Shown: positions 1 to 64,000, counted from the stretch's first letter. The stretch: 64,000 bases of DNA from Candidatus Poribacteria bacterium (GCA_965197475.1 CBDANF010000003.1:1824001-1888000); one strand, 5' to 3'. The notes: generated by a model not told the origin, from the letters alone. Made by a program: numbers and translations.

Positions 1-2482
1 CAAGTTGGTCAGTAATTTGCCTTTCTGCCAATGCGCCAACAGGTAGGACGATGGTATAATCGGGGATATCGTCTCGCACTCGGGTGAATCTGTTTTGGAA
101 GAGAATGGTCCCAAAATCAGGGATATCACGCTGGTAGGTTACGTGTATGTATTTGGAATCATTTTTTCGACGACTTGAGACTTCGCTTTCGTTCAACCAT
201 CCGACTTGCAGGGATAAGTTATCAAGTAGGTCGTATTCTGCTTTGATATGATATCCATCACGGTCAATACCGTATTCGTATTGCGGTTCAAAATCATCTT
301 CCAACGAATCAATGTAACCGTTATTATTCAAGTCAATAAAATCAGTAAAGACAGGTGGATCAGCCTCAAAGATGAGAAAATCTTCTTGGTAGTCCAACGT
401 TCCATTCTGATCTCGGTCATCAGCGCGTGGAAGTACTCCATCAAAGTCTATGTCATCAGGCCAGTCATCATCATCATCATCATCTTCAATGAGAGCATAT
501 TTAGTTCCATCCCACGGGAATATTCTAGTTCCATCCCACGGTATTAATTCATTAGGTGGTGCTGGTGGCTCTGGAATCGGGACCTCATCCAAATTGTAAC
601 GTTGGTCACGAATGTGGGGAGCAGCACCGAAGTTCAGATAGGTGGTCGTATAACCTGGATCAATATGGTATAAGACCCCTTCAAGGTAGAGTTTCCCAAA
701 ACGTGATTTGAGTTGGACAAACCATGCGGTTTCTCTACCAAGCTCTCCATCACCGCTTTCATCTGTTCCATCTCCACCGAGCATCGCTTCAAAACGTTCA
801 CCTTCTGTTTCAGAGTAGGTAGGTATACCATTTGAATCTACTGCTAATCCAGTGTCGGGGTCAATTGAAGTACCAGTGGTTACTTCTTCATCTTCACTTG
901 TTTCAATAACCGTTTTGACACGACTAAACCCTACCTTATTTTTAGGGATAGTAGGGTACTGTTTGTATTTGCCATTAATAGAGTAGTGTACCCTCACAAA
1001 GACATTACCGACACTTCCTTCAAGATCAAGACCGTAGAGAACTGAGGCGCGCGCGGCACCGTAGCGGTAAACGACTTTCCGAGGTCTTCCTTCACCTTCC
1101 CATTTAGTAGGATTATCTACGAGGCTTTCTCGGTTTTCGGTATATTCAGGAGATTGCCCATAGTTTCCGGGTGCCTCAATAATATCACGGTAAGGTATTT
1201 GAATATGCCCATCTTCAGTTTTAATCCATTCTTGAATTTCGGGATCTGTCTCGGCTTGGTTTGCTGCACTAAATCCAATAACAGCAATATTGTAATCACC
1301 AGCGACGACCATGTCAAAAACAACAGATTTTACTGTCCGCGGGTCGATATCGTGCTGTTCAAACACGAAGTCATACTTCATCTTATTGAAACCATCAACA
1401 ATTTTCCATTCTCTATCAACATCAACGGAGTCACGGACCTGGTCAATAGAAGGGTCAACAGGTTCAATGTCATTAACAGTGACCTCAATTTTCCGTGACT
1501 GTTCAGGTTGAAGAGGGGGTTCATACCCCGCAGCTATTTCTTCCGCTGATATACCTTCATCATCAACTTCTTGTGTTACAATGTTGACTACTATGGTTTT
1601 GATAGCAGCACCGACACCTCCGCTAATATTCTCACCGTGCAGGTCCTGATCATATCCATCAAAATCGGTAATCTTCACTACATGATTGTCTTCGGGAGAG
1701 TCATCTCGAAAAACAATTGTGATACTTTCAGGTGGTGTATTTGCAACGGTTCCCATAAATGGGTTTTCCACGCGTTCTGGGTGTTCTTTGTGCAGATTCA
1801 CATAAGTAAATCCGACACGGAAAATATCGCCCAATAACCCTTGTCCTCGAAAACCAACGAGTCGTGCGTTTTCAATGTGCCGAACTCCGGCGGACGGCCT
1901 AAATTCATTTCGACGTCCGACAACCCCCGCGAGGCTCGGTTGATTGTCTGATAATAGGACAGGGTTAGAAATGCGTGAGTTGAGGAGGGTAAAGAGATGC
2001 CGTTCTTGTGCAAAAGAGAGATCCCACCGAAATCCATCAAACTCAGTTTTATAGATAATATACCGGTTCGGGAACAAGGTAGAAGGTTTGATGCGTAGGT
2101 GATCGCCAATTGCAAACTCGGTATATCTACCTCGGTAGGCATCTTCAGTCAAGATGGTATGGTCCAATTGGAGCGCGTAACGAACAGCGTCTAATTGACC
2201 TGTCCACCCGACAATCAATTCACCATTCTGATTGAATCTCTTACGCTCGCGATAGTTGTGGACCTCACTACCTTCCAAAAGCTCTTTACCAAAGAGATCA
2301 TAGAAAAACTGTGGTTCTTCTTCTAATTGGAATCGATCTGAGAATTTTGCGTCTCCATCAATAGTAGGTAAAAGAGGTTCTTGCGGTCCTAGGCTTTGTG
2401 CACCGCAACCGTAAAGCACAAACCCACTTACGATGCAAGTCGCTACAAGCAAAACATTAATCGTTCGTTTTAACTTGTTCAT
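1..2482 (-). CDS. Large lipoprotein / outer-membrane protein with acidic Ca-binding-like repeats; 3' end runs out of the window
   Basis: Absent from the ORF track because no stop falls in the window. AGGAGG RBS, then ATG at 2482 (MNKLKRTINVLLVATCIVSGFVLYGC, lipobox LYGC). Frame stays open for 827 codons to base 2. Contains DDDDDDWPDD, DRDQNGTLD and DLNNNGYID motifs. Confidence 0.85.
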   Translation of the reverse strand, partial: MNKLKRTINVLLVATCIVSGFVLYGCGAQSLGPQEPLLPTIDGDAKFSDRFQLEEEPQFFYDLFGKELLEGSEVHNYRERKRFNQNGELIVGWTGQLDAVRYALQLDHTILTEDAYRGRYTEFAIGDHLRIKPSTLFPNRYIIYKTEFDGFRWDLSFAQERHLFTLLNSRISNPVLLSDNQPSLAGVVGRRNEFRPSAGVRHIENARLVGFRGQGLLGDIFRVGFTYVNLHKEHPERVENPFMGTVANTPPESITIVFRDDSPEDNHVVKITDFDGYDQDLHGENISGGVGAAIKTIVVNIVTQEVDDEGISAEEIAAGYEPPLQPEQSRKIEVTVNDIEPVDPSIDQVRDSVDVDREWKIVDGFNKMKYDFVFEQHDIDPRTVKSVVFDMVVAGDYNIAVIGFSAANQAETDPEIQEWIKTEDGHIQIPYRDIIEAPGNYGQSPEYTENRESLVDNPTKWEGEGRPRKVVYRYGAARASVLYGLDLEGSVGNVFVRVHYSINGKYKQYPTIPKNKVGFSRVKTVIETSEDEEVTTGTSIDPDTGLAVDSNGIPTYSETEGERFEAMLGGDGTDESGDGELGRETAWFVQLKSRFGKLYLEGVLYHIDPGYTTTYLNFGAAPHIRDQRYNLDEVPIPEPPAPPNELIPWDGTRIFPWDGTKYALIEDDDDDDDWPDDIDFDGVLPRADDRDQNGTLDYQEDFLIFEADPPVFTDFIDLNNNGYIDSLEDDFEPQYEYGIDRDGYHIKAEYDLLDNLSLQVGWLNESEVSSRRKNDSKYIHVTYQRDIPDFGTILFQNRFTRVRDDIPDYTIVLPVGALAERQITDQL
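502..541. repeat. In-frame 24-nt-period tandem duplication (PWDGT twice)
   Basis: tagttccatcccacgg at 502-517 and 526-541. Confidence 0.8.
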
Positions 2483-2950
2483 TAGTTTTGTATTCCTCCT
2501 TAGGAAATAATTGGTTCGGATATCAGACACACTCACCATAGTAGGTAATTTTCCTGCAGGCTCGGATGTCCGACCTCTGAAATGCCTTAAAATGGATAGA
2601 ATCTATAACGTATGTAAACCAAAAGAGCAGATATCCGTTTTTATTTTGTAAAGACAACTCGTGGGAGTTAGTTGAAACTTTTTGGTTGGTTATACATCCT
2701 GCCACTAAATTTTGAGAACGTAGGTTGGCAGGATTTAGATGCCCTCCATAAATTTAAGGTTGTTTTGGGAGAATTCCCCACAAAACGGTTATTAACTGCT
2801 TTAGAATAACATAGATGTGATTTTTTGTCAAGTTTGACGAAAAAGAAAAAGATTGAGTTGTAAAGCAGAGTTTGGGTTAGAATCATATCATAATTGTCAT
2901 AGTTTTTCAAGAAAAAATTTATATGATTAGATAAAAAATTTAATGTAAGT

Positions 2951-3124
2951 CAGGGCCTACGCAAATCTAATATGCGTGCCGAATTGAACATGTATTGTAA
3001 ATCCAAATCAACGCCAAGAGCATATAGCACAAGGCGGCTTACAAAGCCCTCTCACGATTTGTGAGATAGACTATACGACGACAAATGCTGCAACTTCTGA
3101 AACAAGTTGTCTGCAAAAGTCTCA
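2951..3124. mobile_element. MITE of the AGGACTTACGCA-TIR family (degenerate)
   Basis: cagggcctacgca ... tgcaaaagtctca, flanked by 5-bp direct repeat TAAGT (2946-2950, 3125-3129). Confidence 0.6.
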
Positions 3125-3130
3125 TAAGTT

Positions 3131-4540
3131 TTAAAAACTTTCCGAGGCGGTTTTAAAAAATTCGGTTAACAAGGCAATAGTTACGCCTAAACACAACCCG
3201 ACAACCCCCGCAAGGATAACTATTAATTTAAATTGGGGACTGACCGGAACCTTTCTCGGCACACCAATATCAACGATTTCAATGCCACCCTTCTGTGCGG
3301 CAGTAACGTTGGTTTCGGTGCTCAAAATTTCGGATTCAAGATAGCGTTTTGCAATTTCTTCTTTGAGGGTAGCAGCTAGCTCAATTTTAGTGCGCAACTG
3401 TGTAAAGGTATGTTGATTTTCTGGAATTCGGTTTAGTAATGATTGCAATTGTCGCTTGGTTTCTCGCAATTCTTGTTCCAGTTGATTCGTCTCGTTTTGA
3501 TAACTTTCGATGGTTGGCGGCAACTCAATTAATTGATTTTGTATGTATATATAGTTGGCAGAAGTACCGTATGTGGTGGCAGTTGCCATTTGCGGTGTAG
3601 TTTCAGACTGCTTTTGAATTTCCTCAATTTGTGCGTCAAGTCCGCGGATATCATGGGAACTTTCTCCAGCTTTTTCCGCATCACCGATGCGCTGAGATTC
3701 CAAGTCAAGTAATTTCTCTTGCTGATATAGATAGAGTGGATTGTGGTTCCGAGTTTCCGAAATTTGTGACTGTTGTGGAAGGTCGTTGTAGCGGTTTTCA
3801 AAATGGTTAAGACGAAGACGTGCAGCATGAAGTGCTTGTTCGGAGATCCCAAGTCGTTCCTGCAAGTTTCGATGTTGTTCCAATAAACTTGCTAACTGAG
3901 GATACCATGTCTCTGGACTTCCATTCTCGCGAACAAATTTAAGGGTCTCGTCTATGAGTTGTTGAATTTCCTTATCTATATCTTCCCGTTTTCGTTGAAG
4001 GGACCATTGATGTTTTGCCAATCTTGTTTTTTCATCTTCACTTCGTAGCGTTTGCATGTCTCGCGCCAGTTGGTTAACCAAAAGTGCTGCATTCCGTTCA
4101 CCACCTGAGGCTTCGTTTAATTCAATTGACAATTCAATATAATCCGCCTCTGGGTGAATTTGCGCTTTTAGGTCCCGTTTGAGATTGCCAATACTCGGAA
4201 GGTGCTGCACCCCTCCCAGTTGATTTTCTTCAAGGTTTTCAACTGCAGCGTTCAGCATAGATTCTGTAGAAAACCTTTTACTAATTGTCGCCATTTCCCT
4301 GCGATCAACTCCACCTGAAAAGACTGTTTGGAACAAATTATTGGAAGAGACAGGAGAGACAGAGTTAGATTGTATGAGTCGTATCAACGTGGAAGCCGAA
4401 TAGGTTTTAGGTATACGCAGTGAAATAACAAGCGCAGTACCTAAAACCAATAGAGTACTCAAGCAGATAACAAAGTCGTACTTCCGAATGAATTGCAGAT
4501 AGTCTTGCAAAATTTCCTCTTTTTGAGGCATGAATGTCAA
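3131..4540 (-). CDS. Wzz/GumC-like polysaccharide chain-length/export protein
   Basis: N-terminal TM followed by PKTYSASTLI, long coiled coil, C-terminal IVD..VPRKVPVSP plus TM. Confidence 0.8.
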   Translation of the reverse strand: MTFMPQKEEILQDYLQFIRKYDFVICLSTLLVLGTALVISLRIPKTYSASTLIRLIQSNSVSPVSSNNLFQTVFSGGVDRREMATISKRFSTESMLNAAVENLEENQLGGVQHLPSIGNLKRDLKAQIHPEADYIELSIELNEASGGERNAALLVNQLARDMQTLRSEDEKTRLAKHQWSLQRKREDIDKEIQQLIDETLKFVRENGSPETWYPQLASLLEQHRNLQERLGISEQALHAARLRLNHFENRYNDLPQQSQISETRNHNPLYLYQQEKLLDLESQRIGDAEKAGESSHDIRGLDAQIEEIQKQSETTPQMATATTYGTSANYIYIQNQLIELPPTIESYQNETNQLEQELRETKRQLQSLLNRIPENQHTFTQLRTKIELAATLKEEIAKRYLESEILSTETNVTAAQKGGIEIVDIGVPRKVPVSPQFKLIVILAGVVGLCLGVTIALLTEFFKTASESF

Positions 4541-4595
4541 TTTTCCCCGAAAAGTTGGGTGAAAACCCTGCTCCTTTCACTTGAACTGTGTTCAA

Positions 4596-5156
4596 CTATA
4601 GATTGTTAGCGATACGAATTTCTTCATTGTTGAATGCTTCGTCATGCCATTCGGTGATACGCCATTCGCCATCTCTTTTTTCGAAAATGAACAAGTTATC
4701 ACCTTCCGCGAACCACCCTGTGAATCCCCCTTCAAGAGATTCACCATCAGCAACAAAACCTTGAATTCGGTAATGATTTCGCACTTCGGCTTCATTACCA
4801 TCTTCAGTTATAGCTATTTCTGGTGGAATGGAGAGTTCTATCTCAATATCTTGAAACCGACTAAAAACGCGGGTGGCAGAGTCACGTTCATCCCGGATAT
4901 CATCAAACTCCAAGTCATCGGTTTTATCACCATCAGTTCCCATGTCTGAAACGTAACGGAATCCTTGAGACCAATATGCACTCATATAGGTATCAACATC
5001 TTCAGTTTCATAACCTTCTCGCCATCGTTTCAAAACCCCGTTAATTGCCAAAAAGTCCTCAGGCGGCACCTGATTCACCTTATCAACGTCGCCGCAACCT
5101 ATAAAACATGCTACTAAAACAAGCACGCTACTTATCTTTACTACTTCCTTTAACAT
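4596..5156 (-). CDS. Lipoprotein with NTF2/SnoaL-like domain
   Basis: Lipobox FIGC; W..GYE.EDVD.YM..Y and C-terminal KRDGEWRI typical of the NTF2 fold. Confidence 0.7.
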   Translation of the reverse strand: MLKEVVKISSVLVLVACFIGCGDVDKVNQVPPEDFLAINGVLKRWREGYETEDVDTYMSAYWSQGFRYVSDMGTDGDKTDDLEFDDIRDERDSATRVFSRFQDIEIELSIPPEIAITEDGNEAEVRNHYRIQGFVADGESLEGGFTGWFAEGDNLFIFEKRDGEWRITEWHDEAFNNEEIRIANNL

Positions 5157-5174
5157 AATAATTTTATCTCCAAA

Positions 5175-5726
5175 TTAAAATGTTTTGACGACTCCTAAAT
5201 AGAGTCTTGATGGAGTGATCCCAACTTGGAACCCCAATTTTTCAATGTTCTGCGCATCCTCTTGAATTGAACGAATTTGTGAGGTAGCGTTGTAAAAGTT
5301 CGCACTGACATAGGAATCAATAATGCTATAAGCCCAAATCCCAATCCCTGTGTAGATAAAAAACATCTTGAGTTTATATTTCTGATTTGCCTTGTCGTAA
5401 CTTGCCAACACCGTATCAGAATCATCTGGATCATAACTTGCAGTCAGAACGTAGTTGTTATATTGTGTTGCAAAGGATTGATGGGCAAGAAATGCGCCAA
5501 CAGCTGAACTACCGATACCGAGTAGGACAAGACCTCCACGAAAGTAGTTACGGCTATGAAATTGTCCCCATCCAGGAAAAACAGTTGAACGCGCCATAGT
5601 ACCTATAGGTGAAATTAGTCTTACCGATTTCTCAGGTTCCGGAGGAATGATCCTGTTCCCTATATCTTCAGCAAAACAAAATTCTAAACTCAATAGTAGA
5701 ATCAAAAATGTCAATAAAAAACGCAT
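5175..5726 (-). CDS. DUF5683-like membrane protein
   Basis: RS.VFPGWGQF motif and W.YSIIDSYV motif. Confidence 0.65.
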   Translation of the reverse strand: MRFLLTFLILLLSLEFCFAEDIGNRIIPPEPEKSVRLISPIGTMARSTVFPGWGQFHSRNYFRGGLVLLGIGSSAVGAFLAHQSFATQYNNYVLTASYDPDDSDTVLASYDKANQKYKLKMFFIYTGIGIWAYSIIDSYVSANFYNATSQIRSIQEDAQNIEKLGFQVGITPSRLYLGVVKTF

Positions 5727-5837
5727 AAATTTAATCTAATTGTCCTGAAACTACGCGAAAAGTAATCGCGAAGTCTAAATGTGATGTCAAAAATGCCAGT
5801 CCCAATTTTGACATCAACAATAATGTTTATATTATTG

Positions 5838-5878
5838 TTGATGATGCCTCGCGCAAAAATTGCGCGAGGCATCGTCAA
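5838..5878. terminator. Strong hairpin downstream of the 5910-7484 gene
   Basis: ttgatgatgcctcgcgca-aaaat-tgcgcgaggcatcgtcaa. Confidence 0.6.
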
Positions 5879-5909
5879 TGTAAGAAAAGCCACTAATGCT
5901 AACTATGTT

Positions 5910-7484
5910 TTATCTTCTTCGTTTTATCCGTTCTGTTGTTCGACTACGACTATTGTTGTCATCATCATCGTCATCGTCACTATTGGAATTAGAACTTGAA
6001 CGGCTTGATGAACGATCAGTCGTTGTTGAACGAGTACGAGAACTGGAAGATGGAGTCCGGCTAACCCTTTCTGGTGGGGTTCGCGACGATGTGGAACTTG
6101 GCGGCGTAACAGACGCGCTTCGCTGTTTTGTTCGCTCACTGCTACTGCGCAGGCGTGAATTAGACGAAGAACTGGTACGGCTTGAAGAAGATACCGACCT
6201 TCTATAAAGATCAGAAGATCTATTCGTAATTGAAGTGCGACTCCTAGCAGTATTTACATTTGAACGTGAATTAGGGAGAAGTCTCCGCTGTCTTTCCGTT
6301 GTCTGGGTCGAAGAACGAGTACGACTACTATAAGTTCGAACTGCATCGTTTTGTTGGAGTGTCGGTCTGGAAGCAGCTGTTCGTTGTTTCTGAGAAATTA
6401 TCGCAGACCGAGCAATACGTTCTGTTGACGGAGGTGCTTGTCTACGGTGATTTTCAATAACAACACAGACATCATTTCGGATTTGGGTCCGATCCAAAGT
6501 CCGAGTAGATGTTGCTAACCGGCTCCGAGAATACTGTTTGCGCGTTGTTTCGTGTTGCGCACTCCACCTATTTAACTGTGTCCGCTTACTGTATACTGGA
6601 GTAGACCTACCGTATCTACCATAGTAAGGTGAGTGGTAATACGAGTAACGTGCCGGGTGATAGGTGCGGTAACGACCTAAGTAACCACCATAATAGGTGC
6701 GAATTGAGAGGTAGCGATGATCGTAAACCGGATAACTCCAACACAGATAGGAATCGTATCCAGATGTGTAAAAAACGGGTCCGTCGTAAAAGTAGAGATA
6801 GGTGTATCGATTCCAAGGACGCCAACGATAGGAAGGCGTATAGTGCTGAATTATGCGTACTTTTGGAGCACGACGATAGGTTGAAACTTCAATATACTCA
6901 ACATCAAGTTGCTCGCCACCTTCAGCAACGACATGAAGTTCCATCCATCCATTCTCAACATGTCCCGCAACGGGAATTTTTATCGTTTCAGAACGATTTT
7001 TTGCGCGAAGTACAAAGGTATCACCATAACGGGTTTCAGCGGCATTTTGGTCGTGGTAGCCACGCCGTGTTGCTTCCCGTTTGATATTACGAACCCAGAC
7101 GCGTCCAGCAATCGGTTCATAGGAGTCGTTTATCTCAAACTTGTTCGGTTCACCCTTATAGCGAATTAATATTTCAATAGATTGTGCGTTACGTGGAATT
7201 TCAAACAGATATACGCCGCTTGCAATAGCAAATTCGTAGTTGTCTGCATCCTGATGATTGTTTGCCCATGCGGTAAGCCGCATACCTTCTTCAAAGATAG
7301 GACTTGCAGTTATTGTGGCGTTGCCGCGTTCTATCCATTCATCTACGTCATTCGCGACTCGGTGTTCACGACTCAGTCGGTCCGCGTAATAATCGTAATC
7401 GGCGTAACTCACTGATGCTAACGTCCCGATTAGCAAGCAGCTGAGGAGTCCTGCGATTGATAAAGTGAAAATTCGTTTCAGCAT
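5910..7484 (-). CDS. Secreted hypothetical protein with Tyr-rich middle and Ser/Arg-rich disordered tail
   Basis: AGGAGG RBS, signal peptide, 524-aa ORF, low-complexity C-terminus. Confidence 0.75.
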   Translation of the reverse strand: MLKRIFTLSIAGLLSCLLIGTLASVSYADYDYYADRLSREHRVANDVDEWIERGNATITASPIFEEGMRLTAWANNHQDADNYEFAIASGVYLFEIPRNAQSIEILIRYKGEPNKFEINDSYEPIAGRVWVRNIKREATRRGYHDQNAAETRYGDTFVLRAKNRSETIKIPVAGHVENGWMELHVVAEGGEQLDVEYIEVSTYRRAPKVRIIQHYTPSYRWRPWNRYTYLYFYDGPVFYTSGYDSYLCWSYPVYDHRYLSIRTYYGGYLGRYRTYHPARYSYYHSPYYGRYGRSTPVYSKRTQLNRWSAQHETTRKQYSRSRLATSTRTLDRTQIRNDVCVVIENHRRQAPPSTERIARSAIISQKQRTAASRPTLQQNDAVRTYSSRTRSSTQTTERQRRLLPNSRSNVNTARSRTSITNRSSDLYRRSVSSSSRTSSSSNSRLRSSSERTKQRSASVTPPSSTSSRTPPERVSRTPSSSSRTRSTTTDRSSSRSSSNSNSDDDDDDDNNSRSRTTERIKRRR

Positions 7485-7758
7485 GAGATCCTCCTAAGTG
7501 ATAATCTTATACCAACAAGGTTAACTGTTTGTTGACAAGATTTAGGTATAATTCAATATTCTTTTCTTCTGTTCGTATCTCAGTAAATTCTGTAAAACTT
7601 AGTCTCCGTTTTTCGTTCTTTCTGTCTCAAGCATAAAATGGACTTTATAGAATTAAAAATGATAAAATCGTATTCTGTTAAAAACATTATACAATTTCTT
7701 ATCACAATTGTCAAGAAATATTTCAATTGGACAGTAATTCTGAAAACCGGACTTAATA

Positions 7759-8499
7759 TTACGACTTAGGTGTAAGCGTAATACCCCGTTTTCGCGCTTG
7801 CTCACACGCAAGAGGAGTTACAATAGCATTTTTAGCATAAACTAACTCTTGGACATTAGATGCCAGATCCGCGATAACAGTTGCGCTGATGACAGGAGTT
7901 TCTACACTTACTCGATTTGGTTTATCACCTTCACGAATTGTTGCCGCAATCTGATCAACCGTTACCCATTGAACGCCAAATTCGGTTAGTGCGTTTACAT
8001 GTGCAGGTTCTATTTGGTCCATCGTGAGTGATTTTTTATCTATATACTTCCTCGTGTTTGAAATATCTGATGCGGCTATAACCCGTTTTCCGCAACAAAG
8101 CGCGTGAAAAACCAAGTAGGTACAAGGGGTATCAACTAACTTCAAAGCAAGTTTTCCCGCCATTGGATAGGAAAGTGCGGGTAAAAGAATCTGCGAATAA
8201 GCATCAATAAAAGATGGTATGTCGGTCAGATCATTTTCCTGAAGTATGTTTTGTTCACCAAACGTAGCATAAATCGATTCAAGGTTTACCGCTTTAGTTG
8301 CAAGTTCGGATAAAATAATTGTAATTTTCCACCCTTCTTGCCTGCACGTTTGGAATTGCTGAAGCACTTGCTCTAATGGAAGTTGCGTAGCTCCAAGTAT
8401 TGCAAGCAGTTGTTTTTCGGATTGTTGGGTGCTACGGACATGCTCTTGAAGCACTCTCTCAACAATTTTTTCGATTTGGGCAATCTGTTCTGGTGTCAT
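7759..8499 (-). CDS. BMC-associated flavoprotein-fold protein with N-terminal encapsulation peptide
   Basis: QIEKIVERVLQE amphipathic helix; LP.LS....KLAL...DT flavoprotein pattern; IVTPLA.EQAR.RGI tail; overlaps pduL. Confidence 0.7.
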   Translation of the reverse strand: MTPEQIAQIEKIVERVLQEHVRSTQQSEKQLLAILGATQLPLEQVLQQFQTCRQEGWKITIILSELATKAVNLESIYATFGEQNILQENDLTDIPSFIDAYSQILLPALSYPMAGKLALKLVDTPCTYLVFHALCCGKRVIAASDISNTRKYIDKKSLTMDQIEPAHVNALTEFGVQWVTVDQIAATIREGDKPNRVSVETPVISATVIADLASNVQELVYAKNAIVTPLACEQARKRGITLTPKS

Positions 8500-9209
8500 G
8501 TTTCATCGCGTAGCAGTTCAACAGCTTCGCCACCTTTTAAACCAGCGGCATTGGAATCGTCAGTATCCAAGTGCATCTGAAGCACATAAGATTCATGAAT
8601 TTTCGGACGAATGTTCTCAAACGTTAAAGCACGTTCACCCGATATGCGGACCTTTAAAAGGTCTGTTTCCCTAATATCAAATGCTTCAGCTTGTTCAGGT
8701 TTCATGTGGATGTGTCGTGCCGCACAGATCACCCCCTCTTTTAAATAGACACTTCCTGCAGGACCGACAAGGGTTATCGCTTCAGCTCCAGCGAGATCCC
8801 CGGAATCCCGAATGGGCGGATTCAAACCGAGGCGAATTGCCTCTGTCTGTGCCACTTCTACCTGGGAGTAATCCCGCACAGGCCCGAGGATACGCACATG
8901 TTCAATGGCACGCATCCGCTTTCCGACGACAGTGACTGTTTCATTCGCAGCAAACGCTTCAGGCTGATAAAGCGGCGCATAGACGGTAAGCTGATGTCCA
9001 GGACCGTATAGGATTTCAAGGTCTTCCTGGGTTACGTGTGCATGCCGAGCAGAAACCCCAACAGGAATTTTTTGCTGCGCTATAGCAACATCACACGCAC
9101 GGTTGCCTGCATCGCAACTCCGCAAGGCGCACCCACTGCAAGGTTGATCATTGGACAATCGACTTACCACACGGCGGGTAATTAACTCAACTAAGTCTTG
9201 GTCATGCAT
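8496..9209 (-). CDS. pduL: Phosphate propanoyltransferase (PduL-type phosphotransacylase)
   Basis: IPVGVSARHAH, RILGPVR, ARHIHM and MHLDTDDSNA motifs; N-terminal DLVELITRRVVSRL encapsulation peptide. Confidence 0.92.
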   Translation of the reverse strand: MHDQDLVELITRRVVSRLSNDQPCSGCALRSCDAGNRACDVAIAQQKIPVGVSARHAHVTQEDLEILYGPGHQLTVYAPLYQPEAFAANETVTVVGKRMRAIEHVRILGPVRDYSQVEVAQTEAIRLGLNPPIRDSGDLAGAEAITLVGPAGSVYLKEGVICAARHIHMKPEQAEAFDIRETDLLKVRISGERALTFENIRPKIHESYVLQMHLDTDDSNAAGLKGGEAVELLRDET

Positions 9210-9263
9210 CTCAATTTGTTTTTCTATTTGAATTCAAACGTTTTTAGAGGATTGTTCATGAAA

Positions 9264-9542
9264 TTATGATTCATTTGGCAGGATAGTTTCAACTTCAGCG
9301 TGTGGCCGTGGAATCACATGCACTGAAACAACTTCCCCTACACGTGCAGCAGCCTCTGCGCCAACATCTGTCGCTGCTTTCACAGCACCTACGTCTCCAC
9401 GCACCATAACAGTGACATAACCGCCCCCGATTTGTTGGTAACCGACAAGCCGTACATTCGCAGCTTTTACCATTGCATCTGCGGCTTCAATACTGCCAAC
9501 CAAGCCTCTTGTTTCAACTAAACCTAATGCTTCTCCAGTCAT
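9264..9542 (-). CDS. Bacterial microcompartment hexameric shell protein (BMC-H, PduA/EutM-like)
   Basis: [37 protein letters not shown]. Confidence 0.95.
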
Positions 9543-9633
9543 ATTGATACCTATATCCTCCTATTGGAAATTCTGGATTTTAGCGTGAGTTGACTTATTG
9601 CATGCTCACGCAGGAAATTTGCAGCTAAACCGT

Positions 9634-10161
9634 TTATCGCCGCCGAAACAGCTTTTTTATACTCTTTCCCACAAAAGCAACGCCTTGCCCAATTTTCTTC
9701 GAAACATAGGTCACAACGGTTACCGTCTTCTTTAGAATACGGTGTCCCTTGCTACCCTCTTTGATCGGGATGCTCCATCCTACAGACACAGACCACTCGT
9801 ATTGTTTGCCGTCTGGTGTATAGTCCCTGTGAACTGTAGCCTGAGTATCTTCGTCTAATTGCTTGGTCAACACTTGACGATACCCGTCTGCGGTAAATTC
9901 TTTGTAGACATTTACTTGTGGTTGTTCCTGTGCATCTGTTCCAGGCTTTTCCGTTTCGTCTTTTTCATCTGTTTTTGCAGAACAATTGCAGGTATTTTCT
10001 TTCTGCTTTTTCTTTACCTGCTGTTGCTCAACTTTAGATGCTGATTGTTCATTCGCTTGGATTTCCATAACCTGAACTGAAAATCCACCGATGACAAAAA
10101 TCAAACCAATTATCATACTTATTAAGTTGCGATACATTCTGTATGCATCCTTGATTGCCAC
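9634..10161 (-). CDS. Hypothetical exported protein
   Basis: Signal/TM segment, 175-aa ORF in operon orientation. Confidence 0.6.
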   Translation of the reverse strand: MAIKDAYRMYRNLISMIIGLIFVIGGFSVQVMEIQANEQSASKVEQQQVKKKQKENTCNCSAKTDEKDETEKPGTDAQEQPQVNVYKEFTADGYRQVLTKQLDEDTQATVHRDYTPDGKQYEWSVSVGWSIPIKEGSKGHRILKKTVTVVTYVSKKIGQGVAFVGKSIKKLFRRR

Positions 10162-10232
10162 TCACTTTTATGCCAAAACAAATATATCAGAAACCGTAGT
10201 AATGATATGATTATATTGAACTCATGAGTATT

Positions 10233-11147
10233 TTAGTCTATATTTGATAGTATATCAAATATTCTTATTTTTTTCAAATAAAATTGAGCAAAAAGTTCAT
10301 AAATCCTTTCAATATCATTTACCGCTTTGTGAATGTGGTTATTTTTTTTGTAAGCGACAGCACGCCAAAGAAAAATGGGTATTAGCGTGTGTTCCTCATT
10401 CTGCCAGTTTTGAATCGCATCAGTTAGGAGGTCAATAGTGTCCGAATAGTCGGATTCTTTGGATTTTTGTTGTCCCAAATACCCATGAATGTCGCCTCGG
10501 CTGAGATATGCTATCGCAAAGTGCGGTTGTATTTCGATAGCTTTATCAAAATCAGCTAAAGCGAGTTTTAGGGTTTCATCGTCTTCTTTTGACAGCAGAA
10601 ACTTTTCGTAATATGCCCTACCACGGTTATAGTAAGCAATTGCACTGGGGCGATGCTTAACGATATAGAGATAGTCTGTAATAGCCTCGTTAATTTTACC
10701 TGTTTCAAGATAACTTTTCGCACGTTTTGACATTACCCGTGCATTTTTCCTTTTTTCAAGGGAGGCAGTATAATCCGCGATAGCACGCGGAACATCGCCT
10801 AATGCACGGTAAACATCCCCACGACTCGCGTAAGCATCGGCAAGATACCTTTTGAGAGATAGGGTTTGGGTATAATCGGCAATTGCCTCTTTGTAACGTG
10901 CCAATTGGTAATAAGCAAACCCACGTTTAATATATGCCTCAGCATATTTCGGTTCAATCTCAATTGCTTGTGTCAGCACGGTTATGGCTTGATAACTTTT
11001 TCCTTTTCTAAGCAATTGGGTTCCGTCAGTCAGATGTTTTAGAGCCTCACGATCTACCCCTTTCAGTTTTTCCCATGTAACAAAGCGCGATGCGAAAAGA
11101 AATGTAAGAATCAGGACCGGAGTCATAATGTAAATCAATGCGCGCAT
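10233..11147 (-). CDS. Tetratricopeptide repeat protein
   Basis: Repeated AY..RG.AY...A.ADY/F..A TPR motifs. Confidence 0.9.
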   Translation of the reverse strand: MRALIYIMTPVLILTFLFASRFVTWEKLKGVDREALKHLTDGTQLLRKGKSYQAITVLTQAIEIEPKYAEAYIKRGFAYYQLARYKEAIADYTQTLSLKRYLADAYASRGDVYRALGDVPRAIADYTASLEKRKNARVMSKRAKSYLETGKINEAITDYLYIVKHRPSAIAYYNRGRAYYEKFLLSKEDDETLKLALADFDKAIEIQPHFAIAYLSRGDIHGYLGQQKSKESDYSDTIDLLTDAIQNWQNEEHTLIPIFLWRAVAYKKNNHIHKAVNDIERIYELFAQFYLKKIRIFDILSNID

Positions 11148-11164
11148 GCTATGGCACTCTCGGA

Positions 11165-12142
11165 CTATTTCGGATAGAGGCGATGAATGTTAATACCCAA
11201 TTTTAACTCGTCAACAGAGGTATACGTTTTTGCCAAATCAATTTCAATATAAGTCTGTCCGCCACGAAGTCCACCGTAACCGGTAGAAAAAATGAGTTGT
11301 TTTCCACCGAGTCGGGCAACTCCGTCCTTGATATTTTTAGGTGGGAAATAACTGATAGGCGTATGTCCAACGATTAGAAATTTTGCACTGAGCACCTTGA
11401 GAAAATTTTCGGTATGTTTCAATGTATATCCACCACTAAATACGAGGCCCGGTCTGTCCCACAATAACTCGTCAAGCGTTCTAGGAACGGGATCGACAAG
11501 GTCCGCCAGACTAATAATGAAGCGAGCCGGTCCGGCGTGAACAGCGACAAAACCTTTTTTGCCGACAACGACTGTCGGAAGGTTGGTAAGGAATTCGAAA
11601 TGTTCGTCGGTCATGCGCTCAATGAAATTAAATTGTTTATAATAACTTCCATTTAGGCTTTTGTACAATTTCTGAATAAATGCTGCACGATTTTGTTCGG
11701 TCATTCCTTGGCTTTTCATCATAGCATAAGTATTTGCCGCTGCTAATTCATGGTTTCCTCTGATATAGATGAATCTTTTGCCTTTATCCCCAAGTTGCTT
11801 TTGTATCTCAATGACGCGGTTAACTATTTGTATATCGCCGTAGGGTAGTTTCGGACGTTCATCCGGTTTGTAGTCAATCGAATCCCCGAGCATTATACCG
11901 TAAACATCCTCATCGGCTTGTATCCTTTCAATAAGTCGGGTTTGTTTTAACCACTGATTAAAATCGTTCCAATGCGCGTGTAAGTCAGAGACAATGTAGA
12001 CGGTGCCGTGGTCAGGTAAGACAATAACATGTCCGTCACGTGTCAGCTGATTAGGGTATTGTGAGACATCTTTGGGCTGGGCTGCCGCTGTCATAGCGAA
12101 ACAGACAAGCAAAAGGACAGTGTGAATTAAGGTACTATTCAT
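11165..12142 (-). CDS. Secreted calcineurin-like metallophosphoesterase
   Basis: SDLHAH, LGDSID, RGNHE, VHAG and VGHT motifs. Confidence 0.88.
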   Translation of the reverse strand: MNSTLIHTVLLLVCFAMTAAAQPKDVSQYPNQLTRDGHVIVLPDHGTVYIVSDLHAHWNDFNQWLKQTRLIERIQADEDVYGIMLGDSIDYKPDERPKLPYGDIQIVNRVIEIQKQLGDKGKRFIYIRGNHELAAANTYAMMKSQGMTEQNRAAFIQKLYKSLNGSYYKQFNFIERMTDEHFEFLTNLPTVVVGKKGFVAVHAGPARFIISLADLVDPVPRTLDELLWDRPGLVFSGGYTLKHTENFLKVLSAKFLIVGHTPISYFPPKNIKDGVARLGGKQLIFSTGYGGLRGGQTYIEIDLAKTYTSVDELKLGINIHRLYPK

Positions 12143-12147
12143 AGATT

Positions 12148-13065
12148 TTACTCTCTAAAAAATGCGTCTACCGTTTCTTCTTGTTGTGCAAGTTTGTTTA
12201 GATGTTTTCGCCTACGATTCCGGGAAATCAGATAACTAAGTAGAAATAGTCCTCCGAGACCACCCCAAAATACATAGGAACTGGACAAGAAAGATGCCCA
12301 ATGATAACGCTGTGATAACGATTTACGCCAAAGTTTATCAAAGGCAGTAAGGTCGTAACCGAGAACTGCTTCAAAGGCGGCATTGAGATTCTTCCCAGTA
12401 TGCAATTGATCAATGATTGCCCATAGAGCCTCAATGCCGTTAACTTCAACGAACCAATGTAGTGCATCTTGGCTTTGGGCATAAGCTAAATCCGCACCTA
12501 TCTGTGAAACCGGAAAATTTTCTGTTAATTCATGAAGCGGCATGATGGATTTTGAGAAGACATGTTTCAGTAAGGTTTCATGGCGACCCGGCACCCACTC
12601 CTTTGAGAAGTGGATTGCGATACCTTCTACAAACCATAACGGAATTCCTTTGACCGCTTTTTGCGTATACTGTCCAAAAAGGATATGTGCAATTTCATGG
12701 CGAAGTACTTGTGCCAACTGCAGTTTCGCCACCGCTATCTGAGTTGGATTTTGGATGATGATACGCCGACTCAACGGAAAGGCACATCCAACTGCCCAAT
12801 CCTGAATCGGCGCGTGAACGGAAGCCTGAAACGCTTTTTGGGTATCACAAACCCATATTTTTATTGTTTCATCTGAAATATGACGTGTGATACGAGGCAA
12901 CTCGGTATAGAATTCTTCAGCAATTTGAAGAATTGCCGCTGGATCCACCGTGTTTTCTCGGTAGTAGACACGAAAGTGTGTACTTTCTCCTGATTCCCAT
13001 GAGGCAGCTGCAGATAATATAGGTAAAAGCAACAAAAGAAAAACAACGCATTTTATCTGAATCAT
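12148..13065 (-). CDS. Peptidase MA-like metalloprotease, C-terminally anchored
   Basis: HEIAH ... PLWFVEGIA ... AYAQS; signal peptide and C-terminal TM. Confidence 0.85.
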   Translation of the reverse strand: MIQIKCVVFLLLLLPILSAAASWESGESTHFRVYYRENTVDPAAILQIAEEFYTELPRITRHISDETIKIWVCDTQKAFQASVHAPIQDWAVGCAFPLSRRIIIQNPTQIAVAKLQLAQVLRHEIAHILFGQYTQKAVKGIPLWFVEGIAIHFSKEWVPGRHETLLKHVFSKSIMPLHELTENFPVSQIGADLAYAQSQDALHWFVEVNGIEALWAIIDQLHTGKNLNAAFEAVLGYDLTAFDKLWRKSLSQRYHWASFLSSSYVFWGGLGGLFLLSYLISRNRRRKHLNKLAQQEETVDAFFRE

Positions 13066-13073
13066 TGCACATG

Positions 13074-14354
13074 TTATGGTTGAGGGTCTACGACAGTGCC
13101 CATAAACAGCACCGTCTTTGTATCGTTATCGCGAATCGCAAAGAAAAAAGGTCGGTCTGCAATGAATTCTGGTGGAGGTGGTGGAACTGATGTAATACCT
13201 AAACCTACCCCAACACCAGTTACAGCAGCAGCTTCTGTTCCTTCTTCGTTGACTTTGACAAAGGTTTTTTGGGTTACTTTCTGAATCCACGTTAGCAGAG
13301 ATTTACCAGTAGGTGAATAAGCCATACGACTGAAATCCGCTTGTTCTTTGTCAAATGCTACCTCCATACCGAGTGCCTTCAGAGCGTCGCTGAGATCTTT
13401 ACTATATTCCAATTCAAATTTTGGAATTTGGACATACACCTCTTGTTCAGTTACCTGTGAAACCCAATTCTCCCAACTCTCTGCGTTCAAATCATCCAAC
13501 AATGTGTTAAGGTCGGATTCACGGGATGGCAGGAAGATATACATACTCGTATACCCATCGCCATAAGGGAGACTGACTACTTGAAAATCCGCTCCCTGAT
13601 AATACGCGTAATTATCTGTCCTTCGCATCATTGGGACTCTTTTTTCTTCTCCTGTCGCAAGGTAAAAGGTATCATCCAGTGTCCTTGATGGCTCAAACTC
13701 CGTTTTCCACTCTCCTTTGAAGTAGATAGCGTTAAGCAGCAATAGTCCAGTTTCCTTGTCAATTTTATCAATAATCTTTTTGATTTTTCCGTTTGTATTG
13801 GTATCTACCCATTTATTAATTTGTTCGGGAACACCAGGACTTTGCAGATCCAACTCTGAGATTTTTGCGTTAAAAAAATCGGTGTTCCGCTGAAGAAAAT
13901 CCGGATAGAACGCGAAATTTCCATTTGCATTGTGTGCCCAGAGTGAATTTGCAATCGTGAGTGTTACCTTTGGATCAGATACTTGAAGTACATGTTGTAA
14001 TTGGGCATAGCCGGGGTTAATCGTTTCTATATCAACGTTTTGTAGCTGCAGTGCATCGGTCATCGCCTGCTCGGTTTCACCCTCTGCACCATTTAGCGTC
14101 ATTGCCAATGCCACGGAAACACTAAACGGAGAGATAAAGATATTTTTATCCTGCTCAGTTTTGCGGATTTCATTGAAAAGATTAAAGCCAAAATTGGTAT
14201 TGGCAGTGACGATATTCGGATCGAAAGGTCCAACCTCGTGTTTGATAATTTGTTGATCTATATCGCGTTCACAACCAGTGAAGATAAAAAGTGGCACTCC
14301 ACACATCATGAGGACAATGCTTAATTTATAGAGATTTCCAAAATTAGTTTTCAT
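13074..14354 (-). CDS. Serpin family lipoprotein
   Basis: NIFISPFS, NAIYFKGEW, VNEEGTEAAA hinge, F.ADRPF; lipobox FTGC; probable ATG at 14354. Confidence 0.93.
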   Translation of the reverse strand: MKTNFGNLYKLSIVLMMCGVPLFIFTGCERDIDQQIIKHEVGPFDPNIVTANTNFGFNLFNEIRKTEQDKNIFISPFSVSVALAMTLNGAEGETEQAMTDALQLQNVDIETINPGYAQLQHVLQVSDPKVTLTIANSLWAHNANGNFAFYPDFLQRNTDFFNAKISELDLQSPGVPEQINKWVDTNTNGKIKKIIDKIDKETGLLLLNAIYFKGEWKTEFEPSRTLDDTFYLATGEEKRVPMMRRTDNYAYYQGADFQVVSLPYGDGYTSMYIFLPSRESDLNTLLDDLNAESWENWVSQVTEQEVYVQIPKFELEYSKDLSDALKALGMEVAFDKEQADFSRMAYSPTGKSLLTWIQKVTQKTFVKVNEEGTEAAAVTGVGVGLGITSVPPPPPEFIADRPFFFAIRDNDTKTVLFMGTVVDPQP

Positions 14355-14401
14355 TAAAGTAAGTTCCTTTATTATTGATTTGAATTCTGGTTCGGGTTCT
14401 A

Positions 14402-15655
14402 TCAAGGGTCAACAACAGTGCCCATAAACAGCACCGTCCCTGCTTCATTATCACGAATTGCAAAGAAAAATGGCCGATCAGCAGTAAATTCTGGTGGAAG
14501 ACTGGTTTTTACGATCCCAACAATAGTTACAGCGGCAGCTTCAGTGCCTTCTTCGTTAACCTCAATGAAAGTTTTATGGGAAACTTTATCAATATACAGA
14601 TTTGCCCCTAAATCTTCTAAAGATACCATCCGGCTAAAATCTGCCTGACTTTGATCAAAGGCTATACCCATGCCAAGTGTTGTAAGCGCGTCGTTAAGTT
14701 CTTTTGTTCCATATTCCAATTTGAATTTAGGGATTCTAAGCGACAGTTCCTGTTCGCGAAACTGTGACATCCAACTTTCCCAGTTCTCTGGGTCTAAAGT
14801 CTCTAAAAAAGTGTTCAGGTCGGAATCGCGGGCGGGAAGAAAGATATACATACTTATCTGTCCATCACCATAAGGGAGGTTGACGGCTTGGAAAGCATCT
14901 TCGTAGTAATGCAAGTAGCGTCCTGACCTAAACATCATTGGGACCTGTTTTTTGCTGCTGTTTGCAAGATGGAACGTCCCGTCGCGCGTGTGTGCCGGAT
15001 CAAATTCTGTTTGCCACGATCCTTTGAAATAGATAGCATTAATCAGGAATAACACCGCATTTGACTCTATTTCATCAAGGATTTTTGGAATTTTGCCGTT
15101 CGTATTGGTATTTACCCACTGATTAATTGTTGTTAATGAACTCGGGTCCAAAAAATCAAGTATTGAGATTTCAGCGTTGAAAAATTGGGTGTTGCGCTGC
15201 AGAAAATCGGATTTGAATGAGAATCCTTCGTTTCCCCAAAGCGAGTTTGCAATTGTGAGTGTCACTTTTGGATCAGATGCCTGAAGTGTTTGTTGCAACT
15301 GCGAATAACTTGAATTGATGGAATTGGTGTCTATGTCTTGTAGTTGTAACGTATCAATCATCGCTTGTTCTGTTTCGCCAGATGCACCATTTAACGTCAT
15401 AGCCAATGCCACGGAAACACTGAATGGCGAAATAAAGATATTCTTATCTTGCTCGTTTTTCCGTATTTCATTGAACAGGTCAAAGCCAAATTTCGTATTC
15501 GCCGTAACGACATTCGGATCGAAAGGTCCAATCTCATGTTTGACAATTTGCTGATCTATATCGCGTTCACAACCGGTGGAAATAAGAAGCATTAGTGCAC
15601 ATATCATGGGGAAAATGCTTAATTTATAGTGGGTTTTAAACCTTGCTTTCATCAT
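14402..15655 (-). CDS. Serpin family lipoprotein (paralog)
   Basis: Same serpin motifs; lipobox STGC. Confidence 0.93.
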   Translation of the reverse strand: MMKARFKTHYKLSIFPMICALMLLISTGCERDIDQQIVKHEIGPFDPNVVTANTKFGFDLFNEIRKNEQDKNIFISPFSVSVALAMTLNGASGETEQAMIDTLQLQDIDTNSINSSYSQLQQTLQASDPKVTLTIANSLWGNEGFSFKSDFLQRNTQFFNAEISILDFLDPSSLTTINQWVNTNTNGKIPKILDEIESNAVLFLINAIYFKGSWQTEFDPAHTRDGTFHLANSSKKQVPMMFRSGRYLHYYEDAFQAVNLPYGDGQISMYIFLPARDSDLNTFLETLDPENWESWMSQFREQELSLRIPKFKLEYGTKELNDALTTLGMGIAFDQSQADFSRMVSLEDLGANLYIDKVSHKTFIEVNEEGTEAAAVTIVGIVKTSLPPEFTADRPFFFAIRDNEAGTVLFMGTVVDP

Positions 15656-15681
15656 AAATAACCTCTTGTTTTATTAACGAC

Positions 15682-15883
15682 TTGTGCTAGTTACGTAATA
15701 GTTTTGTTGTTCTTCACAACTGTTCATATTCTGTAGAAGGGAACTCTGAATCGCGACACGGTGTCGGGAATCGGAGTTCCCTCCTACCTTTGGATGTCGT
15801 CAGTAATCGAAAAAGTTGCGGAATTCAAACCCAAACGAGACAAACATCTGAAATATAAACATACCAAATGTTAACTAGCACAA
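15682..15883. mobile_element. MITE-like element enclosing a GTAG-REP-like palindrome
   Basis: TIR ttgtgctagtta ... taactagcacaa; internal gtagaagggaactctga...ggagttccctcctac, one arm of which recurs near 58361. Confidence 0.55.
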
Positions 15884-15892
15884 CGCGTTTTA

Positions 15893-16852
15893 TTAGTAAA
15901 GATGTGCGACACTCTCGCCATAACCATTGTAGATCATTGTTGGGTGTCTCTCTCTTGTGCCAATCATCCATTCAGTAGCTTGCGACCAGCGCGGATGCGA
16001 AACGTTCGGATTGACGTTCGCCTCAAAACCGTATTCTCTCGGCAGTAGCACATTCCAAAAGTTTCGGGGTTTTTTGTCAGTTAGTTCAATACTGACGATG
16101 GATTTGATACTCTTAAACCCGTATTTCCATGGCACAATCAACCGGATGGGGGCACCGTGCTGTGGCGGTAAAATATGCCCATAGATGCCGACAACCAACA
16201 ACGTGAGGTCGTTCATAGCTTCTGCAAGTGTTAACCCTTCAAAGTAGGGCCACGGCAGACGTGCATCTCTCTGTTGCGGTGCGACCTCAGGGTCTAAAAA
16301 CGTGACCATCCGGACGTATTTTGCTGAAGATTTTGGTTGAACTTTTTCAAGCAGTGCTTTCATCGGGAACCCGATCCAGGGCACTACCATTGCCCAAGTT
16401 TCAACACAACGAAAACGATAAATCCGTTCTTCAAGCGGCATCTGTTTAATTAGATCATCTACGTCTATCGTCATCGGTTTTTCGACCTGTCCGGAAATTT
16501 CAATTTCCCATGGCCGCGTTTTAAACTTCTCAGCCCGTTTCCAGACGGTACTTTTAGAACTTGTGAACTCATAGAAATTGTTGTAAGTTGCTGCGATAAT
16601 TTCATCGGTCTGTTTGCGGGTGACGGTAAATTCAGCGTTCTTTTCAACATCAAGAGTCTGTGCTTGATAGGGTTCAAGTTGTTTGGCAACCCCACTATTC
16701 TGTGCGCAAGCACTTGAACCGAAAAGCGACAGTGCTCCAGCACCTGCTATTCCAAGTTCTTTGATAAACTTTCTACGGTTAATGTAGACGGATTCAGAGG
16801 TTACACGGTTTTCTGGGATCTCCCATCCCTTGGGAATTTTTATGTACGCCAT
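15893..16852 (-). CDS. msrP: Protein-methionine-sulfoxide reductase catalytic subunit (molybdoenzyme, Tat-exported)
   Basis: RRKFIK Tat motif, YNNFYEF, RFRCVE.W.MVVPW, GAPIRLIVPWKYGFKSIKSI, HPRWSQATE. Confidence 0.95.
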   Translation of the reverse strand: MAYIKIPKGWEIPENRVTSESVYINRRKFIKELGIAGAGALSLFGSSACAQNSGVAKQLEPYQAQTLDVEKNAEFTVTRKQTDEIIAATYNNFYEFTSSKSTVWKRAEKFKTRPWEIEISGQVEKPMTIDVDDLIKQMPLEERIYRFRCVETWAMVVPWIGFPMKALLEKVQPKSSAKYVRMVTFLDPEVAPQQRDARLPWPYFEGLTLAEAMNDLTLLVVGIYGHILPPQHGAPIRLIVPWKYGFKSIKSIVSIELTDKKPRNFWNVLLPREYGFEANVNPNVSHPRWSQATEWMIGTRERHPTMIYNGYGESVAHLY

Positions 16853-17171
16853 TGGAAATCTCCTATATCATAAACTGCTTCGTGTTTGTAATTTGAAACT
16901 ACGGCATTTTCATCGTTTTTATTTTTTTATTATACAAATTATACAGGTTTCCCACTGGAAGTGCAATGCTTTTTGCAACTGTGGGTGTGTGAAGTTTTTG
17001 ATAGTGTAAAAACACCTTACACACCTATCGCCCGCGATTCGGATGACAATATATACATACCCGTACGATTATTCTAATTTTTGTTGCAACTTTTTCAGAT
17101 TTTGGTGTATAATATCTTATGAAACGTAAATTCGCACCTTATCGTTGACGAAACAACGGAGTTATTAAGCA

Positions 17172-17615
17172 ATGTTACGCAAAATTTGGCAGTCACACAT
17201 CTTACTTGTTGCGTTGGTATGCGTTCATTTTGTATGTCCACTCTTCTGTGCCGCTGCTGGACAAAAGTTGTGCAGTGGTAGTGGTATGCCTGCAGAAATA
17301 CAGACAGAGTTTGCTGAAACCGCTTCGACTTGTTGCCACCAGTCTAATACCGCAGATGAGTCTGAAACATCATCCGAAAGTGAGAATGTGTGCTGTTTAA
17401 CTGATTTAGAACTTATTCTTCCCGACAATTCGATAAATGTCAATTCTGATCGTGAAACGGTTGGGTACAATATCGTTTCTATTGTTCCGTTCACATATTT
17501 TCTACCGGTTGCTCAGGAACACTTGCTTCATCTTCCACGTCCCCCTAAACTATCTATATCATCCCTAAACCGCATCATTTCCCGCCGCGGTCCTCCTTAC
17601 ACCCGTTTTAAGTAG
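17172..17615 (+). CDS. Cys/His-rich leader protein with C-terminal RGPP motif (DUF2946/CruR-like)
   Basis: Signal-like N-terminus, CVHFVCPLFC, TCCH, VCCL, ends ISRRGPPYTRFK; directly upstream of the metal efflux operon. Confidence 0.7.
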   Translation: MLRKIWQSHILLVALVCVHFVCPLFCAAAGQKLCSGSGMPAEIQTEFAETASTCCHQSNTADESETSSESENVCCLTDLELILPDNSINVNSDRETVGYNIVSIVPFTYFLPVAQEHLLHLPRPPKLSISSLNRIISRRGPPYTRFK

Positions 17616-17735
17616 TGTTTTACTAATAATTTGATCGTTCTTTCTTACCGTTTCTATTATAACATAAAACAGAAAAATAGGATATTTTACTTAATTTTTT
17701 GCAAAATGTTATCATATATAAGTTGATCACAGACC

Positions 17736-17978
17736 GCGCGATGCAGAGGGTTCGGTGCAGTCTGCGTAAAATCATTAGTTATGTAAAACCCTTAAAATTA
17801 GAGCAAGCTGCGCGATTCAAAGGGTTCCCGTGCAGTCTGCGTAAATCATCAGTTGTGTAAAACCCTCTTTTAAATTAATGCGTAAATCCTGAATGAATAC
17901 AGTTGAAATGTGATGCGCGCGATTCAGAGGGGATCCCGCAAGTTTTAGCATCATTATCATTATCTAACCAATACCCTC
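17736..17978 (+). repeat. Three imperfect ~65-nt repeats in the leader of the efflux operon
   Basis: gcgcgat(g/t)ca(g/a)aggg units start at 17736, 17810 and 17917; each is closed by an AGGG...CCCT stem. Confidence 0.75.
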
Positions 17979-17996
17979 AAATAAAAGGAAAAACAC

Positions 17997-18626
17997 ATGA
18001 AAATGAAATTGACATGGCGAATTGTAGCCACTTTCCTGGCAATTACCACCGCGCTACTGTTCTCAATCCTTTCGACCAAGGCAGAGGACGCGCACAAAAA
18101 TGACGAAGCCCATGACCACGGCAATGACAAAGTCACTGACGAAAAAGTGCGTTGCGCAATTGATGGCATGATGATGAAGGCTTTGTCAATGGTTAAAGTT
18201 GAACACGATGGAAAAGCCTACTATTTCTGCAACAGTATGCAGGTGAAAATGTTCAAGGCGAATCCAGAGAAGTACCTCCAAACAATCTCATTGGGACATT
18301 TGATATTCGATCTCAATCTGTTAACTATAGATGAGTACAGAGAGATGATGACTCACATGAAGATGGAGGGCATGATAAAAGCCGATGAAATTAAGGGAAA
18401 AACGCACTATTTCAGTATATACCCGATGCAAAACCACGAGGAGATTGCGTTAGGTGATGTTAAACTTGTCCTTCAGGTTACCAATGCCGAAGGGAAAACA
18501 AAGATGGCATTACTGAAATATAGCAAAATGACGCGGACCTACGAAGGGTTCATTGATATGCCCAAGGGTGAAAAACACGAAGTTCGCATTCGTGTGACAA
18601 GTCCAGCTGTCAAGATTTCACTTTAA
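17997..18626 (+). CDS. YHS-domain exported metal-binding protein
   Basis: CAIDGMMM..HDGKAYYFC....F..NPEKY; His/Met-rich; signal peptide. Confidence 0.85.
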   Translation: MKMKLTWRIVATFLAITTALLFSILSTKAEDAHKNDEAHDHGNDKVTDEKVRCAIDGMMMKALSMVKVEHDGKAYYFCNSMQVKMFKANPEKYLQTISLGHLIFDLNLLTIDEYREMMTHMKMEGMIKADEIKGKTHYFSIYPMQNHEEIALGDVKLVLQVTNAEGKTKMALLKYSKMTRTYEGFIDMPKGEKHEVRIRVTSPAVKISL

Positions 18627-18704
18627 TTTCACCATGTTTAGTAGGAGCATGTTCTGAGCACAATCCCTTCAGTGAGATAAAACTCTGGGCACTGCTCCTC
18701 AAAT

Positions 18705-18820
18705 TAGGGCATTCAGTTTTCAGTGTCTGCATATTGTAGCTGCAATTTTCTGATCGACGCTCCCGAGTCGGAACGAGCGCGGAAATAGCAACTCATGCGG
18801 AACTGAAACTGGATTGCCCA
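18705..18820. mobile_element. MITE-like element related to 28713-28833
   Basis: gggcattcagttttca ... tgaaactggattgccc imperfect TIR; no target duplication seen. Confidence 0.45.
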
Positions 18821-18839
18821 TCCGGTCAAGGAGAGGACA

Positions 18840-20198
18840 ATGCGAGAAATTAGTTTACTATACCAAATGGCGTTAGTTGTTATCGGGAGTATGATGGTGT
18901 TAAATGTTCTGGTGCCAAGAGAAGCACATGGGATGTCCCAAGAAGCGTCAACTCCAGAGCAAACCACCGATGTGGCAACTTTATTTGCCGAAACGCTTGA
19001 GCTGCCGAACTTAATTCGGGTTGCCGTTGAGCGGAGTCCAAAAATTAGTGCCGCAAAGGCAAGATGGCAGGCGACAATTGAACAGTATCCACAAGTGACA
19101 GCATTGCCCGATCCGATGCTCATGTATGGGTATTTCTTGCGAAGCGTGGAGACGCGGGTCGGCCCCCAACGCCATCGGGTTAGTTTTTCACAGGCATTTC
19201 CATATCCCGGCACCCTTGATGCAGCCGGAGAGGTCGTCAAAAAAGCAATTGAGATTGAAAGCGTAAAGCACGAGCAGGTGATACGAGATCTCATTGTTGA
19301 GCTGAAACTGAGTTACCACGAGTTGGCGTATCTCCAACGGGCAGTCGAACTGACACGGCAAAATCACAAATTGATAGCCTCTATTCTCGCGATTGCAACC
19401 ACACGTTATGCCGAAGGAAAAGTAAAACTCAATGATGTGCTGAAGGCACAAAGTCAACTGGCACAGTTGGAATATGATCTCGTGCTGCTGGAGGAATTGC
19501 AGCGTGTTGAACATGCTAACATCAATGGAATCCTGTCTGTTCCTTCAACAACACCGCTTGGCGCAACAGCACCTGTTGCCTACGAGCCGCTTGGTGTGAC
19601 ATTAGCCAATGTGGAAAAACAGGCATTAGCAAAACGACAGGAGTTGCGCATTGCGGAGTTAACTATTGAAAAAGCCACCGAAGGAATTGCACTTGCAGAA
19701 CTCCAAACCAAGCCTATGCTTAAGCTTGACTTAATGACAATAGAAACGGGTAAAGCCTTGATGTTAGACGCACCTGGCAGTGGTAAAAATCCATTTAGCA
19801 TCGGTATTGGTGTAACAATTCCGTGGTCAGGTCTGAAGAACAGCAGCAAGGTTCGCGAAGCTCAACAAAATCGTGAGGTTGTCACAGCGAATAGGCGCGC
19901 CTTGGAGGACGAAACGAAGGTTGCCCTCCAGAAAATTTATTTTCGCCTTGAAAACGCGCGGAGGCTTATCAAGCTCTATGAAACTACACTTATTCCGCAA
20001 GCTGGTGCTGCTATTGAAGTTGCTGAGACGTGGCATCAGAAAGGACCCAAGAGCATTACAGGATTTCTTGAGACGCAGAGTGTCTGGTTGAATTTTAATC
20101 TTGCTCGCCTACGTGCGATTGCAGACTATCAACAAAATATAGCCCGGTTAGAGCAGCTCGTTGGGGGAAAGATCGATGATTCACATACTATGCAGTAA
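18840..20198 (+). CDS. TolC/CusC-family outer-membrane efflux protein 1
   Basis: LPDPML, SQAFPYPG and LARL.AIADY...ARLEQLVG OEP pattern. Confidence 0.9.
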   Translation: MREISLLYQMALVVIGSMMVLNVLVPREAHGMSQEASTPEQTTDVATLFAETLELPNLIRVAVERSPKISAAKARWQATIEQYPQVTALPDPMLMYGYFLRSVETRVGPQRHRVSFSQAFPYPGTLDAAGEVVKKAIEIESVKHEQVIRDLIVELKLSYHELAYLQRAVELTRQNHKLIASILAIATTRYAEGKVKLNDVLKAQSQLAQLEYDLVLLEELQRVEHANINGILSVPSTTPLGATAPVAYEPLGVTLANVEKQALAKRQELRIAELTIEKATEGIALAELQTKPMLKLDLMTIETGKALMLDAPGSGKNPFSIGIGVTIPWSGLKNSSKVREAQQNREVVTANRRALEDETKVALQKIYFRLENARRLIKLYETTLIPQAGAAIEVAETWHQKGPKSITGFLETQSVWLNFNLARLRAIADYQQNIARLEQLVGGKIDDSHTMQ

Positions 20199-21876
20199 AG
20201 GTAAACTACGATATCTGTTTACCCGTGTGGTTCTGCTTTTCAAGCGCACTCGGCGTAACTTCACTTCAAGCACACTATGTCGCTGTCGTTTTCGCTATCG
20301 GAAGTACCCTATCACCTTACTCACCTGCCTCTTAATGCTCACTGTTTTGGTTGGTGGGTGTGCGAGCCATCGACTGGAGACATACCAAGAATTGCGTAGT
20401 GCTGAGGTACAACCACCAGCGTATTACTATACGGAAGTAGAAAAAAAACTTGCCAGTACTAAAAGCGAACCGATTGTAGAATCAGACCCGTTTCTCAGCG
20501 AGATTGAAGCAAAGGTGTTGAAATACCAAAAACAGTGGCAAGCTCAATTAGAAAGTGAAGCACCGATACCAAATCTGTTTTACGATCTTTCAACAGACAC
20601 TATGAAAGCCTATCGGCAATTGGCAGCGTCACCTGAAGAAGCGAAAACCCGACTTACTCAACCTGTTGTGTTGGAACTCCTTGTAGCATTTGGGTACGAA
20701 TGGAACCCGGGTTTGAAATCTGCCCGTGAAAAAATTCGGGCGGTACTGGAGCAGTATCCCCAAGCTGTTTACTTAGAGAATGTGTTACGTCAGTATAACG
20801 CTTTCACAAAACAACTTGATACGAAAGTTGGACCGTTGAGCCATAAAGAGATGATGGCAATGAAATTTCCGTTCCCAGGGACCTTAGCCTTGAAAGGGCA
20901 GATTATCACTGAAGATGTGCTAATTGCCCAAAAAGAGTTTGAGATCGCACTACGAGATCTAGTGACTGAGATCAAGTTAGCCTACTACGATTATCTTTTT
21001 GTCATTGAAGCAACCCATATTAACGAAGAAAATCAAGAATTACTGAAACAGATGATTGCTATTGCCCAGGCGAAGTTTCGCGTTGGGCAAGGCAAATATT
21101 CAAACATTATCATGGCACAGGTGGAGTTATCGAAATTGGCAAATTCGATTATTACGCTTGAACAACAACGAGAAACCATCATTGCGCGTCTCAATACATT
21201 GTTGAATTTTTCAGCGGATATGCCATTGGGTGCTCCAATACCTATTGAGGATGTCTACGTAACCGCTACCCTAGCTGACCTGTATAAGCTGGCTGTTGAA
21301 CACCGACATGAAATCCAAAAACAGAAGTTGGCAATCAGTAAGATGGGCTTGGCGGTGGAGATGGCAAAGCAAATGACATATCCTGATCCGACCCTCGGTG
21401 CAAGTTACTTTGAAAACCGGAGCATGGCGGACTTGAAACATACGAAAAAAATGCCGATGACATTTTCCACACGACGGACATTGAATCCGGCAAATACTGC
21501 GTGGTTCGGACACCGAAATTCGTACATCCACGAAATGGATGTAAAGATTGAAGCGATTGAGCATCAAATTGAAGAGCTTGAGAGCAATCTCCGCTTTGTT
21601 GTGAAAAAACATCATTTTGGGATGGAAACCGCAAATCGGAGTATTCGCCTTTATCGTCAGACGCTGCTTCCACAAGCACAACAGGCGTTGGATGCCTCGA
21701 ATTCAGCCTATCAGGCAGCGCAAATCGATTTTTTGAGTTTTCTTGATGCACAACGCACTTTATTAAAATTGAAGATTGAGGAACAGCGAGCATTGCGCGA
21801 TTATCGCCAACATCTCGCACAGTTGGAACAGGTAGTTGGCGTGATTTTGCCCAAACAACCACTGACCCAGAAGTAG
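20176..21876 (+). CDS. TolC/CusC-family outer-membrane efflux lipoprotein 2
   Basis: LVGGC lipobox, FPFPG.L.LKG, IDFLSFLDAQR; start uncertain. Confidence 0.88.
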   Translation: MIHILCSKGKLRYLFTRVVLLFKRTRRNFTSSTLCRCRFRYRKYPITLLTCLLMLTVLVGGCASHRLETYQELRSAEVQPPAYYYTEVEKKLASTKSEPIVESDPFLSEIEAKVLKYQKQWQAQLESEAPIPNLFYDLSTDTMKAYRQLAASPEEAKTRLTQPVVLELLVAFGYEWNPGLKSAREKIRAVLEQYPQAVYLENVLRQYNAFTKQLDTKVGPLSHKEMMAMKFPFPGTLALKGQIITEDVLIAQKEFEIALRDLVTEIKLAYYDYLFVIEATHINEENQELLKQMIAIAQAKFRVGQGKYSNIIMAQVELSKLANSIITLEQQRETIIARLNTLLNFSADMPLGAPIPIEDVYVTATLADLYKLAVEHRHEIQKQKLAISKMGLAVEMAKQMTYPDPTLGASYFENRSMADLKHTKKMPMTFSTRRTLNPANTAWFGHRNSYIHEMDVKIEAIEHQIEELESNLRFVVKKHHFGMETANRSIRLYRQTLLPQAQQALDASNSAYQAAQIDFLSFLDAQRTLLKLKIEEQRALRDYRQHLAQLEQVVGVILPKQPLTQK

Positions 21877-21982
21877 CGTTTTCTTGCATAGGATTTTAGA
21901 GTTCGCTAATTGCGAATTCCTTCTGGGAGGCGCGTATTTAAGCTATAAAACTGTAACGCAAACAATACAAGGAGTTTACAAA

Positions 21983-23893
21983 ATGCTTAGAAATTTCTGC
22001 CTCGCAACCACACTAATAATCACCGTGCTTTTCACATTTGGCTGTAGTCAGCAAGAGAACGCTGATGAAATGAAGCATCATGTTAGCAAAAGGCTCGACA
22101 CAAAATCTGAGAATACCACAGGCGTGGATGAACACACTGGCCATGCGGAAATGGCGATGTCTACTGACGAGAAAAAAAACATTCGTTTCTGGACTTGTGT
22201 TATGCACCCCACAGTCAAAATGCAAGAGTCCGGAAGTTGTCCAGTCTGTAAAATGGATCTCATTCCCATTTACGAGGGTTCAGGACTGGAACTAACTGAG
22301 CAACAGAAGGCACTGATTCCAGTGCGCACTGAGCCTGTCGCTTTTCGCAAAGTTGCACGTGAAATCCGAACTGTCGGTGTTCTTGATTACAATGAAACCC
22401 GAATGGCTTATGCGTCAACCCGTATCTCCGGGTGGATTGAGGACTTGCACGTTGATTTCACCGGTATCAAGGTGCGCGAGGGCGATGAACTCTTATCTAT
22501 CTATAGCCCAGAGTTAGTCGTCGCGCAAGAGGAATATCTAACAGCACTCAAAAGTGTGGGAGAACTTCAAAATACAGAATATGTGGACCTCCTCCGATCG
22601 ATTAAACTAAATCTCACCGCTGCTGAATCCAAACTGAAATTGTACGGATTAACCGGAAACCAAATAGAGGATATCCGCAACCGCGGCGAAGTCAGCACCG
22701 TTTTGCCACTCTATGCACCTATCGCGGGGACTGTTGTTCACATGAACGTCATGCAGGGGCAACACCTCAACAAAGGGACGAATCTTTACCGCATCGCAGA
22801 CCTCAGCAGCTTGTGGATCATGGCGGACGTTTACGAATATGAACTGCCGTGGATTTACATGGGGCAAGTTGTCGAAATTACGGCACAATCGATGCCGGGA
22901 AAAACGTTCTCCGGCAAAGTTACCTACATTTATCCGTTCTTTGATGCTAATACCCGCACCCAGAAAGTGCAGGTGGCTGTCGCGAATCCGAACGAGGAAC
23001 TCCGTCCAGGAATGTATGTGACACTCCGCATGAAACCTACGCTCGCAGAAATCTATACCCGGGGCGGTATGTCCGAGGATCCCTATGCATGTCCAATGCA
23101 TCCATGGATTACGTCCGAACACGCTAGCGAATGTGATATATGTGGTATGGATTTAGAGCCAACACATTCCGATGTCATGGCATCCGAGCCGATGTCTGGA
23201 ACAGAGGGAAAGTGGTCATGTCCGATGCATCCGGAAGCGCAATCTGATGAATTCGGCGAATGCTCTATCTGTGGTATGGATCTTGTTGAAAAAGCAAAAG
23301 CACCTTCAGAGACAACATCCGTGTGGACATGTCCGATGCATCCGGAGGTTCAGTCTGATGAATTCGGTGAATGCTCTATCTGTGGTATGGATCTCGTTGA
23401 AAAACAACCAGCAGCAGTTAGTGGAGTGCAAGCACATGCATCTCATACACATACCGCGCCTGTCATCCAGACGAATCTGCCGGCTCTCGTTTTCAAATAC
23501 GTGTGTCCTGATCATCCTGATGAATATGCGACCGTGCCAGGGCTATGTCCACGTGATGGAAAACCGCTCGCTATGACAGGAGAAGTTCTAACTATTCCGA
23601 AGAGTGCAGTCATTGACACCGGTTTACGGAAAGTCGTTTTCGTGGATCGCGGTGAATCCGGGTATGAGCAGGTTGAAGTTGAAGTCGGACCGGAAGCTTG
23701 GGGTACAGATGACAATTCAAAGATGAACCGCCGCTACTATCCGATCGTTAGCGGGCTGACCCCCGGTGATACCGTTGTCACCCATGGCAACTTCTTGATA
23801 GATTCGCAGACGCAGTTAACAGGCTCCGCATCAGGTGCTTATGGAGGGGCACTCGGCGGTGAAGAATCAAAAGCCCCTGTCCATCAGCATTAA
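21983..23893 (+). CDS. cusB: CusB/SilB-type RND periplasmic adaptor with five C-x-M/D-H-P heavy-metal-binding domains
   Basis: Lipobox TFGC, GWIEDL.VDFTG, IYSPEL..AQEEY, LRPGMY, FLIDSQ; five CxxHP...CxxC/D modules. Confidence 0.9.
   Translation: MLRNFCLATTLIITVLFTFGCSQQENADEMKHHVSKRLDTKSENTTGVDEHTGHAEMAMSTDEKKNIRFWTCVMHPTVKMQESGSCPVCKMDLIPIYEGSGLELTEQQKALIPVRTEPVAFRKVAREIRTVGVLDYNETRMAYASTRISGWIEDLHVDFTGIKVREGDELLSIYSPELVVAQEEYLTALKSVGELQNTEYVDLLRSIKLNLTAAESKLKLYGLTGNQIEDIRNRGEVSTVLPLYAPIAGTVVHMNVMQGQHLNKGTNLYRIADLSSLWIMADVYEYELPWIYMGQVVEITAQSMPGKTFSGKVTYIYPFFDANTRTQKVQVAVANPNEELRPGMYVTLRMKPTLAEIYTRGGMSEDPYACPMHPWITSEHASECDICGMDLEPTHSDVMASEPMSGTEGKWSCPMHPEAQSDEFGECSICGMDLVEKAKAPSETTSVWTCPMHPEVQSDEFGECSICGMDLVEKQPAAVSGVQAHASHTHTAPVIQTNLPALVFKYVCPDHPDEYATVPGLCPRDGKPLAMTGEVLTIPKSAVIDTGLRKVVFVDRGESGYEQVEVEVGPEAWGTDDNSKMNRRYYPIVSGLTPGDTVVTHGNFLIDSQTQLTGSASGAYGGALGGEESKAPVHQH
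23213..23404 (+). repeat. Near-identical ~81-nt duplication (111-nt period) encoding two metal-binding modules
   Basis: WSCPMHPEAQSDEFGECSICGMDLVEK versus WTCPMHPEVQSDEFGECSICGMDLVEK. Confidence 0.85.
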
Positions 23894-23993
23894 TCTGAGG
23901 ATTTCTTTAGCTGGGATCTGAAATTGTGAGTGCAAACTACTCTTACGGAAAGATTGCGCTAACAAAATACATCTACAAAAAGCGAGAAAGAAC

Positions 23994-26900
23994 ATGATTA
24001 ACCGAATTATTGAAATCTGTATGAAGAACCGCCTGTTGGTGTTAGTTATCTTTGTATTCGTCACAATGGCGGGTTGGTGGGCATTGAACCGTACACCAAT
24101 TGATGCGCTACCTGACATCGGCGAAAACCAGGTTATTGTCTTCGCGGATTGGCCCGGACGAAGTCCTCGGGATATTGAAGATCAGGTTATCTATCCGTTG
24201 AGTATCACTATGCTTGGGATTCCCGATGTCAAAGATGTTCGCTCAACCGCAATGTTTAGCTTTGGCTATATTAACATTATCTTCAAAGATGATGTTGATT
24301 TCTATTGGGCCCGCACACGAGTACTGGAACGGATGAATCTTGCGCAAAAAGATATGCCAGCGGGTGTTGTACCGATCCTCGGTCCCGATGCAACCGGTGT
24401 CGGGCAAGTATTCTGGTATACCGTTGAAAATGGGTACTATTGCCCTAACCATCCGACAGAACGCTATGCGGTGCCTGGTAAATGTCCGGAAGATGGAGAA
24501 ACACTGATTGCCTCTAATTTAGAGCTTCATGAACTTCGGACGCTTCAAGACTGGACGGTTCGTTACTATCTTGCCTCTGCTGATGGTATCTCCGAGGTTG
24601 CCTCAGTCGGTGGATATGTTAAACAGTATCAGATTGACATCGATCCGAATACTTTATTAGCCTATAATGTGCCATTGTCCGCTGTTTACAACGCTATCCG
24701 TGGGAGTAACCTTGATGTTGGTGCCAAGGTTATTGAGGAAGGCGGAATGGAATTCCTGATTCGGGGTTTAGGTTTTATCAAAAGCATTGAGGACATAGAA
24801 AATATTGTTGTCAAAGCACATAACGGTGTGCCTATCTACGTCAAGAACCTTGGAACAGTCAGCGAAGGTCCCGACTTCCGGCGCGGTGCTTTAGACAAGG
24901 CTGGCATCCCCGCGACCGGTGGGGTCGTGCTAATGCGCTACGGTGATAATCCACTGCGCGTGATCGAGAACGTCAAGGCGAAAATAGCAGAACTTACACC
25001 TGGACTCCCGCCGGGGGTCCGAATTGTTTCGTTCTATGACCGAAGCCATCTCATTCACCGCGCAACGGATACACTGAAGGAAACACTAACGGAGGAAATC
25101 ATCGTCGCGGCGGTTATTATCCTGCTTTTCTTAGGACAAGTTTCAAGTAGTATGATAATAGCACTTGTCTTACCGATGGGTGTTCTGCTTGCGTTTGTGG
25201 GTATGCGGGTTATTGGTTTACCGTCGAACATCATGTCTATGGGTGGCATCGCCATCGCGATTGGCGTTATGGTGGATGCAGGTATTGTAATGACAGAAAA
25301 TATCACGCGCCATTTACAGGAACCCCACGCAGGTGAAAGTAAGCTGCAAGTCGTAACCCGTGCTGCTAAAGAGGTAGGTCCACCCATCTTCTTTGCAATG
25401 CTCATTGTTATCGTTGCTTTCATACCTGTCTTTTCGCTTACCGGCCAAGCAGGTAAACTCTTCAAACCGCTTGCCTATACAAAAACTTTTGCTATGCTTG
25501 GTGCAGCCCTCATAGCGATTAGTCTGGTGCCAGTTTTAGCGTCATTTCTACTCACGGACCCAACCCGTACACGGACAGGTGTAGTTTCCAAGCGAGTGGC
25601 ACAGTTCTTTGCGCTACTAAGTTGGCCCTTGAGAAAGTTAGCGGATGGGATTACGTGGATACTCAGAACTAGCTATCGTCCGATTATTCAGTTGGCTGTA
25701 AAGAATATCTGGACTAAACTCACCGTTGTTGCCCTGGCAGTGTTAGCTTTTGCCGTAAGCATACCGTTGACTCCTTTCTATAAAAATATTGGGCAAGAAT
25801 TCATGCCTCCACTTAACGAAGGGGCGTTGCTATTTATGCCGGTGCTGCTTCCAGGTGCTTCAATTACCCAAGCAAAAGATATAATGGCAAAGCAGGATTT
25901 GATTATGAATCAATTCCCAGAGGTTTCGCTTGTAGTAGGGAAACTAGGACGTGCAACAACAGCGACCGACCCCGCTCCAATTGGCATGTTTGAAACCATC
26001 GTCAATATAGTTGACCCTGCGGAGTGGCTCCGACGCGCTATTAAACGAGACTCAACAACGGAACTTGTGCAACATCTTGTCCAACGCTTAAGAAGCGAGG
26101 AACTTATAAGCGAGGAACATGCGAGCCATATTAACGCCGATTTTCTGGATGACATTGTTACAGCGACCGCAGAGCGATTTGATACTTTAGCGACAACATA
26201 TCACAATTCTTATTTATCAGTTGACGAGCGCGAGAAACTCTATCGTATCTGGTTATTACGGATCCTTTTGGAAGAACTTTTAGTTGAAAAGCGGGCTGAG
26301 GGAATGGGATTGGAACAAGTCAAAATTGGTGAATCTGAAACTGAGACGAAACTTCATCGGATCGCCGAGGAAATTGAACCTACTCTCAAGCATAAGACTT
26401 ACTTCCGGACCAAGAACCGCAACGAACTCATCACCGAACTAACGGAGGCTACCCGAATGCCTGGGGTTTCACCCATTATGACGCAGCCCATACGCAATCG
26501 CGTTGATATGCTTGCAACAGGCATACAAACTCCAATCGGAATTAAAGTGTTTGGTAAGGACCTCGCGAAGATTGAAGAGATTGCGGTACGGATTGAGCAG
26601 GAACTCCTTAAACTTGAAGGGGCACAGGGTCCTTATGCCGAGCGCATTGGAAATAAGCCGTACCTCGAATTTCATATTGACCGAGAGGAAGCCGCGCGCT
26701 ATGGTATCCAAATCCAAACGGTACAACAAATCATCATGACGGCAATCGGTGGCATGAATTTGACCTATACCGTTGAAGGGCGGGAGCGATTTCCGATTCG
26801 TATCCGTTACATGAGAGAGTTGCGGGATAATGTTGAAGCACTCAAGCGAGTCTTCGTTCCAACACCAAAAGGACTCCATATTCCGCTTGAGCAACTCGTA

Positions 26901-27662
26901 AAAATCGAAAGGCGGCCGGGTCCCGCGAAGATCGCGAGCGAAAATACACTGCTCTTTTCCCGCGTCTTTTGTGATGTAGATGTTGACACCATTGGACTGG
27001 TCGACTTCGTCACATTAGCCCAAAAGACGCTTGATGAAAAGATTAAGCCAACTTTACCTCAAGGCTACTTCTACGCTTTTAGCGGACAGTACGAAGCTGA
27101 ACTGGAAGCTCGCGATCGATTAACAATTGTAGTACCCGTGTGTATTGTTGTCATTTTCATATTGCTATACCTTCAATTCAAGTCGCCTTCTGCGATGTTT
27201 TCGATCTTCCTTGCGATTCCTTTTGCATTCATCGGCGGCATGTGGATGCAGTGGTTAATGCAATACATACCGGAGGCACTCGGCGGCGGTTACGCCATTA
27301 AATACAGTACAGCAGTGTGGGTCGGGTATATAGCCTTATTCGGCATAGCCGTTGAAGATGGAATCGTTTTAATTGAATATCTACTGGAACGTGTCCGCGG
27401 CGGTGAACCTATTGACGAGGCGGTAGTCAATGCTGGTTTATTGCGCGTCCGACCTATCATCATGACCACGGCAACGACAGTGCTGGCGTTATTGCCAATC
27501 ATGTTAGCGGAAATCAGTACTACCACCGGCGCGGAATTGATGAAGCCCATCGCTGTACCTACCTTCGGTGGCATGGTCACGGCAACAGTGGCTAACCTGA
27601 TCTTGGCACCTGTATTATTCTCCCTCTTCTATCCGATTGAACGTTGGGTTCACCAACGGTAA
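23994..27662 (+). CDS. cusA: CusA/SilA-family Cu(I)/Ag(I) RND efflux permease
   Basis: DALPDIGENQVI, LGPDATGVG, IAIAIGVMVD; Met-triad-like FMP, PIGMFET and RVDML; RVRPIIMT. Confidence 0.93.
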   Translation: MINRIIEICMKNRLLVLVIFVFVTMAGWWALNRTPIDALPDIGENQVIVFADWPGRSPRDIEDQVIYPLSITMLGIPDVKDVRSTAMFSFGYINIIFKDDVDFYWARTRVLERMNLAQKDMPAGVVPILGPDATGVGQVFWYTVENGYYCPNHPTERYAVPGKCPEDGETLIASNLELHELRTLQDWTVRYYLASADGISEVASVGGYVKQYQIDIDPNTLLAYNVPLSAVYNAIRGSNLDVGAKVIEEGGMEFLIRGLGFIKSIEDIENIVVKAHNGVPIYVKNLGTVSEGPDFRRGALDKAGIPATGGVVLMRYGDNPLRVIENVKAKIAELTPGLPPGVRIVSFYDRSHLIHRATDTLKETLTEEIIVAAVIILLFLGQVSSSMIIALVLPMGVLLAFVGMRVIGLPSNIMSMGGIAIAIGVMVDAGIVMTENITRHLQEPHAGESKLQVVTRAAKEVGPPIFFAMLIVIVAFIPVFSLTGQAGKLFKPLAYTKTFAMLGAALIAISLVPVLASFLLTDPTRTRTGVVSKRVAQFFALLSWPLRKLADGITWILRTSYRPIIQLAVKNIWTKLTVVALAVLAFAVSIPLTPFYKNIGQEFMPPLNEGALLFMPVLLPGASITQAKDIMAKQDLIMNQFPEVSLVVGKLGRATTATDPAPIGMFETIVNIVDPAEWLRRAIKRDSTTELVQHLVQRLRSEELISEEHASHINADFLDDIVTATAERFDTLATTYHNSYLSVDEREKLYRIWLLRILLEELLVEKRAEGMGLEQVKIGESETETKLHRIAEEIEPTLKHKTYFRTKNRNELITELTEATRMPGVSPIMTQPIRNRVDMLATGIQTPIGIKVFGKDLAKIEEIAVRIEQELLKLEGAQGPYAERIGNKPYLEFHIDREEAARYGIQIQTVQQIIMTAIGGMNLTYTVEGRERFPIRIRYMRELRDNVEALKRVFVPTPKGLHIPLEQLVKIERRPGPAKIASENTLLFSRVFCDVDVDTIGLVDFVTLAQKTLDEKIKPTLPQGYFYAFSGQYEAELEARDRLTIVVPVCIVVIFILLYLQFKSPSAMFSIFLAIPFAFIGGMWMQWLMQYIPEALGGGYAIKYSTAVWVGYIALFGIAVEDGIVLIEYLLERVRGGEPIDEAVVNAGLLRVRPIIMTTATTVLALLPIMLAEISTTTGAELMKPIAVPTFGGMVTATVANLILAPVLFSLFYPIERWVHQR

Positions 27663-27786
27663 GAGAGAACTGTAAGGATTACTTTACTTTCAACAATTGT
27701 AGGTTCGGATCAATCTATCCGTTTTCGAGCTTGGCGTTTTTCTGAATCTGTTGGATCCGATCTTTATCTGTAATTTTGATTTTCAA

Positions 27787-27885
27787 TAGGACTTACGCAG
27801 CGCGTTCAGAAGTCCCCTGATAAGGGGGATTTAGGGGGTTTAAAAAGCAAAATCTACCAGCGCGTCTAAATTTGCGTAAGTCCTG
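27787..27885. mobile_element. MITE of the AGGACTTACGCA-TIR family
   Basis: taggacttacgca ... tgcgtaagtcctg with 5-bp direct repeat TTCAA on both sides. Confidence 0.75.
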
Positions 27886-27973
27886 TTCAATTAAGGTTTG
27901 AGGCTTGACTTCACAACTATAGCGGTGGTATCTGTTCGAACATTTGTCACTACGAAGTCAAATTGGAGGAATC

Positions 27974-28588
27974 ATGAAACTTCTGACTACATTCAGCATC
28001 TGTATACTCGTTGGTCTTGTAGGGGGACCAACTGTCGGTACTGCACTTGAACTTGAAAAATACTCGCATATTGCAAAAGGCGGTGTAATAAGCGTTGGTC
28101 GCGGATTAGCGATTACTGATGACGAATTGGAAATAGCACGCACCGAAGAATTCTCCGTAGGATTTCAGTTGACATCTGTACTCCGATTCTCAGTTCCATT
28201 TGGTAGTTACACCGTAGATACTCGTGGAAGTAATGCAGATATCCTGCCCTTCGGAATGCTGGATGTTGAGACTGTTGGCACGATGCTGACACTCGGTGGA
28301 CGTGGGAAATGGGCACCGTTTATTGGACTCGGAACAAATTTCTACGCTTTTACTGAACAATTCGCTGCACCCGCGAATATCCAGAACACTTTTGGCGCGG
28401 AAGCGTCTACTGGAATCAACATAAAACTTATTGATAGCATTTTTGGGGTGGCACAGTTGAGCGGGTCGTTTGGCTATCAGTTCAGTTTTTTAAGACCGAG
28501 GGTTAGTGTCCCTACCAGACCAGACGTTGAAGCGTTATCCTTAAGCCGCCATAGTATCACCTTTCGGTTGGAGGTCTTGGGCTTATAA
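27974..28588 (+). CDS. Small outer-membrane beta-barrel (OmpW-like)
   Basis: GGAGG RBS, signal peptide, PFIGLG.NFY and alternating beta-strand pattern. Confidence 0.6.
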   Translation: MKLLTTFSICILVGLVGGPTVGTALELEKYSHIAKGGVISVGRGLAITDDELEIARTEEFSVGFQLTSVLRFSVPFGSYTVDTRGSNADILPFGMLDVETVGTMLTLGGRGKWAPFIGLGTNFYAFTEQFAAPANIQNTFGAEASTGINIKLIDSIFGVAQLSGSFGYQFSFLRPRVSVPTRPDVEALSLSRHSITFRLEVLGL

Positions 28589-28712
28589 AGTAAAGTACGA
28601 GCGAACGGAAGGGCGAATGTGTCTTTCACCTTTCCATTCTTTCAAACCTTTCTTGTTCATCCCGTGTGAACTGAGCAACTTCGGTTATAAATAGTTGAAT
28701 CGGTAACCTATA

Positions 28713-28833
28713 CAGAGGCATTCAGTTCTCCCGTAGTTTTGATCTTCCGATTGAAAACTTTTTTGTAGGAGCGACCTCCCGGTCGCTACTCTTTCCCTAA
28801 AATCGGCAAAACATAGAAAACTGAATGACTCTG
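28713..28833. mobile_element. MITE with CAGAG-CATTCAGTT TIRs and 10-bp target duplication
   Basis: cagaggcattcagttctc ... gaaaactgaatgactctg; flanks gtaacctata / gtcacctata; internal gtaggagcgac..gtcgctac REP-like hairpin. Confidence 0.7.
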
Positions 28834-29096
28834 GTCACCTATAGGAAAAGTCTTCCTGAAAATAAGGATTTCTGATAAACTTATGGGGATGCCAAAAAAA
28901 GTGGATTTGGACGTAACTAACTAACAACGCTGAGAAATCATTGAACTGCTGCCAAAACTACCCACTTAACGAAAAAGGAACCTTAGTTGGCAAAGATGTC
29001 ATAGAAGTTATCCTTACACTTGGGTTTGTTCATGCCACTGGCTTCCTACGTATGTATGCTGATGAAAAGGTTTATGATACTATAAGGAGATTGTAG

Positions 29097-30068
29097 ATGT
29101 TTTTCCAAATCTATCGCTATCCTCAAATAGGTATTCTGTTAGCACTGGTTTTTTTGATATTAAGCGCGCCTCTACTCAGTAACGCGCGTGAATTAGAGCA
29201 CCCTGGTCAAAAACTGGCGGCTATTTTCCCAACAACCAAGAAATTTGTTCAACGAAACCCTGTCCTTACTCCAGATAAGATAGCCTCTATTGAGAAGGAA
29301 CTCGGAGTTAAGCTTCGGTCAGAAGACTTGGAACCGATTTTCTATATCCCGATTAGTGAGCAAAAGAAACCGCTTGGCTTAGTACTGTTCGTTGATCTGA
29401 AGGGACCACGTGGTCCTATTGACGGTGCTGTTGGACTCAACATGAAGGGTAAAGTGGTGAAAGTAACCATCTATGAGCACAAGGAATCGGATGCGATTGC
29501 ATCAGAGAAGTTTCTCAAGCAATTCATCGGTAAAGGAATAGACGATGCTATCAAGATAGGCAAGGATGTTGAGGCCGTTAAAGGGCATGAAGAGGCATCA
29601 AAAGCGGTCGCCTTGATCCCGAAAAAGACACTGGTCATGAGTTACGCGCTCTTCCTCAAGCGAAAGCCAAAGTCGGATGTGGAAAAGCAACCGACGGAAC
29701 CGCCCGAAGAGATGCCTGAAGTCGAGGACCTCAAGGAACTCATGATATTGATGGTAGATGCCTATTTTGAAATCGTTGATTACTTCGACACAGGTAAGGA
29801 GAAAGCAAAAGCTGTTGCCGCTGCCAAAAAACTCGCCACCTACGCAAAAGGGATCGCAAATTTTGAACCACCGAAGAACGCTGATCAGAAGGAAGAGTAT
29901 GCCGAGATGCAGGATAAGTTTAGCAAAACCCTTACAGAATTTGCTGAAGCACTTGATAAGAACGGAATTTCTGACGAGGCGCGTAAGCAGTGGGATGAGA
30001 TCGAAGCGTTAATAAAACAGGCACACATTCGATTTAGCGAAGAAGAGATTGACCTTGAGACGTATTAA
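29097..30068 (+). CDS. Exported FMN-binding-domain protein fused to a helical C-terminal domain
   Basis: KG.RGPI..AVGL...GKV..V.IYEH.ES....EKFL.QF.GK pattern; signal peptide. Confidence 0.7.
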   Translation: MFFQIYRYPQIGILLALVFLILSAPLLSNARELEHPGQKLAAIFPTTKKFVQRNPVLTPDKIASIEKELGVKLRSEDLEPIFYIPISEQKKPLGLVLFVDLKGPRGPIDGAVGLNMKGKVVKVTIYEHKESDAIASEKFLKQFIGKGIDDAIKIGKDVEAVKGHEEASKAVALIPKKTLVMSYALFLKRKPKSDVEKQPTEPPEEMPEVEDLKELMILMVDAYFEIVDYFDTGKEKAKAVAAAKKLATYAKGIANFEPPKNADQKEEYAEMQDKFSKTLTEFAEALDKNGISDEARKQWDEIEALIKQAHIRFSEEEIDLETY

Positions 30069-30134
30069 AAGCTGTACTGAATAGGGCGGGTGTCAAAATC
30101 CGCCCTACATCCATTTCATAATAAGGAATTTATC

Positions 30135-31658
30135 ATGCGTAAAATTTTAGTGTTTGCTTAATGATTCTCTTTTGGAGTATGATCGCAGAGTCGTCTTTGC
30201 TCTACCAGCATTTTATAAAATGTTCCGTGCCAAATATAAGTGGACAGGCGGTTGTAACGTATGCCATTTCTCAAAAAAGGGTGGAGATTCACCTAACCCC
30301 TACGGCAGGGAATTCCTACACAACAGTATGAATTCGTCAACCTTTCTTCGAATCGCAGAGGCGGATTCTGATAAAGATGGGTTTAGCAACATCGCAGAAA
30401 TTATCGCCCATTCTTACCCAGGGGATGCTGCCAGTACGCCAGAAAATGTTGAGTCTCCAAACGATCCCTCTGAGTCAGATGACGCATTAGACCTTGACGC
30501 TGAGGACATTTTTAGTTTCGATGACGCGGACACAACAGAAGATACAGGCAGTTCAGAATTTCTTGGTGGCGCATTCGGAAACCTTGTATTTGGAGGCGCG
30601 TTGGATATCCGCCGCATCACTCATGGACAGGATTTGATACCCGATAGGCAAAATTGGGATACCGGCACTACGCTCATCCACGCCGCTGAATTTGTCGTGA
30701 CAACCAGTGTTGGTGACCATGTGAGTCTATTAGGTGAACAATTACTGACGACATCTCCGTTAGGAACGCAGGTGGCAGATGACCATGGGTTTGTTTACGC
30801 AATTCTGACAGGACTCCCAGTTTTACCAAAAGGTGCGTCTCTGAAAATTGGTCGGTTTCGACACGGTTTCGGCATTGATACCAAGTCGGACGCTGCGGCG
30901 AATCCGCTGTACAATCTGGTGCGAAAGAATATCGGTTTTATTTCTGACCGTGGATTTCAACTCAACGGTTTCGTTGGCCCCGTCTCATACACGTTATCGC
31001 TTGCGGATGGACCGGATTCACTCCGCACTGTCACAGAGGGAACGGTAACAACAGGTATCCGAATCGGACCACACGGCAGCGGCGGTGGTATTTTGAAACC
31101 GATTCAAAACAATAGCCCCCTCTGTTTCTGCATGTGAACAGCAACCTTCCTTTGTTCGGAAAGCGGATTTGGCTCGGCGGATCCTATTTTGATGGTAATA
31201 GTTATCCGTTTAATCCGATTAACGGTGATGTCAACCCATCAACGCTGATCTACAAATGCCGTGTTGGTCTTGCAACCAGTTTCAAGTTGTGGCATGTTGA
31301 TCTCGCTGCGGAATGGGTCCGTGGAAAAGATACACAACTCTTGAAATATCTACATATTCCGATACCAGCGAAAGACCGCAATGCAACGGTGGAGGGGTAT
31401 TATCTCCACGCGGAGTTACCTTTGACAGAAACTTTAGATGTTCGGTTAAAATATGATGTATGGAATCCGAATAGAGAGAAATTTAGCCCGTTTGCCTTTA
31501 ATCGGGAACAAGAAGAACCGGACTGGTCAACACTTGGTGGTGCGCTGACATGGCATTTTGCAGAAGGTGCTTTAGCACGGTTTGTTTACCAAATAAATAA
31601 CGTTGAAAAACCGACGCGAAGTGCAGCAATTGTTCCGCAGCTTTTAGTTGAATTTTGA
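30135..31658 (+). pseudogene. Cytochrome c (CxxCH)-porin fusion split by three apparent 1-nt deletions (pseudogene or assembly error)
   Basis: AAGGA RBS and ATG at 30135; CNVCH..NPYG..F..DSDKDG..N..EI..PGD; beta-barrel strands ending LVEF; frameshifts near 30158, 30190 and the C5 run at 31116-31120. Confidence 0.7.
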
Positions 31659-31743
31659 TCGAAACTTGATCAGAATACAGCAAGTGCTAATTTTGAAATA
31701 GCACTTGCCAGAATTTACGAGATAGCTTAGTGTTGTGTAATAA

Positions 31744-31778
31744 GCAAGGGCGAGGAATAGTTTTTACCTCGCCCTGCT
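31744..31778. terminator. Hairpin between convergent units
   Basis: gcaagggcgagg...cctcgccctgc. Confidence 0.5.
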
Positions 31779-31877
31779 ATAATTGACAATGCGTTGTATT
31801 GTTTAACGCAATAAGTCGTTTTGGGATTGGTTAAATTGAGTTTCACAATAAAATTCAGAATTTTAAAGCGGAATTAG

Positions 31878-32346
31878 TCATACATCGCTTAAATCCAATT
31901 CAGTTTTTCTATCCGTAATATCAAGTTCAAATACTCCGTTTCTTAACGCTTTCCTGATTTCATTAAGGAGTGGTTTCAAAGCTTTATCAGTAAGAGCATT
32001 AACAGTTTGGCAACGTGCTATTACTATGTGTCCGTATTCCCCACGCTTATATATAATACCTCGCCTATAGTATTTAGGGTGTTCCCACAATACTATACCA
32101 TATACGACAGTAATTTCTTCAGCATAAATTAATCTTGCGGTATCTACACATTTACTATTATTAACGTGAGCTCGGTGTAAGAGATGTGAAGTTTTTAATG
32201 CTTGAATTCTACTTTCACAGCCACGGTAGGTGCGGTTTCTAACCGCACCGATTCCTAAAAATTGCTTATGCCGAGCTCACGTTATTATTAAGTTCAAATC
32301 TACATATTTTATCAGGAAAATCTAAATGCCTGAACACTATGGTCAT
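31878..32346 (-). pseudogene. 113-aa hypothetical gene interrupted by a MITE
   Basis: AGGAG RBS and ATG at 32346; removing 32164-32282 plus one TSD restores a 342-nt ORF (MTIVFRHLDF...NNSKCVDTARL...WEHPKY...). Confidence 0.75.
32164..32282. mobile_element. MITE, possibly IS982-derived (5'-AC ends, 8-bp TSD)
   Basis: acgtgagctcgg ... ccgagctcacgt with perfect TATTATTA direct repeats; internal gtaggtgcggtttctaaccgcacc hairpin. Confidence 0.85.
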
Positions 32347-32365
32347 AATAACTATCTCCTTATTT

Positions 32366-32625
32366 TCAACGTGATTTGTCAATTTGTATATGCTCAAGCA
32401 GTTTTATCGCATCGTCTTTTCTTTGTCTATCCTCATGCAACATGATTGGGTTATCATTCAAATTAAAATCTAACCACATCATTTTACCGCATTTCTCTAT
32501 AGTATCTTTTATTGCAATATCTTTACCTTTATGTAAATTAAGAATTTCTGGTTCGTGTGAGTAAAATAATTTGTAAATCCAATGCTTATCCGATTTAGGA
32601 TACGCCTCAAATATTATCTGGTGTT
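32366..32625 (-). pseudogene. 3' half of the split terminase-like gene (5' half at 42144-42654)
   Basis: HQIIFEAYPKSDKHWIYKLF joins in frame to ...SQNKQ across the swapped 3-bp TSD. Confidence 0.75.
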
Positions 32626-33870
32626 TGTACTGCCACCGGAAATTCGGGCCGCTCTCTAAGACAAGATTATGGTATAATATCCATCTCCTTGAAAGGAGTA
32701 TCCGATGGCGAAACGAAAACGAAGAAACTTCACCCCCGAGTTTAAAGCCGAAGTTGTTCTTGAGGCTCTCAGCGTTGAAAGTTCCCAAGCAGAAGTGTGT
32801 CGGCGACATAACCTCATCGATGAACAACTTTCAAAGTGGAAGCGACAGCTTCTTGAAAAAGCGGCGACCCTCTTTGAACCCGCTGATAAACAGTCTGATG
32901 CCTCTGCGGAGCGGATCGCCCAACTTGAGCAACTCGTTGGGCGGTTGACCTTGGCACTTGACATCCAAAAAAAAGCCTCAACTTACTTGAGTTAGCCTCG
33001 ATGGAGCAGCGAGAAATGGTTACGGCATTACGGACAGACTTTTCGGTTCGGCAGATATGTGAGACACTCGGTTTCAACCGAAGCAACCTCTATTATCACT
33101 CCAAGCAGGCCCCGTGTGAAGCGGGCCTCCAGGATGAAATAGAGACGTTATCTTTGCTATATCCAACATACGGATATAGGCGTCCCACACAGTTGTTGGT
33201 GCGTAGCGGATACACCATCGGGTATAAACGTGTTGCCCGATTGATGAAGTCCGCCAACCTCTCGGTTTCTGTCAAGCGTGTCTGTCAAACCACGACATCC
33301 GTTGCGGGTGTGCGTCCCTGGAGCAATCGCCTTGAAAACCTTGATGTCTCCCGATGTAATCAGGTCTGGGTGGGCGATATTACCTACGTCCGCCTCAAAG
33401 GACACTTTATCTATGTTTGTCTGCTCATGGATGTCTTCACTCGCATGATCAGAGGGTGGCATATCAGTCAACACTTGACGCAATCTCTGACGTTGAAACC
33501 CTTGGAGACAGCATTATGTCAAAGTGTCCCAGAGATCCATCATTCTGATCAAGGCGTTCAATATCTTTCAAATGCGTCCATCTCACTGCTTAGGCATCAT
33601 GGGATTGAGATTTCAGTCGCCCGGAGAGGGTGTCCTTGGGAGAACGGATATGCTGAAAGACTTATCCGCACGCTCAAGGAAGAAGAAGTTCATCTCAATG
33701 ACTATGAGGACATCCACGAAGCAAGAACCCGCATTGGGCATTTTATTACACAAGTGTATAATCACAAACGCCCTCACTCTGCGTTAGGGTATTTGACACC
33801 TGTGGAATTTGAGCAAAAAAACTTGTCTTAACTTTGCTAAATTTTGGTCTGAATAAACGGTAGCACTTCA
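32626..33870 (+). mobile_element. IS3-family insertion sequence, copy 1 (1245 bp)
   Basis: TG...CA ends (tgtactgccaccg / cggtagcacttca), orfA and orfB. Confidence 0.95.
32705..33831 (+). CDS. IS3 transposase OrfAB (orfA 32705-32995, orfB to 33831) via -1 frameshift
   Basis: HTH RRNFTPEFKAEVV; WVGDITY, HHSDQG and ENGYAER DDE motifs; A8G slippery run at 32967-32975. Confidence 0.93.
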
Positions 33871-34199
33871 AAGTTGAAGTTATTGTTATTGACCTTAACC
33901 AACAAAATAGTAAAAAACTCCCTACACTAAGGTTGAAATCCAAGCACGATGAATGGATCTGTAAATTAGACGAGAAGGGATATCGTGAGGGTTCAGAAGT
34001 CCAAGTCACCATCACCGCTATTCATGAAACGCACGGAGCATTTGCCGAACTTGAAGAAGGAGTTTCAGGACTGATGCACCACTCAATTATTCCTCCAGAT
34101 TACTCTAAATTACTGAGCGAAGGTGAAGACATTCTAGCAAGTATATCACGTATTGATCGTGAAAACGAAAAAATAGACTTACGCCCTACCGTTGAGTAA
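33871..34199 (+). pseudogene. 5'-truncated S1 RNA-binding-domain gene
   Basis: GSEVQVTIT.I...GAFAELEEGVSGLMH S1 motif; frame open up to the IS end. Confidence 0.65.
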
Positions 34200-34316
34200 G
34201 ATTCCATCCGGCAAATTGCAAAAAATATAATTGGTTAGTGATGTTCAAAACTAGTTTATTTTTTCTATTGCTCACAATTACATGATGGGGAAAGGTAGGC
34301 GTTAAAACCACGCAAA

Positions 34317-34354
34317 AGAGACAGGAAGACAAAAATCCTCCTGTCTCTTTTTTT
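34317..34354 (+). terminator. Rho-independent terminator
   Basis: agagacagga...tcctgtctct followed by a T run. Confidence 0.65.
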
Positions 34355-34729
34355 ATTACACGTCAATCCGTTCTGTGCCATCCGATTCCCTACTAAAGTT
34401 TGGACAATTTACGCACTATTCAAGTAAACATCCAAAGAAACTGTCAAAAAATTTCAGTTTGAAAAATCGCTAAAAGTGTGCTAAAATTAATCACAATAAA
34501 TGGCTCCATTGAAAGCACCCCAAATTTTATTATAGGAGAGTTAACATGCGACCGCTAACGATTTCGTTACCAGATTATCTCTATGAGAAATTGACACAAC
34601 AAGCGCAAGCGTTTGAAACTTCTCTTGCAATTTAACTTGCAGGCGGTTTTGAAATATGTTAAAATCATAATAGCACAAACAGAAAATCAGAGGATTAAAT
34701 TTCATTTTTAAGAAATAAGGAGTTACCTT

Positions 34730-34978
34730 ATGCCAAAACCGAGTGCCTCCAAAAAAAATATATCAAAATTCATAAAACCTGATATGTCTGACCAGGATAA
34801 CACAATAGCAAATACCGATGCGCCACTTCCAAAAAAAGAGGGAGGAGGTGTTCCACCACCAAAATATACGCTTGAACAACTTCTTGCAAACATACCAGAA
34901 CCAGAGCTCAAAGTGTTGATGTCTAATTCTTCCGAGGAAGTGGATACAGGAAAGTCGGTAGGCAAGGAGGTATGGTAA
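34730..34978 (+). CDS. MazE-like antitoxin; only the C-terminal toxin-binding part is recognisable
   Basis: KYTLEQLLANI...EEVDTGKSVGKEVW; directly upstream of mazF. Confidence 0.75.
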   Translation: MPKPSASKKNISKFIKPDMSDQDNTIANTDAPLPKKEGGGVPPPKYTLEQLLANIPEPELKVLMSNSSEEVDTGKSVGKEVW

Positions 34979-34985
34979 ATTTGCC

Positions 34986-35369
34986 ATGTATATTCCACGA
35001 CGTGGTGATATAGTATGGATTAACTTTGATCCTCAAGCAGGACATGAACAAGCAAATGTGCGTCCTGCCCTTGTACTTTCAGATGAACAGTATAATCGTA
35101 GGTTACGTCTTGCAATAATGTGTCCAATTACGACCCGCCGTGCTTCCTATCGAAGAGATCTTGATGTCTCTATCCCTCCAGAAGTAACAATTCGAAACAA
35201 AAACTCTACAGGTTTAATCAAACTCACTGGCGTAATTCAGTCTGATCATATCAAAAGTCTTGATTGGTTGGAAAGAGACGCGAGGTACGCGGGTGATATG
35301 CCCAATGATGCAGTAAATCAGGTTCTACAAATAGTTGGAACACTTGTTAAAATTTGGAATGTCCAATAA
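34986..35369 (+). CDS. mazF: MazF/PemK endoribonuclease toxin
   Basis: YIPRRGDIVWINFDPQAGHEQ..RPALVLS..CPIT..DHIKSLDW..R. Confidence 0.92.
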   Translation: MYIPRRGDIVWINFDPQAGHEQANVRPALVLSDEQYNRRLRLAIMCPITTRRASYRRDLDVSIPPEVTIRNKNSTGLIKLTGVIQSDHIKSLDWLERDARYAGDMPNDAVNQVLQIVGTLVKIWNVQ

Positions 35370-35461
35370 TTCAACTGCCTATTGATGTTGGAAAGGCGTT
35401 GTTATTCGCTTCACGGACATAAAAATAACATATCCGTATATATTCTCTAAGGAGATGGCGA

Positions 35462-35750
35462 TATGTCTCAACCCACAGACACCCATCGTACAGCGAAAGA
35501 CCTGTCGCCAGAAAAATTAAAGGAATACCTCTTACGTCTTGACGAGCATTCCAAAACCCGTGATTTCTCAAAAGACGTTTGAACTTTTACAAGAACTTTT
35601 AGAGTTTCGTGGTGTTTCAATAATATCTATGGAGAAGAATTGATTTACGAAAGAACAGAGAAAAATGCCAAACAAATTGGCAATTTGTTAAACTGCCTCT
35701 CCAAAGAACTGGATGCCTTCATTACATATCTCAAGCGACAGGAAAATGAC
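35462..35750 (+). pseudogene. Remnant of a probable nucleotidyltransferase-HEPN toxin-antitoxin pair
   Basis: AAGGAG RBS and MSQPTDTHRTAKDLSPEKLKEY, then frameshifted PVISQKTFELLQELLEFR..NNIYG HEPN-like tail. Confidence 0.45.
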
Positions 35751-36900
35751 TGAACACACCTTCCTCCAACAGATCAACGACTTCTGCCGATTGCTCCGAC
35801 AGATGGGTGTCAACGTAACAACAACCAATCAGCTGAGCTGGTGCAGAAGCACTCAGTTGATAGACATCGGTGAACGGGAAACATTTTATCATACAGCACG
35901 AACGAATCTTATCGCTAACGAAACAGACCGTGAGACATTTGATACGGCTTTCAATCTGTTCTGGCGATACCCACGACCCGAATTCCAAGCTGTTGATACG
36001 GGTGGAGAATATCCAGAACCCTCTGCCTTGCAAGACCTTTCTGATGAAAGCGATGCGGAAAACGTAATAGAACAGTGGTTGGATTTTGAGGGAGATGATG
36101 AAGAACAACAGGAAGACGATCCTATCGCGTATAGCGTAGAAGAAGTCCTGACTCGAAAGGATTTTAGCGAATTCACTACGGAGGATATGGAGAAAGCACG
36201 GGATATTGTCGCAAAATTAGCGAAAGTATTGGCAACAAGACTAAGTAGACGAAAGGTGATTAGCAAAAAGAGGAAGACTATCGACTTCCGAAGAAGTTGG
36301 CGGAGAAGTCTTGCACACGGTGGTGAACTGATCGAATTAATGCGAAAACAGCAGAAGATCAAAAAGGCAAAAATTCTACTTCTCTGTGATGTGAGCGGAT
36401 CTATGGATTGTTATGCCAAATTCCTCATCCAATTTATCTACGGGATGCAACAAGAATTAAGAGAAGTAGAGGTAGCAGTTTTCAGCACACACTTGACAAA
36501 CATTACGGGACTTCTGCGACGTAAGGGTTTGGCGGAAGGATTAAATGAAGTAGCGAACGTCGTTCCAGATTGGTCGGGTGGCACAAAGATTGGTGAAAGT
36601 CTGTTAGAATTTTGTCGGCAGTTTGCTCCGTCTTTTTCTGCATATCGTTCAGTTGTAATTCTCATTAGTGATGGTTGGGATAGGGGAGATGCGGATCTGC
36701 TCCGCCGATCTATGGAAATGCTGCATCGGCATGCGTATAAACTTATTTGGCTCAATCCGTTGCTCGGTAGCAATACCTATCAACCGATTTGTCGGGGAAT
36801 CCGCACTGCACTGCCTTATGTAGACTATTTCCTTCCGGCGCATAATTTAGAGAGTTTAGCGCAGCTGACAAAGGTATTAATCCCACTCTGGGCAAAATGA
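35746..36900 (+). CDS. VWA-domain CoxE-like protein
   Basis: CDVSGSM, WSGGTKIG, ISDGWD.G, WLNPL motifs. Confidence 0.9.
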   Translation: MTEHTFLQQINDFCRLLRQMGVNVTTTNQLSWCRSTQLIDIGERETFYHTARTNLIANETDRETFDTAFNLFWRYPRPEFQAVDTGGEYPEPSALQDLSDESDAENVIEQWLDFEGDDEEQQEDDPIAYSVEEVLTRKDFSEFTTEDMEKARDIVAKLAKVLATRLSRRKVISKKRKTIDFRRSWRRSLAHGGELIELMRKQQKIKKAKILLLCDVSGSMDCYAKFLIQFIYGMQQELREVEVAVFSTHLTNITGLLRRKGLAEGLNEVANVVPDWSGGTKIGESLLEFCRQFAPSFSAYRSVVILISDGWDRGDADLLRRSMEMLHRHAYKLIWLNPLLGSNTYQPICRGIRTALPYVDYFLPAHNLESLAQLTKVLIPLWAK

Positions 36901-36943
36901 GTGGTGTCTGTAAACTATAGAAAACAAGCAAGGAATTCTAACT

Positions 36944-38068
36944 ATGCAAGTTCAAGCAGCGGTGATGCTCCAGCCGGGGCAGATAGAAATCCGCGAATTT
37001 GAGAAACCAACACCCGCAGACGACTCCCTTCTGCTACAGGTTGACAAGGTCGGTATCTGTGGAAGTGATAAGCACATGTACCTTGGACACACGGCACTGA
37101 AATTTCCTGTTATCCCAGGGCACGAAGTCGTCGGCACGGTCGCTGAGATCGGTAAAAATGCAAATCAAGTTATGAATGTGATGGGAGGTCCCATCAAAGC
37201 AGGTGACAGAATCACTGTGGTGCCAGGATCAAAAAACTGTGGCAGATGCTACTACTGTTTGCATGTGCCCGGACGTCCGACCTTGTGTTCTGGGCGAACC
37301 ATTTATGGGTTTAGCAACAGCGAAACACCACCCTATCTAAACGGTGAATTCTCTGAATATACCTATGTTCACGGTAACTCTTGGGTTTACAAGATACCCG
37401 CAGACATCCCAGAAGAAATTTCTGTCCTGACAGAACCTGTTGCAGTTGCAACGCGCGCTGTTGAACGCGCTTGTGCACCCGGATTGCCGCAGGTCGGGGA
37501 CGGATACAGCATCGGAAGCAGCGTTGCCGTGCTCGGGTGCGGTCCGATCGGTCTCCTTGTCATTGCTGTATTGAGGGATAGTGGCGCAGGCATTATCATT
37601 GCCACCGACCTTGTAGATAGCTGTCTGCAGATGGCAGAGCAGATGGGAGCAGACGTAGTCATAAATGTTGGGAAGACCACTCCCGAAGAACGGGTTGAAC
37701 AGATTCAGTCCTTCACAAATGGTGTTGGCGTAGACATCTCGATTGAATGTGCTGGCATACCTGCAGTTTTTTCCGAAGCATTAGATGTCGTAAGACGGGG
37801 TGGGAAGGTTATCGAAGTCGGACACTACACCGATGCTGGTGATACTCAAGTGAGACCGCATCAAATTTGTAACAAAGACCTTGATGTCTGTGGGGTGTGG
37901 GCATATCCACAAATCCAATTTCAGACAGCGTTGGATTTTCTTCAACGCACGCGCGCGCCGCTACACAAGCTGATAACGCATCATCTTCCGTTAAATCAAT
38001 TAGAAGACGGTATTGATATGCTCGGCAAAGAAGGCGTTTACAAGGTCGTGATTGAACCACAATCCTAA
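36944..38068 (+). CDS. Zn-dependent alcohol/sugar dehydrogenase (MDR family)
   Basis: GICGSD, GHE, CxxCxxC, GCGPIG. Confidence 0.92.
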   Translation: MQVQAAVMLQPGQIEIREFEKPTPADDSLLLQVDKVGICGSDKHMYLGHTALKFPVIPGHEVVGTVAEIGKNANQVMNVMGGPIKAGDRITVVPGSKNCGRCYYCLHVPGRPTLCSGRTIYGFSNSETPPYLNGEFSEYTYVHGNSWVYKIPADIPEEISVLTEPVAVATRAVERACAPGLPQVGDGYSIGSSVAVLGCGPIGLLVIAVLRDSGAGIIIATDLVDSCLQMAEQMGADVVINVGKTTPEERVEQIQSFTNGVGVDISIECAGIPAVFSEALDVVRRGGKVIEVGHYTDAGDTQVRPHQICNKDLDVCGVWAYPQIQFQTALDFLQRTRAPLHKLITHHLPLNQLEDGIDMLGKEGVYKVVIEPQS

Positions 38069-38127
38069 GGGTGTTTCGTAAAAACGCTGAATTATCATCA
38101 AACTATCAAATGAAATCCAATACATAG

Positions 38128-39123
38128 GTGAAAAAAATGAAAAATCAAAAATGCCTGTTCATTTTACTATGTTGTCAGGTAATGTTGTCCCTCTTCTGCT
38201 TTAACAGTGTGAAGGTCTTTGCCGATGATGGACCATCTAAAAAACCAAAAGAGTCTTCGCTTTACAGAACGATCGAAAATGCAAAAACGTATATTGTGAA
38301 GCACCAAAATAAAGATGGCGGCTGGCCGCTGATACCGGGTGAAGAAAGTGATGTGGAAATTACCGCTCTCGCTATCTGGGCGTTAACCGAAGCCGGTTGG
38401 GGAACCGGATCACGGGTCATTCGCAGCGGAGTCAGGTATTTGAGGAGCAAGCAGCGTGAAAATGGTAGTTGGAACAACAATACTGCTCACACTGCCTTCG
38501 CACTCGTCGCTTTGGCAAATGCAAAAACAGATTCGGATGCAAGATTTAATGGACTGCAGTGGCTTAAGAACGCACAGAATCCCAGTGGTAGTTGGGGGCG
38601 CAAAAGCAAGGGCCCCGGACATGTCCTTTATACTTCTGCAACGCTTGTCGGATTTAAAAAACTTGGTTTCACCCGGACGCGTTTCAACCCTGTTCTTACC
38701 GGCATGGAGTGGCTTGAGGTTCTGGAACATCGAAATTTCGAAGGCTATTGGACTCTACCCAGTGGAACTCAATCAGATATTTTTGTGACATCTTGGGCAC
38801 TGCACGGTTTATCGCCTGACTACGACCTTGATGAAATGATCGCTTGGGTAAAGCAATTCCAGAACAAGGATGGGGGATTCCCCAGATTCAAAGGTAGACC
38901 GAGTGACCCAGAGGTCACTGCTGCTGCTGTGATGACATTTGCCGCTTATAATGACCCACTAAATACGCGCCGCATCGCAGTTTCCTATCTAACAAAAGCA
39001 CAAGAGGCGGATGGTAGTTTTGTGAGCGATATTCCAATAGAACTCAAGGCACCCGCTGCCAACCTACAATCTACCTGTTTCGTACTGATCGCCATCCATG
39101 CGAAAACAGATAGTGATCGTTAA
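38128..39123 (+). CDS. Exported prenyltransferase/squalene-cyclase (QW) repeat protein
   Basis: Repeated Q..DGGW / QRENGSW / QNPSGSW motifs; signal peptide. Confidence 0.85.
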   Translation: MKKMKNQKCLFILLCCQVMLSLFCFNSVKVFADDGPSKKPKESSLYRTIENAKTYIVKHQNKDGGWPLIPGEESDVEITALAIWALTEAGWGTGSRVIRSGVRYLRSKQRENGSWNNNTAHTAFALVALANAKTDSDARFNGLQWLKNAQNPSGSWGRKSKGPGHVLYTSATLVGFKKLGFTRTRFNPVLTGMEWLEVLEHRNFEGYWTLPSGTQSDIFVTSWALHGLSPDYDLDEMIAWVKQFQNKDGGFPRFKGRPSDPEVTAAAVMTFAAYNDPLNTRRIAVSYLTKAQEADGSFVSDIPIELKAPAANLQSTCFVLIAIHAKTDSDR

Positions 39124-39286
39124 ACAACGCAATTAGTAGTTTTGGGATTTGAAATTGCTGTTTTTTGGGCAAAAATTTAATTTTAAAAAATGCTATAAAG
39201 TTAGCCCACATCTATGTTCTCAGGCAATTTTTTCTTGACAAATAAGTTCCTCACCGAATCTGTGCGATTATGAAAGGTCGTTTTCT

Positions 39287-40507
39287 ATGACTATCAATAT
39301 TAAGCCAAAGACGATATTTACTGGGGACAATCTCCCTATCATGCGAGGCATGAATAGCGAATCGGTTGATTTGATATACTTGGATCCGCCGTTCAATAGC
39401 AAAGCGAATTACGCCGCACCGATTGGCTCTGAGGCAGCTGGTGCGGAATTCAAAGATACGTGGACACTTAAGGATGTTGACACTGCTTGGCTTGACCTCA
39501 TCGAAGCGAAACACCCTGCCCTGAACCGAGTGATCCACGCAGCGATGTCAAACTCTGATAAATCCTACCTGATTTACATGGCGGTTCGGTTACTGGAGAT
39601 GCACCGCATTCTGAAAGACACGGGTAGCATTTACCTACATTGCGATCCCACAATGATCCATTATTTGAAGTTGGTTATGGATGCAATTTTTGGTAAACAG
39701 CACTTTCAAAATGAAATTATATGGTGTTATGAAAGAGGGTCACGAAGAAAAAGTCAATTTGGTCGTAAACATGACGTGATTTTCTTTTATTCAAAGACTA
39801 AAAATTATGTTTTTGATTCCGATGCAGTTAGGATAGAGCGTCGGAAAACACACATGAAAGTTGAAACGGATTTAGAAGGTCGCACATGGCAAGTTAAGAA
39901 GGATGCAAAATCAGGAAAAGTCTATCGTTATCCAACCGATGTTGGTGTTCTTTGTCCTGATTGGTGGATTGGTATTCAGCAATTAAATCGCAATGAAAAA
40001 GAGAGGCTTGGCTACCCAACTCAAAAACCGCTTGCGTTGCTTGACCGTATCATCAAAGCATCATCTAACGAAGGCAATGTGGTTTTCGATCCATTTTGCG
40101 GGTGCGCCACAACCCTTGTCGCGGCGGATAGGCTCCAACGTGAATGGATCGGTATTGACATATCAGCGAAAGCCGCTGAATTGGTTGTTGAACGTATCAG
40201 AGACGATCAGGGATTGTTTGAAGACATTATTGCACGCGACGACATACCCAACCGCACGGATTTAGGCAATATTCCCCGCTATAACGCCCCGGAAAACAAA
40301 ACCCAACTCTATAGGGAGCAAGCTGGGAATTGTAACGGATGCGGTGAGCATTTCCAAAAGCAACACCTTGAAATTGATCACATCATTGCAACGTCTGTTG
40401 GGGGAACTGACCATATTGAAAACTTGCAACTGCTCTGTAGCCACTGTAACAGAATCAAAGGTGACCGAGGGCAGGAGTATCTGATCTCAAGACTCAATAA
40501 AGATTGA
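39287..40507 (+). CDS. N6/N4 DNA methyltransferase fused to a C-terminal HNH endonuclease
   Basis: LIYLDPPF, YPTQKP, DPFCGC; CNGC..DHI..NLQLLCSHCN. Confidence 0.9.
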   Translation: MTINIKPKTIFTGDNLPIMRGMNSESVDLIYLDPPFNSKANYAAPIGSEAAGAEFKDTWTLKDVDTAWLDLIEAKHPALNRVIHAAMSNSDKSYLIYMAVRLLEMHRILKDTGSIYLHCDPTMIHYLKLVMDAIFGKQHFQNEIIWCYERGSRRKSQFGRKHDVIFFYSKTKNYVFDSDAVRIERRKTHMKVETDLEGRTWQVKKDAKSGKVYRYPTDVGVLCPDWWIGIQQLNRNEKERLGYPTQKPLALLDRIIKASSNEGNVVFDPFCGCATTLVAADRLQREWIGIDISAKAAELVVERIRDDQGLFEDIIARDDIPNRTDLGNIPRYNAPENKTQLYREQAGNCNGCGEHFQKQHLEIDHIIATSVGGTDHIENLQLLCSHCNRIKGDRGQEYLISRLNKD

Positions 40508-40573
40508 ACTGTAAAAACTAACTTTAAGCAATTCAAAACCACTTATTGCAAATTATTTCAGAAGGAAAAGAGA

Positions 40574-42120
40574 ATGAATAAACAACAAAAAGGTCCAAGA
40601 AGACATCATTGGAGACCACAATGGTATTTAGATGGATTTTCTATATCAGATAATCCAAAGCATTGCCACGGACTTAATGTTGTATCAGGTCAAGCAATAT
40701 GTAGCACTCATATAACAAATTTGGATGTCCAAAAGGATTTTTATAGAGTTTCAGATAATTTTTCGGGTATAGAGACTGAAGTATCACAATTTGATGGTGA
40801 AATGAGCCGCATATTCTCCGAAATTGTTTCAGAGAATAAAATGACATTCAGTAACCAATATGAATATGAACACAAAACAGAAATGATGTTACGTTTTATT
40901 ACACACATGATGGCTTTTGATCCTGCTGTAAGAGAAGGCATAATTAATGCAGCTAAAATTATAGCACCTGAAGATATTACTGATAAGAATGATGTAGAAC
41001 CTATCCCACTGCATATAGCCTTTTACTTAGAGTGTTTAGGAATTATTAGAAATATGGGGAGCAACATTGGATTCAAAACATTTACTGCAAGCGATGATAA
41101 TTTTTTTATTTGTCCAGATGTCATTAATTTTACAACAACTTATGATAACGAATTACACTTATGTTTCCCCTTACATAAAAACCTATGCTTATACGGCTGT
41201 TCTTCAAAAGAAATTTTAGATACACTTAACCCATCTGTTGCAGAAATCAATACAATGCTTCTATTTGAGAGTAGACAATTTGTATATTTTCCCAGTTGGG
41301 ATTTAAAAATACATAATGGGATTGGTGAAATTCCGATTAAAAATTTAATAAATAAAGGCATAGATGAAATGATAGAAATATGGTTGTCCAAAAACCCTGC
41401 TATTGTTAATCCTTTAAGCCGTTGTCCAATTAACTTAGCCCTAAGCTACCACACAATAGAAAAACACACACCTAATGACGCAAAAAAAGAATCATTAGAC
41501 TACATAGAAAAAACAATAAGCGATATTAAATCTGACATATACGCAATGTGCATTATACATGATGGCAATTCTGATAGTCGTAGTCCATTGAGTTTAGATA
41601 AATTCATGGAGATCACACAGGAAGTGTCCAAACTTGCAAACCTAAATATCAAACATTTTTTGTCGGAGAGCATAGCAACTGTATTCTTTAGAATGCATGA
41701 GTCTAATGACGGCTCAAATATGACAATGCGTATAGGAATACGAGAAAATATTAAAACACAGGAAGATGCCTTAAATACACAAGTTGTATGTAAAATTATG
41801 CCAATCAATGGGTAAATGCTGTTACGGACAGTATTTATGACAATGAAGGAATCCGTATTGCCACAGAACAGGCTAAATCTCTGGAATGCCCGATACATGC
41901 ACGACAATCTCACCTATTTTTATCAGAGTTTGTATCCCATACACAAATGGAATTAAATAATATCCGTGAATTAGCAAGGCAAGGTAATGCGACACCCGAC
42001 ATGAATATCCCATATTCTATATTGTTCCTACCTGAACCCAAAGATGGTGACATAGTGCAAAATTGTAGTATGCAGGATATTGCTAACAAAGTCAATTCCC
42101 TTATCCATGCACAATGGTAA
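40574..42120 (+). CDS. DUF4238-like protein; probably extends to 42120 through a frameshift at the GGG near 41810
   Basis: N-terminal HHWRPQWYL.GF; an alternative frame stays open from about 41793 to 42120 with no early start codon. Confidence 0.6.
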
Positions 42121-42143
42121 CCAATCAAAAAGGAGATACTATT

Positions 42144-42654
42144 ATGAATTCTATTAGTTTAAATGAGATATTCCAATCTGGTAAATTACTTATACCACAT
42201 TCTCTTAACAATTTGAAACTTTTTGTATCTTGGAATCGCCAAATTGAAAATATTTGTATTTCTAAAACAAAGAAATCGGGGGCAACATTTTCTATCTGGT
42301 TACATGTTTTTAATTTGTGCCTTAGCACACCAAGATTTGTAGTATTTGTTGCAATGAAAGAATATTCTACACTTTTAGAAACAATCATAGACGATCTGGA
42401 ACAAGTTATCCTCGGATATAAACTTAGCAATTCAATGCCTGCTATATCTCTTATAGGTAAACCTTCTCGTCCAACAGGGATAAGATTCCCAAACGGTTCA
42501 GAAATAAAATTTCTTGGATTAAGGATTAAAAAAACATTACAAAAAATAGAAAAGGAATCGCCTCAACTATTCTGGCTTAGTGATGCTTCCGAACTCTATG
42601 ATTTTGATATATGGAATCCAATTCATAGAATCTTACTATCACAAAATAAACAAC
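42144..42654 (+). pseudogene. 5' half of a degenerate phage terminase-large-subunit-like gene cut by IS3
   Basis: AGGAG RBS; IRFPNGSEIKFLGL...W.SDASE resembles PBSX-type terminase ATPase. Confidence 0.6.
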
Positions 42655-43899
42655 TGAAGTGCTACCGTTTATTCAGACCAAAATTTAGCAAAGTTAAGAC
42701 AAGTTTTTTTGCTCAAATTCCACAGGTGTCAAATACCCTAACGCAGAGTGAGGGCGTTTGTGATTATACACTTGTGTAATAAAATGCCCAATGCGGGTTC
42801 TTGCTTCGTGGATGTCCTCATAGTCATTGAGATGAACTTCTTCTTCCTTGAGCGTGCGGATAAGTCTTTCAGCATATCCGTTCTCCCAAGGACACCCTCT
42901 CCGGGCGACTGAAATCTCAATCCCATGATGCCTAAGCAGTGAGATGGACGCATTTGAAAGATATTGAACGCCTTGATCAGAATGATGGATCTCTGGGACA
43001 CTTTGACATAATGCTGTCTCCAAGGGTTTCAACGTCAGAGATTGCGTCAAGTGTTGACTGATATGCCACCCTCTGATCATGCGAGTGAAGACATCCATGA
43101 GCAGACAAACATAGATAAAGTGTCCTTTGAGGCGGACGTAGGTAATATCGCCCACCCAGACCTGATTACATCGGGAGACATCAAGGTTTTCAAGGCGATT
43201 GCTCCAGGGACGCACACCCGCAACGGATGTCGTGGTTTGACAGACACGCTTGACAGAAACCGAGAGGTTGGCGGACTTCATCAATCGGGCAACACGTTTA
43301 TACCCGATGGTGTATCCGCTACGCACCAACAACTGTGTGGGACGCCTATATCCGTATGTTGGATATAGCAAAGATAACGTCTCTATTTCATCCTGGAGGC
43401 CCGCTTCACACGGGGCCTGCTTGGAGTGATAATAGAGGTTGCTTCGGTTGAAACCGAGTGTCTCACATATCTGCCGAACCGAAAAGTCTGTCCGTAATGC
43501 CGTAACCATTTCTCGCTGCTCCATCGAGGCTAACTCAAGTAAGTTGAGGCTTTTTTTTGGATGTCAAGTGCCAAGGTCAACCGCCCAACGAGTTGCTCAA
43601 GTTGGGCGATCCGCTCCGCAGAGGCATCAGACTGTTTATCAGCGGGTTCAAAGAGGGTCGCCGCTTTTTCAAGAAGCTGTCGCTTCCACTTTGAAAGTTG
43701 TTCATCGATGAGGTTATGTCGCCGACACACTTCTGCTTGGGAACTTTCAACGCTGAGAGCCTCAAGAACAACTTCGGCTTTAAACTCGGGGGTGAAGTTT
43801 CTTCGTTTTCGTTTCGCCATCGGATACTCCTTTCAAGGAGATGGATATTATACCATAATCTTGTCTTAGAGAGCGGCCCGAATTTCCGGTGGCAGTACA
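42655..43899 (-). mobile_element. IS3-family insertion sequence, copy 2 (inverted, apparently identical)
   Basis: Same 1245-bp length and ends; identical OrfA (43530-43820) and OrfB (42694-43524) translations. Confidence 0.95.
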
Positions 43900-44004
43900 T
43901 TGTGTTATAGTGTCAGATGTATCGTCTCTATCACATCCTAAAGTTATTAAAAGTGCTAGTATAGCAACTAATAATATTGAGGTTTTTATCCCATTGAAGA
44001 ACAT
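43900..44004 (-). pseudogene. Lipoprotein gene truncated by IS3
   Basis: AGGAG RBS; MFFNGIKTSILLVAILALLITLGC lipobox; 35 codons up to the IS end. Confidence 0.65.
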
Positions 44005-44157
44005 AGCTATCTCTCCTATTATAAATCATAACAATGAGGAACAGCTGCCATTCCCCGAACAAAGCAAGCATAGATATGTCCGATAAAATAAAAAGTCAAT
44101 ATTCTGCATGCAGAATTCATGGTACTCGAATAGTACTTAAAATTACAGTACAAAATA

Positions 44158-44186
44158 TTGACAAAATTTAAAGAATATGATATACT
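44158..44186 (+). promoter_or_regulatory. Near-consensus sigma70 promoter
   Basis: TTGACA-17 nt-TATACT with TG extended -10. Confidence 0.65.
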
Positions 44187-44340
44187 TATAATGACGAGGA
44201 ATGGCAAACTGATCTTCAATGTTGTTTTCCTTAGTCTCAGGCAAGTTTGGCAATACCAGTACTAAACTTGTCAACCCGAAAATTAGACTCGTTGTGAGAA
44301 TCTTAAATGTGATGACTCACAACGAGTCATCAACACATCT

Positions 44341-44369
44341 ATTTTAACATAGCAACAATGCAATGTCAA
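44341..44369 (-). promoter_or_regulatory. Near-consensus sigma70 promoter convergent with 44158-44186
   Basis: TTGACA-17 nt-TAAAAT on the minus strand. Confidence 0.65.
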
Positions 44370-44389
44370 ATAAAATTACGCTTTTTTAA

Positions 44390-44886
44390 TTAATACCTAA
44401 TATAGTTTTTACTATCCTTATCGTCCATAATTTGATCAAACAGTCCTAACTGCTTTGGACCTTGCTGGTTTTCCACGTATTCTTTCAGGACATCCAATGT
44501 CACGCCACCCGTAGATGATACAAATTTAGAAGGTGTCCACAAAGACCGAATACGCCTCAACCATCTAAACTCTCTCCGTAATGTGCGAGATGAATATCCT
44601 TTAATCTTTCCGATAATCTCTGTAACATTGAAATGCGGAGCAATTGACACTAACAGATGTATATGATCTGACATGGTCTCAATTGCGATGACTTCATAAT
44701 TATAATCCTCCTGTTTTTCTTCAATAATCTCTTTCAACCGATCTTGGATTTTAGGCGACAGCCACTTCTTACGATACTTAGTACACCAGATGATGGATAA
44801 TCACAGGCATGTACCGTATGATTGGCACGCTTGTATTCGTTCTTTGTTCGATTAGATTTTGTTTGATATGCATTTCTGTCACTCAT
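44390..44886 (-). pseudogene. tnpA: IS200/IS605 Y1 transposase with a 1-nt frameshift near 44795
   Basis: HTVHACDY/IIWCTKYRK, DHIHLL (HUH), KG.SSR, LWTPSKFVSS.G, EYVENQ. Confidence 0.85.
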
Positions 44887-45438
44887 AATTTCCTTCCCTT
44901 TAAAATCAGAAGTGTGAGAACGGTGAACGTCCCCACACACGATAAACCCTTGCCACAGTTGACACGGTTTCAGTTTTATTGTAATATACGGAGTGCAAGT
45001 AAGTCGAAAAACAATAAACCACTTACCCGCACCCCTATGCAGGAAATCATAGACGATGAAAAGGGTCGTCTCATTCCTGCAATTCGGTAACGAAGTAATA
45101 GCAGGATTCAAGATGGCAATCAATGTGCCTGTTTACTCCTTACAAGTTCTAAATCGATCGTTTGACACACCACCGTGTGCCACCCGTCGACACGTTGACC
45201 TAATGTCAACACACGAACACACGTTTGTCAAATCTATTTTCAATCTATTTTGGCTCGATGGAGGCAATGTCAGAAAGAGTTTATCTGTGGTAACTAATGC
45301 TGATAACTAATGTTTGATTTTTTGTTTTTCTTGATTTTTTCAACAAAAACGGTATACTAGCACTGGTTTATATTGGAATTTTTACCTCAATAAAAATATT
45401 GTATCAATGCAATATTCCACTCGTTATAAAAATACTGT

Positions 45439-46424
45439 GGCTCATGTAAAAAGTAAGTGCTATTTTTTCAAAGTTATGTTAGAGTGTTACCTATGGACTT
45501 TCCAATACAATCTCTCCTGGATGAAGAAAAAACTCAAGCGTGGGTGTTGGATCATTTCCACCTTCAAGGGCTGTGTTGCCCAAAATGCCAAGCGAGCGTG
45601 GCGGAGGCACGCAAGTTCCGTCCGACTGAAACAAGTGGTCTACAAGTGTATCGCTGCAAACACTGTGAGAGCATCTACAACCTCTATACCGGGACGGTCT
45701 TTGCTGGCACGCAGTTTCGTCCCTCACAGGTCGTTCTGCTTTTGCGCGGTGTCTGTCAAGGTGTTTCAAGTGCACAACTCGGGTGTGAACTGGGTCTAAG
45801 TCGTCAAACCGTTCTTTCTATAAGACGTAAACTCCAAACTTCGGCAGAGCAGATACAACCCGAAGCTGCTTTACCTGATGCTGAAGTCGAAACAGATGAG
45901 ATGTTTCAAAACGCCGGTGAAAAAGGCGATAAGCACGTTGATGCTTCGGATCCGCCGCGTCGGCGTGGCAATAAACGCAGGGGACATGGGACTTATGACA
46001 ATGATCGTCCGCCTATTGTTGGGACGAAAGGTCGCGAAAGCGGTCTCCTGAGATTACGTGTTGTGCGGCACACCGATTCTGCGACGCTTTCAACACACGT
46101 TCATCAGTGGACGTTGCCGACTTCAACGGTGTATACGGATGGTTGGCGTGGCTATAACCGTATTCAGCGCGCCCGTGAGATTGTTCTCCATAAGGATGGC
46201 GAGTGGGCAAGAGACGCAGACGGTGATGGTCTTTACGAGATCCATACAAGGACGATTGAAGGTGCCTGGACGACGCTGCGAAACTTCCTTCGTCCCTTTC
46301 GTGGCGTTCATAAAAAGTTCCTCGCCGGTTACGTCGCAATCTGTGAGTTCGTCATGAATCTAAAAGCTGTCAGTGTTGATTTTATAGCAAAACTTGTCAA
46401 AAGCACTTACTCTTGACATGAGCG
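45439..46424 (+). mobile_element. IS1595-family element 1 (transposase about 45493-46416)
   Basis: TIR ggctcatgtaaaaagtaagtgct / agcacttactcttgacatgagcg; Zn ribbon, ETDE, VYTDG, IEG.W, RGV motifs. Confidence 0.9.
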
Positions 46425-46433
46425 AAGGGAAGT

Positions 46434-47418
46434 GGCTCATGTAAAAAGTAAGTGCTTTTTTCTTTCTTTCTGCTATAGTATAGCATATGGATTTTCCAAT
46501 ACTTTCTTTAATTGATGACGAACGCGCGGCGGAATGGTTGCTAAACCATTTCCATCCCCAGGGTTTACACTGTCCACATTGCGATGTGAGCGTGGCGGAG
46601 GCACGCTATTTTAGAACAACAAAAACAAGTCGCATAAAGGTTTACCGCTGTAAAGTATGTAAGGGTGTATATAACCTCTATAGTGGGACAGTGTTTGCTC
46701 AAAAACAGTATCGTCCTTCACAGGTAGTTCTGCTTTTGCAAGGTGTTTGCAAAGGTTTTTCTTCCGCTCAATTGGCACGCGAACTCAATATCAGTCGTCA
46801 AGCGGTGCTTTCCATACGGCGTGTGCTTCAGGCATCTGCCGAGATGATGCAACCTGAGGTAGCTTTGCCGGACACTGCAACAGAAACAGATGAGATGTTT
46901 CAAAACGCAGGTGAAAAAGGAGAACCGCATAAAGACCTGAAGGATCCACCGCGTCGGCGTGGTAATAAACGCAGAGGTCATGGCACTTATGCGAATGATC
47001 GTCCACCTATAGTCGGCACGATCGGGCGCAAAAGTAAGCGTGTCCGATTGCGTGTGGCACATCATACCGATAGTGCTACACTCTCATCACACGTGCATCA
47101 GTTCACGCTCCCCACTGCTACTGTATATACAGATGGATGGCGAGGCTATAATCGTATTGATCGTTCTCATGCGAGCGTGTGTCATGGTGATGGCGAATGG
47201 GCGAGGGATGACGATGCGGATGGTATTTTTGAAACCCATATCAACACGATTGAAGGTGTGTGGACAACGGTTCGTAACTTTCTCCGCCCATTTCGCGGTG
47301 TTCATAAAAAGTTCCTTTCGGGATATATCGCTATCTGTGAATTTGTTATTAATCTCAAATCTATTACTACTGAGTTTATATCACGACTCGTCCAACGCAC
47401 TCACTCATAACATGAGCC
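46434..47418 (+). mobile_element. IS1595-family element 2 (transposase 46487-47410), diverged paralog
   Basis: TIR ggctcatgtaaaaagtaagtgc / gcactcactcataacatgagcc; same catalytic motifs. Confidence 0.9.
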
Positions 47419-47464
47419 AACATCCTCTACAAAAATAGACAACACGTGTCACTCAAGATTTACT

Positions 47465-49582
47465 TTACCTTTCATTTGAAACAACCGGCACATCTTCTTT
47501 TTCAAGGATCGCATGCTTCACAGCTGGGAAAAACGGACTGTTAGAACTTATTGCCATCCATCTTTTCGAAAAGAATTCCATAGCAATGTGAACATTGGAA
47601 TCATTGGTAGACATATCACCTGATTCCTGTGATGGTATCCAATTTTCATAAGTAACTGGATCACCGTTGATCCATTGCAATGATGTGTTCTTTTGTGATG
47701 TTTTCAACCCAATCCAATAGAACAAGTTTTCAGCAAAACGTGCCTCTAACCATCTCTGTTCTGCTTCACTGTTAACACTAACAAGATATGCATCTTCTGC
47801 AGCAGCTTTAGTCTTTGCGTCATTCCAACTGTCGCACTGAATCTTTTTGTAAGCATGTCCATTTTCGGGGTTTACTGTCCACACCGCTTGTTGTTTTTTC
47901 ACCCGCTCATTCTGTTTTTTGCGATGTTTCTCCACATCTTTAAGTCTTAAGACCAGTTTATCGTAATGCTGTCCCTCTTTTAAACGAAACCATCTGGATT
48001 TTGCTGATGCGCCCTCATATCTCACCAACACCGAGTATTCTGCTGCCTCATCCAGTTGATTATACACGAAATAGCCTTGGGAATCAGTTTCAGCACCCCC
48101 GCTTGATGTTGATCTGCTTGAACCACTGGTAAAGAAAAGGAGGAAAGTATCTCGTATGCGTTGCCGAACGGTGAGTCGAATCCCCGCATTGGCAAGGGGT
48201 GTTCCATCCTTTAAAAGAACCCGTCCCCGAATTCGCATCGGCGCAGGTTTCACTGTGACGACTATGTTTTCAAGTGGCATACCCGGTTCAATAGCAAATG
48301 TGGGTTTGCCAAACCAGTTAGGTAAATTTCTATGAGATCCTTTGAAATAAAAAGTCATATCGCCGATTTCAAGGGTAACAATTTCAAAATCGGATCCCCC
48401 TTCAGGCAACATCACCAATTGTGATGGAACGGAATCAATGTTGGCAAAAGAAAAACCTCCTTGTTTATCAGTTTCGACTCGTTTCCAAGAAGATATAGGT
48501 GTGCAAGGGACCACATCATTATTTCGATTAAATTCTACCGGTTTAATTGTGAGTTCAAGCCCAGGAACAGCGTTTCCGTCTGTGTCTACAACCTTACCGG
48601 AAAGGGATGTAGTGCCTTTCTCTGTAATATTATCAGATTTTGAATCCTTTCTCGTATCTGTCTCTGCTGAGTTGACTAATTGTGCATCCGGTTTCTGTGC
48701 AGCATTGTTGTTTCTAATCGGAACATCCGAGTGTCCCGCCCGATTTCGCAACACGGGTTTCTCTGGAGAATCTACAATCTGTTGTGCATCTGTTATCTCA
48801 ACCGTCGGTTCGGATGTCGCGTCAAAACTATACGGTTTCTGAAAACGGTATAGATATTGCGCCCCCACACCCAGCAGTAAAAAAACTAAAATGGCAGAGG
48901 CACTCGAAACTAACCACGGAACCAGAGGTTTATTCCCAGACGGTGCTGCAGGTTTAAGATGTGATATTTCCTTCATAATATTCTCTGTTAATTGTATTGG
49001 CAATTGGAACCCACTAAGTATTTCTTGAATCATTGCTTCTTCCTTCCTTAATCGGTTGCGTGCGCGGTGAAGCCGACTCTTAACTGTGTTCGTTGATACG
49101 CCGAGAAATCTGCCAATCTCTTCACAACTCAAACTAGCAAGATAGTGAAGTGTAACCACTGTCCGATCGCTCTCTCGCAACTTGCTGAGCAGTTTATGAA
49201 CCACCGCGTAACGCTTTTCTTTTGTCACTTCCTCGCGCTGCCAAGACACGTATTCCGAGTAATATGCTTCCTCCAACTCAACAGGATCTGTTCCCTCTAA
49301 AGATTCTGGTTGGGGCTTTTTCTTTCGGTACCACGTGATACACTTGCGATTTGCGATGACATAGAGCCATCCCGCAAAGCAGTTGCGATTTTTGAGGGTC
49401 CCAAGTTTTTGATACGCAGTGATGAATACATCCTGAGTAATCTCTTGTGCAATGTGAAAATCACTGATCTTCTGCCATGCCAACGCGTGTATCTGATCTT
49501 GGTATTTTTCCACAAGTGCTGCGAAAGCATGCTGATCGCCTTCAAGGACGCGTTCAATCAACTCAGCATCACCGTGTTTCAT
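47465..49582 (-). CDS. ECF sigma-70 factor fused to a TM segment, carboxypeptidase-regulatory-like domains and a C-type lectin domain
   Basis: AQEITQDVF, F.GWLY.IA and TVKSRLHRAR sigma motifs; TM; SGKVVDTDG.AV; NPENGHAY..YLV.VNS.AEQ.W..WIGL..YENW. Confidence 0.85.
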   Translation of the reverse strand: MKHGDAELIERVLEGDQHAFAALVEKYQDQIHALAWQKISDFHIAQEITQDVFITAYQKLGTLKNRNCFAGWLYVIANRKCITWYRKKKPQPESLEGTDPVELEEAYYSEYVSWQREEVTKEKRYAVVHKLLSKLRESDRTVVTLHYLASLSCEEIGRFLGVSTNTVKSRLHRARNRLRKEEAMIQEILSGFQLPIQLTENIMKEISHLKPAAPSGNKPLVPWLVSSASAILVFLLLGVGAQYLYRFQKPYSFDATSEPTVEITDAQQIVDSPEKPVLRNRAGHSDVPIRNNNAAQKPDAQLVNSAETDTRKDSKSDNITEKGTTSLSGKVVDTDGNAVPGLELTIKPVEFNRNNDVVPCTPISSWKRVETDKQGGFSFANIDSVPSQLVMLPEGGSDFEIVTLEIGDMTFYFKGSHRNLPNWFGKPTFAIEPGMPLENIVVTVKPAPMRIRGRVLLKDGTPLANAGIRLTVRQRIRDTFLLFFTSGSSRSTSSGGAETDSQGYFVYNQLDEAAEYSVLVRYEGASAKSRWFRLKEGQHYDKLVLRLKDVEKHRKKQNERVKKQQAVWTVNPENGHAYKKIQCDSWNDAKTKAAAEDAYLVSVNSEAEQRWLEARFAENLFYWIGLKTSQKNTSLQWINGDPVTYENWIPSQESGDMSTNDSNVHIAMEFFSKRWMAISSNSPFFPAVKHAILEKEDVPVVSNER

Positions 49583-49927
49583 GGGACACCTCACAAACAG
49601 AATAATCTTTTAATTTATAGACGCGATTTTGAATTGGAAGGTTGCACTTTTGGAAATAAAACCAATATTTAAGGAAGAAGGTTCACCAAAATGATAACAT
49701 AAAGACGATCAACTGCCAATTTAAAATGACTATACTTTGGACATTTTTTAGTGTTTTATCTGAAAGCTTGGTTTATTCAACCTCTTAGACATTAAGACAA
49801 GCTCATCCTTATTATACCAATTCTATAAATTATTTTCTCTTTTGAAAAAATGTAAGAGGCGCAATGAATTGCGCGACTACGAACTGTCTATTTTTTTAAG
49901 AGAAGTTATTTTTGAGAAATGGTATTA

Positions 49928-50996
49928 TACCAAATTAACTTGATTCATATTGTTTTTCGATTTCACAAATCCATTGAAAGCCGACATGTGCCTGCATAAT
50001 GTCCCAGTTTTTAGCGAACCATTGACACCGATTGACAAGCATCTTTCAAGAGACAAAAGTGTTTGGAATACATGATTGGCAACCATCTCTCGTAACAAAG
50101 GCCAAAGCCGTTCGGCAGGTTGTAGTTCGGGCGAATAAGGAGGTAAATAAAATAACTCAATGCCCGCAGGCACTCACACCGCTTTACTCGTGTGAAACCC
50201 TGCGCGATCTACAAGCAGCACTATCTGTTTCTTTGCTTCGGGGTTTACATCACGCGCAAACTCTGCTAACGCAAGGTTCATCACCTCAACACTGACGGTG
50301 GGCAACAGAAGCCAATAGGTATCACCTGTCTGAGGACGCACAAAACCGAATCCGTAAACCTAAACAGGTTCGTCTTCTACCCAAACTTCTACCGGTTTTC
50401 CGGGTGCTCACTTTCAAGGGCAGCGACGCGCGCTTTTAGTTTTTTAATGCCTGCTGTGCTTTCGGTGTCACAGATACCTGATGTTGTGGACGAGGTGTCT
50501 GTCCAGTCCAACCGAGGCGTTTGAGATACTTCCAACCTGACATGGCACGGACAGGGTGCTGAAGTCTCTCTGATATCCAAGCAGCAACTTTAGGACCTGT
50601 CCAAAGTCCACCATCAGCAGGAGGCGCAGAAAGTGCAGCCTCAAGTGCTGCTTGCTGTGTTTCATCCAGAAAACGGCACCTTCCATTGTTTTTGCGTTTG
50701 TCTCGTAGTGCTTTTTCACCCGCAGCGTTATAGCGTTTGAGTAGTTTGCGAACCCAGTCCGCAGTGCAACCTACAATATCAGCGACTTCGCGGGGTGTCC
50801 TCGGATGTGTGGTGTCAGCAAGAAGCCAAATAATATGCCAATGTGTCCGTTCCCGAGAACATTTACATTCAAGATACCTTTGTCTAAGAACTTCTGTCGT
50901 AAAATGGGGAAAACCCGTTGTTTAGTGTTTTTGTTTTCATGTGTTCACAATAACAATCTAAAAAACAAATACAAGAATATTTACGTTAATATGGTA
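49928..50996 (-). mobile_element. IS630-family element with decayed transposase
   Basis: TIR taccaaattaac / gttaatatggta flanked by TA; GGLWTGPKV, DRAGFH, LPPYSPELQPAERLW; several frameshifts. Confidence 0.85.
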
Positions 50997-51078
50997 TAAC
51001 CTGTAAATATACTTGAATACTATTGACAGTGCGCTTACAAAGCGCGCCTACAGTTAAATGTTTACATTTTTAATGATG

Positions 51079-52281
51079 TCAATTAGGGTTAGAGACAAGA
51101 CCTATCCCCGACGCAATCGCTTTATCCCAATCAGCAGTAAACACCCACCAATTTGTCATATCCGTATTCTTATATTGAATCCCATTCTTATGTCCAGGCA
51201 TATTTTGCATCCAATAGATATACCACTGTGACTCTATTCGTTGCGGAATTTTTTTGGGATCAGAGTCTGGCCATGCATACTTCAATTTTCCATAAGTATT
51301 GACGTTAACTAATTTCTTTGCTCCACTATTATCTGGTGTCCAATCTTCAATATCGCTTTCGACGAGTGTCATCGTTTCAGTATAGTCATAGTGTTTTACC
51401 GTATTTGGTGGCATGTGTGTCCAACCTGCGCGCCCGGTAATGAAGTTCCCATTTTCGTCTTGCCCAACAAATTTTTTCCAAAAGAGATCAGTATTGCCAT
51501 ATTGTAAATGATTGACGTGGCTCAATATTGCTTCTAATTGATGCCCGTGATTGTGTACCGCTTCTGCGTGGCTTCGTCTGAAGTTTTGCCCATAGACGGT
51601 ATAAGTAGAATTGTAGATAGGCAGATCCGTGTTATCTCGGTTGCTGTTGGAGATATCCCCCGTCAGTGGACTTGACATATTCGATTCCCACCAATTTCTA
51701 AAATCTTCAGGTTTATGGATAGCAGGGTCATAACATGGAAAATCAGAATTCACAGCACCCATCCATATCCATATCTCTTTGACACCTAAATCGTTGACAT
51801 AATGTTTCATGTTGAAGCGTTCAAAAATTTTATGATAATCAGGAGCGTAGAGAGGGGTACCATCCTTTAAATGGTCACAGACCGGTCCTTGCGGTGTTTG
51901 TTCATAAACGGTAATGTATTCTACCACACGATAATCGATTGATGGGACAGCAGCAGGATTTTTATAACCTCTGAACCGTGTTCCTTCTTCAAGCATGAAC
52001 TTTACCCGTTTATCAAAAAGATCAATTTTTGTCTTGAGCTCCGCTAAGGTAATTTCACCTAAATCCCAAAAATCGGGTGCTTTTGACACATCCACATTTA
52101 TACCGTCTGTTGTCGGTATAAATCTCATTATGACCACTGGGATTTCATTGATATGCCCTGGGGCGGGGGTAGCTAAATAAGGGTCAATTTTTTCAAATAC
52201 TGGAGGAATTTCCTCTGCAAATCCGTGCGTTGAATTCATTAGCATCATGATGAGCGCGCATCCTAATAAAATAGTCTTCAT
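51079..52281 (-). CDS. Secreted hypothetical protein, possible metallohydrolase
   Basis: Signal peptide; AEAVHNHGHQLE and GWTHMPPN His motifs. Confidence 0.7.
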   Translation of the reverse strand: MKTILLGCALIMMLMNSTHGFAEEIPPVFEKIDPYLATPAPGHINEIPVVIMRFIPTTDGINVDVSKAPDFWDLGEITLAELKTKIDLFDKRVKFMLEEGTRFRGYKNPAAVPSIDYRVVEYITVYEQTPQGPVCDHLKDGTPLYAPDYHKIFERFNMKHYVNDLGVKEIWIWMGAVNSDFPCYDPAIHKPEDFRNWWESNMSSPLTGDISNSNRDNTDLPIYNSTYTVYGQNFRRSHAEAVHNHGHQLEAILSHVNHLQYGNTDLFWKKFVGQDENGNFITGRAGWTHMPPNTVKHYDYTETMTLVESDIEDWTPDNSGAKKLVNVNTYGKLKYAWPDSDPKKIPQRIESQWYIYWMQNMPGHKNGIQYKNTDMTNWWVFTADWDKAIASGIGLVSNPN

Positions 52282-52419
52282 TTTGTGTATTGAAACGATA
52301 TCGTATAAAAAGAATCCTCATGTGCCTTGTAGCGCATGAGGATTAAAATAATATCAAATATGGTTAAATAAAAGTTTTCACAAACAGAAATGTGAAAGTA
52401 ATTCCAAATCCTAATCAAT

Positions 52420-52785
52420 TTATTCATCAAGTAGTTGTGCTGTAAAACGAGGCTTTTCACCAACTTCTTCAATTGCTTCAACTGCATCAATTAAAGTTGT
52501 CGTTTTAACTTTGTCTTTCTCAACTTTCAAAACGACCTTTTCGTCTGCTTGTGAAACACTGACGACCTCGGTAACACCTGCAACCTTACTAAGTGCATCC
52601 TGCACTTTACTGGTACAAGCACCTCAGACCATACCTGTTACGGTTAAGCTGATTTCTTCGATTGGAACATTTACCTCAGATTGTTGCGTCTCTTCCGATG
52701 GTTTCTCTGTAGTATCTTTTTGCTGGTTAGCACATCCAAAAACGACTACCAGCGCAAATAGGCAGATAAGTGCTTTTTTTAACAT
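52420..52785 (-). CDS. HMA (CopZ/MerP-like) lipoprotein, putative selenoprotein (GMV-U-GAC)
   Basis: AAGGA RBS and ATG at 52785; lipobox VFGC; in-frame TGA at 52624-52626 in the first-Cys position of GMxCxxC; HMA fold continues to TAA at 52420. Confidence 0.85.
52591..52607 (-). promoter_or_regulatory. Putative bacterial SECIS hairpin
   Basis: AAGUGCA-GGA-UGCACUU; loop starts after 23 nt downstream of UGA. Confidence 0.75.
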
Positions 52786-52917
52786 TTCAATAGATTCCTT
52801 CTTAAATATCTGATTTGGCACAAATAGTTAATAAAAATTTTTAAGTCTTATAACGGATATATTTATTGTTGTCCGAATTGTGTTACATACTGGACAATTA
52901 GCACAATATGACAGATG

Positions 52918-52939
52918 AAGGGCGAGAGACCTCGCCCTT
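52918..52939 (-). terminator. Hairpin between the two HMA genes
   Basis: aagggcgag-agac-ctcgccctt. Confidence 0.5.
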
Positions 52940-52951
52940 GCAAGTCAGTCG

Positions 52952-53335
52952 TTAGTTTACGACAGAAGCCGTAAAGCGAGGATCTGCTTCAACAGCTTTA
53001 ATCAGAGCATCGTTTGTAACTTTGCCCTTTTCAACTTTAACGACAGCCTTCTTGGTGGATCTGTCAACACTGATAACCTCGGTGACACCCGTGACCTGAC
53101 TGAGTGCAGACTGCACTGCAGGGGGACACGCGCCTCATGTCATGCCCTCCACCAGAAGTGTCACTTCCTGAAAGGCAGCTTTTTGCGGAGTTGGAACCGT
53201 TGTTTCGTCCATCGGTTTTTCATCCGTAGCCATTGTGGTTTCTTCTGGCATTTCTGCCTGCTTACCGACCATACCACAACCCATCAGGAATGCAAAGGTA
53301 ACGAGGGAAATCAGCATTAATCTCGCGATATACAT
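52952..53335 (-). CDS. HMA (CopZ/MerP-like) lipoprotein paralog, putative selenoprotein (GMT-U-GAC)
   Basis: AAGGAGG RBS; lipobox LMGC; in-frame TGA at 53135-53137; continues GACPPAVQSALSQVTGV...ALIKAVE to TAA at 52952. Confidence 0.85.
53100..53121 (-). promoter_or_regulatory. Putative bacterial SECIS hairpin
   Basis: CUG-c-AGUGCA-GUC-UGCACU-CAG; loop starts after 23 nt downstream of UGA. Confidence 0.75.
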
Positions 53336-53554
53336 CGTTTTACCTCCTTCGTAAAATTACATCACCATTTTAACATATTTTAAATTATCATGTCAAGTCC
53401 TTTTTACTATGAACCCGATTTCTAACATCTTACAAGACAAGATGATGTCTACTGTACTGAAATTTAAGGTTGTTATACTTCTATGTATTTAATCTTGATC
53501 GGGGTTTGGGATGATATAAGGATCAGAATCATAGGTTTGGAGAATTATTGACTT

Positions 53555-54337
53555 TTAAGCTTTTTCTCTGTGTGCATCAAGGAATGGAAAGACCTTTTGT
53601 ATCCGTTGAAGCTGCTTGTGAATCGCAGCTGCCCGTTCAAATTGAAGCCTCGCAGAAGCACTATTCCGTTTTGTTACGAGATTAGCCTGTACTTTTTCAT
53701 ACTCTCCCTCCAGTAAGTTTACGATATTCATTATCATTTCTCCGTAGAGTTCGCGAGTGATGAGTGCAGCACAAGGCGCATAGCAACGTTTCATGTCGTA
53801 TTGTAAGCATGCCCGGTAACCTACAAGAGGTGTTATGATTTCTTGACAAGTACGAATCATGAAAATCCGTTGCAACACATCAATCGCCTCATCTGTCCAT
53901 CGCCGACTCGATAACGGACCGAAGTATCTGGCGTTATCTGCTTGAATTTCTGGAACCCTTTCAAGACGTGGAAAATCCTCTCCAACGTCTATCCGAATAT
54001 ACCATGTCTGAATTCCATACTTCAAAGCCGAATTATATGATGGCTGATGCTCTTTAATTAAACGTGATTCTAAGAAGAGTGCCTCTTGTTCTGATTGGCA
54101 AATCTGATAACGGACAGACGTTGTCCATCGAATAAGCCGTTTGATTTTGGAGCGTCGATTTTTCGTATTATGGACGTAGGAACGTACGCGCTTGCGTAAA
54201 CATTTCGCTTTGCCGATATATAGGATTTTGCCCGAAGTACCTTGAAAAAAGTAGACACCCGGATCCGATGGAATGTCTTGGACCATTTCTTTCGTTAGCA
54301 TTTCAGTTTCCGTTAAGGTCTTTACAAGTAAAAACAA
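53555..54337 (-). CDS. GIY-YIG nuclease, UvrC N-terminal/Cho-like
   Basis: PGVY..YIGKAK.LR.RV.SY, LE..LIK..P.YN, YFGP, Cys cluster, FERAA UVR motif. Confidence 0.88.
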   Translation of the reverse strand: MFLLVKTLTETEMLTKEMVQDIPSDPGVYFFQGTSGKILYIGKAKCLRKRVRSYVHNTKNRRSKIKRLIRWTTSVRYQICQSEQEALFLESRLIKEHQPSYNSALKYGIQTWYIRIDVGEDFPRLERVPEIQADNARYFGPLSSRRWTDEAIDVLQRIFMIRTCQEIITPLVGYRACLQYDMKRCYAPCAALITRELYGEMIMNIVNLLEGEYEKVQANLVTKRNSASARLQFERAAAIHKQLQRIQKVFPFLDAHREKA

Positions 54338-54575
54338 TACATGATGGGGTGGAAATCTGCCTATACAAAATCGTCTAAAGAGGACTTGACATCGTATTGA
54401 GTTTCTGCTAAATTGCTATTTTAGAAATACAAAGTAGTGAAGTGGATTCTTGTATTGTCAACCCAGAAATTCCCTACAACGCCATTGGCAGCATAGTTTC
54501 CCTACTATTCATAAACCTTCTAATTAATGACTACGTTTATTAATTAGAAGTGGTTACAAAATTTTGCATTTTTTT

Positions 54576-54689
54576 TACGATTTACGCATTTTGCCTGTTT
54601 TCAACCGCCCCCGCGTTTGTAGTAGCACAATTCATTGTGTGTTCGTTAGAGCGAGTGCGTCAAATTTGTCGCACGCTGCATAAGTCCTG
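54576..54689. mobile_element. Degenerate MITE of the AGGACTTACGCA-TIR family
   Basis: tacgatttacgca ... tgcataagtcctg; internal gtagtagcacaattcattgtgt hairpin. Confidence 0.5.
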
Positions 54690-54770
54690 TATTTGTAAGA
54701 ATCCCAAAAATACTTGCTGTTGATACCATTTTTATTTCCTGCTAAATTGTTATTTCAAGGAGGATGATCA

Positions 54771-55511
54771 ATGAAATGGATTTTTTGTTTGTTAATTGGA
54801 TGTTTTTGTATTGGCATGAGAGCAGTCTCAGCAAATTTATTGGACGATGCTGTTGGTATTTGGCTATTTGATGAGAGAGAAGGTGGAGTTACTGAGGATA
54901 CATCTGGAAACAAAAACGATGGAACCGTTAGTGGTGCAAAATGGGTGGAAGGAAAATTTGGTGGTGCGTTAGAATTTGAACCTCCACACGTCGTTACGGT
55001 TAAACATTCAGATAGCCTTACTTTCAAAGAACAGATGACCATCGCAACTTGGGTTTACCTGAACGACGGGGTTTCAGATACCGCTATACGTCGTAACGGA
55101 GCGTATCTATTGGAGGTGCAAGGTCCGGGAGAACAGGTGCCTGGTGCCTATGTCTTCGGCATTTGGTCAGGTGGTGGATTTACGGGCGGTGTTTGGAGAA
55201 AAACGGTTGTAGAATCTGAGAAATGGTATCATATTGTCGGTCTTTATGACGGTAAAGAGATGCGACTCTATGTTGATGGCACCTTTGAAGCAACTACTAA
55301 ACAAGTAGGTGACATAGATAATGCTGGCGACCTGCTTTTCGGAACATTTGGAGGCGAAAAATTCATCGGCAGATTGGATGAAGTCATTTTCTTCAATCGA
55401 GCAATAACGGAAGCGGAGATCGCGGAATTGATGCAAGGTGCACATGTTACCCTTCCTGTGTCACCAGAACGGATGCTCACAACTATATGGGGACGACTCA
55501 AAAACCAATAA
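54771..55511 (+). CDS. LamG/concanavalin-A-like domain secreted protein
   Basis: W.FDE..G....DTSGN, GKFGGALEF, WYHI..YDG..LYVDG, GRLDEV; tail VSPERMLTTIWGRLK. Confidence 0.9.
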   Translation: MKWIFCLLIGCFCIGMRAVSANLLDDAVGIWLFDEREGGVTEDTSGNKNDGTVSGAKWVEGKFGGALEFEPPHVVTVKHSDSLTFKEQMTIATWVYLNDGVSDTAIRRNGAYLLEVQGPGEQVPGAYVFGIWSGGGFTGGVWRKTVVESEKWYHIVGLYDGKEMRLYVDGTFEATTKQVGDIDNAGDLLFGTFGGEKFIGRLDEVIFFNRAITEAEIAELMQGAHVTLPVSPERMLTTIWGRLKNQ

Positions 55512-55531
55512 ATGAAGGAGGAAAATATCCT

Positions 55532-56386
55532 GTGTTGCGATGGGAACCGAGCACTGAGCAGAAATCACAGTATGAAACCGAAGGGTACTTTATCCTTCGC
55601 AACGTCATTTCGTGTGACCTCGCCGCTGAACTTCGTGGGGTAATTCGTAATGTACTTATGCTTCCAGAACCCGGTGCAAAAGCTGATATTGACCCGATGG
55701 ATCCGATGGAGGATTCTCCACAAGGACGGATTGCGCGCTACCGCAAACTGGGCAACTTCTGTGTTCAATCACCTCTTATTTGGCATAACATTCACGCTGG
55801 TGAAAAATTGCTCAACATTGCGCGCTATTTTCTCGGTGATGATATTATTGTCAAGTTCAACAGTTGTTTCCTCAAACCTGCACGCACTGGTAGTACTACG
55901 CCTTGGCATCAAGATAACGGGCTTTGGCGCGATGGTGAGACAGAACCGTTCAACCTCTGGATGCCGCTTGAACCTGCAACGCGAGAAAATGGATGTATGC
56001 AGTTTATCCCCGGTAGCCACAAAACAGAGATCATTGAGCATGTGTTGTATCCAGATAGCATCCACGGTGAACTTCCACGTGAGGCAGTTAAAAATATGCG
56101 CCAAAAACACGGTGTACATCACATTGAATTGGAGCCCGGTGATGTTGTCTTTTGGCACAGCAGTATGTGGCACTACAGTCCCCCGAATAAAAGTGATCAG
56201 AGTCGTATTGCTGTTGCTGGAGTCTGGACAAACCCTGCGATCGCCAAAACGAGCAAACGTTTCTGGCATAACTTCCGCTGGGCAATGAAAAGCGGTAAAG
56301 TCTGTACCCAATTTCCGCCAGAACCTGTTCCGATGGAAAATAACAATGCTGAAAAACCGAAACCGTTTCTTGCTGTCAAGGAATAA
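55532..56386 (+). CDS. Phytanoyl-CoA dioxygenase (PhyH) family 2OG-Fe(II) oxygenase
   Basis: WHQD, NGCMQFIPGSH, GDVVFWH..WH.S.PN.S..SR; GGAGG RBS before GTG at 55532. Confidence 0.9.
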   Translation: MLRWEPSTEQKSQYETEGYFILRNVISCDLAAELRGVIRNVLMLPEPGAKADIDPMDPMEDSPQGRIARYRKLGNFCVQSPLIWHNIHAGEKLLNIARYFLGDDIIVKFNSCFLKPARTGSTTPWHQDNGLWRDGETEPFNLWMPLEPATRENGCMQFIPGSHKTEIIEHVLYPDSIHGELPREAVKNMRQKHGVHHIELEPGDVVFWHSSMWHYSPPNKSDQSRIAVAGVWTNPAIAKTSKRFWHNFRWAMKSGKVCTQFPPEPVPMENNNAEKPKPFLAVKE

Positions 56387-56389
56387 CAA

Positions 56390-57709
56390 ATGCAAAAACC
56401 GGACATTGTTGTTTACCTGTCTGATGACCATGGGTGGGAATACCTTGGTTGCTACGGAAACACGCATATCCAAACACCGCACTTAGATCGCATTGCAAAA
56501 GAAGGGATGCGTTTTACACATGCTTTTACGCCGACTCCAACGTGTGTTCCTTCCCGTTCGACTCTGTACACCGGACTCTATCCTGCTCGGCATGGGGCAA
56601 TGGGAAATCACACGGAATGTAATTCAACACTTGAAGCGTTGCCGAAAATGCTCAGAAAACTCGGTTATCGTGTGGCAATTGCAGGAAAAACGCATGTGAA
56701 ACCAGAAACGCTTTTTGATTTTGAGTATGTCGGTGGATTTCCTCCGAAGCGTGCAGAACATGCCCGGAAATATCGCGCAGAAGGTCTTGATACCGCACCG
56801 GTTGAAAGTTTTCTTTCAACACATCGGCAAGAAAATCCAGACCAACCAATCTGTCTTATCCTTGGGGATAGCAACTTGCACGTCACATGGGAACCGAATA
56901 AAATCTATAACCCCGATGCTTTGCCACTGCCTCCGTATTTTGCAGATACGCTGATCGCTCGAAAAGCACTTGCTAACTATTATCAGGACATTACTACAAT
57001 GGATATCCGCATCGGTAAAATTGATAGAATGTTGGAAACGCACGGATATGCAGACAACACACTTTTCATTTATACAACCGATCACGGTTCCGAGTGGCCG
57101 CATTGCAAATGGACATTGTATGATACCGGTATTCGTCTACCGTTTATCGCAAGGTGGCGCGGTGTGCTTCCCGCTGCAACCGTTACCGATGCGATGATTT
57201 CCCATATCGATTTTCTGCCAACACTTATAGATATTGCTGGCGGTGAACCGTCAGAAGATTTAGATGGTAGAAGTTTTAAGGATATTTTGTGTGGACAGCA
57301 GGCAACTTTTCGTGATAAAATTTACGGTACGCATACACGTGACGGGGATATGAACGTCTTCCCGCAACGATGCGTCCGAGATAATCAATACAAATATATT
57401 TTGAACCTGATGCCCGAAAATAGATGGACAACTCATTTTACTGAGGTTGAAGGAATTCCAGAAAGCCATGCAGAGGTGTGGAACAGTTGGGTGGAAAAGG
57501 CGAAAAGCGACCCGAAAACTGCTCAACTTGTTTACTTGACACAACACCACCCTGTTGAGGAACTGTATGATGTCCATGCGGATCCGTCCGAATTCAACAA
57601 TTTAGCATTTGAGGCAACATCGCGCCCTACACTTGAAAAAATGCGCGCCGATGTGTTGCAATGGATGCAATCACAAGGAGATAAAGGAGAATCTGAAAAT
57701 GAAAAATAA
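56390..57709 (+). CDS. Sulfatase (formylglycine-dependent)
   Basis: SDDHG, CVPSRSTLYTG, GKTH, TDHG motifs. Confidence 0.93.
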   Translation: MQKPDIVVYLSDDHGWEYLGCYGNTHIQTPHLDRIAKEGMRFTHAFTPTPTCVPSRSTLYTGLYPARHGAMGNHTECNSTLEALPKMLRKLGYRVAIAGKTHVKPETLFDFEYVGGFPPKRAEHARKYRAEGLDTAPVESFLSTHRQENPDQPICLILGDSNLHVTWEPNKIYNPDALPLPPYFADTLIARKALANYYQDITTMDIRIGKIDRMLETHGYADNTLFIYTTDHGSEWPHCKWTLYDTGIRLPFIARWRGVLPAATVTDAMISHIDFLPTLIDIAGGEPSEDLDGRSFKDILCGQQATFRDKIYGTHTRDGDMNVFPQRCVRDNQYKYILNLMPENRWTTHFTEVEGIPESHAEVWNSWVEKAKSDPKTAQLVYLTQHHPVEELYDVHADPSEFNNLAFEATSRPTLEKMRADVLQWMQSQGDKGESENEK

Positions 57710-58289
57710 ACTTATTAATGAACTTGTTTACGTTGCGCTAATCGTCGCGACGCTTATGTGTTTGGCTTGTATTGATACTGACGTGCTTATTGATATTACA
57801 AACCCACAGGAGGACACACCGTTACCGCCAGGGGAAGGGTTGGCAGAAGGTGCAACAGCACCAGCATTTTTGCTTCCGGATGCTGATGGCAATTTACTTT
57901 CACTTTCCAACTATGCTGGTCAAAAGTTAGTAATTGTTTTCTATGCCACTGGGACGTGAACGGTCTGTCGATCGCAACTCGGTGAGTTGCAAACAGGATA
58001 TGAAGATATTAAAGCGGGAGGTGTTGAACTGATTGCAATTAGTAGTGATACTCAGTTTGGTACGGGTAATACGCGGCAGGACCTACAAATTACTTTTCCG
58101 CTGCTTTCGGACGGGGACTTGGAAGCTATAACTGATTACAACGTGGTTGAACAAGCTACTCCATTTTTGGCACGTCCTACTACTTACATTATTGATGAAA
58201 GTGGTATAATCGTATGGAAAGACATTGGTGTAAGGTTCGGTCATCGTACTACTTCAGGAGAGATTATCGCAGCATTGCAAGGATTGTAG
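57699..58289 (+). CDS. Peroxiredoxin-like (AhpC/TSA/redoxin) lipoprotein, putative selenoprotein (U-TVC)
   Basis: AAGGAG RBS and ATG at 57699; APAFLLPD..VIVFY, in-frame TGA at 57957-57959, then TVCRSQLGEL..AISSD..FPLLSD..RPTTYIID. Confidence 0.88.
57974..57990 (+). promoter_or_regulatory. Putative bacterial SECIS hairpin
   Basis: GCAACUC-GGU-GAGUUGC; loop starts after 21 nt downstream of UGA; lower stem UCUGU/ACAGG. Confidence 0.78.
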
Positions 58290-58479
58290 ACGTTATTTAA
58301 AATGATGACAGTACTTTTGATTATTAGTCAAATTTACAATTAGCATTATAATATTGTGTTGTAGGAGGGAACTCCGATTCCCGACTATCAGCGTAACTAC
58401 TTGTTGTTCGGAGATCGCTCCCGTCAAATGCCTATGAACAGACCTTACACAATTATTGTACATAATGATTAGGAATTAA

Positions 58480-58824
58480 CAATCTATCGCGGAATTGACC
58501 CTCTGTCCCTGACAATGATAATGTTGACGTTCAAGTCACCTTCCGAACGGAGAGAATTTCTCTGCAGTCTTTTTCACCCTTCAAAACATTGAAACCTTAA
58601 TGGAACGTTACAAAAAGACTGGAGAATGTGCTGACGGTCTCTATTTTTGGGCATCTGATATGGTAATTGTTCAACAACTTTCTGAAAAAACTATCTGTGC
58701 GACAATTGACAAGCTGTTAGCTGAAGATGAGTTTGAGTCTGTTTTTTCCAAAAATCAAAAATCTACAGAAATTTCTTCTAATAATGAAGAAGTTTATTTC
58801 AGACGCTTCAATGAATCGTTGTAA
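58480..58824 (+). pseudogene. Frameshifted remnant of a small hypothetical gene
   Basis: DNDNVDVQVTF.. frameshifted into FFTLQNIETLMERYKKTGEC.DGLYFWASDM. Confidence 0.45.
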
Positions 58825-58936
58825 ACTATGTTGTACACTTTACTGTTTCGTAAAACGCATGTAACGGAGTCTTGTAATCTTTGGGATTCATGGGATTTTT
58901 TGGTTTGCATGTGTTTTGGAAGCACTTAGTTGGATG

Positions 58937-59680
58937 CTATCTCGTTAACAGATCGGGCGTGAAATCCTTGAAAATAATCCTATCAGGCAAATCTGCTATA
59001 TCAACGTACCAAATTTTATCAACTCCGACTGGCAGACCATTTGGGTAAGCTTCCCGTATTGCATTCAGTATTTCCCAACCCTGGACATCCATAAGAGCAA
59101 CATCATTGCTTTCTATGAGAAGTACCGTTATCTTGCTAAGGTCTTTATAACTTTGGAGTTTTTTTGCCTTTATATCAAGTAGCTTCTTGATGCGTTCGGA
59201 AAGATTAGTGTTGTCTGGTGGAAAACGACCAAAGCGAACACATGGTAGCAAGTCATATCCCTTGATAACATGGAACGGAAAGGGGATATCAGGGGCGTTT
59301 TTAACCCAATGAGGACCATTTGCTAAGCGTGAATTATCTATTTCTTGACTAATCCAACTCTTGAATCCCTGGCGAATCTTTCTCCAGTCTTGTCCTTTTG
59401 TGATGACCCCATCGTAAAAGTTAATGTCAAGACGAAACGAAAGTTGATCGGAGAATTCTTCTATAAGACCTCCGGTGACTCGCATGAACCAATCATTATT
59501 GCGACGCTGATTCGGGATTGTATCAATGCTTGTATGCTCAATTGCAAAAGGTCCGGCAATTGCATCTATATCAGAAGAACTTCGATTTTCCTTATCAGGG
59601 TAAGAAGTGACTGTAAGTTCTGGATAACCGTTCTTCCGTAAATGTTTTATGAATGCATCAATGATGTCATAATCCTGCAT
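58937..59680 (-). CDS. Hypothetical protein, possible PD-(D/E)XK-like fold
   Basis: 247-aa ORF; PD.....DIDA....AIEHT pattern. Confidence 0.6.
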   Translation of the reverse strand: MQDYDIIDAFIKHLRKNGYPELTVTSYPDKENRSSSDIDAIAGPFAIEHTSIDTIPNQRRNNDWFMRVTGGLIEEFSDQLSFRLDINFYDGVITKGQDWRKIRQGFKSWISQEIDNSRLANGPHWVKNAPDIPFPFHVIKGYDLLPCVRFGRFPPDNTNLSERIKKLLDIKAKKLQSYKDLSKITVLLIESNDVALMDVQGWEILNAIREAYPNGLPVGVDKIWYVDIADLPDRIIFKDFTPDLLTR

Positions 59681-59706
59681 AAAATTTTGCTTGGCTTATC
59701 TTGTCT

Positions 59707-60483
59707 CTACCGTAGCAGATCAGGTTTTATTTCTAATTCCAGCTGAAACTTGATTTGCTGCGCTTCCATTATTGTCAGTAGGTGTTGTATCGCCAGCCAT
59801 CCTCCCGCTTTTGGATCTGTTTCTATTAGAAATCTGTCCTCCAGTTCTCCGCACCCCAACTCGTCATCACTAAAAACCCCTTTCGGAATTTCCATCCACT
59901 TCATTACCTGCTCTGATGGGAGGTGATGAAGCTCACTTATCTGTATCTCCAGATCCTGGTCGTTTAGTCCTATATAAGCTGTATCTTCCATTATTTCATT
60001 ACTGTGATTCTCCAGATACCACATCATCAGATCAAGTAAATATAGGCGGTCCTTGCTCCCCGTTCCCGTCAATGGGCGTTTCCAAGCCATTGACGGTATC
60101 TGATAAAAATCGTTAGAATTTTCTGGTACCTGTGTTAGTAGAAATTTTGCTTTCTGGTTAATAGGATGTTTGTTTAGTGCCAAGCGTTCACGACTCTTGG
60201 AGTATAGTTCTTTAAGCAATTCTTTTGCCTTACCCACCGAGCACCTAAAGAATTCTCGATTAGAAGCGACACGGTCCTCTGCAAGTTTACTGTGCATTTC
60301 ACTTTCTAGTCGGATATACTCCTCAGAAGACAATTCAAAGGCAACCTTAAACGGTGTTGGAATTCCAGTTGAATTTGAAAGATCTTTCGCCCGGGTAGAA
60401 CTTTTACGAGCTGTCCTACCAATTTTTATTAGGTCTGGCATTGAGTCATTTACCAAGATATAAACATAGCCCATAACGATCAC
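59707..60483 (-). CDS. T5orf172/GIY-YIG-like domain protein
   Basis: GYVYIL.N.SMP.LIKIG.T..R..L...TG.PTPF..E..H..L..R..REFF. Confidence 0.85.
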   Translation of the reverse strand: MIVMGYVYILVNDSMPDLIKIGRTARKSSTRAKDLSNSTGIPTPFKVAFELSSEEYIRLESEMHSKLAEDRVASNREFFRCSVGKAKELLKELYSKSRERLALNKHPINQKAKFLLTQVPENSNDFYQIPSMAWKRPLTGTGSKDRLYLLDLMMWYLENHSNEIMEDTAYIGLNDQDLEIQISELHHLPSEQVMKWMEIPKGVFSDDELGCGELEDRFLIETDPKAGGWLAIQHLLTIMEAQQIKFQLELEIKPDLLR

Positions 60484-60595
60484 CTCGAATTTTCAGAAAA
60501 ATATAGTGTAGGCACAGACCTATTGCAATTGAATTGTAGTGTCCAAAATAGCAGAAATATTCTGGACCATTCAGTAGTAGTGTTAATTCTTATTC

Positions 60596-60919
60596 CTATG
60601 GGAAATCTATGGCCTCTGTCAATTCTGATCCGCCTACTAAGATCGGCATACCCCGCAGCACGCCACGATTTGGTGTACAGACAAGATAGGTATTTGACTT
60701 AAGTATTGCAATCACAAGTTCCCCGTTACGCGGATCAGGTTTCCCAACCTCCACATAGTAGTCCTCACCATGCTTATGATAGGCAATACTAAAGATACGC
60801 TGATCTGAAACATCCCATCCTAAGTTTTTTTCTGCAAACTTCTTGACAGATTCCCAGACTTCTTCCGCCTGGGCGTCGTCTTTTGCTTTGGGAATAAAAA
60901 ATTTCACTTCTGTAGTCAT
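60596..60919 (-). CDS. Hypothetical protein
   Basis: GAGG RBS before ATG at 60919; compact ORF. Confidence 0.6.
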   Translation of the reverse strand: MTTEVKFFIPKAKDDAQAEEVWESVKKFAEKNLGWDVSDQRIFSIAYHKHGEDYYVEVGKPDPRNGELVIAILKSNTYLVCTPNRGVLRGMPILVGGSELTEAIDFP

Positions 60920-61046
60920 TTTAATTCCTCTTGAAAATTGATACAAGATGGTTATTAGACAATCTGTCACTTAAATCTGAGTCAAGTTTAATTTGTTGTG
61001 ATAGTAAGACAAATGACAATTCTAAAGCAGTGAACTTTTTGATCAG

Positions 61047-61394
61047 TTAAGCAGCTACTTCTTCGGTAAGCAGGCGATTTAACAATTCCTCTAAATTAAA
61101 CAGAGAATCATTTAACAGTAAAGGATTGGTCTTCATTTCCTTCGCTTCAAGGGTAAAACTTTTTAACAGTTCTGATGTAATAACAGTATTGTTTAAATCA
61201 AACAGATAATGATTCAATTCTACAAGGTCCGCTTGCATCTTCTCAAAAAACGCCGTTCTGCTTGAAGCTGCTGCATTCACCATATCCTCAATTTCCAATA
61301 CTAATAACCTTTTTAGCGCACGTTCTGTTACCTCTTCAAGGATACCTTCATCTGCAAGAAAATCCTCAAAGCTGCCACCTTCATACTTATTCAT
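61047..61394 (-). CDS. XRE/HigA-like antitoxin (diverged)
   Basis: GGSFEDFL.DEGILEEV...A.KR N-terminus; overlaps the toxin stop. Confidence 0.7.
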   Translation of the reverse strand: MNKYEGGSFEDFLADEGILEEVTERALKRLLVLEIEDMVNAAASSRTAFFEKMQADLVELNHYLFDLNNTVITSELLKSFTLEAKEMKTNPLLLNDSLFNLEELLNRLLTEEVAA

Positions 61395-61752
61395 ACAAAG
61401 ATCCTCCACTTTGCCATAATTTTCTTCGATTTCGTGCCAAATTTAAATCCCTCTGTGGGGGTTTTTGAGATTGTTTGATGAAGCCATGCAACAACAGCAT
61501 CTTGTCATCTCTAATGGAAAAAAGAATTCGCGCAATCCGTCTTCCACTAAGATGACTTCGAATTTCCCATAGTTGATCTTCCATTTTCCTAACAAGAGGC
61601 ATACCCAAAGGCCAACGAAATTGCACCAATCTTATGTCTTCACCAATTGCCTTTCTGTCCGCTTTTTCAAGTCCTCTGAGCCATTGCTGCACAGGAGAAT
61701 GTCCAGAATCAGTATGAAAGAAGATGACATTAAGAGTAGGTTCATCGTTCAT
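61387..61752 (-). CDS. RelE/ParE-family (Gp49-like) toxin
   Basis: WPLGMPLVRKM..LWEIRS..ARILF..LLHGFIKQSQK. Confidence 0.9.
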   Translation of the reverse strand: MNDEPTLNVIFFHTDSGHSPVQQWLRGLEKADRKAIGEDIRLVQFRWPLGMPLVRKMEDQLWEIRSHLSGRRIARILFSIRDDKMLLLHGFIKQSQKPPQRDLNLARNRRKLWQSGGSLYE

Positions 61753-61870
61753 AAAAATATATGCATTGATATCGGATAATCTACCACTGGTTCAAGTTTG
61801 GCACACAAGGTAGAACTTACGATTTACCTCATTGATAGTATATCAGATTAGTAATGATTTTGCAAAGTAA

Positions 61871-61896
61871 AACGGGTGGATATAAATCCACCCGTT
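61871..61896. terminator. Hairpin downstream of the isochorismatase gene
   Basis: aacgggtgga-tataaa-tccacccgtt. Confidence 0.55.
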
Positions 61897-61944
61897 GCAG
61901 ATTAAACAAAAAATTAACTACTACATTCCAACGTCAATATACAA

Positions 61945-62724
61945 CTACTCTGGTAGTCCATCAACCGCCGCAAAGAAATCAGCGTTTGATGCGCTAAAAC
62001 CGTACTGCTGCTCTACCTCCCGAATGGCGATTTCTGTGGTGAATAGGTTATCGTAAGTATCGGGAAACTCTACACCTGTGGTGGCATCGCGAAGTAGAAT
62101 AATGTTATACCCATACCTTGCCATAGAACGGATGCCGTAATCCCTACCTAACACACACCAATTTGTAGCAAAACCAGCAAAGAGCAGATGTAAGATACGC
62201 TTTTCTTCAAGCAACTCGTGCAACTGCTGCCCTGTTGCGATAACAAATTCATCTTCTTGGACATCAATTGCAGGGGACATAGAGAGTTGTGATGCAAGTT
62301 TGTCCCAATGTATACCGATACCCGGTGGTTGACTACGGGGACCTCGGTAAACGGCATAATCTCTTGATCGACTTCGGAAATCAGAAGGTGGCCATGCCGA
62401 AGGTGCGGAGGGTTCAGGCGGTTTGTGTCGTTGGAGTTGTGGATACTGCGCTGCAACGGGCGGCGAAGGAGCATGGACGATTGTCATGCCCACCTTTCGC
62501 GCTGCATCTAATACCGGTACGACGCAGTCAATTGTCACCTGTTTTGCACGTTCAATCCAACTTTCGATGAAATGCACGTTCCATAAATCAACAAGAACCA
62601 ACGCGGTCTCCGCAATCGGCAACGGCATTTCAAACTCACTACGGATGAAGGCGGTTTCACGGCACGGCACATCTGCTGGCGTACTATCTTGGAAGTAGCG
62701 GACACGCAAATTTAAGGTTTTCAT
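61945..62724 (-). CDS. Isochorismatase/cysteine hydrolase family protein
   Basis: TALVLVDLW, GFATNWCV, LLRDAT motifs. Confidence 0.85.
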   Translation of the reverse strand: MKTLNLRVRYFQDSTPADVPCRETAFIRSEFEMPLPIAETALVLVDLWNVHFIESWIERAKQVTIDCVVPVLDAARKVGMTIVHAPSPPVAAQYPQLQRHKPPEPSAPSAWPPSDFRSRSRDYAVYRGPRSQPPGIGIHWDKLASQLSMSPAIDVQEDEFVIATGQQLHELLEEKRILHLLFAGFATNWCVLGRDYGIRSMARYGYNIILLRDATTGVEFPDTYDNLFTTEIAIREVEQQYGFSASNADFFAAVDGLPE

Positions 62725-64000
62725 TCTGGCACCTGAAACAGTGATTCGTCAAGTTCAGTGTTCAACTTCACACTACTGACGCGGTTTTCGGTGTAAAGCT
62801 CACCATCTACATTTTGGATAACATGGTGCGCTATTTTCACACCACCAACTTCGCGAAAATCAGAATAAATAGTTTCTTTGTCCATTGTCACACCTTGTTC
62901 TGTTTCGCGAAATGCTAACTTAATCACATAATGTGTTTCTTCACTGATATAGACCTTGACCATTTCACCTGAAGGTTGTTTCACAAGTAAAACAGCTGTG
63001 GGCTTTCCGAGCACATCTTCTGTTCCCGTATATTGAGCTGCCGTACCGTTCTCTGTAAGATTTATTAGGAGTGGAATCGTGTCTTTGAATAGAGCATCTT
63101 TGAGTGAGGTGGTCATTTCTGGAGGCATAGATTGCGCGCCCATGGCGGACACAGCAAAGGCAGCTTTACCATCAAAAATGATACTGACTTCGCCTTGAGG
63201 GGTGGAAATATCTTGTCGCATTTTATTCGGATAGATCTGATATAATACAACTTTTAAGTCCATTGGTCCCATAGGTGTATTAACAGTGACCTGTGCATCT
63301 GAAACAACATTTTTCACCATTTTCAACTTTTCAATTCCACCGTATGCATCCACAGCTGCAGCAACGATTTCCTTGGCTTTTGCAACGTCAGTCTCATTAG
63401 CTTCAGGGATCGGTTCTGCAGGTAGTGGTTCAGGTTGCTTAATATTAATTTCATTTACTTCACCAAATTCACTTAACGGTCGGTCAAAGTTATCTTGGTT
63501 TCCGACAGTGACGATTGTAAGCGCATCAGGGTGAAGATATTTTTTTGCGACTTCCTGCACATCCTCCACAGTAACCTTCGCGATATTGTCTGTAAAGGTT
63601 TCAAGGAAATCAGGTGCGAACCCACGATAGTCAAGTATCATCTGCTGAAAAGCGATTTGCGAACTGCTCTCGAAACCGAACACGAACGAATTGATCAGCG
63701 AATCTTTGGTACGCTGCAGTTCATCATCCGTAACCGGAGTTTTCCGTAAGTCGCGGACGATGTTGATGATAAGCGAGATAGCTTCAGCAGTTTTTTCAGA
63801 GCCTGGTTGGCAATATGCAAACCATTCGCCTGGGTTCGAATATAAACTTGTCTGCATGAGACTGCCCACCATGTAAGCAAGACCGTGCTTTTCGCGCACT
63901 TCCATCATCAAGCGAGAAGTAAAACCACCTTCTCCGAGAATATCATTCATCACACGGAGTGCAAAAAAGTCAGGAAAATCAGGGGTACGCATGATACCAA
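62721..64000 (-). CDS. M16 (pitrilysin) family peptidase, C-terminal part; 5' end outside the window
   Basis: ILG.GGFTSRL..EVREKHGLAY, VT.EDVQ.VAKKYL, plus an extra C-terminal beta domain. Confidence 0.88.
   Translation of the reverse strand, partial: GIMRTPDFPDFFALRVMNDILGEGGFTSRLMMEVREKHGLAYMVGSLMQTSLYSNPGEWFAYCQPGSEKTAEAISLIINIVRDLRKTPVTDDELQRTKDSLINSFVFGFESSSQIAFQQMILDYRGFAPDFLETFTDNIAKVTVEDVQEVAKKYLHPDALTIVTVGNQDNFDRPLSEFGEVNEINIKQPEPLPAEPIPEANETDVAKAKEIVAAAVDAYGGIEKLKMVKNVVSDAQVTVNTPMGPMDLKVVLYQIYPNKMRQDISTPQGEVSIIFDGKAAFAVSAMGAQSMPPEMTTSLKDALFKDTIPLLINLTENGTAAQYTGTEDVLGKPTAVLLVKQPSGEMVKVYISEETHYVIKLAFRETEQGVTMDKETIYSDFREVGGVKIAHHVIQNVDGELYTENRVSSVKLNTELDESLFQVPE

Follow-up and report, generated by a model that had tools for sequence, protein, structure and literature searches.

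Tandem HMA-domain lipoprotein genes of Candidatus Poribacteria with predicted selenocysteine at the first metal-ligand position

Two adjacent genes, A and B, from a genome of Candidatus Poribacteria, a phylum of sponge symbionts, each carry an in-frame TGA exactly where a small metal-binding domain would have its first cysteine. The locus therefore raises the question of whether these codons are stops or encode selenocysteine (Sec), and, if the latter, what a mixed selenium/sulfur site would do in an exported protein. Our preferred reading, to which we assign a probability of about 0.6, is that A and B are tethered, extracytoplasmic binders of soft metals with an Se/S ligand pair, their UGA being recoded by SelB and tRNA-Sec.

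The gene pair and its signals

Throughout, "the window" denotes the whole stretch of DNA that was analysed (64,000 nucleotides). Translation with table 11 splits both frames at the TGA, into pieces of 65 + 61 and 66 + 54 aa, and in each the TGA is the first Cys codon of a GMxCxxC motif (TVTGMV-U-GAC in A and VEGMT-U-GAC in B). Read through, the two genes yield proteins of 121 and 127 aa, and translation and Pfam searches confirm what the sequence-only reading had described, a tandem pair of HMA lipoprotein genes broken at a TGA on the first Cys. Both read-through proteins pass the cut-off of the Pfam HMA model (PF00403; 29.7 bits for A and 36.4 bits for B, cut-off 24.8), and the two paralogues share 45% identity. 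The features of the locus are as follows.

52420..52785, minus strand: gene A, 121 aa; signal peptide with lipobox VFGC, linker, HMA domain with GMV-U54-GAC, stop TAA
52952..53335, minus strand: gene B, 127 aa; signal peptide with lipobox LMGC, disordered linker, HMA domain with GMT-U67-GAC, stop TAA
52624..52626, minus strand: predicted Sec codon (TGA) of gene A, from the read-through translation
53135..53137, minus strand: predicted Sec codon (TGA) of gene B, from the read-through translation
52592..52606, minus strand: SECIS-like hairpin of gene A, AGUGCA-GGA-UGCACU, from the alignment and synonymous-site analysis
53103..53117, minus strand: SECIS-like hairpin of gene B, AGUGCA-GUC-UGCACU, beginning 17 nt past the TGA
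53367..53396, minus strand: promoter-like site 5' of gene B (TTGACA, 18 nt, TG-TAAAAT; 11/12), a consensus match only
52306..52344, minus strand: terminator-like hairpin with a U run between gene A and the next gene, from RNA folding
51079..52281, minus strand: gene X, a secreted 400-aa protein that matches no family in Pfam or NCBIfam

A ribosome-binding site and a lipobox had been claimed for both genes, and both claims stand. By direct reading, gene B has AAGGAGG 6 nt 5' of its ATG; in gene A the site is weaker, resembles GAAGGAA and lies about 11 nt 5' of the ATG. The start adopted for A is the ATG common to the orthologues (MLKKALIC / MLNKALIC). A relaxed lipobox pattern matches 54 of 54 distinct orthologues, LMGC and VFGC being the versions found here. 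With a signal peptide that ends in a lipobox whose Cys is invariant in the orthologue alignment (C20), A and B are both predicted to be bacterial lipoproteins. Between the lipobox and the HMA domain lies an acidic, low-complexity tether of 24–63 residues that is predicted to be disordered.

The promoter-like site lies about 30 nt 5' of gene B, in a region that has four such sites against 4.5 expected from shuffles. Downstream of gene A, the stretch 52282–52419 folds with z = −4.29; a simple terminator scan of the region did not flag the hairpin at 52306..52344.

Predicted selenocysteine decoding and the hairpin past the TGA

The genome to which the window belongs (Candidatus Poribacteria, 5.70 Mb, 92.7% complete; G000) encodes selA (534 bits), selB (349.8 bits, cut-off 242), selD (370 bits), which has an in-frame TGA of its own, and a tRNA-SeC(tca) about 230 nt from selB. 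Two checks put forward in the sequence-only reading, the presence of the Sec machinery and of TGA/Cys pairs among homologues, thus both came out in favour of its proposal, the second by way of the 50 TGA and three Cys forms described below together with Cys homologues from anammox bacteria.

We searched 41 genomes in six frames, namely G000, 24 others of the same genus and 16 from three other families of the order. Every genome has a match, and the top match contains a single TGA in 40 of the 41; in the exception (G027) it is a Cys form. The TGA is retained in relatives down to about 35% identity. A phylum-wide draw gave a match at E ≤ 1e-8 in 111 of 121 genomes, distributed with this query over families f1 (81/81), f2 (9/9), f3 (19/19), f4 (1/3) and f5–f8 (0/8). 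Among the matches listed, with 67 more beyond them, all but five have one TGA.

Forty loci gave 61 motif matches, which reduce to 53 distinct stretches of 66 nt. The codon in question is TGA in 50 of these and TGT or TGC in three. Four loci from family f4 fall outside the motif pattern and read GMTU-xxx-C (UxxxC); they are one residue longer and keep the TGA. Since TGA occupies the same codon in 50 distinct stretches as against three with TGT or TGC, with the four UxxxC forms in addition, a chance origin of the TGA is excluded on the strength of this alignment. Cys forms occur in paralogue A of G024, in both genes of G027 and in the anammox homologues, and by this comparison they show that Sec is dispensable in some lineages.

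The 48 codons past the TGA have a median dN/dS of 0.33 for B-type genes (171 pairs) and 0.25 for A-type genes (135 pairs). Judged by these ratios, the frame past the TGA is under purifying selection. At the same time, TGA is the ordinary stop of seven of the 26 long frames in the window and the true stop codon in seven of 54 distinct orthologues of the pair, and a reassigned code is therefore excluded.

The TGA was also found in contigs assembled from sequencing runs. Two metatranscriptome libraries labelled sponge metagenome, from a separate study (runs X4 and X6, study P2), each contain one 314-nt contig that is identical to 52986–53299 and spans the TGA of gene B. A diverged contig of run X5 covers the gene B site, and a related-strain contig (run X1, record 2) spans the TGA of gene A; the three TGA bases are unchanged in both, and abundant related contigs have loose ends that read ...GMT and then TGA, all of this evidence being subject to the provisos that contigs mask rare variants, that an RNA library may contain DNA and that runs X1–X3 are perhaps the window's own source.

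These observations bear on the simplest alternative, in which the TGAs are real stops and the locus consists of pseudogenes, of short lipopeptides followed by unrelated ORFs or of a sequencing error, or in which TGA is read as Trp or Gly. Gene callers do treat the TGAs as stops, and the orthologues that we retrieved from public protein collections either end at ...EGMT or have W where the TGA stands; the sole name encountered there, "heavy-metal-associated domain-containing protein", is attached to anammox Cys homologues. However, the TGA stands at the same codon over an order-level spread, the codons past it are under purifying selection, independent contigs carry it, TGA serves as an ordinary stop in both the window and the gene family, and the full Sec machinery is present. 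We regard this alternative as extremely improbable, and the earlier argument against a nonsense mutation or a sequencing error is borne out by the 50 distinct stretches, the selection and the contigs. A and B are real, conserved genes that are probably expressed; comparative analysis indicates that the TGA is almost certainly decoded as Sec in both, and that they are very probably real selenoproteins.

All 50 TGA forms have the potential to form the same hairpin, A-GUGC-A/G, a 3-nt loop and U/C-GCAC-U, which begins 17 nt past the TGA. The stem is short (6 bp) and the first base of the 3-nt loop is G in 50 of 50. Spacing and an apical-loop G are reportedly used as criteria for bacterial SECIS elements in the bSECISearch literature, and the predicted stem-loop lies shortly 3' of the UGA with a G in its apical loop. 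RNAalifold independently predicts exactly the same helix, and standard pairs fill 99.0% of the pair cells as compared with 2–57% when the partners are slid.

Four of the six pairs are invariant, and both sides change only in pair 26–30 (AU 43, GC 4, GU 2 and GA 1 among the 50 TGA forms), a count of one covarying pair that was equalled in 229 of 500 shuffles. The four f4 sequences, in which the helix is displaced by the extra codon, contribute three more G-C pairs and one G-U pair at this position. Folding of the single sequences gave z = −1.50 and −1.93, with 17 and 9 of 200 shuffles folding equally well, and an Rfam search of the region returned no matching family, its sole match (E 0.96) being irrelevant.

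Synonymous sites are more informative. The mean third-codon entropy is 0.16 bit within the hairpin versus 1.53 bit outside it. Inside the hairpin, Val is encoded by GTG in 50 of 50 cases (window usage 0.21), Ala by GCA in 50 of 50 (window usage 0.39) and Gln by CAG in 43 of 43 (window usage 0.38). It is mostly these frozen synonymous sites that carry the case for the hairpin, and the codons concerned also specify conserved residues.

In all three Cys forms the stem is interrupted by one or more mismatches, and the hairpin is absent from the Cys HMA domain of the genome's CopA. Across the genome the 15-nt motif occurs five times, against about 0.7 expected. Three of these occurrences belong to the three Sec-HMA genes (the pair and one gene outside the window), each with a TGA 20 nt before the motif; of the other two, one is the reverse reading of the palindrome in B and one is unrelated. 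The likely SECIS element of selD is a different hairpin that lies nearer its UGA.

Fold, genomic surroundings and proposed role

We modelled B with AF2 on an alignment of 16 sequences. Residues 3–18 form the signal helix, the prediction is poor up to about residue 50 (pLDDT below 50 at residues 21–37), and residues 55–127 adopt a beta-alpha-beta-beta-alpha-beta arrangement with pLDDT above 95. The model puts U67 in the loop between beta1 and alpha1, with C70 where the helix begins. A Foldseek search with the model has oxidised MerP (PDB 1osd) as its top match, with 44% identity, a TMt of 0.90 and an rmsd of 1.7 Å; 55 PDB entries match at E ≤ 0.001, and those listed are HMA domains or HMA-containing proteins. 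MerP is also the nearest solved single-domain structure in a sequence search of the PDB (E 4.5e-9). A and B thus classify as HMA domains by Pfam score, and B does so by its modelled fold as well.

Pfam searches of 54 neighbouring ORFs at 11 loci revealed no conserved operon partner. The neighbours vary by family, being pyrimidine genes in one, a TPP enzyme and RlmL in another, a multihaem cytochrome with a TPR protein in a third, and a GFO/IDH oxidoreductase with a TPR protein in a fourth, and none of the families examined has a conserved metal-related neighbour. With neighbours that vary by family and none that is metal-related, the pair looks like a stand-alone, constitutive core locus as far as gene order can tell. 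Its solitary position and its conservation throughout the order mean that it does not belong to a resistance island.

The window also contains Cus-like genes (two OEP, CusB with an HMBD, and RND) at 18840–27662, with a YHS protein at 17997, and the sequence-only reading had suggested a link between this pump and the pair. The link did not survive. As a partner of the pair we reject the pump, as its CusB has no orthologue in four of four complete congeners that keep the pair; in that search G000 served as positive control, and the best congener matches reach 27–30% identity and concern a paralogue that is likewise present in G000. Two identical inverted IS copies (32626–33870 and 42655–43899) form a composite-transposon-like block between pump and pair, and other mobile genes lie there too. 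By these comparisons the pump is strain-specific and unlinked to the pair.

Gene X, a possible functional partner, follows gene A, from which it is separated by the terminator-like hairpin. Of the 20 genomes of the genus in which it was found, G000 included, 14 have it immediately 3' of A; in G017 and G022 it occupies a different place, in G014 it is on a different contig, and five genomes of the genus gave no match. In G016 it is fused in frame to paralogue A and has lost its own signal peptide. Gene X belongs to a widespread secreted domain family that is found fused to Big_2, LamG or T9SS modules. Its model has a pLDDT of 87, and the fold matches are weak and mainly to metzincin peptidases (Foldseek E ≥ 4.5e-3, VIA Z ≤ 7.1).

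Many predicted bacterial selenoproteins are redox enzymes, and the use of Sec to ligate a metal in an exported domain of the chaperone type is rarely discussed. A and B could be selenoproteins in which UxxC is a redox centre, that of a selenol/thiol oxidoreductase or of a metal or metalloid reductase in the periplasm or at the surface. In the GOS survey, 33 of 51 selenoprotein families are thiol-oxidoreductase homologues or have a Trx-like fold, and many carry UxxC or CxxU (PMC2398784). In the third Sec-HMA protein of the genome, the HMA domain is joined to a WD40 propeller and a PSCyt1 (CxxCH) haem domain, which suggests electron transfer to the site, and a solved MerP exists in an oxidised disulfide form, as the title of 1osd states. 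The fold and motif, on the other hand, are those of a metal-binding HMA domain, with 44% identity to MerP and matches only to HMA domains; the fold is not thioredoxin-like, and the pair has no conserved redox partner gene next to it. We therefore consider a redox centre unlikely, although it is the chief competitor of the preferred reading.

If the site binds metal, the pair might consist of true MerP proteins, mercury-specific periplasmic scavengers that feed Hg detoxification. Sequence and fold both place MerP nearest among solved single-domain structures, gene B has C-P after the motif (GMTUGACP) as a further point in favour, and the affinity of Hg for Se is, as a matter of general chemistry, very high. 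Like MerP (TIGR02052; PDB 1osd and 1afi), A and B are exported single HMA domains with a loop of the GMTCxxC type. They differ from it in having Sec for the first Cys and in being lipid-anchored through a long disordered tether, whereas MerP is soluble. The TIGR02052 profile gives 50.3 bits for B and 28.2 bits for A, both below the cut-off of 92.55. In G000 (92.7% complete) no MerT was found, and the two matches to the MerA model (388.7 and 337.4 bits) lie under the cut-off of 454. The pair is moreover a conserved core locus with housekeeping neighbours and not a mer operon. A mercury-specific role is distinctly unlikely on these grounds.

We thus return to a general soft-metal binder. Our data show or strongly support that the genes are intact and conserved, that they combine an HMA fold with export signals and that all the genomic hallmarks of Sec decoding are present, and we infer that the Se/S pair would bind soft metals outside the cytoplasm. 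The ion bound is most likely Cu(I), with Hg(II) and Ag(I) as possible alternatives. Cu(I) is favoured because the genome has one CopA, a Cu-type P1B ATPase with a Cys HMA domain, but no MerT, no MerA above the cut-off and no CusF. In Cus systems it is CusF that carries Cu(I)/Ag(I) in the periplasm. This small soft-metal carrier is a functional analogue of the pair, although its fold differs from that of HMA; none was found in G000 at 92.7% completeness. As no metal gene is a conserved neighbour, both the metal and any partner are guesses.

In the mechanism that we propose, SelB and tRNA-Sec would recode the UGA, guided by the small hairpin, which lies inside the codons of helix alpha-1 (V-Q/R-x-A-L). 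Selenocysteine would then be the first metal ligand of a MerP-like HMA domain (GMxUxxC), and the lipoprotein could serve at the surface or in the periplasm as a sink or chaperone for soft metals. Compared with CxxC, the selenolate may bind more tightly and faster, and may be less easily inactivated by oxidation in an oxidising compartment.

Related selenoprotein families and distribution

Sec-containing HMA or MerP-like proteins have already been predicted, and NCBIfam holds curated Sec-HMA families, so that the pair adds a new, unannotated case to an already predicted kind of protein. Among NCBIfam profiles, that of NF041115 (UxxU_metal_bind, "metal-binding (seleno)protein") ranks first or second, with 40.7 and 50.0 bits against a cut-off of 95. 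It is likewise a curated HMA-type selenoprotein family, but one with two Sec residues (UxxU), whereas the pair has UxxC (UxxxC in one family) together with a lipoprotein leader. Reviews list this family as "putative mercuric reductase", from an Olavius symbiont (PMC13188914, PMC9312934). The NF045683 profile of MerT/CopZ fusion-like selenoproteins gives 24.2 and 41 bits against a cut-off of 375, and the match covers only the C-terminal HMA part of the profile. These proteins also have UxxC in the HMA site and are predicted to function in heavy-metal transport; in them the HMA domain forms one polypeptide with a membrane transporter and is located in the cytoplasm or bound to the membrane, in contrast to the stand-alone exported lipoproteins described here. 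CopZ and Atx1 are small soft-metal carriers too, and CopZ shares the HMA fold, but CopZ is cytoplasmic and uses Cys only.

The statement in the sequence-only reading that Sec-containing MerP-like sequences had been predicted in metagenomes is borne out by a row in Table 2 of the GOS selenoproteome survey, "Mercuric transport protein MerP", with two sequences from one sample and no Cys homologues (PMC2398784). The entry resembles the pair in being a predicted Sec-containing MerP-like protein from marine metagenomes. The table row itself gives no motif, SECIS element, organism or architecture by which its identity with the family of the pair could be checked. A preprint considers other families in which Sec serves as a heavy-metal ligand (10.1101/2022.07.06.499078). 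In full-text searches combining selenocysteine with heavy metal-associated, MerP, CopZ or Poribacteria we found neither a description of these lipoproteins as a family nor experiments on any Sec-HMA protein, which is not proof of absence.

We also scanned one genome per GTDB species for G-x-x-TGA, a second Cys codon and the hairpin. The scan yielded at least 111 matching stretches and, as it requires the hairpin, gives no estimate of Sec-HMA genes without one. The majority of the 80 titled matches listed are Candidatus Poribacteria MAGs, several of them encoding proteins identical to ones from relatives of the window's genome. The others include Acidobacteriota (Acidiferrales and Vicinamibacterales), Planctomycetota (Kuenenia, Singulisphaera and Rohdeia mirabilis Pla163), Akkermansiaceae, Latescibacterota, Acidimicrobiia and a Cytophagia MAG. 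Translated, the scan matches are HMA proteins with U at the same place. The majority are small and carry a hydrophobic leader or lipobox at the N-terminus, and a second recurring form, described below, is about 530 aa long. Exported HMA proteins with the same module thus also occur in Acidobacteriota, Planctomycetota and Verrucomicrobiota. Counts of HMA proteins and selenoproteins may be understated in Poribacteria, and likewise for the records found in these three phyla.

A broader reading would make all of these one ancient, multi-phylum and so far unannotated family of extracytoplasmic selenoprotein metallochaperones, in which one frozen SECIS hairpin would at the same time encode helix alpha-1 and Sec would provide an oxidation-resistant surface trap for Cu(I)/Hg(II); the tandem pair and a haem-WD40-HMA(Sec) fusion would then be a core trait of Poribacteria. 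We put this forward tentatively and with some doubt. If it is true, the proteins could contribute to metal and selenium handling inside sponges.

Several of these findings bear on future work. Paralogue A of G024, the G027 genes and the anammox homologues offer natural Sec/Cys pairs for comparison, the record titled Rohdeia mirabilis Pla163 points to a cultured carrier of a homologue, and the 15-nt hairpin would be a compact and portable recoding signal. With these three at hand, the benefit of selenium over sulfur at a soft-metal site becomes testable.

The third Sec-HMA gene of G000 lies outside the window, near 938 kb of contig C3. It encodes an exported protein of 534 aa that consists of a PSCyt1 haem-binding domain, a WD40 propeller and a C-terminal HMA domain with GMTUGAC, and it has the same hairpin. 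Proteins of this type (PSCyt1-WD40-HMA) are widespread in Poribacteria.

A third HMA selenoprotein candidate and other predicted Sec proteins

Outside the window, the same genome encodes a third selenoprotein candidate:

Contig C3, about 937.9-939.5 kb (locus L014, 1483-3087), minus strand: third selenoprotein candidate gene

The predicted product is an exported protein of 534 aa in which a PSCyt1 domain (CxxCH) and a WD40 propeller are combined with an HMA domain at the C-terminus. This last domain carries the motif GMTUGAC, and the TGA is followed by the same SECIS-like hairpin as in the paired lipoprotein genes A and B. Many Poribacteria have retained this gene together with its TGA.

In the lipoprotein pair, the spacing of the motif varies among relatives. 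Orthologs from f4, another family of the same order (loci L049-L052), read GMTU-xxx-C, with an additional residue separating Sec from Cys. These loci retain the hairpin, which the extra residue shifts 3 nt away from the TGA. Some Poribacteria possess multi-HMA arrays, in which TGA-bearing and Cys-bearing domains are intermixed (genomes G074, G063, G089 and G117; protein P0005).

An in-frame TGA also occurs at two other places in the genome:

Contig C3, 3099237-3100163: selD, in-frame TGA
Contig C2, 1319378-1320052: pyridine-nucleotide-disulfide-oxidoreductase-like match, one TGA

From its in-frame TGA, SelD of this genome is predicted to be a Sec-containing protein itself. The oxidoreductase-like match may represent a further selenoprotein.

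The secreted protein next to gene A

Window 51079-52281, minus strand: gene X, secreted protein of 400 aa

The gene X protein has no family match in Pfam or NCBIfam. Its relatives are found in many phyla at 50-60% identity, fused to Big_2, LamG, T9SS or dockerin modules, and an H..GHQ.E stretch is invariant. The AF2 model is confident; the fold matches are weak only, and metzincin-like. In one congener genome (G016), gene X is joined in frame to HMA paralogue A.

Cus-like cluster, mobile elements and a sigma-factor fusion protein

Window 17997-27662, plus strand: Cus-like efflux cluster (YHS, two OEP, CusB and RND genes)
Window 32626-33870: IS3-family copy 1, 1245 nt
Window 42655-43899: IS3-family copy 2, 1245 nt, inverted relative to copy 1
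Window 44390-47410: IS200 and two IS1595 transposase genes, after the second IS3-family copy
Window 47465-49594, minus strand: fusion protein of 709 aa

CusB of the efflux cluster contains four HMBD repeats, and the RND pump comprises 1222 aa. Since a CusB ortholog is absent from the four complete same-genus genomes searched, the cluster is probably a strain-specific acquisition.

The two IS3-family copies are 100% identical and enclose 8784 nt encoding MazF-like, VWA-CoxE, alcohol dehydrogenase, prenyltransferase-like and DNA methylase-HNH proteins, an arrangement that looks like a composite transposon. In the 709-aa protein, regions 2 and 4 of an ECF sigma factor are fused with CarboxypepD_reg and C-type lectin domains.
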